From Azolla caroliniana (taxonomy: Eukaryota > Plantae > Polypodiophyta), in NCBI GenBank assembly GCA_043228905.1, contig JBHGNT010000003.1, positions 6,572,001-6,636,000 of the forward strand: DNA of 64,000 nt, written 5' to 3'. This document shows, one piece after another, positions 1-64,000 of the stretch (position 1 is its first letter; each line of letters begins with the position of its first letter). The notes beneath the pieces are model-generated. The model searched no databases. It saw nothing but the letters and a program-made list of their open reading frames with translations, and had not been told where the DNA came from. The translations under genes were made by a program, and so were the position numbers.

Positions 1-3000
1 ATCATTGGAACGCTCGTTGGCTTTTCATCTTGCAAACAAACTAGCAAATGCAACACTCCTCAGTACACAACTGTTTACACTGTTTTGGGAAACATTAATG
101 GAGGATGTAGAAATCCAGGTGAACAGAAGTTAATGGGTACAGGTTTAAGATTTCATTTTTTGCTCGTTAAATCACTCTGCAGTACTCTCTACAAATATTT
201 ATATATAGGTATACTACACTCAGACTCTGCAGGGCAAGGGTTTTAGTCTTTTTCTGTACTACTGATACATAAAACAAAAACCCCAGCTTGTATAATATCT
301 AGTGAATGCAGAAATTACACTAGACCTAGAGCAAAACACATGTCTCATTATGTTCTAGTTAACTAATGAGAGATGTATTTTTCTATACCTCTAGTGCAAA
401 ACATCTCTCATTATGTGCATTTGCAAGATGAGAACAAGAAGTAGGCAAACACATGCACAGAGGAAATACTCATGTAGGATAAATTGAAGAGGAAATACTC
501 ATATAGAATATTCATCAGGAATTAATCGAATCTCATTCAGAGACTGTCTGTGGGTTTTGTTGAAGTTTTCATTTCATTTGTTTTCTGTCCGGATGACCAA
601 GCAACATGGTATGACTAACTTTTCGTCCTTGAAGCACGACAATGCGTTTTAATTTGCAGAAGAATAATGATGATATGGGATAGATTCATGATGTATATAT
701 CTAGAAGGAAAAGTTGCACTGATTCTGAACTGCTGAGGATTATGGTCTTAGTTATCTTGAATAGAGGGCCTCAAGGATTTCATATGCTTGTGTTTCCTTA
801 ATGAGGAGATAGTCAACACAAACTCAAATTGATTGAAAGATATTACTGTCCACATGATCCATTACGGAGTGGTCTTGAGATTTTACTCTCAGTGACTCAT
901 TAAAGTTTCAAGTTTTCATACATTTTCCATTTTCCACCGGATGTTTAAAATCCGTCCTTTGCATTTGGCTCATTGCGCAAATGTCCAGATGACGATTTCT
1001 GTAATTGAGCAGAGCATCATGTTCCTATACAGGGTACATTCTTGAACGTTCTCACTAACCAAATTTAGGTTTAAGATAACTCCTGTTAACTTCTGCAGCC
1101 TACTTCTAGAGTTTTCTGCTAACCTTTAGTTTCTTCTATCTCTAGGAGTAACTTAACTTAAGTTAACTTGTGTAGACTAACTATAGTTATGTTCTAACCT
1201 TAGTTGAGCACACTAACTATAGTCAAATCTTTCTAATCCAATCATTGCATGAGAAACTGGTATCCATATTATTGCATGATTATATCCTTCTGACCCAATT
1301 GTAGTTGAAGCACCTGGGGGACCATGTTGGCGCACCTTACTTCATTGGGATAACAAGAGTGTCTAGGGGTAACTTAACTTTAGTTAACTTGTGTAGATTA
1401 ACTGTAATTATGTTCTTACCTTCGTTGTGCACACTAACTAGAGTCAAATCTTTCTAATCCAATCATTGCATGAGAAATTGGGATCCATATTAGTGCCTGA
1501 TTATATCCTTCTGACCCAATTGTATTTGTAGCAGCTGGGGGACCATGTTGGTGTACCTTACTTCATTGGGATAACATGAATGTCGAGTAAGCACGATTGT
1601 TTTACATGGATCTAGGCCATTAAAGACCTGCTATGGGGAGAGGTTATGCTTGTGCACACTACGAACGGTCCATGGTCTTCAATGTAGTGCCATGCTGTTG
1701 GAGTTTGTGTGTACATCATGATCTGATCGATGTATTGGACAAGTCTGCTGGATACCTGCCCAGGGAAGAAGTTGCGTGCACAAGGTTAAGTGACCTCAGG
1801 GTCATTATCCTTGGCTAGGGGTTCCATTTGGCACCCTTGCTATGCATATAAGGCTATGGTTGGGAGATTCATGACATTTATCAGAGCTAGATGTTATCAA
1901 TGGGTTGGTATTGCCGCGAGTTGTTTTCCAATGTCTGCATCATATGGTCTACCTCATCTTGCCTACTATATGTTGGTGTCCATAATGCTTAATTCCGTTG
2001 AATTCTGGGAGATCTGCCATCAGCTGTTGCCACCACACTGCCCTGCGGCCATTGTTGCTCATATTGCCATTGATGTCATGTTGCCAACTTCAACACTGTC
2101 GTTCAACTTGGTATCTCCAATTTTTTGTTATGCTTTCACTGCCATAAACCTGCCACATATTCATCTGAGTCAACTCCCCTGTCCAATGTCTTTTTGGGGC
2201 TTGATTTCCCCCATATGCGTCATTACCACCATCTACCTGCCAACGCCACCATCTACAACCTGCCACCATTTGGATCAGGTATGCAACTACTCTTCTTCTT
2301 GAACGCTGCCATGGTGGTTGTCAGTGTCATGGCTTCCATTGTGAGAACTGATGCCTAGTTTCCTGAGTGTTTCCATAGCTACTTTGCGTTCACGCTGTCA
2401 TCATCTACAAGTTGCCAACCCTATTCCAGCACCACTACAGTTGGTCACATGTGTCCAACACCATGGTAGGAGGGTCTCTTGATATACAGGTCCAACATCC
2501 AGTACGAGTAGGAGCAATAGGCAAAAGGCTAAAAGCCTTTGCTCTAGGCCTAACATATAGGAAAGGGATATTGACAGTATGTATGTAGACAATATTGACA
2601 AGTCACATCCTCATTTAAATCCAGTTTACGCATTAAAGCTGGATCAGTATTTGTGGTGAAGTATTGGGGCATGGCAGGGCTGGGGATATTGACAGTATGT
2701 ATGTAGACAATATTGACAAGTCACGTCCTCATTTAAATCCAGTTTGTGCATTAAAGCTGGATCAGTATATGTGGTGAAGTATTGGGGCATGGCAGGGCTG
2801 TAATCTACGAGTACTAAACACACCATGAAGTGTTTATATGTGCATGAAATATGTGATCATGCATGAACTGTTTAATACATATAACATATATCACGAGCAA
2901 AGATGTAGCATGGCAAAAAATTGCACATAGTCAATCATTTACGTACTGTATGGCAAGATATTGCATATGTGTCACTAGATATCCTAGTTAAAAGATGTGA

Positions 3001-5455
3001 AATGTGTTCAAAGTAGGATCACTGCCAATGTTCACACTAAGTGGATGGAGAGATAATTGTTCAAGATAAGAAATTCTTTCCAGAACTCTTTATGAGCAGA
3101 TTTGGTTGTGGTGATTGAGCTCTATTCCAAATAATTCTCTGTGAATGTGTCTATACTCAAGGCAATATGGCATTAGAGCGATGAGAAATTAAGGTTGCAA
3201 ATCTAATGATGAAACTAAGCCAGAGAATCTTATCCTTTCTGAATTTTCCCATATTGTAAACAAGAAATGAGAGAAATTTCAAACTAGAATAAGCATTTGC
3301 AAAGTCTGGAGTTGGAAGTCAAAATTTTATGGTTGCTTCCTAAATATCCATTACATCGATGGCTTTGACAATGAAACAATATCTTCATTATATTATGTGT
3401 CATTATTGTCAAGTGACGTAGTCCTAGATGAAGCAAACTGAGCATTTACCTTGAATTGATGTCTGGCTGGAAAGTCTATTGATGGACTTAGACATGCAAG
3501 GAGAGGATTAGAAAATGCTTGCGACTTGTGTTTGTGAATGGGTGTTTTGTCATTGACTCTAGCCTTGGCATCTCTACCAATGCCGAAACAGAAGCAACTC
3601 TTTTAAAAAATCTGGAAACCCAAAAACAAAAGACTGTTTACACTTCTAAATACTGTTAAGTTTGATGTTTACAAGTGGTAGGCTCCTGGGACAAATTGAA
3701 ATCACATAAAAAGCCTCGTGTGAAAGATTTGTGCATTGAGGTGTGATGTGACAGATACTGAGTGTCCGCTCTTTCCTGAGGAAGCAAACATATTAATTTT
3801 CATAAGTTTGAATAGTCTCCAAGTTTTGGAACCTGAGGCGTGAATCCCAAAGAGATAAACCTGGACTGTTTTTTTGGAGTAAGCATCCTTTTGATTGGCC
3901 ATTAATGCTTAGCATGTTGATTAGCAGATAACATAAATTCCTGGCTGGCTGAGTCACAGGACTTCTTAATTTGATTGATTACCTTTCTAAGTTTTTTCAG
4001 AACTGAGAATATAGATTCTCAAGCAAAATATTACTCACTCTGTTACTTTGCATTCTGGTGATAATGAACCATTAACCTTTATTTGTCAAGCGAGGTAGGC
4101 ACCAAAATATCTCTTATTTTACTATTGTTGGCCAAATACATGGGTTATGGTAAGTATTACTTGTTAAGAGTTTTATGTTGCTTGTTGGATCCTTGGTCAA
4201 TGTCGCGTGATGACTGTAGGTAACTCACTCATAGTATGCACCATATGCACTTGTGTTTCCTCCTAAGACACAAGTCATGGCTGAGGGAGTACCAAGGATT
4301 TTGAACCCAATAGGACTATTTTGTGATTTGTGGATCTTCTTACATGAAAGCAGAGCTTGGAAATGGGGAAAGCCTGAGAAACATCATCCGGGATGATGTC
4401 TGTTTCTCATATGGGGATGATATGTCACGCCCTAATGTATATGAAGTGTCTACTAGACATTTGTTTAGGGGGCTAGGTTGTGTGCACATCGGTTCTGGCA
4501 TCTTTACAAGCGCGTGTGTTATCCACTGTAGAGTCGGGCACCTTTTGGTGCAGGTTGGGAAGTTCATGAGTTTTCATATACTTTCTTCAGTTATGGAGAT
4601 CAATTGCTGGTTTATTGTGATAGTTTCTAGGAATAGAGCACCTATAAATGAACCTGGTTTGGAAACTTTTTCTTACAGGAAGCATTGCGAGAAGATATTA
4701 AGGCCTTCAAGGAGAGGGATCCTGCATGCACAAGCTATGTACATTGTATGCTTAATTACAAGGGGTTCCAAGCTTGTGAATCACATCGAATTGCACATAG
4801 GCTCTGGATACAAGGTCGTTTCTCTCTAGCGCTTGCTTTACAAAATCGGATCTCCGAAGTATTTCAAGTTGACATTCACCCAGGTTGACAATCTTTTGAT
4901 AACCTTAACAATCTGATTAATTATGTACACACATATGCGGTACGTAGAGTATATACCTCGCACGTATATAATATATCCATCCTAATGACACACTCTTTAG
5001 TTTGATAATGTCATGAAACAAAGTATAATATGATGTAGTGGATTTATGGAAATGAATGGTGCACAACAGGTGCTCAGATAGGCAAAGGTATTATATTCGA
5101 TCATGCGACAGGGGTAGTGATTGGTGAGACAGCCGTAATCGGTGACAATGTATCTATCTTGCATCATGTTACCCTTGGCGGAACCGGAAAGTGTTGTGGA
5201 AATAGGCATCCAAGAATTGGCAATGGTGTATTGATTGGTGCTGCTGCCATCTTATTAGGTTCAATAACAGTCGGTGATGGTGCAAAAATAGGTGCATGTT
5301 CTCTGGTTCTCATTGATGTTCCCCCTTATACAACTGCTGTAGGCGTGCCTGCCCAGATATTAGGAAAGGGTGCAAAAGCTTCAAGAACAGTTGGAAAGGA
5401 ATTACCTGCCCTCAGCATGGATCATACATCTTCTATTATAGACTACATAATCTAA
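1..5455 (+). CDS. SAT: Serine O-acetyltransferase (SAT/SERAT), 5'-partial. Coding exons <1-118, 4679-4883, 5070-5455
   Basis: Frame 2 from nt 2 reads SLERSLAFHLANKLANATLLSTQLF (SATase N-domain) to a GT donor at 119. Next exon EALREDIKAFKERDPAC...FQACESHRIAH...VFQVDIHP. Last exon GAQIGKGIIFDHATGVVIGETAVIGDNVSILHHVTLGGTGK...RHP (hexapeptide left-handed beta-helix), ending DYII*. All GT-AG junctions keep frame. Confidence 0.96.
1141..1584. repeat. Direct tandem duplication, 2 x ~221 bp, in SAT intron
   Basis: tctaggagtaacttaactta... at 1141 recurs as tctaggggtaacttaacttt... at 1362, collinear with scattered substitutions. Confidence 0.9.
2565..2800. repeat. Direct tandem duplication, 2 x 118 bp, in SAT intron
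   Basis: gggatattgacagtatg...catggcagggctg at 2565 and 2683, nearly identical. Confidence 0.92.
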
Positions 5456-6713
5456 AAATGGATCTGTAGTGGCGATACAATTATATAGAGCGAGGAATAT
5501 GATGGCGAAAAAAGGAATATGATGTTTGAATAGGTATTGCACCTTGAAGAGGCCAATTTGAAGCTGCATATATTGTACAAGATGTATATATATGAATTCT
5601 GTTGTCAGGATGGAAGAGATGATTGTAATGTAGACTTGCTATTTGTACATTTACACTAGTAATACCTCAAGGCATTCCAATAAGGTAGGAAATCATAGTT
5701 TAAATGGAGATAATTCTCTCGAATGTTTCACTTCCTAACACAGATGTGATAGATATATATACTAAAGTAGTTTCAAGCTTCATCTTTGTATTATTATTGT
5801 TCCAGCAGGTATAATGTATGATATTATTAAGGTGAAAAAAGCTTGACAAGAATCTTGGACATTGGTTTTTGCTATCATATAAAAAGTGATATTCTGCTAA
5901 CGATTGTTTAATCGCTCAAATTAAGTTGTATAGCCACGTACATTTCCTCACATGTACCACCTGCTTGTTTCCCAACAGGTGAACCATGTATATACATGCG
6001 TCTTCAAAGTAATATTTGGCCATCAACATAGGTTCTTCCACTCGGTGAATGCAACTACTATGTTCCATGAGTCCCATTCTATGAATAGCTGAAAAAAACG
6101 CCAATTCCTTGCCTACACCTTGATTAGTGATTCTACCATTGGTTTGAACAATAACTCTGATGGTTTCTCTGATATAATAATTAATATAACCATTGACAAA
6201 ACCATATCCAGATGTACTAATATTTCAATTTACACCTTCATTAAGTTGTAACATTTATCTTTTTGTGATGAAATATGCGTTGAAGTTTTCAGAAAATTTA
6301 TCCTTATCAATAGAAGACTCGGCATGTGTTGTGCCATGTTAATAGTCATCGTGACAATTAAAGCAAATGTACTAAAGGATTATTGGGGTTCTATGCTTAT
6401 CTAATTAGCGGCAGAATATTGGAATTCAATGCTCTTTCTTTGAGTTGACACTTGATCTCTTGCTCTCCCATCCTATACACAATAAATTGTTCTCATGTAA
6501 ACCAACATGAGAGAACTCACTTGTTCTCTCATGTTGCGATGCTCAAGAAAACTCAACTGAGTTCCCTCCCTTCTCATGCAGCTACACCTTAGCAACATCC
6601 GGGTTTGTCTTCCAGATGTTATCAATCTGTGCCACCACACCCACATACTGATTTACATATTTAAATGTACACACACACTCTCTCTCTTTTGCATATATAC
6701 AAGTACACCACAT

Positions 6714-6715
<2 letters not shown>

Positions 6716-6755
<40 letters not shown>

Positions 6756-6933
6756 TTACATGTACACATTCACAACTAAGTCACACATTGCATTTACAAA
6801 AAACAACTATATCTATACTTTCACACTAAAACTTACACTACACATTCATACATATAAGAAACCTATACACATTTGCACCCAACTCTACTTGTACATAAAA
6901 GTACAATCTCTCATCCCCACGTGTGTGTAAATA

Positions 6934-6964
<31 letters not shown>
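6716..6964. repeat. Two (CA)n microsatellites (~6716-6753, ~6937-6964)
   Basis: Direct reading. Confidence 0.9.
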
Positions 6965-6967
<3 letters not shown>

Positions 6968-7756
6968 ATATAATATATACATACATACATATCATCAAGA
7001 GCACGTTCACATGTGGAATCACACACACGACATCTAGGTCAAACTACAAAAGTGACGACATCAAACCCCTTCTTCCTTGGTTCAAGACCCCCTAGGTTCT
7101 ACTCACATTTTCACAAACTTATTTTAGAATCTTACAATATTGTTAGCTTGTTGTTATATGGAATATCTTGAGGTTCCTTTTTTATGAAGCAACATACATC
7201 GATCATATAATTTGGGTCTAATATGATTCACTTTTACTTGTCTTCTCACATTTCTAATTTTATAGACTCAAAACAACGTGCAACATTTATCAGTGTATCA
7301 CTTGGGACTATGGGATAGGTGAGTGACAAGCCATGCCCAACATAATATATCCTCTATGGTTTGGTAAAACTAAAGTTCACACATAATCAAATTCTTGCAT
7401 TTGTAATTTAACCAAAAATACCTACTAGGCCCCCATTACATAGATTATACATACTTGATTCTTGCATCCCTAATCGAACCCTAAATGCTTACTACCATTT
7501 CTTACATAGGTTATACATAATCAATTCTTACATATCTAATTTAACCATAAGCTAAAAACACGATGAATTGCCTACCCTTTTGTTAAGTGCATATATCATG
7601 AATACATGTATTCATACTCAATGTGGACATTTCGAGCTTGCTATCTCATATCAAACGTCTCATTTTATAGGAAATTGTGAATCCTTGTTGATGTTTGCGA
7701 TAAGAGGCTATTGCTTTTGTTCGAGTACGAAGGCCCAATGACAGTGGGTGATGTTG

Positions 7757-8245
7757 GCAACAAGATTGAGCCCTATTGAATGCTTCAACAGTCACCAATG
7801 CGATGGAGCCGTACCAAACACCATAGTTGCGGCAAGCAAGATTGAACCGTATAACTGAATGTTGTCGAGACCACCAGCGAGATGGAGCCCTATTGAATGT
7901 CGCAGTTGCCGCCAACAAGATGGAGCCCTACCGAACGCCGCAATTGCTGCGACATAGAATGGAGCCCTATCGAATGCCGCAATTACTACCAACAAGTTGG
8001 AGCCCGGTCAAATGCCACAATGGGTTGCCAACAAGATGAAGTCCTAACCGAACGTCGTAATTGTTGCCTTAAATATTAAGCTCTACTGAACGTCGTAGTT
8101 GTTGCCAACAAGATGAAGCCCTAACCGAACACCGTAATTGCGAGCAACAAGATTAAGCCCTACTAAACACCGTAAGTTGCTACCAGCAAGCAAGATTAAG
8201 ATCGAGTCCTACCGAGCATTGTGACGAGATGGAAGCCTAGCGAAT
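7757..8245. repeat. Degenerate ~39-bp minisatellite, ~13 units, just upstream of NSN1
   Basis: Consensus approx. CCAACAAGATGGAGCCCTACCGAACGCCGCAATTGCTG. The caagatggag-like core recurs at ~7761, 7800, 7837, 7879, 7916, 7956, 7993, 8032, 8072, 8109, 8148, 8191, 8226. Confidence 0.85.
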
Positions 8246-8532
8246 GTTGTTCACTGCACTGCCCGAAGACGGACGATAAAAGACAGAAGACATCATATAG
8301 GCATTCCACAACCCTAGCTACCCAAAAAAACATACACACTACACTCTCTTCTCTAAAGAATTTGTGTGTGTTTTTTTGTTTTGTTTATGAAGAAGAAAAG
8401 AATACACACAAAACATACAAAACTAATCTCTCTCTCTTTCTCTCTGTCTGTCTCTCACATTCTCTCTCACACACACAATCATTAGAAACTCTTCTTCTTC
8501 GATCCTTCTCTCAGGAAGCAACAACAGCAGCT

Positions 8533-11500
8533 ATGGTGAAGAAGAGCAAGAGTATGTATTCTTCTTCTGATTTTCCGTGTTTTTATTCATTTTTTGGTGT
8601 ATTTCTGTCCTATTTCTCCTTCTTATTACTCCCTCCTACTTCATCGTTCGTCTCCTTATTCTCGTTCTCCTTCTTCTTCTCCCATTGCAGAGAGCAAGAG
8701 CAAACGTGTCCCTTTGAAGAAGAAGTACAAGATCATCAAGAAGGTGAAGGAGCACCACAAGAAGAAAGCGAAAGAAGCGAAGAAGTTGATAGGGAAGAGG
8801 AAGGCTCCCGTGGAGAAGGACCCTGGAATCCCTAACGCATGGCCTTTCAAAGAAGAAGAATTGCAGAAATTAGAAGTGAGAAGAGCTCGAGCTCTCGAAG
8901 AAATGGAGATAAGAAAACAAGCCAAGAAAGAACGTGTAAGTTCCTTTCTCCCTCTCCCACTTCCCCTTCCCTTCTTTCCTTTCTCTTTCTTCTCCTTTTT
9001 TGATTCTTTCTTGTTATTTTGATTCGTTGTTAGTCTCTAGAAAGTGGTATGTTTTATTTTTGAATGCTCATTCTCCATGACGTTTATGCTGCAAGTTTTT
9101 CATTCTTCCATTTAATTTGTTTTTTTATCTTGAATGTTTTTTTCTTCAGTTTCAAGCTCAGAGATTTTACGTCTTTTAGTTAGATTTCAGTTCTTTTGAT
9201 TCTTCAGTTCCACTTGTGTTCTCTTTTTGAGTGTTTTTTTCCCTTGACTTTCATGCTTTGACCTTTTGATGTTTCAATTTCACGTAATTTAACATGCTTT
9301 TAAGTTTCCTTTTCCATTAATAGACCGGAGATGTAGTCTCTGAGAATGCAAAATTTGACGTGATTTCTGAGGATGCAGGAGAGTTTTTGGCCAGTCCCTA
9401 GGAAGTCAAGGTACTCATACATAGGCTTATGTTCCATGGTTCTTGGTAAGCTCTTTTATGAAAAAGCAAGGGAAGTAAGATTGTTCAATGTTATTTTATG
9501 CGGCATTTTTTCAATATAGGTAGAATGTGCTTTTAACATGCAGGGCCTTCTGTCTCTAGACTCTAGAAAATATGCGTTTTTTGGAAAATCTTGCCAAGAA
9601 AAGAAGGGATGAGTTCTTTTTTGGTCATTGTTTTCCAACATTGGATGTAGAATTTAGTGCCTTGAAAGATCATATTTTTTCCAGCATCAAATTTAGAAAG
9701 TAGCTCCTTTTAGAACATAGAGAATGGAGAACATATTTTCAATGTTTTCTAATATGGAAAGCTTTTGGTGGCTAGGCTGAGAAACGGAAACTTGGTCTGC
9801 CTATTGAAGATGAAGATGGACTTGCTAACATGGCGAAGCTTGCTGCTAGTAGGGCCTCACAGTTTGAAAACCAAAGGAAACCCGTGAAGGACAACACAAA
9901 TAATCGAGGTAAGTCAGTATTAAATGATCAACTTCAGTCCTTTGGAAACTGTGTATCGAAAATCTATACATTTTTTCAGAGGGATCGCAGCGATCTTTCT
10001 ACAAGGAGCTGCTAAAGGTGATAGAGGCATCAGATGTTATAATTGAAGTATTAGATGCCCGGGATCCATTAGGAAGCAGATGCAAAGATGTAGAAAGGCT
10101 TGTTGTAAAATCTGGTCCTGGGAAACATCTTATTTTACTGCTCAACAAGATTGGTATGTATTAGAAAGTTTTTCTATTTACCACACATTTCCTTCTAGTT
10201 TTTCAGTTATCTTATTAATAATTTGTCATTCACCTTATTTGGTTATTCATTGTGAAAAATTCCTGCCCTTCTAGTTTTTCAGTTATCGCCTCAATAATTT
10301 GTTGTTCACCCTTTGAATAATTCCTAGTGCTGTTTTAAATTCCTCTCGTCTAGTTTCTAATGACGGCACCACATTTCATCATCTGATGACTGTTTTAATT
10401 TCCTAGTGGATGGTGAATTTTATAAGAAAAATTGTGACTTAAGAAAAGTCTTAAGCATCACGAAATAATTTCACTAAATTTTAAGGTGGCATGAGATATG
10501 GTCTTAGTAATGTAGGTGTAGTATTTTTGGAACTCCCTACACATTTGGCTCATGTGTCTAAAGCTGCCTCTTTGTTTTAGATGCTGGATACAAAACAAGA
10601 TACACTAAAAAAGACTACAATAAGATGATTTGTGAAGTCTTAATAATGATCATATATTTATTAATGCCTTAATGCATGTTTCAAATTCTGTTATGGCATG
10701 CTATATAACTTTTGCATTGATCAAAATTTTATCCGTGTTCTTGTGCAGACTTGATTCCAAAAGAAGTTGCAGAGAAATGGCTGAAGTACTTGAGGGAGGA
10801 GTTACCTACAGTTGCATTCAAGTGTAGCACTCAACAACAGAGGTCTAATCTTGGTCAGAAGCGCAAGTCAAAGTCACTAACCACAGTTACTAGTACGAGT
10901 GAATGTCTTGGAGCAGAAACTTTGCTTCAACTTCTAAAGAACTATTCGAGGAACAACAAAGTAAAAGAATCGAACCAACAATTTCTGCTGCTTGAGTATA
11001 GGATTGCGTATTTTGGAAGAACTGTGAAATACCCCTGAGTTTCTTTATTTCCCCACTGATCCCTATGTTTTCTATGTCTGCTCAAATGATATCTGACAAC
11101 TCCAGAAAGAGAGCAAAAGGGCTAAAATTGACCATATTATTGCTCAAGTAGCACATATAATTGGGTTGCACGTTGAGAAAATAATGAAAACCTGGGGATT
11201 TTTGATGAAATAAATTAAAAGCTTTGGCTTTTTTACAGTTTATCTTGTTTTTTTGTGCTGAATGATTGTTAATGTGATGTTCACAGCTCAAGACAGCAAT
11301 TACTGTTGGTGTTATTGGTCTACCAAATGTGGGTAAAAGCAGTCTGATAAATAGTATGAAGAGGACAAGGGCTGTGAATGTGGGAGCTGTAGCTGGTGTT
11401 ACAAAGGTACTACAAGAGGTTCAACTTGATAAGCATGTGAAACTCCTCGACTGTCCAGGGGTTGTGATGGCTAAAGCAAGTGAAAACGAAGAAGCTGCAG

Positions 11501-12921
11501 TGTTACGAAACAGCAAACGAATCGAGAATGTAGAAGATCCTGTTGGTCCAGGTGAGATGATTCTCTTCTATCATTCATAGGTTACATGTGGAGTTATTAT
11601 GACTTTTATGAAATGCCTCATGAAAAGTTATTGCTGGCAATAGAAGGTTTTTTCTTAAATGGCATCCTTTATAAGCGTGAGGAAATTTGTTGTCTCTAAT
11701 ACAATGCAAATTACCTCTTCAAAGTGATGCAAAATATATGCATAAGTGAATATGTGATATGGCCCATACCACAAGTGAAATTATGTGTTTGCGTTTGTCC
11801 TTGCCTAAAAGCATATACCAGCTTTTGTTGTAGGCTGTACTGTAGCCAAGCTTTTCTATTCTGAATTGTTTTAGCTAAATAGGGACCAAATACTGAAACA
11901 ATAAAGAAATAATCATCTGATTGTAGTGTGCATACATAGATAGCTTTTCAACATATTTTTTTAGTAATGTATTTATTGGATGCTTGTTGTTTACAGTCAA
12001 GGAAATTCTTAGAATATGTCCTCAGGAGAAATTGATGTCAATCTATAAAATCCCAAGCTTTGAGTCAGCAGAAAGTTTCCTGCAGCACTTGGCTCAAGTT
12101 CGTGGGAAGCTGAAAAAGGGAGGGGCATTGGATCTCACAGCAACTGCCAAACTAGTTTTAAAAGATTGGAACGAAGGTGAAAATGAATATTCAAAATTTC
12201 ATTATCTTCTCTTTCTCAGGATCTAGCACCTTGAATAGTGAAGTAATTGCTCATCTTTTCAGGTAAAATTCCTCATTATAGTCTGCCTCCTGCTCGCCAT
12301 CAAGATGAGGATATCAACACTGCAATACTCTCACAGTTCAGCAAGGAATTCAACATCGATGACATTTATCAAAATGAGAGCAGTACACTAATTGCTAGCT
12401 TGCCATCACTTGTAGAGAGTATACATGTAGAGCTACCTGCAAACATCCCAGTATCAATGGAAATCCCTGAATTCAAGGTAATATATTAAAGTGGACTTAT
12501 CATGTTTTTCCTTTCTTATGACCAGGTGACATTCTGTTCTACCTACAGAAATATTTGAAGTATGAACAATTCCTTTCTGTGTCTATAGATGGATGAAGAA
12601 GAAGATGATGAAAATGGTGATGATGCGGACGATGATGGCAATGATGAACAGTCTGATAGATCAGACAATGACGCAGCAGATATGGACACATTGGAGACTA
12701 TAGCTACTAAAGTGAAGGGGACAGCATCTACCCAAAATGAAAAGCTTTATAATGTCGAGGGTATTTTGAATCCTCGGCTAGCCAAAGCACAAAAGAAACG
12801 AAGGAAAAAAGCTCTAAAAAATGTTGAGAAGGACGAAAATAGTGGAAGTGATTATGATTTTGAGGTTGATTATACAGAGAAGAGAGATGATGATGTGGAA
12901 CCAATGATGGGGATACAATGA
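8533..12921 (+). CDS. NSN1: Nucleostemin-like / GNL3 (Nug1) circularly permuted nucleolar GTPase. Exons 8533-8551, 8691-8935, 9776-9908, 9980-10153, 10749-10960, 11287-11551, 11997-12176, 12263-12477, 12589-12921
   Basis: Basic N-terminus [29 protein letters not shown]...[13 protein letters not shown] (GN3L_Grn1), [15 protein letters not shown]4 NKID before G1 GLPNVGKSS and G3 DCPG (permuted order), DWNEGKIP, acidic tail with SDYDF. All eight introns are GT-AG and in frame. Confidence 0.96.
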
Positions 12922-15414
12922 GTAGGGAGCTATGCATGCGCTTTGATCTATGTCATGCAACCCAATTTTCAAAGAGATTTTGCCCATGGATTCATTTTTC
13001 TCCTGCTGTACTTTCTAAAAGAGTACATTTTTTCAGTGCCTTAACAGTGCGCAGCAATAATTTTTGTATTGCAAATGAGAGTTCTGTTCATGTTTAAGAA
13101 GGCATTTGATCTACTGAAGGGCTTACAGCAATTAGCATTACCAATTTTATCTTTTATTTTTCTAATGAGAAGTGATCATATGTTTTTCAACTTTACAAGA
13201 TTCAGTACAAAAAGCATTCACCACAAAGGTAGGCAGGCATGTGCATAGATAGCTCTTCCGTTAGGACAGTGGAATAATGTTGTTACGTAAGGTTCTCTTG
13301 CTTTCTATGGGATATTTGTATGTAAAGCCAACTGTTTTGTTGACATCAGTCCATATAATGCAGTTCTAGATTAACTTGTGGCCTCTGAAATGGATCTTAT
13401 GGTCTCTCATATGGAATTTATGACAACTTTTACAGACATAATGGCTGCCTCTATGGATTCCAGTCACCCATTATACAGATGTAGATTAATTTTACACAGC
13501 ATATATGCCCTCAACCATTTTGACAAATCTTTACAGGAATCAAGATCTAATTTGACAAATCAAGGCCATTGTCATGCAGCATTGAAGATGGATCCCTTGT
13601 CCAATGCTAAAAGGGCACCTTAGGCAATTTCACTAATTTACTTACAGTTATTTAAGTTTGTTGCTCTCAAAGATGAGACACCAGGTCTTGTAGGCAATTT
13701 TGGCCTCTTAGAAAATGTTAATATCTCTTTCTTTTTGTTCATAGTAAAATAGGGAAACGTAGGCCAACTTTTTTAAAGCCCGTCAAAGAATCTTATTGTA
13801 GGATAAGGTAGCAACACAAATATAACTGAAAATAAACTACAAAGAAACTTATCAACAATTCACTAAGGAGGAAGTCACCAATTGTACACAAGAGTAATAA
13901 AGCATATTGAAGTATAACTAGATAGATCCATTTAGAAATTTCTAGATAGTTAGAGCATTACCAATATTGTGATCTAGGACAATATGGCTCGAGTTGTATT
14001 GGAAGATAGAAAGAATATGGGTTTGATTTCAAGAACATCTTCTGCATATGACAAGGGATGGCTTCATACTATGAACTTGCTACACAGATTCTCATATATC
14101 CAATGGACGTAGACATGTCAATGGCTAAAGATGAGATTCTTCCTATGTGCTAGAGATTGAATCCATAAGTTATAAAGTTATATCAAAATTTCCATATCGA
14201 GTCAGGGATCCAAAACCACAACATTTCGATGAGGAGAGCCTCCGACACCATCCAATAACAACTTCTCTACTTTTTTTGGGAGGGGTTCGGTTCCTTCAAT
14301 CAAGTTTTGGATTATAGTCATAAGATATTCATTGGCTTTTTATCTACTATTTATTTGTTGACCTGAATAGAATATCACAATGAGACATCAATTTATCCAC
14401 ATATTAGATGGTTAACATTAGACAATGATTAACTAAACTATTCCCAAACAAGACTTTGTAGCAGTATAGAAGAAAAAGATGAAGATATAAAACGATGTAG
14501 ACAACTTATATACAGATAGAAGCATTAAGTATTAGCAAGGTAAAACTAGCAAGTACAATGGATCTCTCTCATGCATTGAAAAAACTCTCGAGTTTATAAA
14601 CACGCGAAGTAGGAAGGTTCACACTAATCAAGTTAGAATGACCTTCTCACTAGTATTCTCTATCTTCCATCAAAGGTCACAAACATTCGAGAGTCGTCTA
14701 CATTTACTCATGTTGGCACCTATATAGATTACTATGTAGGTTCCTCACAAGAATGTTTCCATGTTTTGGTCAAAACTTATAACCGTATTAATAAATGTGT
14801 GGGGAAAACACTATAATGGTACTAGAACTTATTGGTGTCATTGCTACAAAAGTTGTGGGACATTTTGAATTGAAAATAGGCAAGAGGAACGTTACATCGA
14901 GGAAATAATTTCAATGAGCTCCAATAAACTATAACCTCAAAACTATTGAGCAACCAAACATTGTATGAAATGATGAGTACTATTTTCCACTTGAATTGTG
15001 CAAAAGAAATTGCTTGTTGCTAGTCCACTTCTCTTTAGAGCAAATACCCAATCAATACTCTCCAAATGAAGAACTTTACTAGAAGTGACAAATTAGAATG
15101 CCAACTATGTTTCAAGATGTACTGCGGCCCATAATTAGAGTTAGATACCTTCCATTCTTGTTAAACCTTGATTAGTATGGGCCCAATTCAATTTCATAAC
15201 CTTGAAACCAAACCAAACCAAATTGTTGAAACATAAAGTCTTTTCCAACCATATATCCTTGCCATCCTAGATATTCCAAATATGGTCTCATCTCAATACA
15301 TAGACGAGACAATTACATGCAATGCGGATGCCAAGGCAAATTGATCCCAAATGGTCATCCTTGTCTCAGGATTCGTGTGTGAGGCTTGTACAAACATGAA
15401 AGGAATCATTTGCC

Positions 15415-15450
<36 letters not shown>

Positions 15451-15835
15451 GTTTTGGTTGAACACATAAATATATTGATCAGCATGTGTGAAAACACTAT
15501 AATGGCAGTACAATTGAGTGGTGTCACCGTTACTTGGGTAGTGGCACATATTGAATCGCCAATAGGCAAGACGAGCACTCCAACAAAGAAAATAATTTTA
15601 ATTTGTGACAATAACTAAACCACCACATCAATTTGCTTATCACGATGTCTACAATCAAATACAAAAGCATTTTGCACACCTTATGATACAATCCGTAATA
15701 TCTAAGAAAAGCATACTGCCACACCAAAACCCTTTGACCTCCCACTTCTTTTTGAGAGGCTTGGGTGGAAATGAAATTAGGCTTATTGCAAAGTCTACCA
15801 CGTTTTGTACACTACTAGAACTCTTTTAGTTTAAG

Positions 15836-16224
15836 TTCTATTTTTACTTTATTTTATTTTAATTCTAATGATTGGATAAATACCCATTTTGTTGTAAACC
15901 AACTGTCTCATGGGGCAATTTTGGCCTTAAGAAGACGTTAATATATCTTTCTTTCTTTCTTTCTATGTGTGTGTGTGTGAGAGAGAGAGAGAGATTATCA
16001 TATTGTTTTAATATAAACATACATTTACGAAAGAGAGAGAGAGAGAGAGAGAAAGAAGGAAGGAAATGTATATTAACGTCTTCTAAGAGAGAGAGAAAGA
16101 AAGAAGGAAGGAAATGTATATTAACGTCTTCTAAGACCAAAATTGGCCCATGAGACAAATGGTTTACAACAAAAAATGGGATATTTACCCATTCATCGAA
16201 AGTAAAAAATAAAAATAAAATAGA
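15836..16224. mobile_element. MITE/fold-back element with long imperfect terminal inverted repeats and an internal microsatellite
   Basis: 15874 ggataaatacccattttgttgtaaaccaactgtctcatggggcaattttggccttaagaagacgttaatata is the reverse complement of ...tatattaacgtcttctaagaccaaaattggcccatgagacaaatggtttacaacaaaaaatgggatatttaccc (ending 16190). The T-rich/A-rich flanks extend the symmetry. A related arm fragment lies near 13690-13735. No clear TSD. Confidence 0.75.
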
Positions 16225-16247
16225 GCACAACATCATAATATTTGGAT

Positions 16248-16319
16248 AGGTTCTATCGAGATTTGAACTCGAGCTCTTGGATTCAAAGTCCAATGTCCTA
16301 ACCACTAGACTATAGAACC
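16248..16319 (-). tRNA. trnQ-UUG: tRNA-Gln (anticodon TTG); gene or young pseudogene
   Basis: Minus strand GGTTCTATAGTCTAGTGGTTAGGACATTGGACTTTGAATCCAAGAGCTCGAGTTCAAATCTCGATAGAACCT, 72 nt. Acceptor GGTTCTA/TAGAACC, anticodon arm TTGGA-CTTTGAA-TCCAA, T arm TCGAG-TTCAAAT-CTCGA. A and B boxes intact; T-runs ~27 nt downstream. Confidence 0.88.
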
Positions 16320-16328
16320 ATCCACTAG

Positions 16329-16331
<3 letters not shown>

Positions 16332-16378
<47 letters not shown>
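16332..16378. repeat. (AG)n microsatellite
   Basis: Direct reading. Confidence 0.92.
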
Positions 16379-16382
<4 letters not shown>

Positions 16383-16383
16383 A

Positions 16384-16451
16384 AAATCAAAACATTGCCT
16401 ATTCCTGTACGTGTATCCACAAACATATAGGAATAGGCAATGTTTTGATTT
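16384..16451. repeat. Perfect 23-bp inverted repeat (hairpin)
   Basis: AAATCAAAACATTGCCTATTCCT (16384-16406) / AGGAATAGGCAATGTTTTGATTT (16429-16451). Confidence 0.9.
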
Positions 16452-18656
16452 CAGTCAAATCGAACCGCGAAACCTCGACTTAATGGCTTAACTACTTAAC
16501 CAATCCAATTAAGTTAAGTTGAGCTTTAGACATTTGTAAAAGCCTTAGTTAGAGGTTTTAGGGTTTGGTTTGAACTTTGTTCACTCTAATGGCTTAAAAA
16601 AGTAATGGTTTAACATCTTAATGAATTAACGGCTTGGAGGCATTGTTGAAATTTTTATTTAGTATAAGACTTAACTTCATAAACTATGTGACATGCAATA
16701 TTATTACAAAACTCTAAATTTAAACCCTAACAATTCTTTAGGTGTTAAGAAGAGTCTTTCTTGAAACGTCGAAAAATGAGTGTACGGACGCCAATGTTTC
16801 AATTACAGCCGAAACTATGGCTTTATGGTTTCTAGATATCAAGAAACTTTAGTACTAACAGGAAACCACAATGCCTATAACACCATCAACCATGGATTAT
16901 TATAATTTCACATGCCACTTGTTGTAAGCGTTAACATTGCAAATAGCAATAAACCCGGAGACCATTATATATATATATATATGTATGTATGTATATATAT
17001 CTTTTTTTTTCCAAAAAAGGATACCATTATATTACTAACTTTCTTGTTGGATGTCACATAATCTTTTTCTTTGGAAATATCGCTCAAAGTTTTTTCTATG
17101 TATCACAAAAGAGGAGAAATCCTAAAGAAACTTGAGTTAGTGGGAAAGGGCGGAATTCAACATTTTGAAATGTGTACGGTCAAAATTTTGAAGTTTCAAA
17201 CTACAAATGTTTCTAGATAGATGTGATAGTCATAATACATCGCCGATTCTTGTGATTGATTCTAACTTCGCGTTGGGGCAACCCTCGTGTATGAATGAAT
17301 CGTAATGGCTCACGCCACTTGGGCTATGACTTTATTTGTTGCGATACTTTATCTTTTAGGCTCCATAGGGTCTAAGTTAAAGTGAAAGCAACTTGTATAT
17401 GCATTACAAGCTCCTCATGGTTTGTTGTTTTTCTTGTCGAACCAATAGAGACATGCACAAAAAGGGGAGATATTCTCAATGTTGAAAGCATGTAGTTCCC
17501 TTACTACATGATCAACACACGACCATCCTTTGCACCTAATAATATTGCCCATTAATCTTACTTTATGCTTTGATGCTTTCTCCCACAATTGGCTTTATCT
17601 AGGAAAATACATGCAATATACATCAAGTCCTTGTATAATTCAATACTTTTTAGTCTTACGAATGTCTCAATGGGATCGTTTCAAACAAAGCACTAATCCG
17701 ACATGAATTGCCACACGAAGGGCGTACTAATAGTCTTTGTTAGCATGAAGTAGTTGAACCATTTTAGGCAAAGATAAACAACATGATAGGGATTTGGATT
17801 CGATTCATCCCAAGTAAGTGTGTGTTGACCATCAGTGTTCTAGCAAGTAGTGCAATTTTATGATGCATAAATAATACGCATACAAAAAAAAGAGGCATTC
17901 AATTGTCATGGAAATTGAACCTGATGGGGTTTGGACATGATGCATATGTGACCAAATGCAAACTTTTAGCACAATTGACTAGAAGTGAATACATCGATAA
18001 ATTTGATTGTATGGGAGATCGATAGGATGGGGCGGAGTTAGGGAACACGTTCTTTGTTACCCATTCCTAACTAATCTATTATTAGCTTAACAACAACTGA
18101 AAGTCGGTATCTACGTTCGTGCAATAACAACTCACTAGGTTCCTATGGTCGCAAGGTAAATTTAAGTGTCCTACATGAAAGACAAAGTTTTACTTGCGAA
18201 GCGGCCCGAGAGAGGTATACGAGCACGCATGTTAAAATCCAACTTCAGCACACAATATTCCTCATTTATATATCGGGGGGCTCGTTTGCCCATCAGACAC
18301 ATCGCGCTCGATGTAAAAGAGAACTATATCAGGAAATCGTTGTGTAAGGTTTTTTTCCATAATGGCAGGGTGTGTCTGTCGTGCGCATGTTACGGAACCG
18401 AAAAATGCGGACACCCACCGACACGAGTGCGAAATGGGCGCGTGTAGAGATAGGTTGATGCCGGACAAATGCAAAAAGAGATAAGATAGATAGTAGCGAG
18501 TATAGGGCAGGGGGGCGGAATGGGCAGTGCTAACGACCACCGAAAGAGCCCACAGAGCTTCGTGTGTGTGAAACCAGAGACCATTGCATGGCATGGCATG
18601 TGGGTGATGGTGATGGTGATGATGGGTGGTTTTCCTTTGAAGAGAAAAACGGTGGA

Positions 18657-19143
18657 TATATGTATTGTAATTTGTATGTATGTATGTGTTTGTGTGTGTA
18701 TGTATGTATTGTATGTATGTATGTGTGTATGTATTGTATGTATTGTATGTATTGTATGTATGTATGTATGTATGTATTGTATTGGAAAACGAATGCGAAT
18801 GTTATTCAAACATTCTTGAGTTTTTTTTTGTTTTTCTTTCCCATTTTTTTAATTTTATTTTCTATTTTTTAGGCTTATTTACCTCAAAATAAATAGTTAA
18901 TCCAAACGTATGGTATTTATCATTCGGTGAGGGTGATTTTCTTACGCGAATGCACGTATGATACGTATGGTTCATACTATGTATGTATCACGTATGTATA
19001 TATGTATGTATGTGTGTGTGTATGTATATGTATGTATGTATGTGTGTGTGTGTATGTATGTATGTATGTATGTGTGTGTGTGTATGTATATGTGTGTATG
19101 TATGTATGTATGTATGTATGTGTGTATGTATGTATGTATGTAT
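18657..19143. repeat. Compound (TATG)n/(TG)n microsatellite blocks (~18657-18782 and ~18979-19143) upstream of the AGP gene
   Basis: Direct reading; these blocks generate the spurious CMYV/HTYI ORFs. Confidence 0.9.
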
Positions 19144-19591
19144 TATATAAATCAGAGAAGAAATTAGGGTTTCGCAGAAGGAAGACAGAAGAGAAACAGA
19201 CAGACAGAGAGACAGACAGAGAAGCAAAGGAAGAAGAATCCTTCTTTCTTTCTCTGTCTCTGTCTCTTTTATTTTTAATTTTTTCTTTAAAGATTTTTCC
19301 CCTTACATTTCATTCATCTCTTGATAGAAAGAAAAGCCTGACAGATCTGGGTACAGAAAAAGAAGGAAGAGCGCCATAGCCCAAAAACCCTAATCAGAGT
19401 GAAAGAGAAGCAGCTTATTATCTAAGAGGTTCTCAGATTTGTTTGCTCTTTCTCTCTTTGTCTGTGGTGTTTTCTTCTTCTTCTTCTTCTTCTTCTTCTT
19501 CTTCTCCTGTTTTGTCTTGACTGCAGGTTTCTGCTTCATTCCCCATCTTCTTCTTCTTCTTCTTCTTCTTCTTCTCCTACAAGCAGAGACT

Positions 19592-20188
19592 ATGGCGGCT
19601 TCTCTTAGCTTTACCTCTCTCTGCTTCGTCTCGACCTTCTTCTTCTTCTTCTTCCATCTTCTTAATCTCCAAGCTTCTCTCGTCCACGCACAAGCACCCG
19701 CTCCTTCGCCAACAAGCGATGGTAATCTCTCTCTCTCTCTCTCTCTCTGTTTCTCCATTTCTGCAAATCTCTGTCTTGTTGATTCTTTCGTTCCTTTGTA
19801 GATCTCTTAACTCAAATTCATTATTCTTCCTCTTTTTTTCTCTTGTGTATTGGATGCATTGTTAACCCTAAATCCCTCCAATTCAAAATATTCCTGAAGC
19901 AATGACTGTCTTTCAAATTCTCAATATTCCAAACCCTAAGTATATACTCGTGAATTGACCTGTAACTCTTCAAGATCTGCGAACCGTGCCGCTATCAGAT
20001 CAGTATATATGTTCGTTCTGCATATCTTACTGTGTTCTAGCCCTAACCCTAAACGTTTTGTTTGTTGGTTTTTGTATTGTGCAGGTTCAGCCATTGATCT
20101 GGGAGTGGCTTATGCTCTCATGTTTGTGGCGCTCGCTGTCACTTATGTTATGCATCCTGTGGATGCTTTCCCTTTCAATCTCTTCTGA
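19592..20188 (+). CDS. AGP20: Arabinogalactan peptide, AGP16/20/22/41 family (DUF1070), most like AGP20. Exons 19592-19721 and 20085-20188; probable 5'UTR intron 19429-19526
   Basis: Spliced product MAASLSFTSLCFVSTFFFFFFHLLNLQASLVHAQAPAPSPTSDGSAIDLGVAYALMFVALAVTYVMHPVDAFPFNLF: signal peptide, APAPSPTSDG core and family-typical hydrophobic C-terminus. Phase-1 GT-AG intron in the SDG codon. Confidence 0.92.
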
Positions 20189-21404
20189 TTACAAAGGAAA
20201 ATCTTTTGGTTATCTGCATCTTCATATCTATCATCTTCTTCTTTTGTCTCCTTCCTGATCATAATTTTCAGAATCATCTTCATGTGGTTCTTCAATCTTC
20301 CACCTCCATTGTTTTCTTCACATCGACAGCCCATCAAATCCATCAGACCATGTAGCAGGAGTCCTGCATTCTTTCAATCGTTCATCTGCTTTAATGGCTT
20401 CCCGGAAGTTTTATCTGGGGCGATTCATGATAGTATTAGCCTGATTTCTGCGGCGAACTAATTGTAGTAGGTTTAATTCCTTTGCATTAATGTGCAGTTA
20501 GTTGGTTTAACCTTGGTCATCAATCCAAGTATGAGCCTGATCTGTGCTCACTAATCTTCTAGCATATAATCTCTAATTAGTCCTGTCATTTTAGTATATT
20601 GAAAACTGACAGAATCTTTGTTTTTAAACCACTGAAATTCCTCAATTCGTCCTTGTGTTGTTCACATTTCCTCCATTTGTTTCCTGTGTGTTGTCTAAAA
20701 GTCTGAATTATTGTTGTTAATCACTTAATCAAGCTCACCAATTGAAGAATTAGCGTCGCTCAAAAAGCAGCTTAACCCTTCATTATTGATTCTTGAAATT
20801 GAGTAACTTTGGTCACTTAATCCAATGATTATAGTAACCTCATTGAATAATGGATTAATTAGACTAATCACGGTTTCCAATGATTTTATGAGGTTCACCA
20901 ATTATCTCGAAGTTTATACTGAATGTGTTCCTGATTTGATTGTATTATATTGCATTGGTATATATGATTCCGTTCGTTTAGTTTGTATAATCGATCGATT
21001 CCCACAATTGACTGTGATTAGGTTGGTTTTAGTAAATATAGTCGATTGATTCCCAGGATTGACTGTGATTAGGTTGGTTTTAGTATATATAGTCCTTCAA
21101 GGAGATGACAGTCATGATCACATCCAATTACACTAATTCAAAACCCTAACTTAATTTGAGGCGAGAGAATCCTGAATCCTAATGCAAAGCCCTAACCATT
21201 GTGAATCTTACTGTTAAAAAGAGTCTGAACACGAGAAATGGTAACCAATATGAGTACACTGAGAATCCTGAACCTCATATAAAGCCCTAAACATTGGGAG
21301 GCTATAATGGGTTCAAAAATCCCTAAATCCCTATTCTTCTTCATGAATTCGGCCAAATGCAGAGCAGAGAATTCATACATTTTGATTGAACATATAACCC
21401 TCTG

Positions 21405-21870
21405 ATAGACACAGAAACCCTATTCCTTGCTACTCCATAAAACCTGGCCTTCACCAAACACAAACCCTATTCCTTGATACTCCATAAAGTCCTACCTTTA
21501 CCAAATACAAACCCTAATCTACTCCATAAAACCCTAGCTTCACCAAACTCAAAAACCCTATTCCATGTAACACCATAAAAACCCCACCTTCACCAAACAC
21601 AAAATCCTATTCCTTGCTACACCATAAAACCCTAACCTTCACCAAACACAAAAACACTATACCTTACTACACCATAAAACCCTAACCTTCACCAAACACA
21701 AAAACCCTATTCCTTTGCTACACCATAAGACCCCACCTACACTAAACATGAGGTTGCTAGAAACATAAACCCTACTTCTTTCTACACCATAAAACCCCAA
21801 ATCCTTTGGATATGAGGTTGCTAGACACAAAAACCCTATTTCTTGCTACATCATAAAACCCTAATTTCAC
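21405..21870. repeat. ~50-bp minisatellite (~9 units) rich in AAACCCTA motifs
   Basis: Unit approx. ACACAAAAACCCTATTCCTTGCTACACCATAAAACCCTAACCTTCACCAA at ~21408, 21459, 21506, 21547, 21597, 21647, 21696 and degenerating copies beyond. Confidence 0.85.
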
Positions 21871-24800
21871 TAGATATGATGTGGTTGGCTAGAACTCTTG
21901 GAAACTTGCACTATCTAAACCCACCTAACACACTACTGTACACTCGTAGAACACTTGGACTTTAGACCTGTGAGAGTCAAGTCTATCCCCAGTTGGAACC
22001 ACATGGGTAACCATGGAGATTTAAAACTATGTGAGAACCGAGTCTAGCCCTAGTTGGAACACCATGGAGAATTAAAATTACGGAAGTATGGATCGAGAGA
22101 TGACCATAGCGACAACATGAAACTTTTGCTCATGCTTCAATCTTATGTTAAGTGTTACCACTCTTTTAGCTATGCGTGTTGATTCTGATCTTACGATGCT
22201 TTTGGTTTTTATGAGATGTGTTGCACCTTGGCTTGCGAGTGAGCACAAGATGTTTGCATCAACGATAACCTTTAAGCTTTGCATGATGAATCCTTTGATA
22301 AACTTGTTATATATTGAAGCTTATGATGAAAACACAAGTTTATGGTAAATTTTAGGGAATCCATCAATGCCCATAGGATGCATGTAAGGTAAGTTGACCT
22401 ATAATTGGGACCGAATTCAAGTACGTTATAGTAAAAGACTAGTGGTTGGATACCTAGGGCCTCTATTTGTAAACCTTTGAAGAAGCCCTCACTATATATC
22501 CTTTTCGAAGTGTTGAGCAATGCGCTACAATGCAACCCCCAAAACTCATGTCTATTCTTTCCATCACCCCACCAGAAAATGATCAGGTTATCCTCATTAA
22601 TGGATGTATCATGTATGTATACACATGGACAATGGCGAGGGTTTAGTAGACATTTGAAATAAATAAAAAGTAAATGATGAGGGGTTACCCATGACGAAGT
22701 AATTTGAAAAGGTCTAAGGGAAACACATGTTTGAATCCAAGAATAAAGTAAATGATGAGGAGTTACCCACGATGAAATAATGATGTTGGATGGATCATGT
22801 GCCTTGAATAAGGAAATCAAGACTCCTTAGCGTTATTTGGTCTCGACTCTCAACTCTCAAGTTATGTAGCTGTGGACACCCAATCCAATAAAAAAACTAG
22901 AATCTTATAATTCAAAATGAAATTATTTCCTTCCTTTGACATGATGGGTTAGTGGTAAAGGTCTCACCTAGGTCCCATCATGAATATAGAGATTTGTGTC
23001 AAATCCCCCTGCTACTTGGTAATGGGCCATTCGAGGTGTGGTGTTTTGATTGTGATTAGGTTCCACTGTCCACATTGTACAACGAAATGATGCCCAAGTT
23101 GTTGCTTTCATGACTAATTCCTTGATGGCAGTTGTCCTCCCCTAGTGGGCATTTTGGTGTTCATTAGATTTGTGGAGATTTGGTAAGATGGGGGACCTCC
23201 AAATCAACATGTATTAGGTTTAAGCCGAGAGGATAAACATAGTCATGTCTCATCTTACCTCAAAGAAAGCTTCATGTGAGTACTTCAAGGAATGACTAAG
23301 ATGTGAGCCAACTTCCGACCATATGCTTTTTGCGACTCATATTTGTACATTGTGATATAATATTTATTGCATGATTAAGGTATTGCACAATTACTGCACA
23401 CACATTGAGGAACATGCCGTTAGAATTGTGGGGGAGATTATAAGATCCAATAGACGTGTTGCACATAACATATCTCATTCACTTAAGTTTCCCTTGATCT
23501 TCTATCGACATTAAATGTTCTCATTTGGAGTTTTGCCTTGAATTTTTGTAATGTCTAATGAATGTTTCAATGTTCTTGTTAGTCATTTGATGCCTATAGC
23601 CTATTCGACAACAATCAATCCAGTACAAGGGCTACAAAGACTATCCATGATCTCTCTCATATTTGGTCACAAATGAACAACATTTGAAGACACGCTTCCT
23701 TTGCTTTTGCAAAAAGACAGGACCGTCAAAAAAAAGTTTCAATCTTTGAGCAACAAAAATGATTTGAAATGACAAAGTTTTATAAAGTAAAAGTGAAACT
23801 TCCTTGAAAACAAATAATAGAAAAATAAGTTACAAATGTTGCGGATTGTTATTGGATGATTGAGATGCCAGGCCAAAACACAAACAAGAGAAGCAACATA
23901 CTATTACACAAAAAGCAAAGATGATGAAAATGAGGATGCAAGTGCAGCTATTAAATCAAATGGGTTTTTCATTCATCGTCTTTTCATGTTTGTGTGTTTC
24001 CTATTTCGGTCAAGTCATTACATGTCAGTTGATTGCAATAATATTTGACTTGTCCATAATTGTAAATTTGTCTTTGCCCTAAATAGGAGGAAGTGATGGA
24101 GTAAATAAAGTGCTATCCTCCTTAGTTATGGATGGATAGCTTCTGAATTTTGAAATTTCTAGACTTTTTAACTTTGGTCAGATTCAAACATGTGTATGTG
24201 AATACCGAGATGACTACATTTGATTCTCAATATTTGCAAAGCACCATCTCCCTACTATCTTCTATATTTATATTTATATTTATTGAAAACCTGATATCTT
24301 TGTTACGAAGTCATGATCAAAATAAAAAAGCGAAATCTTCAACATTGGCATGTGCAAATATACATGATGAGAAAGTTCATTTTGAATTTTCTCTTTGTAT
24401 GTGATGATGGTTTAGAATGAGAATTTGAATTCGTTTCCCCAACTTTTGGGGAGAAAGTTTTCTCGGTTAACTTTTTGGAGGAAGAACGATTCTCTAAGAG
24501 GAGTTTCTTCTTTTTGCGATTGAAGGCAATAAGTAAATAGTTGGAGGCAATTGAAGTTGGCAAGTTACTGCATCAATCTTAATGGCTTATCGTGAAGGTG
24601 TAATGCCAATGGAGATAGTCTTGAAAAAAAAAGTGTACCTCAATAATGTTTGCTTGATTCACATAGGGCGCAAGTATGTATTGTTTCATTTAGTAAACTA
24701 GGAAGGATATGTCTCATAATATCCAAATATCAAACACATGCTCATAAAAAGTGATTATTCTAAACAATTTCCACTTGCCATGCCAAATCTACAATTATAG

Positions 24801-26053
24801 TGTCTTTAATGATCATGCTCCTAGGTAGAAGAACTTAGTCAAAGGGGTAGTATCTTTATTTCTCTTGGGTCATACCAACGAAGGCAACTTGTTGAGAATA
24901 TTGAAGCATCATGTATGAACAATATTTCTTTATGATTGCCCTATTATTATATGAAGTGGTAATATCTTTATTGAGATAGAATGTTTTGGAAATTGGAGCG
25001 TATGCGATCAAATGTTCTATTTGTTGAAGATTAATGGATGTTTTGTTGTTGACAAATTCCGTAATGATAACTTTGTTGAGTGAATAGAGGTAGGACGTGA
25101 AACTTTAGGCTTTCCTTGGGTTGCGCCTATGGAGGTTGTTTGGTAAGAAATCATCGAAGAATCATGTGCAAACTGCCCTACTGCTATATGTGTCCATCTA
25201 CACATGTGTTTCTATGTACATATTCTAATGTGCGTCTTCTTTACCCATTGTTGCCAAATGTGTGTATCATCCCTTATTGTTACACCTAACTAATGAGCAG
25301 ACTTATGAAGGGATAGGTTCACCTAATAATTCTTGATTTGAGATATTATGTGCCAAATATTATGAATTGAGCCCAAAGAGGAGACTACTCATTAATGAAA
25401 TATATCAACAAATGCTTTCCTTACCGCTTCTCATTATGCTCATATCATAACAACTCTGGTTTCTCTCGCTTTCTTCATTCAGTTGGATTTGATCGATAAG
25501 GTTATCTATCACTTAGTAATTAGCATAAAACTAACAAAACTAATAAAAAAAACAAACATAAAGAGAGTGAAATTTGTAGAAGAGATAAAGCATTTGGGTA
25601 AATCACCACCTATATTCCATGTTCGGAGTAGTTCTTTTATATTCATAAACTATGTGGAGTATCAAAATTTTGACAATACCATTGATTAAATCTAGCCATT
25701 TTGTATGGATTTATTTATGATTAACGCACTTAAGTACGGTAATTAAAGGACTTACAATACATAGAGAAAAGCATTGTTATACACATGAATGTCTTTCATA
25801 CTTTCACGCAATTGTCCCTGCTTCAGTTGAAGTTCATATGGCACGTTGTCAGATAACATGTGTTGTTCCTTTGTCTCTTTTTCCATAATTTATTTGGTCA
25901 CTAGTTGATCAGCTAGTGTTGGTTTACGAAGACCTCTTTAAATCAATTATATGATTTGATTTGGTTTAAGGAATGGTATCTGTAGGAGCATTGATACCTT
26001 CTCAATGGAAGTGTCAAGATTCGAACTCTTGACATGACCAAGTTATAATCGAG

Positions 26054-27622
26054 TGTTATGTGTTAACCACACATCTAACATATAATGATGTATATATTTC
26101 CTCATTGTAGGTTTTAGCTAGCATCACGTGCATAATTTCTCCCTTGTATTGTTTACACTTTGGCACATGCATGCGTACCTACTGCCTACAGGTTCTATTG
26201 TATCACATGTGTGCAACATGTATGCATGCCACTTAGTATAAATAGTTGAGTTCACCTTGAAGGAATTCAAGGTGAACAACGCCAGTCATGGACATATCAA
26301 TCTAGTATTCCCATTTCGCCTATCCTCTCTCCTTGATCTTCACCTCTATCTTTATGCTCTTGTGTCATTTTGTCATCGCTCCGTCGTAGCCTCATCATCC
26401 GTGCTCTGTCTTAGTCTGCACTTGGTGTGTCCGTGATAGTTTGTTCACCTTCCAACTAGAAGCATCACCCGTCTTCGTCATCGACCTTGCTTCTAGAGTT
26501 ACCATCATCAACATTGCTTCATTTCCTATCTTCCTCGCCATTTCTATCTCCTAGTTTCTTCTCATCATTTTCATTGCCTTTTAGTTTCTCCTCATCATTG
26601 TCTCTAATTTTTAGTTTCTTTCCCATTCATGTTCGTGTTCCAGTTCCCGGTGAGGGCTGCGCAAGGCCACTCACTCCCGTTGGTGTTGGTGTTCTAGTTC
26701 TCACTCTCGTTGATGTTTGTGTTCCAGTTCCCGGTGAGGTCCACACAAGGTCGCTCACTCCCGTTGGTGTTCGTGTTACGGTTCCCGGTGAGGTCCGCAC
26801 AAGGCCGCTCATTCCCGTTGGTGTTCGGGTTACAATTCCCGGTGCGGGCCGCATGGTCGCTCACGCTCGTTCATGTTCGAGTTCCCGGTGAGGGCCGCAT
26901 GGTCACTCACACACGTTCATGTTCGAGTTCCCGATGAGGGCCGCATGGTCGCTCACACCCGTTCGTGTTCGTGTTCCCGGTGAGGGCCGCACATGGCCAC
27001 TCACTCCCGTTCGTGTTCCTATTCCCAGTGAGGGCCGCATGGTTGCTCACTCCCGTTCGTGTTCCAGTCTCCGGTGACAACCGCACATGGTCGCTCACTC
27101 CAACTATTGTTCGTGTTCTAGATCCCAGTGAGGACTGACATGGTCACTCATACCCGTTGTTGTTCATGTTCCAGTTCCCGGTGAGGACCACACATGGTCG
27201 ATTAATCCCGTTCGTGTTCTTGTTCCCAGTGAGGGCCACATGGTCGCTCACTCGTTCATGTTCCATTTCTCGATGAGGACAACATGGTTGCTCACGCCCG
27301 TTGGTGTTTGTATTCCAACTCTCAGCGAGGACCGTTCCAGTTCCCGGCAAGGACCCCACATGGTCACTCATGCCCCTTGGTGTTCATGCTCCCCGTGAGG
27401 ACCGCACATGGTTGCTCACACCCGTTGATATTTGTGTTCCAGTCCTACGCGAGGACCACACATGGTCGCTCATGCCCGTTGGTGTTAAATACCTCGTCTT
27501 GTGGAAGGGTTACTCCTTCTCTAGGATTTACAAAATACTTTTGAGGTGATCTAAGATTTTCATCAACAATATCCCCCTAAGCCGACAAACGATTTGGGAA
27601 GGCGCTTGGTGTGTCCGTGACA
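26054..27622 (+). mobile_element. Non-coding LTR retrotransposon remnant with self-priming PBS (Tf1/Tcn1-type). 5' LTR ~26054-26438
   Basis: Starts TGTTATG and ends ...TGTCCGTGATA (deaminated TGTCACG...CGTGACA). TATA at 26237. Post-LTR TTGTTCACCTT (26441-26451) is complementary to AAGGTGAACAA (26269-26279). The LTR-end motif cttggtgtgtccgtgaca recurs, ending ~27621. No matching TSD found. Confidence 0.6.
26625..27485. repeat. GC-rich ~47-50-bp minisatellite inside the LTR remnant
   Basis: Unit approx. GTTCGTGTTCCAGTTCCCGGTGAGGGCCGCACATGGTCGCTCACTCCC repeated >15 times. Confidence 0.9.
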
Positions 27623-28051
27623 GGAAGAGGATATTTTCATAGACACTATAATTAGGTGTTTCTTTGATTCGAGGTGATTGCTTACTAGCTTGCATAAATG
27701 ACATAGTAGGCCATCTTCAGTGTATTGATGTATCATCCAAAATAGAACTTGCTCCTTCCTCCTAAATGTTGTCTTCCTCAAACATTATACGATCCCTAGA
27801 CTCTTCTAGACTTAACTATTATGGATTAGCTTTGCTTCCCTTTCTTTGTCTTTATCGTTTAGGTTTCACAATGTCCACTAGAGGGTAACAACATTACAAG
27901 AAGTCTCCTTCAAGTTTTGCTTTAAATTTGGCACTTTTTAAAATTATTGTCTCTCTTAGTTTGGAGTAAATGTAGTGAGGCCTTTTTGAGACATTTCGCA
28001 AACTCCTAACTTTATTTCCTATATAAGATAGTGGAAATCGGGAAGAGGAGG

Positions 28052-28283
28052 TAAAATTAGCCAATCCGGAATGGTTTTATAAGCACAAAGTTCCAACAGT
28101 GGGACATGGAATGCTAGTTGTAAACATATACATGAAGGAAGATCTAAACGAAGTACTATAACTTGATAAAATTAGCCAATCCGGAATGGATTTATAAGCA
28201 CAAAGTTCCAACGATGGGACATGGAATGCTAGTTGTAAACATATATGTGAAGGAAGATCTAAACGAAGTACTATAAACTTGAT
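28052..28283. repeat. Direct tandem duplication, 2 x ~115 bp
   Basis: taaaattagccaatccggaatgg...actataacttgat at 28052 and 28167. Confidence 0.9.
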
Positions 28284-28399
28284 TTGCATGGATATAATGA
28301 ATGATCCAAGATGTTCAAGATTAAATTTATTGGATGGCCTGGCAGACTTCACATTACATTGCAATAACCACACATGATAACGAACATGAAACTTAGGTT

Positions 28400-29500
28400 T
28401 CTCTATTGAAGAGTCGATTATGATACAAAATGCCCTTTCTAATATTTGGATGCAAATTGGATCTGCTATACAGAAGTGGATGAGTTTATTTACTCCATTG
28501 GATGTTTTAATTGGAGTTAGAGCCTATATTGGGGAACAAGAGTGTATGAGTTTTGATGTACAAGATGATGGTAGGTTAATCTTTACACCTAAGGAAAATG
28601 ATTTGTTTAGGTTTTGTTTGCATAAAGAAGTGAGGGTGATTGCAAATAATGGATCAAATTGGGTCTTAGACCCGAATCCTCAAAAGGTGAATTATTTTTT
28701 GGAGGATTTAGATTAGGGAAAGGAGACCAATATCTAGATTAACTTGGGATCCTGGAGAACTGTATTGGAATGTGTGGGTGTAAGATCACATCAAATACGT
28801 GCCTTTCTTTCAATATTCTGTGAAGATTGGTAGGAAAATATTAGGTGCTACTTCCAGTCTTGGAATGGATGCATAGGGAAGAGGGAACCAAAACTTGCTC
28901 TTTTTGTGGGCTTCACTTGGAATCAATGCAACATGCCTTATGGAACTATATGGCTGCATGCTCTGTTTGGAAACGTATGTTGCGTCTCATTGATGTTGCA
29001 TATGGACCTAATGTGATTACATGGGGAAATGTCTTTTGGATGGACGTAAATGTGGATAAACATAATTATGAAAGGGAAAATATATTGTTTACCCTTCAAA
29101 CTAGGGGAAGGCAAGTTAAGGACATACCATATTCAAGCCCAAATCGGTTGAATGTGGATGCCATAGTATGGGCTACGATATCGTCGGTGGTTCTATGGAA
29201 TATTTGGATAGGTCAATGCCAAAATGTGTTTTAGCAAATAAAGCAAAATCGTGTTCATTGTGTGAATGAAATCTGGTTGATGCTTATCTCAACTCTAAAA
29301 GGTCAATATGACTCCTTCACGGGTAATGAAGATATGATTTTTCTGAAACAACAATCCTTTAAAGGCAAATGGAAGGATTTGCTAGTTTTTGTGGAGAGAA
29401 ATGACAAAATGGAATGACAATATGTACCCCCGCAATGGTTGTTCCCTCCATAGGTGGAGGTTCGTTTCAATTTTGTCATAAGGGGGGATATCTTACCCGT
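28400..29500 (+). mobile_element. Decayed LINE (L1-like) ORF2 3' end
   Basis: zf-RVT-like CSFCGLHLESMQHALWNY, followed by ...SSVVLWNIWIGQCQNVF; multiple stops. Confidence 0.7.
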
Positions 29501-29591
29501 CACTAAAATGTACCATTATAAGTTTGTATTTGCTTATTGCATTGGTAATGGAAACTATGGTGTAGTTTATGTTAAATATATATATATATAT

Positions 29592-30450
29592 TAGGTGCTA
29601 GAAAATGGAAAGAACCAACTGCAAATGTTGTTTGGAGATGAAATGGACTTTATCCACAACATCTCAAACAATTTTGGAAATGGCTATGGCGTATAAAGAT
29701 AAGTAGGAAAATTGTTTGTTTTCTATAGTTGTTGGTTCATAAAGCTATACCAGTTAATGGGTAGCGAAAAGGAAATGTAGACAATATGTGCCCTTTCTGT
29801 ACGGATTTAATAGAGACTGTTAAACATTGTTTGTGGAGTTGTGGTTTTGCTATGGACATATGGAAACAAATCATAAAATTATTAACTCCAGTATATCCTA
29901 GAGCAATATATACATGGGGTGCAGTATTATGGGCGGTGGTACATGATAAACCTATGGTATAAGAATAGGTGGAGGTTGCAGATGCTATTATGATGAGACA
30001 TGGTTTGATGGAAAAAAAATTGATCTCTTTGAATCCACAAATACAAACGGATAAACCTCAAATATGGCAATTGGTAAGTAGTATTACAATTTAGTATATT
30101 TGGAAGGTGCGATGTTTGAAGGTATTTCAAAATGTGACTGAAAGACCTGCCCAAATAATTTCGGGAATTTGGATAGAGATTGTGCATAATCTCAGAGGAT
30201 TGTTTGATAGTATAAAAGGCAATACGCACCAAGCGGAGCTTAAGTGTTTAGAGTTTCATGCCATCTGAGACATAGGTATATTTTATAGACAATTTTTTGA
30301 TAAGGTGGAGTGGTTTACTCAACACCAAAGTATTTATTTAAGCCAATCGTTAGAATTTAGAAAAATATAGGGGATTTGTGTGATATTGTATGTTTAGCCT
30401 TATGGTGTTTTCTAATACTAATTTAGTGTCTTTTTTTGGAAAAAAGAGAG
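29592..30450 (+). mobile_element. Second decayed LINE ORF2 3' end
   Basis: At ~29786 reads ICPFCTDLIETVKHCLWSCGFAMDIWKQI (zf-RVT), later IWQLVSSITI*YIWKVRCLKVF; starts right after a (TA)n run. Confidence 0.7.
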
Positions 30451-30489
30451 AGTCAAATGATGAAGATTTGCAATTGCCTTGTCTGTAGT

Positions 30490-32120
30490 TTTAGTAGTAG
30501 GAAGATGTTGCGAAACTACAACTTGAATTTTTCATAGTTGTATAATGTATTATATGATCTTTGGTAGAAAGATTCCTAGATATTTTTGAATATTTGAAGC
30601 ATAGTCCAATGAGGAGGACAACATGTGTTCGTAATGAAGGGGTTTTGTCTAGTAGAAGAGTGGAGTAAATTATTGTGAGGAAATTCCACAAAAGATAAGA
30701 ACTCAACACAATCAAGGTGTTGAAATTTGATAAAGTAGAGATATTTCTATATCATCTTATTTGTGCACTTGGTTTGTCCATCACTTTGTATATGATAGCT
30801 CATAGAGAGTTTACAAGATATTTTAAGCAACTAGCGTCAATAAGTGTTATCAAAACTTTGAGATGAATTGTGGCCCACGATTGCTAATAATTTCATATAG
30901 GAAACCATGGTAACTAAATACTTGTCTAATTACTAAGGCAATTATCTCATGACTATTGATAAATTGTGGTGCATGGAAGAAAACACGTCCATCTAGAAGT
31001 GAATTGATATGCCATTTGAGGATGGCATTGAAACACTTGGAAGATAGGAGATATGTAATCAAATCTAATAAAATGGATTTTCATGGACCATGAGAATTTG
31101 ATAATGTCTACAACAAACTAGATGGACAATGTTCAAGTATTTTTGACTACATAATTAAGTGTGAACATATGCGTCAGTGGAAATTATAAATATAAGGTTT
31201 ACTAACACTTTTAGTTAACTAGCTTTTAAAGTATTGTGAACTGCAAAATTCCCAACCATTGGTGCATCATCGTAATATTGTTGGACTTGGACTTGGGAAT
31301 GGACATTATATGACTTGGACCAACATATGAGTCTATGACCCATTCAAAAGAGTAACCTAACCCTTCATGCTAATGAATTGCTTATAATATGTAGGAGACT
31401 TCCTAGATACTCTTGAGCAAGAAGCAAGATCTAGAAAAATATGAGCTAAGACATCTTGGACAAAATTATTCTTACAAATATGTGTATGAATGGAATTGAG
31501 TATACTTACATGCATAGGTGCTTCAAACTCCTTAATATCATCACTCATTGACAATCAAGACCCAAGATGACTTGCTTTTGATAGTCATAAAGGTAGGCTT
31601 TTCCAAACAAGTTTTCATATAAGAGTTTTAGGAAGGAGCATTTGTTTTTCCTTTTGTTGTCCTTGGGTGATATAGGGGTCAAGAAATCAAAATGAGCCAA
31701 AATTTGTGTCCAACAATCTTTTCATCAACTCAGGACTTTAGCATTCTAGACATTAAAAGAATCCATAATGGCTTGACGCGCTTGTCATGAATTTTAGAAT
31801 TGGTTTTTACTGTTTCAAATTTTCATGAATGAAATGCATTTGAATGCAACTATCCATTCAACTACAAATTTGGATGCATCAACGTCTAGAATGAAGGGTT
31901 TGGCTAGGTCAAAGTGGACCAAAAGGGCATGGCATATGTACACATTTGTTTAAAGCTTTCATGAGGTTTGAGGACATGAAGTCCATGTAATCGGTTTAAT
32001 TCTTGTTCAAGCTATGTGAGAGACAACATGATGTTGGACTAATTCCCGATGAACTTATGGTAGAAATTCATAAATCCCCAAAAACATTGCATGTTCTGTA
32101 CATATGTTTGCCATCTAAAA
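30490..32120 (-). mobile_element. Highly degenerate Ty3/Gypsy pol fragment (RNase H to integrase)
   Basis: Minus-strand remnants FWGFMNFYHKFI, PFILDVDASKF and HGFLYEIISNRGPQFISKF. Confidence 0.65.
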
Positions 32121-32282
32121 TTCTTTGAACTTTCACTCAAACCATATACCCCTCTAGTTTTGGACTTGGTTCTGCCCCCATCGAGTACGCCCATTCTTGG
32201 TAGTTGTCCTTGTGCTTCATTCCCAATAGGCAAGACTCAAGAGGAGTGGGCCGGACATCATAAATCTAGGTCTTGCGGTCTA

Positions 32283-35200
32283 GCCTGATGCAACACACAA
32301 GGACTTCCCAGTGTGGGAACAAGCGGCAAGCAGAGTAATGTACTGCTTTGCGTCCAGTGTCGGAGACCAGCTGCTGAGCCATGTCCGAGATGCGAAGACA
32401 CCAAAAGAAGCTTTGGGGAAACCTGAAGAAGGTTTTCGCGGCAAGCACTACGACTCGGAAGCTGCAACTCCGACAGGAGTTGAGCAATGTCCGACAGAAG
32501 GACATGGCGGTAGCCGATTACACGACCCTAATCAAAGAGATCTGTGACTCACTTGCCTCTATCAACGTCACTGTAGAGGAAGATGAGATGGTGCAGATCT
32601 GTCTTGGGGGCCTAGTGCCTAAGTTCAGAGTGTTCCGAACGGCGGTATGTACAAGGCAGAATACGCCGTCATTTTTCGATTTACAGTCGATGCTCCTTGT
32701 AGAGGAGAACCACGCCGGTGTGTCAACTATTGCACCCACCGACAACCGGATGCTATACACGGAGGAGGATTAGCCCCGTGTGCGTGGTGGACAAGGCGGG
32801 TCGGCTCGCAATGGTAGCGGTTGGCAAGAGCAGGACCGAAGGCATAGAGAACGTGTTGACAGCAGTTCCAGACCCTCCACAAGCAGGGGGAGTCAAAGCG
32901 GCGCCAGAGGCTGACAGGCAAAGGCCGACACGGAATGTTGGTACTATGGCAAAAAGGGCCACAGGGAAAGCGAGTGTGGGAAGAAGCGCGCCGATTTAGA
33001 CAGATCCGGATCCGGCAAGGCCGGTAGAGAGAACCGACAATACTCGCACTATGTAGAAGGATCGGGAGGATCCAAAACCGCAAAAGCCGGTAAAGGGCCA
33101 ACCTTGGTGATGAAACATGAGGCTAACTCGATGAAGAAGACCACTTCCAAATCGGAGGAAGTGTGGTACGTTGATTCTGGTGTGTCGAATCACATGACGA
33201 GCCACAAAGAGTGGTTCTCTTTCTTGGAGAAACCGGAATAACCGGGAGTTGTCGAAACCGGAGACGACACTCCTCACCGAATCCTACATATCGGAGAAGT
33301 CCCTTTGAGCCACGTCGGACAGAGGGGGAAGCTGATGAACGTATTACACGTTCCGACTATCACGAAGAACCTTGTGTTAGTTAGTCAGATCTTTGACCAG
33401 GGGATGCAGGTGCGGTTTACGCACCTTGGGTGCTTCATCGAGGAAGAGGGCCAAATTATTGCGCAAGGGCGCAGAGATGGGAGGATGTTCATCCTCAACA
33501 CCAATGACGTCGACACTGCTTTGTTCGCCAAAGGACAGAAGATTGAATCGGATATTGATTTCTGGCACAAGCAGATCGACCATGTCAATTACCGGAGGCT
33601 TCAAAACCTGCAAACGAAACAAGTTGTTTTCGGTTTGCCGAAGTTCAGGGCCGGAAGGCCCAAATATGTGAAACTTGCCAACTCAGGAAGCAACATTGGC
33701 TTCCATTCCCCACTGAATGAAACTGTAGTTGTAACAAGCTCGACCTTATTCATTCGGATGTATGGGGACCGGCACAGAACGTTAGTCTTGGCGGGGGTCG
33801 ATACTTCGTCTCCTTCATTGACGACTACAACTGGCACACATGGATCTACCTCATTGAGCGGAAGAGCGATGTCTTCGAGTGTTTCCGGAACCTGCAAAGC
33901 CTGGTTGAACGGGAAATAGAGAGGAAGATCAAGTGCCTGCGGTTGGATGGCGAAAAAGAATATTTTTCCGGCCAATTCAATACTTATCTGCAGCAAAAAG
34001 GAATTCGGAGAGAGTTCAGCTGCAAATACACACCGGAGCAAATGGTGTGGCCGAGAGGAAGAACCAGTCGATTATCGACGCAGCAAGGGCGATGCTGGAG
34101 GAGAAGAGCATGCCCAAATTCTACTGGGCTGAGGCGGTCCGGACAACCGTCTATATCCAAAACCGGATCGGTGACAAGGTGTCCGCGCATGAGTTGTATT
34201 TTGGGCGCAAGACGAATTTGAGACACCTTCGGATATTCGGTAGCATTGCATATGTGCATGTGGCGGATGAGAAGCAGAGGAAGTTGGATGCAAAGTCGGA
34301 GAAATGCATCCTGATCGGTTACTCGTATGAGCAAAAGGGGTATAAGTGTTATAACCCCCATACGAAGTAGGTCTGAGTAAGCCGAGATGTTGAGTTTGAT
34401 GAGACATCATCATGGTATGCCTTACCGGCTCCGACTTCCGACCCCAACCCGATACCGGAGGATGCGGCTCGTGAGCCTGAACCGGTCCAATTAGAAGACG
34501 AAGGGATCGAGACTCTAGATGTGAGTCCGGAATCGTTTCGGTTGAGCGGGCTGAACGAGCGGCTGAGTCGGGATGACCTGTCGGATGAGGAACTGGCGAG
34601 TAGTGGAGACTTTGTCGTGCTCTCCCTACGCAAGGAACCGAGGAGACGGTTCACGCGCAAAGAGAAGGGGCAGAAGAAGATGCCGGAATACGAAGCCGGC
34701 AACGTTGAGTCGGATCGGAGCGAATCCAACTCCGGTAAGGAAGAAGGTGGATCTTCGGGAACAAAGTCCAAACTGGCCAAGAAGGGCCTGAAACCGGGTA
34801 ACGATAGATTATGCCGGTCTTCCCGCCAGAAGAACCCCGTGAAGCGGTACGGGTACAATGAGTACATGGCGCATCACTATGCATACATGACCAAGGTGGC
34901 GGCAGTGCGTGAGCCGGAGAGCTACGCAAAAGCGGCAAAGGATGCAAATTGGCGTGCCGCTATGGAGGAAGAAATGCGGGCACTTGATGCCAACGACACA
35001 TGGGACCTAGTTGACCCTCCCCGACACTGTAAACCGATCGGATGTAAGTGGGTGTACAAGGTAAAGTATAATGCTGACGGTTCGGTTAACCGGTACAAGG
35101 CTCGGTTAGTAACGAAGGGATACGCGCAGACCCATGGAATCGACTACGACGAGACCTTCGCTCCGGTAGCGAAGATGACGACGGTTCGTGTCGTGCTGGT

Positions 35201-37289
35201 GGTTGCAGCGGCAAGGGGGTGGTATCTTCACCCCCCAGTTTCCAGTCGGAGATGAACATGCCGGTTGAAGAAGTCACTTTATGGCCTGAAGCTAGCCCCC
35301 CGAGCTTGGAATGCGAAGATCACGCACCGGTTGCATAAGATGGGGTTTGCAGCCTCCAAGTCCGACTCTTTGTTGTTCATCCGGCAAGGTTTGAACAATT
35401 CGGTTTGCATCTTGCTGTATGTTGATGATCTAGTCATCACCGGACCCGGACTCAATGAAATCAGCCAAGTCAAGTCCCAGTTGTCAGACGCATTTGAGAT
35501 GAAGGACCTGGGGGACCATCGCTATTTCCTTGGGATCGAGGTGATCCGAATCCCCGATGGCATATTGCTCTCACAAAGACACTATGTGTTGAATATACTG
35601 TTCAAGTTCGGTATTACGTAATGTCGACCGATCTCCACACCCCTGGACCGGAACCAGAAGTTCCGTCCCGACTCCGGACCAGCCTGCGATGAGAAACGGT
35701 CTGACAAATTGTCGGAAGCCTTATATATTTGACAATCACCCGACCCGACATCAGTTATCCGGTCGGCGTGATCAACCAATATATGCAGAAGCCGACCGTG
35801 GAGCACCTTCTGTGTGCGCATCGAATTTTGCGATATGTGAGCGGCACGAAGGACCGGGGACTGTTATATCGGCATAGTATACCCGAAGAGCTAGTCGGCT
35901 ACACCGATGCCGACTGGGCCGGCGATGCATTAGATCACCGATCCACCTCCAGCTATATGTTTTCCCTTGGTAGCACGAGAGTTACGTGGAGCAGCAAAAA
36001 GCAACCAACAATGGCCCTTTCGAGCACTAAGGCTGAATATCGGGGCGCTACCATTGCCACCTGTGAAGCCATTTGGCTTCGGCGACTGCTGCAAGACCTG
36101 CGGATCGAGGTGCCGACCCCAATCCTGATTAATTGTGACAACATAAGCAGCATGCAACTCGCCAAGAACCCTGTATTCCATGCTTGCACAAAGCACATAG
36201 AAGTGCACTACCACTTCGTGCGTGAGCGTGTCCTAAGCGGTGAAGTCGAACTTCAATATGTTCATACGGATCGGCAAGTTGCCGACACCTTCACCAAACC
36301 GCTTGGATCGGACAAGTTGCATCACTTCACCAAAATGCTTGGTGTTCAGCATCTCGACGTGCCACACTTGAGGGGGAGAACGGGCAACGACACCGGAACG
36401 GGCAAAGGCAAAGAAAATGCCGATTGCGCCAATGAGGGCAGAACCGACAAAGGGATAGATAAGAAGAAGAAAGGAGCCGAGTCCACAAAGGAGGTTGACA
36501 CATCCGAACAAGTCGGAACAAGCGGCAACGGCGGCAGAGTCAAGAAGGACAGAGCCGGCCGGAAGAAGAAGGCCAAGAGCCGGAAATGGTCTGATGTGGT
36601 GAAGGGCCCGGAATCGGAAGACGAATCAAGAGAGACCGATTCAGACAAGAGCTGGAACGAATCAAAGACAACCAATTCGGTTCAACAAACGGATTCGGAA
36701 GAACTGGATCAATTCAAGGCCAAGAGGACGAGAAGGCAGGGAAAGGCAGGGTGAATCGGCAAGTGCCGAAGTAATAGCAGCGAGGGAGCTGAATTGGGCC
36801 TATTGAGCAGAAAAGTCGACCGAGGAGGTCGAGGTGCACAAAATCAGAAGAGCCGTGGCAAACGAGACCAGACCAGACGAGGAGTACAAGCGAGGCGGCC
36901 AGAAGGAGCCGAGGGGAAGGACCAGCTGCCATGGAGATTGACACTATGATCCAACCTAAAGTTGAGCTTGAGGGGGAGTGTTGAGCGGCAAGCTCAACCG
37001 GATCTGGATCGGCATCCAGAAGGATGAGCCGAATCAGTGAGCCGGTTAGCTGGATCCAGTAGTAACCGGAAGCCTAGTAGCAGCCTAAACTACTAGGTAG
37101 TTAATGTTTCGTAGTTAGTGTCAGACGCTCGTGTGAGCATTGAAGTACACCGTACTTCTGTCAGTCCTCTTAGGACTTGTATAAATAGTGTTGTTGAGCA
37201 CATTGTATGTATATAGTATTTTACAAAGTTTTTGATAATAGATTTATGTTGTTTTGCTCTTTCTCTGTCTCTCCTGCATACCTTCTGTG

Positions 37290-37346
<57 letters not shown>

Positions 37347-37397
37347 TGCTATCCGGGTAAGCCAGTTGTCTAAAGCTTCCGCACCTTTGTTTTTACA
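32283..37397 (+). mobile_element. Ty1/Copia LTR retrotransposon, 5'-truncated, pseudogenised (Copia-1)
   Basis: gag (ARKLQLRQEL-type), protease WYVDSG, integrase (FIDDY...FYWAEAV), RT (PIGCKWVYKVK, LLYVDDL), RNase H (GYTDADWAG, KHIEVHYHFVRE). PPT 36968-36978. Frameshifts and a deletion in RT near 35230. Confidence 0.95.
36979..37397 (+). repeat. 3' LTR of Copia-1
   Basis: Follows PPT TTGAGGGGGAG; TGTTGAG...TTTTACA termini match those of Copia-2 LTRs; TATA gtataaatag at ~37179. Confidence 0.85.
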
Positions 37398-38922
37398 TGG
37401 AGCATGCAAATGTAGTGTAAGTGTGAGGTCTTGTCTTCTTCTTCAATTTGAGAGTGCTATACAAAATGTATAGAAAATACACATATACAAAAAACAGAGA
37501 CAATTATATGGCAAAGAGATGATCTATATTATTCGTTATCATCCTCTACAAAGAGGAGTACCTCTTATTTATACATGATTGGGCTTAGCCCTAACTCCAA
37601 GGGGAGTTCACAATAGAAGTACAATGGTCGGGAGTAGGACTTTTAGTCCCAACAATCCTAAGTTAAGATTTTATATCCTAGAAATTCCACTTGATTGTGT
37701 CAAAAGTACACTTACGACTTTGGCATAGTATTCTTGTTATAACTGTTGTAGAACATGGCAAATGTAGACATGCTGCTCTCTCTAACTATTCGAATAGATC
37801 AAGATGTCATTCACATAAATTATGATAAAGATGTTCACTAAATCTAGAAAAATATCATTTGCCATTTGTTGAAAGGTTTTTTATGCATTCATGAGAATGA
37901 AAATATAAGTGTGTACTCAAAGTGTCCATATAGAGCATGCTACCCTTCAATTGTATTGAAGAATTTTGTGAACTCTTGATACTTCATTGATAGTTGGATC
38001 GCAAAACTATGAAGGATGGATGATGGAGTTTCTAAAACTAAGAATTTAAGCATATCCTCCTTCCTTCCTTATTCGCATAACCTCTGTAGAGAGATAATCA
38101 AGATTTGATGGGATTTTGAACTCATCGTGGTCAACGTGAGACACTCAAGAGTTCCTTGAATATTTTTGAAGTTTTCAATTGCATGGTTTCTCCAATTAAT
38201 ATTTGGATAATGTAGTTCATGTTGAAAACCAAACTCAACGATGTCCAATGTGTGAATACATGTGTGTTGGTTCCATCATTAGCATTTAATCCACTTCTTC
38301 TTCTTCTTCTTCTTCAACTATTATTGTGATATTTTCGTAGTAAAAAATGAGGAAAAGGATACTATATATGTTGGTCCCTTATAACTTGATACCTATTGAA
38401 AAGCTACAAGAGGGTGATTGTATATAAAGTAACCCTCTTCTAAATTGGTGCCATGACCATACATACAACCTTTTAGAGACTCAAAACCATGATTTCCAAA
38501 TAACTACCATTAAACTTTCCAAATTTCCAAATGACTACCATTAAACCTTTTAGAGACTCAAAACCATGATTTCCAAATGACCATACATATTTGTGTGGCA
38601 ACAAAGTTCTACACAACAAAACTTTACAAAGAAGCCAAAGATCAACGTGCTAGGGTAGTTTGACAATGTACAATCTCAATTTTGAGGATTTCTAAACTAG
38701 GTGAAAATTTACAAAAAGTGAGTGATGAGAAGGCACAACAACATGTTGGACTTCCAAATGATTCTATTCACTTGAGATGGCTCTAATATCTTTACAGCAA
38801 CAAGTTCTACACAACAAAACTCTTTAACAAAGTCAAGTATCAAATTGCTAGAAAAGGTTTTTGGTACATACTGTCAAATATTTTAGATACATCCCAACCA
38901 ATATCTAACCTACATAGCTAGA

Positions 38923-39376
38923 TGTTAGAGACATGTACTAATGTAAGCATTAGATAAGGATAGAATATAGATAGATAGATAGAAAGGAGAGAGAGAAAGA
39001 AGGGTGCCGATCCACCCGACCACCCCCGAGCGAAGGGATCGAGACAGACTCAAGTCTTGATCGGCGTCCCATACCATCAACGTGGCGTCGAGTCGTACCT
39101 GGTGTTGGTGCGCTCACTACAAGAGTTGACCCACCATAAGACAAAGTCTCGACGTAGTCAACCAAATCAAATGAGGGTAGCTAAGCCTCTTATTTATAGC
39201 AATACCCAAGGCCCCTAGGCAAGTTCACACTTGGCCTAATGGGTTGTCTCAATCCCAAGGATTAAAAGTAATCCTCCCCTTCTTTACACTCTCGTTTAAC
39301 CCTCACGCTTATCCACATGTATAGAATGCTACAGTAAATTCTCACCACGGGATATTATATGGTCATGCCCATAACA
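38923..39376 (-). repeat. 3' LTR of chromovirus
   Basis: TGTTA...TAACA termini; adjacent PPT (minus) AAAGAGGGGGAGTA at ~39377-39390; TATA on minus at ~39192-39199. Confidence 0.8.
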
Positions 39377-40205
39377 TACTCCCCCTCTTTAAAACATTGC
39401 ACTCTTGCAATGGAAAGTTAAGGAAGTTAGTTCTGAGAGTATTTTCACATTCCCATGTGGCATCTTTTATTGATTTATCCATTCATTTTATTTTAAATTC
39501 TCGGATTTCTTTAGTACGTAATTTTTTTGTTTTAACATCGAGAATTCTTTCTGGTACATGTGGTTTAGAAGATAATTCTTCAGAAGTAACCAAAGTTTCA
39601 GTTGTAACTGTATTGTCGCCAGAACCTAGAAGTTCTTTTAGATGACTCACATGAAAAATTGGATGAATTTCAACGCCATCGGGAAGAGCGAGACGATAGA
39701 CTGATGACCCAATGCATTTGAGGACTGTAAAAGGTCCACAAAACCGTGGGGCTAACTTAGCGCACTTACCCTTAGACAATGTCTTACAATTGTGAGGTAC
39801 ACGTAAAAATACCTTCTGTCCAAGGTTGAATACATGAGGTTGCCTATGATGATTGGCATAAAAACGGGCTCTATCTTGAGCTGTTTTTATATTATCTCGT
39901 GCAATATGCAACATATCTTGCATATCCCGAAGAAAGTTTTGCGTACTTCGCAACTCATCATGATGTATATTAACATCAATCGGGGCTCGTGGCTGAAAAC
40001 CATACATCAACATAAAAGGACTATATCTCGTCAACGTATGCTTGGAGCTGTTATAAGCAAACTCCAAAATTGGGAGATAACGTTCCCATTTTGTTGGTTT
40101 TGCACCAACATATGCTCGAAGCATGTCCTCAATAATTTGATTTACTCATTCTGTTTGTCCATCGGATTGAGGATGATCCATGGAGCTCATGCTCAACGTA
40201 GTTTC

Positions 40206-40648
40206 TGTAAAAAGTAACGTGCGGAAGCAAGTATGAAGACCGAATAGAAGGAAGAAAACTCAGGTTTAATGGAGAGCTTGAGCTTACGCAGTATACGCGG
40301 GAGAGACAGAGAGAGAAAACACAAGAACTATATTCAACAACAGTACTCAATTTCTACTCACCACTTTATACATATGTGTGTTCAATGAACACTTTGTACA
40401 AGTCCTAGAAGGACTGACCGAAGTACTGACAGTACTTCAATGCTCATTAAGAGCTCCTACACTAACTCCCAAATATATTCATCACGGAATATCTTTCCTA
40501 ACGGCCTCCCGGTTTACGCACCGATCCGGCCCTCCTACGCATCGGTCTGCGTACCGGTTTACGCATTCAGCCTAACCGATCGGTCCCAACTGATCCGGTC
40601 CTCGGCTTCTTCAGCCGATCCGGCCAATGTTGAGCTTGTCTCTCAACA
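40206..40648 (-). repeat. 3' LTR of Copia-2
   Basis: Near-identical to 45508-45939; TG...CA termini. Confidence 0.95.
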
Positions 40649-43600
40649 CTCCCCCTCAAGCTCAACTTGAGGCTCTTCGGGATCTTCGGGCTCACAGCTC
40701 CGGTTCCTCCTGGCTTCAAGCCTCGCTCGCGCTCCACGACTTGTTCGACTCCGCGTGCTTCGACCCTTCCGGTCGGCTTGTCTGCTCATGTGGCCCTTTT
40801 CAGCTCTTCTGTTGTTGCGGTGTTGACACTTCTCCTGCTGCCTTTTCTTCCGCTTGGGCCTCGGTTGATTCAGCGTATCTGAATCAAACATCCGAATCAA
40901 CTCGGCTACCTCCGATCGGTTTTCGTTCTCGTCCGAGTTGGCTGTCTCCAACTTGTCTTCGATCTTCTCGCCCTCGATGGCGTCATCTTCCCCATGCGTG
41001 GTTGGCTTCGGCTCTCTCCTTCGGCTGCTCCCCTTCTGTCCGCTTCCAGACTTTTCCACGGGTCCGCCCTCGGCTTCTTCAGCCAATCCAAAGTCGAACT
41101 CGACAACCGAGTCAACCGACTCAGTGTCGCGGTGTCTGCTCCTTTCCTGATGCCTTGCTTGGTCGTTCGGGACTGTTCTCCCCCTCATGTTTGGCACGTC
41201 GTGGTGACGCAATCCGAGCGCACCTGAGAATTGCCGCAACTTGTCCAAACCAAGAGGCTTGGTGAAGATGTCGGTAGTCTGCCGATTCGTCGGAACGTAC
41301 TGAAGTTCGACTTCACCGGAAAGGACACGCTCACGGATGAAATGGTAGTGCACCTCAATGTGCTTGGTCCGTGCGTGGAAAACGAGGTTTTTCGCGAGTT
41401 GGATGCTGCTGAGGTTGTCGCAATAGATCGTCGTCGGATCTGACACCTCCTCTTGCAGGTCCTTGAGTAGCCGCTTCAACCATATGGCTTCGCATGTCGC
41501 GACAGCCGCTCCTCGGTACTCAGCTTCGGTGCTCGACAGTGCAACTGTCGGCTGCTTCTTACTGCTTCACGCGATCGCGGCACTCCCGAGGGAGAACGCG
41601 TATCTGGACGTGGATTGGCGATCGGCGGCGTTGCCAGCCCAATCAACATCGGTGTAGCCGACTAACTGCGCGGCTGCATAGGTCCGATATAGCAGTCCCC
41701 GGTCCTTAGTGCCGTTGACATACCAAAGTATGCGTAGCGCACACTAAAGGTGCTCCTCGGTAGGTCGCGCCATGAACTGACTGATCACTCCGATCGGATA
41801 ACTGAGGTCAGGTCGGGTGATGGTCAAGTATATGAGGCTTCCAACAATTTGTCGGAACCTCGTCGGGTCGCATACCTTTCCCGTATCGGGACGAAGCTTG
41901 ACGGTTCTGTCCAGAGGAGTCGAGACGGACTTATAGTCGGCCATCCCGAATTTGAAGTGCATACTCAGCACGTAATAACGTTGGTTGATCAATATGCCTT
42001 CGGGGGTACGGATCACTTCGATTCCGAGGAAGTAATGAAGGTCCACGCGGTCGATTTCACCTAGGTCGGCGCCGGTGATGACCAAGTCATCAACATATAG
42101 TAAAATACTAACCGGTCCGAGTCGACCTTTTCGGATGAACAAGGAAGAGTCCGATTTTGATGTGACGAAGCCCATCCGACGCAGTTGTTGTGTGATCTTC
42201 GCATTCCAGGCACGCGGGGCTTGCTTCAGTCCGTAAAGGGACTTCTTCAGTCGGCATACTGCCGAGGAGTTCGTTCCAGAGTGAAATCTGGGGGGTTGTA
42301 CCATGTACACCTGTTCCTCAAGGTCACCTTGCAGGAACACATTCTTTACATCCATCTGATGTAAGTGCCACCCCTTCACCGCAGCTACTGCGAGCAAAAC
42401 ACGGACGGTCGTCATTTTCGCGACCGGCGCAAATGTCTCATCGTAGTCGATGCCGTGTTTTTGCGCGTAGCCCTTTGCCACTAGCCGAGCCTTGTACCGG
42501 TTGACCGAGCCATCGGTGTTGTACTTGACCTTGTACACCCACCTACACCCAATCGGTTTTACCCCTCTTGGTGTGTCAACCAGGTCCCAGGTCTCGTTCT
42601 CCGCCAATGCGTGCATCTCTTCCTCCATCGTGGCACGCCAATTCGCGTCTTTAGCTGCTTCTGCGTAGCTCTCCAGCTCACGCACTTCCGCTACACGGGT
42701 CATGTACGCATAATGATGCGCCATGTACTCGTTGTATCCGAACCGCAAAACAGGATTCTTCTGGCGGGTAGATCGGCGTAATCTCACATTAGCCGATGTC
42801 GAGGGCTTCTCGGTCGACGCGGACTTCACCTTTAAAGACTCGTCACCGGTTCCCTCGGAGTCGGACTCGCGTCGGTCTGACTCGTTCCTATCCGTGCTGG
42901 AATCTGACACCTTCTTCTTCCCTTTCTCTTTGCGCGTCAGCCGTCTCCTCGGCTTCCTGCGCTGGGAGTGCACGGCCGAGTCTCCACTACTCGCCGGCTC
43001 TTCATCGGACTGATCATACCGACTCAATCGTCCAATCGGTCCACTTAAACGGAGTGAAATCGGACTCCCTTCGTGGGTCTCGATTTCAGGCTCATCCGGA
43101 GGCATCTCGGCCTCGCTGACCTCATCATCAAAGCTCGGATTGGAGTCGGGGTTCGGAGTCGGGGGCTGGTACCAGGACGCGAACTCGTCAAACACAACAT
43201 CGTGGCTAACACGCGCTTGTTTGGTGTGAGGGTTATAGCACTTATAACCCTTCTGCTCGTCCGAGTAACTGACCAAGATGCATTTCTCAGCCTTTGCGTC
43301 CAGTTTCCTCCTTTTCTCCTTCGGTACATGCACATACGCAATGCTACCGAACACCCTCAAGTGTCGCAAGTTCGGCTTCGTTCCGAAATATAGCTCGTGC
43401 GCCGACACTTTGTCTCCGATCCGGTTCTGGATGTATACCGCGGTCCTTACTACCTCGGCCCAATAGAACTTGAGCAAGCTCTTCTCCTCCAGCATTGCCC
43501 ATGCCGCTTCCACAACTGACCGATTCTTCCTCTCGGCCACGTCGTTCTGCTCCAGCATGTATCTACAACTGAATTCGTGCCGAATTCCCATTTGTTGTAG

Positions 43601-45507
43601 ATAACCGTTGAATTGACCAGAAAAGTACTCTTTCCCGCCATCCGACCGCAGGCACTTGATCTTTCATCCCGTTTCCATTTCCACGAACCCTTTGAGGTCC
43701 CGGAAACAGTCGAAGACTTCGCTCTTCCTCTCAATGAGGTAGATCCACGTGTGTCGCATGTGGTCGTCGATGAAGGAGACGAAATATCGGCTCCCGCCAA
43801 GACTAACATTTTGTGTCGGCCCCCATACATTGGAGTGTATAAGGTCAAGCTTGTTCCAGCTCCGGTTTCGCTCGTTGGGGAAAGGAAGTCGGTGTTGCTT
43901 CCCGAGTTGGCAGGCTTCACAAATTTGTGCCTTTCGGCCACTAAATTTGGGCAATCCGAACACTACGTGTTTCGATTGCAGATCTTAAAGCCATTGGTAG
44001 TTGACGTGGCCTATCCGCTTGTGCCACAAGTCGATGTCCGACTCGATTTTTGTCCCTTCACGAACATTGTGGTGCCGCCGTCAGTGGAGTCGAGGATGAA
44101 CATCCTCCCGTCTCTGCGCCCTTGCGCAATCACACGGCCTTCTTCCTCAATGAAGCACCCGAGGTGTGTAAACCGAACCTCCATCCCTTGGTCGACGATC
44201 TGTCCGACCGAGACCAAGTTCTTCATGATTGTCGGAACGTGCAACACGTTCATGAGTTTCCCTTTCTGCCCGACATGGCTAAGGGGAACTTCTCCGACAT
44301 TCGCGATCGGATGCGGAGTGTCGTCTCCAGTTGCGACTACTCCAGGTTGTATTGGTTTTTCAAGGTACGAGAACCACTCCTTATGGCTCGTCATGTGGTT
44401 TGACGCGCCGGAGTCTACGTACCACACCTCGTCCGATCTCGGGGTGGTCCGTTTCATTGAGTTTGCTTCGTGTCTCGTCACGAAGGTAGACCCTTCTCCA
44501 GCTCTCCCGGAGTCTTCGGCGTAGTGCAATCGCTGCCGATTTCCCTTGTCGGTATGTCCAAAGCCGTTTCCGGAACCGGTTCTCTCCGAATCGGCGCGCT
44601 TCTTCTAGCACTCACTTTCCCTGTGGCCTTTCTTGCCACAGTACCAGCACTCCGCGATGGCCTTCCCTTGCCAGTTCTCATCGCTTCGACTCCCCCTGTT
44701 TCCGGAGGGTCCGGAGTTGCTGTCGGCATCACTCCGGTGCCTTCTTCCTTGATCTCATCGGCCGCCTCCATTGCGCGCCGACTCGCCTCGTCCTCCACGT
44801 CCATGGGGCCTATCTCCCTCCGTGTACAGCAGCCTGTTGTCGATGTGCGTGCTTGTAGATGCACCCGCGTGGTTCTCCTCTACCAGGAGCATTGACTGTA
44901 AGTCGAAAAAGGACGGCGTATTCTCCCGGGTACACACAGCCGTTCAGAACGCTCCGAACTTCGACGCCAAACCTCTGAGACAGATCTGGACCATCTCGCT
45001 CTCCTCGATGTTCACCTCTATGGAGGCGAGGGAGTCGCAGATATCCTTGATCTTCGAGGTATAGTCCACCACCGACAAGTCACGTTGTCGTAGGTTGCTC
45101 AACTCCTGTCGGAGCTGAAGCTTCCTGGCCGTGGTGCTCGCGGCGAAAATCTTCTTCAGATTTTCCCACGCACCCTTCGGCATCTTTGCATCCCGAACAT
45201 AGCTCAATAGTTGTTCGCCCACACACGACGCGAAGCAGTATAATACCCTGCTCACCGATTGCTCCCACGACGGGAAGTCTCTATGTGTCGATTCGGGTGC
45301 CGCGTCATTAGCTCCTTCGACATAACTCCAGTAGCCGTGCCCGAGCAGGTACTGGTGCATCTTGTAGGACCAAGACGCGTAGTTGGTTCTGTCGAGCTTC
45401 TCTGTTGGAAGCGAGCTCGCCATGCCTCTATCCATCGTTCTTCTTGTTCTTCTTCGTCAAGCTGTGTCGGCTGCAGAGAGGTTCTCAACCCTGGCGCTTT
45501 GATACCA

Positions 45508-45939
45508 TGTAAAAAGTAATGTGCGGAAGCAAGTATGAAGACCGAACAGAAGGAAGAAAACTCAGGTTTAATGGAGAGCTTGAGCTTACGCAGTATACGC
45601 GGGAGAGACAGAGAGAGAAAACACAAGAACTATATTCAACAACAGTACTCAATCTCTACTCACCACTCTATACATATGTGTGTTCAATGAACACTTTGTA
45701 CAAGTCCTAGAAGGACTGACCGAAGTACTGACAGTACTTCAATGCTCATTAAGAGCTCCTACACTAACACCCAAATATATTCCTCACGGAATATCTTTCC
45801 TAACGGCCTCCCGGTTTACGCACCGATCCGGCCCTACCTACGCACCGGTTTACGCATTCGGCCTAACCGATCGGTCCCAACCGATCCGGTCCTCGGGTTC
45901 TTCAGCCGATCTGGCCAATGTTGAGCTTGTCTCTCAACA
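45508..45939 (-). repeat. 5' LTR of Copia-2
   Basis: Near-identical to 40206-40648; directly abuts the PBS. Confidence 0.95.
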
Positions 45940-48334
45940 GTTTCTAACTTCTTAAAGACTTGCGTTTAGAAGTCACTAGTAAATTTTGGATCTCGATCAC
46001 TCACGATATCCATCGGTAACCCATAAAAACGAAATAACTCGTCAACGAATTGGTAAGCCAATTCAGGAGCTGTTACCGTGGTTTTAGTAGCAATAAATCT
46101 AGCCATTTTAGTTAGTCGATCAACCACAACCCAGATGGCATCATGGCCTCTTTGGGTGCGAGGAAGGCTAACAATAAAATCCATGGATATACTTTCCCAC
46201 TTATTCTTGCGGCTTTAAGTCGCTCGGCTTTGTTAACCTGACATTGGTGACATTTAGTCACATAGCTATGTATGTCAAGACGCATCTTAGGCCAATAAAA
46301 TTGAGTGGAGATGAGAACGAGTGTACGATATATTCTAGGGTGCCCTACTGAGGGTGCATCATGGCATTCAAAAAGAATCCTCTTTTTGACCTCGGGTAAA
46401 TCTGGAACACAAACCTTCCCATTACGGTAGAGCAGACCGTTAGCAATGTGGAAGTATTCCTTCGAGGATGTGGTGGTGTTTGTTCCAGACTCAACTCTTG
46501 CCCAGTATTTTGCGAAATGACTGTCATCAAGATACTTTCCTCGATGGTGATCAAAAAAATATGATGATATTTCATTGAAGCTAAGCATGTTAACTTCACG
46601 GATGCGACTTAGTGCATCAACGACAGTGTTCATGGAACCTTTACGATATCATATGGAAAAATCAAAGTCCTGGATGAGATCAGCCCATCGTGCCTTACGA
46701 CCTTTCAGGTCTTGTTGGTCACAAAAATATTTCAAGGACTCGTGGTCCGTAGTTACCACAAAGCGATTTCCATAAAGATAATGGCGCCATGTTTTGAGCA
46801 CATGTATAATTGCAAATAATTCCTTTTCTTGCACGGTATACCGACATTGAGCAGAATCAAGTTTCTTACTCTCGAATGCTATTGGTTTACCATCTTGATA
46901 TAAGACAGCGCCTATAGCATAATCGCTTGCATCGGTTTCAACCTCAAAAGGTTTTGAAGGATCGGGTAAAAGAAGTGAAGGAGCGTTGCACACCAAGTCC
47001 TTCAGTTCCTTAAAGGCTAGGTCTAGTGTAGAATTCCAGACAATAGGTTTTGTAGACTTACGCGTTTGACCTTTTAGAAGATCAGTAAACGGGGTTGTCA
47101 ATTGGGAGTAATTACGAAGGGATTTTCGCAAAAACCTGACAAAACCAAGGAATGATCGAACTTCTCGAATATTCCGAAGAGTGGGTCAAAGCTTGATTCG
47201 CGAGAAGGATCAATTTCAACTCCTTGTTCGGTTATGATATGTCCAAGATAAGTAATTGATTTCTTGAAGAACTCACATTTTGAGATCTTCGCATAAAACT
47301 TTTTGTCACGCAATGTTTGTAAAACAAAGCGGACATGTTTAGCATGTTCTTGTAATGTACGACTATAAACTAAAATATCATCCAAGAAAATAACGACAAA
47401 TTTTCCAAGTTGTTCTCGGAAAATGTCCTTCATTTCTTGTTAAAATGTAGTCGGAGCATTGGTCAAACCAAAAGGCATAACCAAAAACTCATAATGGCCA
47501 TAGCGCGTACGAAATGCCGTTTTAGGAACATCGTCCTCACTTATACGTATTTGATGGTAGCCAATACGGAAATCAAGTTTCGTAAAATACCGAGCTCCCT
47601 GGAGACGGTCAATTAGATCATCAGCTCGGGGCAATGGATACGAATTCTTGATCGTCACTTTATTCAAGCGTCGGTAATTAATACACATACGCCAGGTACA
47701 ATATCTATACGATGGTCTATATTACGTTTAGGAGGTAACCCATCTAGTAGTTCACTCGGAAAAACATCACGAAAATCATTTAAGATTTCATCAAGTTGTT
47801 GTTGTTCAAAATATGTTAATTGAACCGAGACATTATCGATATTGTAAACGTGAATGTCTGGATCAAGTACACAATAAAATAGAGTAGAACAAGACAACTC
47901 AGATATTGATGGAGAGGAAACAATCGAGAGGGATTGTTTTTTTACACATTGAATAAAATGAGTATAATCGTTCAGTACAAAAGTTATTGAATGATGAACC
48001 CAATCAATAGATAAAGAAGAGTTTTTATTATAGAACCAGGGATAACCCAGTATTACATCAGTGGTACAAAGATTCATTTCATGGAAGTCTACTTCCTCTA
48101 TATAAGTATCAATAGAAATTCCCAATGAATGAATTGTCTCGTTGATGTATTGTACTCTTCCATCAGCCAAGTGCACCATATAGGTGTGATCACTTACGGT
48201 GGGTTGGATTCCCCATATCTGAACTAAATGATCATTCACAAAGTTGTGTGAGTTTCCCGAATCAAACAAAAATTGTACGAGAGATCCATTGATATACCCG
48301 TTTGCACGTAGTAAATCATTGGGACCCAATACAT

Positions 48335-48800
48335 AGTGAGAGAAAGAACATTGACAATTACTTGGGTGGATTAATTAGATCGTTGTTAACTATTACAACA
48401 TTAGTGTTGTTTTGCCTCACAACTAGAGAAAATAAACCTTCACTTTTAGAGAACTTTGATAGTTTTATCAAGGAGTTTCAAGCGTGTTTTGGAGACATTG
48501 ATGGCATAAGGACAATAATCAACGAGATTTAGATATTGTAATAAGGAGTTACTTGCATTGGAATACAAAATAGTTTTTTTCCTTTTTGCATAAGATATCC
48601 CTTGGGACGTGGACGCATTAGTGGAACAATGGTTACAAGAACTTTATAATTATATGAAAGACCCTTTCTTGCATCCCATGAAGACCCTAAGTCCCATACA
48701 GAGGCAATTAATTTAGTTGTGCGATGTGATAACCACTTATTTGAATGATGTTCCAAGTGCCAACATATGGCATGCATTGAATTAGAGGAGATAAATCCCT
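48335..48800 (+). mobile_element. Degenerate Gypsy gag fragment, opposite orientation to the chromovirus
   Basis: PSLLENFDSFIKEFQACFGD resembles the Retrotrans_gag core; many stops. Confidence 0.5.
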
Positions 48801-49326
48801 CGATGGTAGTAGCTACACCTTCAAGGCCTATGCTAGAATCCATCTCCATTTCTATAGATAGTCTACTCTAGTCACTACAACACAAGTGAACCTTACCATC
48901 ACGTTTTTTTAAAGTTAAACAAGATATTGCATCTCCCCAAAATTAGTTTATCTTAACCACACATTGAGTCACCTATTAAATTTATGCATCAAATTTACAC
49001 TACAATACAATGTTAATCATCAAGTCAAGAAGCGCAAATACTTGACTACATCTAATGCACCCTTCATATGTGCATCATCGACCTTTACTTGTTCACGAGT
49101 AAGAGCCCACTTTATAACTTCATGTACTCCATCATGTTCACATTTCCCATGGCCAAAACACAAAAAATTTCATGTATCTCCAATTAAATTTCACAAGGGT
49201 ATCTCCCTACATAATAGAATGGTCGTTTCACTATGAATTGTAATGTAGCTATATTAGACCAAATTTTGATCTAGCAACCATTTTCAATGTAATTTGTAAC
49301 AATGTTAACAATTCGTAAACAAACAG

Positions 49327-50883
49327 TGTTGTGAAGGTTTTCGGCAATGGTGTGAAAATTGTGAGGAATGTCCACAATCGAGTGTGGTTCTTCAACAATG
49401 ATAGTGAAGATACTATTTTAGATAAGTTTAATATCTTGGTACAAAAAGATGGAGATCTTGAAGAGCTTTTCAATGCACTTTGCTACATAACAAACGGTCA
49501 ATTAAGTGTGCAGTTATGTGGGTATGAAGTTACGAAAAAACAAAAAAACATATGAGTTGTCCCACATAGATAGGACAAACAAGGATCCTAAAATATATAA
49601 AGCAAAGCCAAAAGCTATTATTTTGTGTCTATGTGTGGAGCATAGAGAGTTTAAGGTGACTTGAACTAAGTTAATCAAATGAATGGGTGTGGCCTAACTA
49701 CTTGCAAAGGTTTTGGCCAACCAAAATTGGACCGGCGGCATCCGGTGACCAGCCGGTGACAAAATCGTTTTGATGATATATCTTATTCTTCAAATCTAAA
49801 GTCAAGAGTTCAATCTTAATCTCAATCTCTCTCTCTCAATCTATCTTAAATCCTTTCTCACTAAAGCTAACACGTGTACTTCGAGTCCTTCCGGTCTAGA
49901 ACCCCGGCGGTTCCGCCTCATGATATGCACATAGTGACGAATCTTCACGACATAATTAAGTGGTGAACCCGACGTGAAAGAGGCGGTAGGAAGGATCAAG
50001 TCAAGGATCGACCGATACTTGGAGATGGCCTCCTCAAGCAATCAAGCGAGAGAGTTCAAAAGGATGATGTTGATCGTCGAACAAATGATGTGATCTTGAG
50101 ACAATGATGCGACCGGCATCCGGCATCCGGCATCCGGCGACCAGCGGTAGCATCCAGTGACCGGCCGGTGACGAAATCAGCTCAAGATGTGGACCGAACC
50201 GGATCGAGATGCGGCGATCGACCGGTGACGGAACCGGCTAGGGATGCGGACCAAACGGGTGCAAATCAGATGGATTGCGGTGCATGGTGTCTTAAAGATA
50301 TTTGGTGTAATTACAAGACCAAAAGCCTAATAGTATTTTGTGCTTTAAAAAGGGATGTATGCAAGACTTGAACATTGCACCTCCAAGTTGAGAGTCTATA
50401 AGCTTACCATTAAGCCAAATCATTTCTTTAAGGATATATTTTTTATCACTATAGTTTTACATGTAATTCTCATACATGAGAGCTTAGATAATGACATGGC
50501 AAGTATGCATTGCATGCATTCTGTGCATGCCTTGCACCCTTACATGCACCATATGCATGGGGGCATCTATAAAAGAGGGGCTAGGTATTAATCAGGAAAG
50601 CTTTGTACTTTATATCAAAATTAATATTAAGAAGAAAATTTGTTATCCTTTTGATGATATATCTTATTCTTCAAATCTAAAGTCAAGAGTTCAATCTTAA
50701 TCTCTCGTTCTATTTCAATCGTTCTGAATCTATTTCAAAATTGGAATCTTAATCTCAATCTCTCTCTCTCAATCTATCTTAAATCCTTTCTCGCTAAAGC
50801 TAGTGCGTACTTCGAGTCATTCCGGTCCAGAACCCTGGCGGTTCCGCCTCACGATCCACACATAGTGACGGATCTTCACAACA
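49327..50883 (+). mobile_element. Internally deleted tRNA-Trp-primed Gypsy element (element E)
   Basis: 10-bp terminal IR TGTTGTGAAG...CTTCACAACA. Flanks ACAG (49323-49326) and ACGG (50884-50887). First LTR ends CTTCACGACA at 49952; PBS 49961-49978. LTR 3' part repeated at ~50650-50883. Confidence 0.8.
49961..49978 (+). promoter_or_regulatory. Primer-binding site, tRNA-Trp (element E)
   Basis: TGGTGAACCCGACGTGAA, complement of the plant tRNA-Trp 3' end ...TTCACGTCGGGTTCACCA. Confidence 0.88.
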
Positions 50884-51159
50884 ACGGTTTGGGTTTGCAT
50901 GTATTGATCACCAATGTATGGATTGAATGACTTGAAATGATTAGCTTGCCCTAAATAAATGAAGTTGGGCATAATGAGTTTTTCTAGAGATACTATAAAA
51001 AGTGAGGACAATTCTCTGGGAGTGAGAAACTTCCTTACCAAATCATTTGTGTTTACACACCTTTCCATTATAAGTTATCTTGATTTTTTGAATCAATTTA
51101 ATAAGGATTGAAATTGCACTACACACTACACAATTATTTTCAATACTATATAAATATAT

Positions 51160-51835
51160 TGTTGGACCACATTCTAAACATATGCCCATGATACGCTTGG
51201 AATGGTAGAAGTCAACCTCAAACCCTCATGGACATGTGTGGTGTTCCTAAATATTGTCAACTCAAAACCAGCCCCAAAATGAGTCACGAAGGAATCAAGG
51301 AGCCCCAAAACGAGTTGGGCTAGACCCACGAAGTTCCAAATAGAGTCAGCATGAGCATAACGCAAGAAGGGTTTGGGTTGGGACACTCCCATGGATCCAC
51401 TAGTCCCAACTTAAGTTGGGACCCAAGGAGGGAACCGGTCCCCGTTCCAATCTCAGTCCTAGTCCCGGTTCCTAAGAAGGGGCACCACTTTTGGGTTGGG
51501 ACTACCGGTCCCAATCTGAGTTGGGACCTTGGAAATACCTAGTCCCATACCTCGCTACAAAAACAACTATCTTGGTGTAATGGTCCTTGGCATAACGACT
51601 TTTCACGTAACGGCCTAGGAAGCTCAAAAGCCACAATTGGGGTAACCCAACAACCACACCTTGACCTATATATACAGGAGCTTCTCCTCAATTTCCTATA
51701 TATAGAGTCTCTCCTCTCATTCTCCTTAATCTTAGTTAGCTCTATGGAGTTTGTAATAAAACCTTATTATAGTTATGATTAAGTGTTAATGATAATTAAT
51801 CTTAGTTTTGATTTGATATCTCTTGTCCCCACCGT
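51160..51835 (+). mobile_element. Probable LTR-like fragment (host of element A), with palindromic GGGAC/GTCCC motifs
   Basis: Starts TGTTGG after an AT-rich flank; palindromes such as TCCCAACTTAAGTTGGGA (~51404-51421); TATA-like ctatatata. Partner end not in window. Confidence 0.35.
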
Positions 51836-52342
51836 TGTCGCGAAGAAAACCGTCCCTAGGCGGAAACCGAGTTCAGCATGTGTAAATCGGCCCTTACACG
51901 CGAGCACACTTTTCGTTGTATGGTAAGTAGGTAGGTACAAGTCGGATGAGGTGAAATCCTAGGTAGCACGCATTTAATAGGGAGAGAATCGAGTTGTATC
52001 TCTGTTCGAAAGGACAAAGAATTAATATGATGTAACGGATGATAACGGCCTCCCTCCTTGGGCTATAAAAGAGAGGGAGAGGAATGAGAGGAGGTATTGC
52101 GGGTTAGAGAGGACGAAGTGCTGCTGGACTGGGACCGAGCCCTTCTCCTCTATCTCTCTCCATAGCCATTTTTGCGTAGGTTTTCGGGAGGCTGACTTTG
52201 CTCCATGGAACGCCTATGTGCTTCCGGTAGAGTCTCCATCTCACTCTTCTGTGTGAGTGAGTGAACATGCGTCGGTGTTCGCCTTGCCGGCCTGTTAGTT
52301 GTAATCGTCTCGATATTTTTTTATTTTTTTATATACATACGT

Positions 52343-53170
52343 TGTCGTGCCTCTCGGCGCCAAATCGTTACGTGAGTCGGGTGGGAACCGTTGGGGTTTT
52401 GGACTAGGAGAAAGGAGATCGTGAGATAGAGATCAATTATGAGTAGATAGCAAAGAGAAACATAAGAAACTCGTGAATCACACGAGTATACTATATTAAT
52501 TGGTACTTAGGTTGTTAAGAGAGAAGTAGATGCATAAATCGTGAATCCCACGAATAATTTTTATATTGATCAATACTTAATCCAAAATAACCAACCCTTA
52601 TACATCTTTCTCTCCTCCTTATATAAGGACGGGGGAGGCTAAGCATAGCTTCTTGCTTTTCTAAAGTGTTCATGCCCTCTAAATGTGCATGCTTTACTTT
52701 TCCCACTACGATTTCCTAAATTTAGCATTCATGCCCGCTAGATGTGCATGCGTAATTTTATTAGTGTACATATAAAGTTTTCACGCATTCTAAAAATGCA
52801 TGACTTACCCTTTAATAAAGGTAGGCGAAAATAAAGGTTCTATACGTATTAAATCTATATTTGAAACACTCAGAATAAGTTAGTATAATGGTAAGGCTAG
52901 AGTTTGTCTGCCTGGAGGTGTAGGGTTTGAATCCTGCCCTATGCATGTAACAAAAATTTTAATGTTTCTTTTATTTACAATTGTGTCTCTTCATCCCGTA
53001 AGAGACTCTCACTGGCCTTCTTCATCCGGCTCTTCCTTATCGATTCCTCCTTGCCGGTTTGCCGATTCCTCCTTGTTGGTTCCTCTTCGTCCTGTTCTCA
53101 CCGGGTATTTCATTCTCTATCCGGATGGACAAAATGCAATTTCCTCGTAGTGTGTAAATTACACTATGCA
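52343..53170 (-). repeat. 3' LTR of element B
   Basis: Direct repeat of 59629-60435 (offset 7286) with few substitutions and one ~22-bp indel. Confidence 0.95.
52873..52945 (+). other. tRNA-like / Pol III A-box-B-box module in U3 of element B LTR (second copy 60159-60231)
   Basis: TAGTATAATGG (A box) ... GGTTTGAATCC (B box) at tRNA-like spacing; partial acceptor and T stems. Confidence 0.55.
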
Positions 53171-56100
53171 ACTCACCCCCTCTAAACCCGCACATCCTCC
53201 GGTATGTGCCGAAGTTCCCGATGTTCTATATTCGCCTCCATCTATATCGCTCTCCGAATCTTCCCTTATGTCAACTACGAGTTGAAGTCCACTTTCTTCG
53301 TTATCCGCATCACGGCGATCTTTGTTCGGTTGCTCCTCATTGTCGGTCTCGTCTATGGCTACATAAGATTCGTTGTTAGTCCGCTTCTTGAAGATCTTCA
53401 CCCGTTTCCCTGCTATAGACACTCGTAGTATCGTTCCATCCAACTCACTTAGTCAGTAAGTTCCGTTGTCGAAAACTTTCCAAACCTCATATGGGCCGAA
53501 CCACCTTTTTGTGAGCTTCCATACCGTTGTATGTTGATGATCCAAACTACTGTCATAGACAATCACCCAATCTCCTTCTTCAATCTTCCGTGGTCGTAGT
53601 CGGTGCTTGGTGTTGAACCGGCTTTTGTTCCGGAGTCACGCTTCTTGTTGTCGGCGTGACGCTTCCGCTACATCTTCCGGTCTTCCCTCCAGTTGTCGTA
53701 TCCGGACCGCTAGTAGTTCTTCCCGGGTCATCTCTTCCTTCCACGATAGCATTGTCCATGTCGCGATTGTGGTTTCCGTTGGCATTACCGGTGCTTGTCC
53801 GATCATAAGTTCTGCCGGCATATAACCGGTTACGGAGCTATGCGTCGTCCGATCTGCCCATAGTGCATACGGGAGCATCTACAGCCAATCTATCACCCTT
53901 CTGTCGCATGCTTTGGCAAGTGCTTTGACGATCGGACTATGTCCTCGCTTGACCTTCCCGTTGGCTTTTGGATTGTATGTCGTTGTTAGTGTTAACCGAA
54001 CTCCATGTTTGGCGAAGAATCCCCTAGCTTTATCAGAGTCAAGTTCTCCCTGATCTGCAATCACTTGTCCTACGCACCCGTACCTACAAAACACTTCTTC
54101 CAAAAGAAATTGACATACCGCAAAACACGTTTTTCTTCGTAGCGCCCGACCTTCTACTTGATTTGTGAGATCTTCCCGAGCTAACACCAAGTACTTCTTT
54201 TGTCCGATCCCGGTTGGCATGGCTACAATGTCGACCATCCATTTGAAGTTTATTGTCGGTGAGAATGTCGGATGTAACTCATCTCGGTGTCGAACTCCAG
54301 AGTAGATTTGACACTTCTCGCAGCTTTCCGTGAACTCCGCGACATCTTTGTACATATTCTTCCACTAATATCTTTGCTTGATCTTCCCAAATGTTGCCCA
54401 TGTTCCCCGATGTCCAGCCCAATCAGATTCGTGAAATTCGGATATTACCTGGTTTCGTTGCTCTTTTGTCCCGACTACTCGAAGTGGTATGCCACCCGGT
54501 CTTTTCGGCTCCCTCCATAAAAATCCATTTTTCAAGAAGAACTTTCGGACTTGCCATTTCTTACTTCGGATCTCGACTCTCTTCTCTTTATTGTCCGATG
54601 ATTCCTTGATTTCTCGTAGCATTTTCCCGATCAACAAGCTTTCTCCCTCATATTCTTCTTCCCGGAATTATTGTATTATGTCCACCCGACATATGTGCTC
54701 CAAAGCAAAGTAGTCTTTGGAAACTTCTTCATTATCGGATTTGCTTATGTCATCTCCGAACCGTGCCCTTGATAGCATATCCGCTACAGCGTTGTCTCTT
54801 CCGGAGATGTGTCTTACCTCCGGATTAAGTGACTTAACATATGCAATCCATCTTAGCATAGCCACATCCGGTATCGTGCAACACCGCATCATCGCGAGTA
54901 TCGGAAGACAATCCGTTTCGATCACTACTTCGGCTCTGATCAAGTAATCTCAATCCGATTTGATTGCCGACACGACTCCCCATAATTCTCTTTTAACTTG
55001 TGCATATCCACGTTGCCTTTCGTTGAGAACCTTTGCTCTGAATCGGATCGGATATCGCGAACCTTCCAAATCGGCTTGATTGATGACCCATCCGATTCTG
55101 GTTGGACTTGTGTCAACTGTTACTATGATCGGTTGGTCATAGTTTGGCTTCTTTAGTGCTTCTGCCCTCCGCAGTGATTTCTTGAGCTTCTTCACGACTT
55201 TGGTATGCTCCAGTTTCCATTCAAACTTTTTGCCCTTCTGCAAAAAGTGATAGAGTGGGTCCGCTATATGTGCATAGTGCGGAATCCATATGTGGTAGAA
55301 TGCACATGCTCCAAGAAACCTTCGAACTTCGGATTGTGACTCACATACTTCTTTCATAGCTTGAATCGCATCAATCTTGGTTGGTGACGGTCTTCGGCCG
55401 TAGGGCCCACATAGATGTCCGACTACCAATATTTCTTCTTGTCCGAATGTCGATTTCTCTCCGGAAAGTGTTAGATGCACATCTTCTAACTTCCGTAACA
55501 CTTTCTCACAATCCCGAATATGGTTGACTACAAACCTTCGGCATCCCCGTTCATCCATAGCTTCATCTTTTTCTTCCACCGCACACCCTTTCATCGGAAT
55601 GTCATCTAGGAACGACATCGTTATCTCCGGTATGCAATCCCCTAGCACCTTGTTCATCGCATTCACCATATGTGCGACTGAGTTCGTCGTGCCTTGTGGT
55701 AGCGTACACATCCGGACTAATCCTATCGGTGTCCACATGGTAGTGATGTCTCAGCTCTTCACAGCTAGTTGGAATTGGTCATATCCGGAGTATAGGTCTC
55801 CAATGGAGTATATCGCGCGACCGGCAAATGCTTCCGCAAATTCGTCCACTATTGGACCGACTCTGGAGTTCCGGATCATGATGTTGTTCACCGGTTGCAA
55901 ATCTTGAATAAATCAGAGTGACCCATTCTTCTTCGGAACCGTAAACCATCGATTTGAGTACGGAGCATTTGATGGCTCTAGAATCCCCATCGCCACCTTC
56001 TCCTTGAGCAAGTCGATGATTTTCGGAATATGCGCCCGTGGCACCAGAATCGGCTTCAGGTTCCACGGCACTTGGTCAATCGTGAAGATCACCATCGGCT

Positions 56101-56706
56101 CCACTATCTTCGGATCAGCGCATCCTATTTCTTTCGATGTAAATGCAAATGCTCTCCCATGTCGCTCTAGCATCCCAAGGAATCGTTCTTCTTCATTCTT
56201 TAATAGGAACCCACCTCCACCGATCCGAAGTTTCTTCCGGGTCTCATCCGTGAAGGCATGTCTGATATCCATGGACTTCCGAAGTGTCGGATCCCCCGAG
56301 ACTTCTTTCCTCTTTTGTTCGCTATCTACGGGTAACGGTCCCGCGGCCGGTTTCACTTTCTTCTCCACGGTCTTGTATTTCGTACTTACCATTGCTTCTT
56401 CTTTGCGGAGCGCATCCGGCCCCATTTTCATAATGATCTCGTACATCTCGACCGACTCCACCGGAATTACCCGGTTTCCCTGGCTTGTATCTTCCGCGAG
56501 CTCTTCAAGCCGTTGTAGTGTGCTCCCATAGAACACTTCTTCGACTATTCCCACGATTTCTTCGTCTTCTTTTATTATTGATGCCGACCGTAACTTATCC
56601 TCCACTTTTCGGTATTCTTTCTTCATTCCTCCGGTTACGGCCATGTACGTGTATGCCCCATCCGGACCGATTCGTACTTGTTTTGCTCCGAGAGTCTTCT
56701 TCCTAT

Positions 56707-56770
56707 GTGGGGTATCAGGGCTTCTCGGACTATCACTTCCCCACTCCGCAACAATCCGATCTAAAAATCC
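56707..56770 (-). promoter_or_regulatory. Putative -1 ribosomal frameshift signal of element B (slippery GGATTTT + pseudoknot)
   Basis: gag-PR ends ...MDF-TAG. The -1 frame is open (FLDRIVAEWGSDSP...) into pol. Stem TCGGATTGTTGC/GTGATAGTCCGA; loop GTGGGG pairs with downstream CCCCAC. Confidence 0.75.
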
Positions 56771-57898
56771 ATCTTCGTTTGGGACAAGAGCTCCCTCTTG
56801 TTCCTTTCATGATTTGCTGGCACCGTTAGGAATTGGACGGATTTCCCTCCGTTTTGGCTCTGAATTCGCGCAAAAGCCGCACCGCAATCGAGCACCTTCG
56901 TCTCCATCCGTGATGCCGTGATAAAGGGTTGCCCGAGGATCATGGAGTGTGAGACCTCATCTTGCACGAAGAAATTTTGGTCTATCTCCACATCCCCGAT
57001 CTTCACCATCACATCCGGACAAGCCGCAAATAGTTCTTTCGTTGCTGCCCAGATCTTCCACCCATGATTCGTGTTAATAGGCCACTTACCCTTCCGGGAG
57101 AACTCCTTGGACATCAAGTTGATCTCCGATCCGTGATCAATCAAGGCTAGCACGGGTTCTTTGATGTTACCGATTCGGACCGGAGTCTTCGTAGTTGCGC
57201 GTGCCCAGTGTGGCTTTGTGTAGTGAGAATTCGGTATTTCGTCCTCCAATTCGGTGTCATTCATTAGAATGGTATTTGCATTCACCCTTGGAGCGTTCTC
57301 CTCCGTACTTTGCCTTTTTCTCTTCACGAGATCCACAAGGAGATCGTGGAACTCCTTCGCTATTCCGAGTAATTCCCGAAGCAAAAAATCTACCCAGCTA
57401 TCAAGGATTCTCTCCTCAAACACTTTTTTCAAGTCCGTTTGTTGTTCGATGTCCGAGGCGAGCTTGAATGCCGGAATCATCTTTTCTTTTCCCTTACCTC
57501 CGGAGTTCCAGCTTTCCGGTGTCTTCGATGGACCGGCTGCCTTATTCGTGCGCCATCGCTTCTCATCTACATACACTTCATGCAATTGGCATAAAGCAAA
57601 CACGCTATTCTTATCCACGGGGCACTCCCATCCAGTAGCTTTACAGAGGCCTTCCGTAGTGCTTCGGATCTCATTAGAGTCGGTTTTCTTGGGGTTTTCT
57701 AGCATATCCGGCCAAAAAGACGCCTTTGCTCCCGACGACTCACCCACACTTATTCCCGCGGTTGTCGCATAATTACCTTTTGCCGCTATTTCCTCCTCTA
57801 GAACCTTCTTCATGCCGCCTTTCCGGAAGTTTGGTCGGAGTGGCTTCCGAGAGTCCATCAAATGAATCTGATTTCCCTCATAGTAGATAAGATCCCGT

Positions 57899-58690
57899 TG
57901 TCGAGATATTACGCAAGTGCGTGTGGAAACGAGGCGGGACCGCGGGGGTCTCGAACCAAAGAGCAAGCGAGGGAGGAGAAAGAGAGAGAACCTGCTACGC
58001 AGGACCGGGGATACACAGGGACACGGCCCTTCAGCACGGAGAACGCGAACAGACACTGACACAGACAGATGCGAATGACTAAATATGTATATTAACAAAA
58101 TGGCTAACACGACTACAACCCTCGATGGGGCACAGGTTGGCTACAACCGAACAGGCCGGCGAACAGATGTCGATGCTTGTTCGCTTCGACGCACAAAGGG
58201 GGAGCAGGTCGGAGGTGCTGCCGGAAGCACTCGGGCGTTCCTCGAAACAGCGCGAGCCTCCTCGGAACCCTGCACAGAAAAGCTATGGAGCTCAAGAAGG
58301 AATGAAACAGAGAGAGAAGCGTCCAGAAACGGTCCAGCAGCACTTCGTCCTCTCTGCGCGAGATGCCTACAACAGCTCTTTCCTGCTCCTTATATAGGCC
58401 GACGAGCAGGCCGTCATGTCAGCTTTATTCCCTGTCCCTTTTGGACAGGGATCCGCCCCGTTCTTCACGCATCCGCGTAGTTACACCGCCGACTCGTACA
58501 GTTCCTTAGCTCGCGCGCGCGACCGAAAAGACTGTTCGCGCGGTCTTTGTCTCCACTTGTGTTAGGGCCCGTTCCTGCCGATTATCCTCCTAATTCGCTT
58601 CTATGTACAACTTGGAGCGTGCGCGCGTGAAGAACCGGTTCCCACGCCTTGGTGCGCCGATTCCGCCTATGGACGGTTTTCTTCACGACA
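57899..58690 (-). mobile_element. Solo LTR of an element-A-related family, inserted in the gag of element B
   Basis: 4-bp TSD CCGT (57895-57898, 58691-58694). Both ends align with the reverse complement of the A LTR ends (tgtcg..ttacgca..gtgcgtg..gaacgaggcgggacc; ggacggttttcttcacgaca). Confidence 0.9.
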
Positions 58691-59606
58691 CCGTCATAAC
58701 ACCTCCTTGTGCTCGTCGCAATCCCTCCGATCGTGTTCGGTGCTATCACACCATATACATCGACGGTCCATATACTTGGAGTTTGTGGGACGGTCTCCCA
58801 ACTTCTTCACCATCGCAATTTTCAGATTCTCCATATCTTTCAGCAACTGCTCCACCGTGGTTGCGTCAATCCCCTTCTCGGTCGTAGTCTCTCGAGCCCG
58901 CAGTTGATGGTCCTTCACTCCGGATCTCGGTTTCGGAATCGGTTCTGAAACCCTCTTCTCTTCGTTAGCAAGACATTGCCCCCTCTTCGTGTATCACACG
59001 ACGATATCCCCCACGCTTTCCAATATTTCGGTGAGGCCGCTTTCGGTAGTCATGTCCTCTAGAAGCACTCCAAGATCCTTCCGGTCTCAGACGTCTACGG
59101 CTCGTAAGAACATGATAACTTTGTCCGGTGCGAGGATAGCTTGATCTCTCGCATACAACCCCCCGAACCGACTTTCGAATGACGAAAACACTTCCGAATC
59201 GAGGACCTTCAGCCCCTTACCTGGCGTTTCCACCCAATCTTCGAATCCCCTCCGCGTTGCTTTGGAGGAGTCCTCGATGGCGAACGTGGTCTTTAACGCT
59301 TCTTCAAATGCTTCCCACGTCGGATTTTGTTGTTGTAACCCGTGGATACTCCCTTGAAGCTCGTCAGTCGCCACCCAGTTGAAGGATGTCACTTGCAGTC
59401 CTTCCGAAATCCGGCACCGGAGCATCTCTGCCTTGTAGTCCTGCAAATATCGCGACACATCCTTACCATTGAATTGCTCGTTGCGTTGCACGAGCCACTC
59501 TACTACTGCTCAAATCTCCGACATCGCGCGTTGTTCTTGTAGCATCCACTCAAACATCGCCATCATATTGTTAGCTTGTTGATTCTCCATCTCCTTGCCA
59601 CCCGTC

Positions 59607-59624
59607 TTCACGTCGGGTTCACCA
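59607..59624 (-). promoter_or_regulatory. Primer-binding site, tRNA-Trp (element B)
   Basis: Minus strand TGGTGAACCCGACGTGAA, 4 nt after the 5' LTR. Confidence 0.9.
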
Positions 59625-59628
59625 CTTG

Positions 59629-60435
59629 TGTCGTGCCTCTCGGCGCCAGATCGTTACGTGAGTCGGGTGGGAACCGCTGGGGTTTTGGACTAGGAGAAAG
59701 GAGATCGTGAGATAGAGATCAATTATGAGTAGATAGCAAAGAGAAAGATAAGAAACTCGTGAATCACACGAGTATACTATATTAATTGGTACTTAGGTTC
59801 TTAAGACAGAAGTAGATGCATAAATCGTGAATCCCACGAATAATTTTTATATTGATCAATACTTAATCCAAAATAACCAACCCTTATACATCTTTCTCTC
59901 CTCCTTATATAAGGATGGGAGAGGCTAAGCATAGCTTCTTGCTTTTCTAAAGTGTTCATGCCCTCTAAATGTGCATGCTTTACTTTTCCCACTACGATTT
60001 CCTAAATTTAGCATTCATGCCCGCTAGATGTGCATGCGCAATTTTATTAGTGTACATATAAAGTTTTCACGCATTCTAAAAATGCATGACTTACCTTTTA
60101 ATAAAGGTAGGCGAAAATAAAGGTTTTATACGTATTAAATCTATATTTGAAACACTCAGAATAAGTTAGTATAATGGTAAGGCTAGAGTTTGTCTGCCTG
60201 GAGGTGTAGGGTTTGAATCCTGCCCTATGCACGTAACAAAAATTTTAATGTTTCTTTTATTTACAATTGTGTCTCTTCATCTCGTAAGAGACTCTCACCG
60301 TCCTTCTTCATCCGGCTCTTCCTTGCCGATTCCTCCTTGACGGTTCCTCTTCGTCCTATTCTCACCGGGTATTTCATTCTCTATCCGGATGGACAAAATG
60401 CAATTTCCTCGTAGTGTGTAAATTACACTACGACA
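59629..60435 (-). repeat. 5' LTR of element B
   Basis: TGTCGT...ACGACA termini; followed by the TSD ACGT. Confidence 0.95.
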
Positions 60436-60633
60436 ACGTGTTCATATACTCGGGCTTCGAGTAGTCTCGTTTCGCTGTGTTGTCGAACTGTGATTCCTGT
60501 GTGCTCCCGTGTCTATGCGTGTGCAAGTGCGTCTGTTGCCTTTCCGCTCTCTTCCTTCTCATCTATTTCTCGGTCCAAGACCCCGGTGGTCCCGCCTCGT
60601 TCCCCACGCACGTGCGTAACAATGCGACATCTT

Positions 60634-60651
60634 TGGTGAACCCGACGTGAA
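60634..60651 (+). promoter_or_regulatory. Primer-binding site, tRNA-Trp (element A)
   Basis: TGGTGAACCCGACGTGAA, 4 nt after the LTR end at 60629. Confidence 0.9.
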
Positions 60652-62800
60652 TAGGCGGCAGAGGAATAGAAAGATGAGGGGGTTGGATCTCGTGGAAGCC
60701 ATGGCTTCGGCTGTGGATCGGATAGTGAGTGCGCGTGAAGGCGCAGACACCCTCGATAGGGCTATTGAAGCGGTCGTCAGCACGATAGGCCGGTTCGGTG
60801 GGAAGGACGCCACGAGCTATTTGGAGGCCTACCGGGCCGAGTGGGTAATGAGAGACATTCCAGAAGAAAGGCGACTGACCGAATTCCCTCGGGTGGCGAT
60901 GTCGGGCATCCATGCGGAGGTGCTCGAGGTACAGGCTGAGAGCCGGACCTGGGAAGAGTTTGAAGTTCGGCTCCTCGAAAAATACGGGCTTGATGACGCG
61001 CTCCGGCTCTCGAAACGGGACTTCATGGAATGGGTAGAGACCCCCGAAAAGGGGAGAAACGCGTTGGTGCTCCTCTGGGAGTTTGAAGAACGCTTCGCGC
61101 GACTTTCGACGCTCAACCGGACCGTACTAGACACAAGTCGTGTCCTACTGTTCGTTAAGTCGGTGGATGCGAGGGACCGGGAGCAAGTGGGTCTCTTGTT
61201 GGAGACTGATGATGGGCTGACGGTCAACTGGGCCGGGGTGAAGAGGGTATGTGGACGTTTCGACAAACAGCGAGAGTGGGTCGATAAAGGATCAACAGGG
61301 GCGGGCTTTGTAGCAGCAAGGAAACTCAAGCCGACCCCACCAGCGCAAAGGGAAGAGACCCGAGACTGGCTCGAGACCGGATCGACTTCGACCGGCATGG
61401 TCAAATGTTCGTCCGGAGGAGCAGCTCTAGAGGAGCTGACTAGGATGGTAAAGGACCTCCAGATTGCGCAGGCACGGAGGGACGGCGACGAACAGGCCCG
61501 TGACCGAAGGCCTTTGGCTGGAAACCGGTGTTTGTGGTGCGACGCGGTCGGCCACGTCCGGAAGGACTGCGGGGACTTCGCCGAGGCAATGAGAGCCAAC
61601 GTGGTGTACCTATGGAATGGTCGGGTGCACGCTAGCGAGACCCGAAGGGCCTTGGACCTGAATGTCGGACGAGGGGGTATGAAACGGCTGATGGAAGAAG
61701 CGGTGGCTCGCCACGCGGAGACCGTCCACTACTCGGCGTCGGTTGGGATCCAGGTCGGAGGTGGTGAGGCCCGGAAGACGAACGAAGCCAGATTCTGGCC
61801 GTTGATGCTGGAAGGCCTCGTCGGTGCACGGCTAAGGAAAGAAGAAGCGGACCGCGCGGAAAAACGGGTCCGGGAGGTAACCGGGTGGAGCGACCCGATC
61901 GAAGAGAAGACGGGCTTCGTTGAAGCCGCATGCCAGAACTACGAGGCTCTAGTGGAAGACAAGCGAGCAAGTAAAACCGGAGGGGCCAGGCCCTCACAAC
62001 GGTACAAGACCCGATTCGGTCAAAGGCAGAATGAGGACGGTGCGACCGGTGCACTGAATAAAGCCAAGAAGGCCAGATACCGGTTGAGCACGGAAATCGA
62101 AAGGACCACAGACCTATGAAAGGTCCTGGAGGAACGTATCCTCAACAGCAAAGTGGAGTTGTCGCTGAGGGAAGACCTCGGGATCGCCAAGAAGGAGTTC
62201 CACGACTCCATCGTAGACTTGGTGAAGAGGAAGAGGTTGTCGACAGAGCCAGAGCCGGAGAAGCCGGTAGAAGTGCGAACGACGCACATAGAAGACATGG
62301 CGCTAGAAGACGAGTTGGCGGAGAGCCACTATTCGAGGCCGCACTAGGCCAGAGCGACCACGGAGACCCCTATTAAGATCGGGGATGTCCAGGAGTCGGT
62401 GGTGGCATTGGTGGACCACAGTTCAGAAATCAACTTGATGTCCATGGACTTCTACAAAAAGGGGAAATGGCCGATCAACACCAAACACGGATGGAAAATA
62501 CAGGCCGATCAACACCAAACACCAAACACGGCTAGAACTACATGGAGCTTGCCCGAACGTACAGGTGAAAATCGGCGATGTCGAGATCGACCAGCACTTC
62601 TTCATGCAGGAGACGTCCTCACATCCGGTTATACTAGGAGAACCATACATCACGGCGGCACGGATGGAGACCAAGGTGTTGGACAACGGTTCGGCCTATG
62701 CAAGAGTCAAGGGCCAGGACGGCTGTCACTCGGTCCAGTTCCTGACGGTGCGACCAAACCATGAGCGTAACCGCGAGACCCTCGGTGGCGAAACCCGAGG

Positions 62801-62866
62801 GGATTTTTAGAGAGGGCTATCAAGGCGTGGGGCCGCGATAGTCCGAACACCCCAGAAAAAACCCAC
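62801..62866 (+). promoter_or_regulatory. Putative -1 ribosomal frameshift signal of element A (slippery GGATTTT + pseudoknot)
   Basis: gag-PR ends ...GDF-TAG (62810). The -1 frame is open (FLERAIKAWGRDSP...) through RT. Stem GGGCTATC (62814-62821)/GATAGTCC (62837-62844); loop GTGGGG can pair with CCCCA (62850-62854) or CCCAC (62862-62866). Confidence 0.75.
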
Positions 62867-64000
62867 AAATGTATAGTACGGAAGAAGACCTGTACCATAG
62901 GTAGGAAATTTTGGTTCTCCGACAACGGAGGTTGTACTATGGCTGGCGTCAGCGGCCGGGAAAGGAAGCGAGCGGAGGAGCGGCTCAGGGGATGCAGAGT
63001 CCTCTCCCCCGACGAAGAGATCAGCGGCGCCGTGGAGGCAGTCTCTTTTGACGACACCTTGGGCGAGTTGCGAAAGGTGATCGGTGAAGACCTTAGAGAA
63101 GACCGGACCGTTTCGGTAGGATCCATGGGAATGTATGAAGTCATCGCGGACTTCGGGGAAAGGATTAGGTCGGATCGGACGGCCCGTGTGGATACAAAGT
63201 ACAAGACTATGGACCGGAAGGTGAGGCCAATCGCAACACCCTTGCCAGAGGGCAGCGAGGAGCGGATAAAAGGGGTCGCGTCGGACCCGAGTTTACGGAA
63301 TCCGGTTGGCATAGGGCACCGGTTCACCGACATAACGCTACGGGAGCTCAAGGTTGGTGGGGGTGGCTTCCTACTACCGACGGAGGAGAACAGGTTTCGG
63401 AGAATGCTCGGAAGGCATGGGAAAGCCTTCGCGTTCTCGCCGGAGGAGATCGGGTGTGTGGACCCGACGGTCGTCGAACCGATGGTGATCTTCACGGTAC
63501 CGCATGTGTCGTGGAATCTCAAACCGATTCTGGTGGCGAGAGCTCACATCCCGAAGTTGATGGAGCTTCTTAAGCAAAAGGTGGAGATGGGCATCCTCGA
63601 ACCGTCGGGTGCCCCGTATTCGAATCGGTGGTTTACGGTGCCAAAGAAGAACGGCACGCTACGCTTCATTCAGGACCTGCAACCAGTCAACAAGGTGACC
63701 ATCCGTAATGCAGGAATCGGACTGACCATAGACGAGTTCCCAGAGGCCTTCGCTGGAAGGTCGATCTATTCGGTTGGTGACTTATACTCGGGGTACGACC
63801 AGTTCCAGCTAGCCATGGAAAGCAGGGATATCACGACGATGCGAACTCCTCTCGACCTAGTACGGATGTGTACCCTACCACAAGGCGGGACAAATTTGGT
63901 GGCGCATATGGTGAACGCAATGAACAAGGTGCTAAGGGACTGCATCCCAGACATCACCATGCCATTCTTGGACGACATCCCGATAAAGGGGTGTCCGGTG

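What the first reader, a model, noticed from the sequence alone, without database searches (positions are those of the whole stretch)
49323..60439. Four Trp-primed Gypsy insertions all use a 4-bp, CpG-centred target site (MCGK)
Seen: element B TSD ACGT/ACGT; solo LTR TSD CCGT/CCGT; element E flanks ACAG/ACGG (consistent with ACGG after CpG deamination); element A left flank CCGT. All fit the palindromic consensus [AC]CG[GT]. The fifth base does not match for B or the solo LTR, so the TSD is 4 bp, unlike the 5-bp TSD of the neighbouring Copia. Inference: the integrase prefers CpG-centred sites. The surrounding host DNA is visibly CpG-poor while young TEs are CpG-rich, so such a preference would steer insertions into other TEs without a chromodomain (none is seen in B) and would explain the nesting. 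Only four sites support this.
Basis: partly seen in the sequence, partly recalled or inferred. Interest (0 to 1): 0.8.

Follow-up and report, generated by a model that had tools for sequence, protein, structure and literature searches.

The report
Fern retrotransposons insert at CG sites
These jumping genes sit at four-base sites with CG in the middle, a real preference that is already published for the plant Gypsy lineage Phygy, to which they likely belong, so the finding is mostly ordinary.

Summary
Element B (52343-60435) has a 4-bp duplication ACGT/ACGT. The solo LTR (57899-58690) has CCGT/CCGT, and other copies of B's family lack it and skip exactly LTR plus 4 bases. A's left flank is CCGT. 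E's ACAG/ACGG pair is the weak case, because E is a deleted remnant. Independent data confirm the preference: 14 of 15 flank-side LTR junctions in related metagenome contigs have a central CG against a 5.5% background, and run contigs show about two dozen further ACG flanks in each of two runs. It is not new. Neumann et al. 2019 list Phygy (n=186) as 4-bp TSD, NCGN, tRNA-Trp primer, no extra domain; Phygy is also reported from ferns, and the host gene here is fern-like. Steering into young elements is plausible arithmetic (4-5 times more CpG) but unproven: two of the four window insertions sit in CpG-poor DNA, and a 5-bp Copia is nested too. Phygy membership rests on features; no reference sequence was available for a tree.

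The parts
49323..49326 (+). Left flank of E, ACAG (would be a CpG-decayed ACGG; inferred)
49327..50883 (+). Element E, doubly deleted remnant: shortened 5' LTR 49327-49952, primer site at 49961, short internal stub, 3' half of a second LTR about 50371-50883
   Evidence: mapped on L094, LTR about 1150 bp
50884..50887 (+). Right flank of E, ACGG
51832..51835 (+). Left flank of A, CCGT
51836..60629 (+). 5' LTR of element A (51836-52342 and 60436-60629), split by B
52339..52342 (+). B target duplication, left copy ACGT
52343..60435 (-). Element B: LTRs 52343-53169 and 59629-60435 (19 substitutions in 805 aligned bases), primer site next to 59629, broken gag-PR-RT-RH-INT, no chromodomain, no second RNase H; 7297 bp without the solo LTR
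57895..57898 (+). Solo-LTR target duplication, left copy CCGT
57899..58690 (-). Solo LTR (792 bp) inside B's gag; shares its first 30 bases (93%) with A's LTR
58691..58694 (+). Solo-LTR target duplication, right copy CCGT
60436..60439 (+). B target duplication, right copy ACGT
60634..64000 (+). Element A primer site and broken gag-PR-RT, running off the window; same lineage as B (51% and 83% protein identity over shared stretches)
40206..45939 (-). Control: Copia element with a 5-bp duplication GTTTC, nested in the integrase of an older, unrelated Gypsy element

Best explanation
These are chromodomain-less Ty3/Gypsy retrotransposons of a likely fern host, likely of the Phygy lineage, and they sit at 4-base duplicated sites with a central CG, likely because their integrase itself reads that CG. 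Shown: 4-bp duplications, central CG in 14 of 15 independent external junctions, gag-PR-RT-RH-INT order, no chromodomain, no second RNase H. Inferred: the integrase cuts the two target strands 4 bases apart, bends the DNA at the central pyrimidine-purine step as retroviral integrases with 4-bp duplications do, and adds base-specific contacts, since the other flexible steps (TA, CA, TG), commoner in this AT-rich DNA, were not seen. The outer positions appear to disfavour T first and A last (VCGB, post hoc). Because CpG is 4-5 times denser in young elements than in old host DNA, the preference would bias insertions towards young elements as a side effect, without excluding CpG-poor DNA.
For: Window junctions and the empty site of the solo LTR in 4 of 4 runs. 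14 of 15 external flank junctions with central CG against 5.5% background, P 3e-17. At E's 3' end, 24 (X1) and 23 (X2) contigs match ACG and then depart, against 23 and 21 that depart at once, where 0.008 to 1 is expected; the second group's majority letters are also CCG. Phygy is published as 4 bp (100%), NCGN, tRNA-Trp 81%, no extra domain, n=186 (PMC6317226). Phygy is reported in ferns (PMC13477047) and a liverwort (PMC12885004). The host NSN1 gene is 72% identical to a fern protein, against 54-63% for the 10 other named plants compared. Flexible YR centres for short duplications: PMC4422553 abstract.
Against: No Phygy reference sequence was retrieved (no Physcomitrium name among the 65 and the 120 of 300 hits listed), so clade membership was not tested by a tree. 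The Trp identity of the primer site is recalled, not shown by a call (searches gave nothing). B at 7297 bp is below the published range 7656-9968. One external junction (L049:828) lacks CG. The 15 junctions come from few assemblies, and none is from B's own family. B's empty site could not be aligned. No integrase assay.
Confidence: 0.85

Rival explanations
1. The integrase, or a host partner, reads methylated CpG, so the CG motif is a way to home in on silenced, element-rich DNA without a chromodomain.
For: All 14 CG-bearing external sites and the window's sites are potential methylation targets; 6 of 14 external flanks resemble transposable elements; 2 of 4 window insertions are nested in related elements; Phygy-into-Tcn1 nests are common in P. 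patens (PMC6911290 passage).
Against: No methylation data were seen. E and A lie in CpG-poor DNA and 5 of 14 external flanks have at most 20 CG/kb. The Drosophila ZAM integrase binds its CG-rich target sequence directly in vitro (PMC2527525 abstract), so CG preference can be an intrinsic property of an integrase.
Confidence: 0.1
2. The preference is only for DNA that bends easily at a pyrimidine-purine step, and CG stands out by chance or by sampling.
For: Retroviral integrases with short duplications favour flexible YR centres.
Against: 0 of 15 external junctions have TA, CA or TG in the centre, although these steps are commoner than CG in this DNA; the only CA centre seen is E's left flank, opposite an ACGG.
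Confidence: 0.03
3. The CG belongs to the element's own end (a misplaced LTR boundary or an assembly artefact), not to the target.
For: B's ACGT is palindromic, so alone it could be an inverted extension; external junctions come from collapsed short-read contigs, and the two ends of L091 do not match each other.
Against: The solo LTR's CCGT is a direct repeat and stands once in empty-site contigs; inner LTR junctions next to the primer site and the purine tract lack it; the outer bases vary among junctions.
Confidence: 0.02

Closest known systems
Phygy, non-chromovirus Ty3/Gypsy clade (Neumann et al. 2019, PMC6317226; REXdb)
   Same: 4-bp duplication with NCGN motif, no chromodomain, no second RNase H, no extra ORF, polyprotein filling the internal region, non-seed-plant host; primer site read as tRNA-Trp (recalled identity).
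   Different: Defined from Physcomitrium patens; here a fern-like host (Phygy in ferns is mentioned in PMC13477047). B is 7.3 kb against 7.66-9.97 kb. My sample suggests the narrower VCGB.
TatI (OTA/Tat clade, club-mosses; PMC6317226)
   Same: 4-bp duplication (100%, n=4) and tRNA-Trp primer (75%).
   Different: TatI has an extra RNase H between protease and RT in 100% of elements; none was found in B, A or their relatives. No motif is listed for TatI.
ZAM (Drosophila LTR retroelement, PMC2527525)
   Same: An LTR-element integrase with a CG-rich target preference that the authors ascribe to the enzyme.
   Different: Insect element with a longer CGCGCg consensus; relatedness to these elements not tested; works like it, not a member.
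Retroviral integrases with 4-bp duplications (PFV, MLV; PMC4422553)
   Same: Short stagger with a pyrimidine-purine step at the centre.
   Different: Their preference is described as weakly conserved palindromes; here CG is nearly fixed.

Membership tests
Phygy | Falls in the Phygy clade in RT/RH/INT trees (the primary criterion) | not testable with these tools
   No Phygy reference sequence was returned; named relatives are Riccia sorocarpa and Adiantum nelumboides proteins (60-63% over RT-RH).
Phygy | Gypsy domain order GAG-PROT-RT-RH-INT filling the internal region, no extra ORF | tested here: met
   the integrase frame ends next to the purine tract and 3' LTR
Phygy | No chromodomain | tested here: met
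   No Chromo hit at E up to 0.1 in B's integrase C-terminus or in P0002, P0020, P0039, nor at E up to 1 in six further relatives
Phygy | No additional RNase H (aRH) | tested here: met
   The PR-RT spacer of B has 0 Pfam hits at E up to 1; weak RVT_3 hits in 2 of 9 relatives overlap the ordinary RH domain
Phygy | 4-bp target duplication with NCGN | tested here: met
Phygy | tRNA-Trp primer-binding site | tested here: inconclusive
   The same primer site follows the LTR in A, B, E and in 65 of 121 fetched loci; its identity as Trp is recalled, and no tRNA-Trp gene was retrieved
Phygy | Length 7656-9968 bp (descriptive; the source calls size of little weight for classification) | tested here: inconclusive
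   B is 7297 bp without the solo LTR and is broken; the E-family contig L091 spans 7859 bp between LTR ends
TatI | aRH between protease and RT | tested here: not met
Tcn1 chromovirus | Chromodomain, 5-bp duplication, self-priming | tested here: not met
   B's RH is only 28% identical to that of the neighbouring older Gypsy
Selgy | tRNA-Ala primer and 4.4-6.7 kb length, variable 4-bp duplication | tested here: not met
   B is 7.3 kb with a fixed CG centre; the primer identity rests on recall

The most novel reading that the evidence does not exclude
The Phygy integrase reads a VCGB site (T disfavoured before and A after the CG) and recognises the CpG in its methylated form, giving non-seed-plant retrotransposons a chromodomain-free route into silenced, element-rich DNA.
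Probability: 0.1. Interest if true: 0.65.

Novelty: already known. Interest (0 to 1): 0.15.

Why it matters
The preference itself is in print: Phygy is named as the one plant LTR lineage with a target motif, NCGN. What this adds is small: confirmation in a fern-like host across at least two LTR families, and a possible narrowing to VCGB (14 of 14, post hoc). If the integrase reads CG directly, it is a rare sequence-selective plant integrase and a handle on how a 4-bp-stagger intasome picks bases. If it reads methylated CG, it would be a new targeting route, but nothing here shows that.

Tried and rejected
No whole genome is held, so the genome-wide logo and A's right flank could not be done. 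A primer-site scan of viral contigs gave 31 loci with no tRNA gene and no retroelement protein match; a second scan gave 0. Of the 121 metagenome loci, 56 lacked the longer primer site and were dropped, and L050 was dropped as a duplicate of L051, leaving 64. One search's pairwise boundary method also called inner LTR positions, so it was replaced by a rule that needs a match to a primer-side or purine-tract-side terminus. The first contig lay over 11.7 kb showed no LTR-end flanks among the rows kept. At A's left end the 12 loose contigs of X1 were dominated by the purine tract and were uninformative. B's empty site in A-type LTRs could not be aligned, because relatives are too diverged at that AT-rich spot. 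The in-silico frame check was off by two bases and was redone by arithmetic. My first guess of a moss host was overturned. The Atlas search gave DUF4100 (Streptophyta) and fungal protease clusters, with no lineage name. Paper searches for DUF4100 (0 papers) and for the primer motif (10 of 21 listed, all unrelated) gave nothing; a search on CpG insertion preference listed 14 papers, none on this lineage by title or abstract start; NCGN with retrotransposon listed 3 papers, only Neumann 2019 relevant. Earlier scan notes: none on this motif; 6 notes on other LTR elements of this genome did not bear on it. MCGK rejected as consensus (8 of 14; no better than VCGB, P 0.32).
Full report
Verdict. The 4-bp, CG-centred target site is real, holds outside the window, and is already published for the Phygy lineage.

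Anatomy. The region is a stack of LTR elements. E (49327-50883, plus) is a doubly deleted remnant: mapped on L094 it keeps the first 430 and about the last 140 bases of a roughly 1150-bp LTR, a primer site, a short stub and the 3' half of a second LTR. A starts at 51836 and runs off the window; its 5' LTR is split by B. B (52343-60435, minus) has LTRs with 19 substitutions in 805 bases and a broken gag-PR-RT-RH-INT. A 792-bp solo LTR (57899-58690, minus) sits in B's gag. A, B and E carry the same primer site after a CGACA LTR end; that it matches tRNA-Trp is from recall, as no call returned such a tRNA.

Check of the four sites. B: ACGT on both sides. Solo LTR: CCGT on both sides, a direct repeat. 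A: CCGT on the left only. E: ACAG and ACGG. In 4 of 4 runs, contigs join 57894 to 58691, skipping 796 bases with 4 letters fitting either side, which is the empty site with one CCGT (these runs are at most 3 samples). Removing 796 bases brings the gag frames into register. The neighbouring Copia (40206-45939) has a 5-bp GTTTC duplication. So two duplications are shown, one flank is shown and E's pair is inferred.

Test outside the window, metagenome loci. A scan for LTR end plus primer site returned 121 loci of about 450 estimated. 56 lacked the longer primer site and one was a duplicate, leaving 64. With termini defined only by primer-side or purine-tract-side copies, one search found 98 termini: 67 primer-side, 10 purine-tract-side and 21 flank-side, of which 6 are in the window and 15 external. 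14 of the 15 have a central CG against a background of 5.5% (P 3e-17). The exception, L049:828, repeats the spacer letters that precede the primer site and is probably a rearranged inner junction; it is kept in the count. Read towards the LTR, the 14 are CCGT x5, ACGT x3, ACGC x3 less none, and one each of GCGC, CCGG, CCGC and GCGT, as listed (CCGT at L037, L087, L092, L104; ACGT at L051, L091, L107; ACGC at L056, L069, L105; GCGC L032; CCGG L044; CCGC L091; GCGT L099; that is 4+3+3+4 = 14, with CCGT four times). MCGK fits 8 of 14. None begins with T or ends with A: VCGB fits 14 of 14, where 47% of background CG sites fit (P 3e-5, post hoc), and MCGK is no better than VCGB (P 0.32). Limits: these contigs come from six short-read assemblies, each junction shows one flank only, they belong to the A/solo-like and E-like families, and none is from B's family.

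Test outside the window, run contigs. At E's 3' end (window flank ACGG), 24 contigs of X1 and 23 of X2 match through ACG and then leave, with unrelated tails (agreement 0.37). 23 and 21 contigs leave at once; their majority letters start CCG although this group includes primer-side contigs. Random flanks would give 0.008 of the first kind per one of the second. Caveats: 127 rows were not shown, and the tool's clipping rule is unknown. A's left end was uninformative.

What it is. Neumann et al. 2019 (PMC6317226; I saw passages, section 13 and supplementary file 3) state that Phygy elements, alone among the plant lineages surveyed, have an insertion preference for NCGN. Their table gives 186 elements, 4 bp (100%), tRNA-Trp 81%, no extra domain, 7656-9968 bp. 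B has the Gypsy order, no chromodomain and no second RNase H, which excludes Tcn1 and TatI, the other Trp-primed 4-bp clade in that table. The host's NSN1 gene is 72% identical to an Adiantum protein and 54-63% to the 10 other named plant proteins compared, so the host is likely a fern. A passage of PMC13477047 says ferns contain Phygy and Tcn1, and passages of PMC12885004 report Phygy in a liverwort. Passages of PMC6911290 report 4-bp duplications as commonest in Phygy, GC-rich centres in 4-bp duplications, and Phygy-into-Tcn1 nests in P. patens. Passages of PMC7466625, PMC8282616, PMC9033089 and PMC13469084 added nothing on target sites. No Phygy reference sequence was returned, so membership rests on features, not on a tree. 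The element table of PMC6317226 (Additional file 1), which I did not see, may already show the VCGB bias.

How it likely works. Shown: a 4-base stagger and a nearly fixed central CG. Inferred: the integrase bends the target at the central pyrimidine-purine step, as described for retroviral integrases with short duplications (PMC4422553, abstract only), and adds base-specific contacts, because none of the 15 external junctions has TA, CA or TG in the centre. ZAM is a precedent for a CG-rich target ascribed to an LTR-element integrase itself (PMC2527525, abstract only).

The steering idea. CpG is 16.7 per kb in 1-32000 and 63-82 per kb in the young elements, so a CG requirement would by arithmetic favour young elements 4-5 times per base. 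B and the solo LTR are nested in such DNA, and 6 of 14 external flanks resemble transposable elements. Against a strong effect: E and A lie in DNA with 13.9 CG per kb, 5 of 14 external flanks have at most 20 per kb, and the 5-bp Copia is itself nested in an older Gypsy. Short-read assembly favours unique flanks and old flanks lose CpG with time, so these counts cannot settle the point. Methylation dependence was not testable.

Novelty. Already known. A paper search for NCGN with retrotransposon listed only Neumann 2019 as relevant, and I found no mechanistic follow-up in the searches run, which cover open-licence papers only. The small additions are the fern-side confirmation and the tentative VCGB.

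Noticed in passing
window 8693-12465 (+): Spliced host gene for the nucleolar GTPase NSN1/GNL3L; closest named match is a fern protein.
   Followed up: yes
window 16248-16319 (-): tRNA-Gln(TTG) gene, next to an inverted repeat (15837-15964 with 16098-16224) and a palindrome at 16384-16451.
   Followed up: no
window 32293-37300 (+) and 40206-45939 (-): Two related Copia elements, about 75% alike, in opposite orientation; the second is complete, with LTRs differing at 10 of 431 bases.
   Followed up: partly
window about 39376-48900 (-): Older broken Gypsy element with a Tf2-type SH3 integrase end, split by the Copia; no chromodomain hit in the short fragments tested, and no matching 5' LTR found.
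   Followed up: partly
window 1141-1587, 2565-2800, 7763-8190, 21409-21894, 26617-27486, 28052-28283: Tandem or direct repeats in the host-like part.
   Followed up: no
window 56761-58140 (-): The gag-protease region carries DUF4100; the nearest Atlas clusters after a streptophyte one are mostly basidiomycete, hinting at fungal relatives of this lineage.
   Followed up: no
L051:969 and 7487; L105:1889: L051 holds two primer sites, and L105 shows an A-type LTR inserted in an A-type gag at ACGC: nesting among these families occurs outside the window too.
   Followed up: partly
window 50957-51800: The CpG-poor spacer between E and A has diverged look-alikes elsewhere in the runs, so it may be an old low-copy repeat, not unique host DNA.
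   Followed up: no
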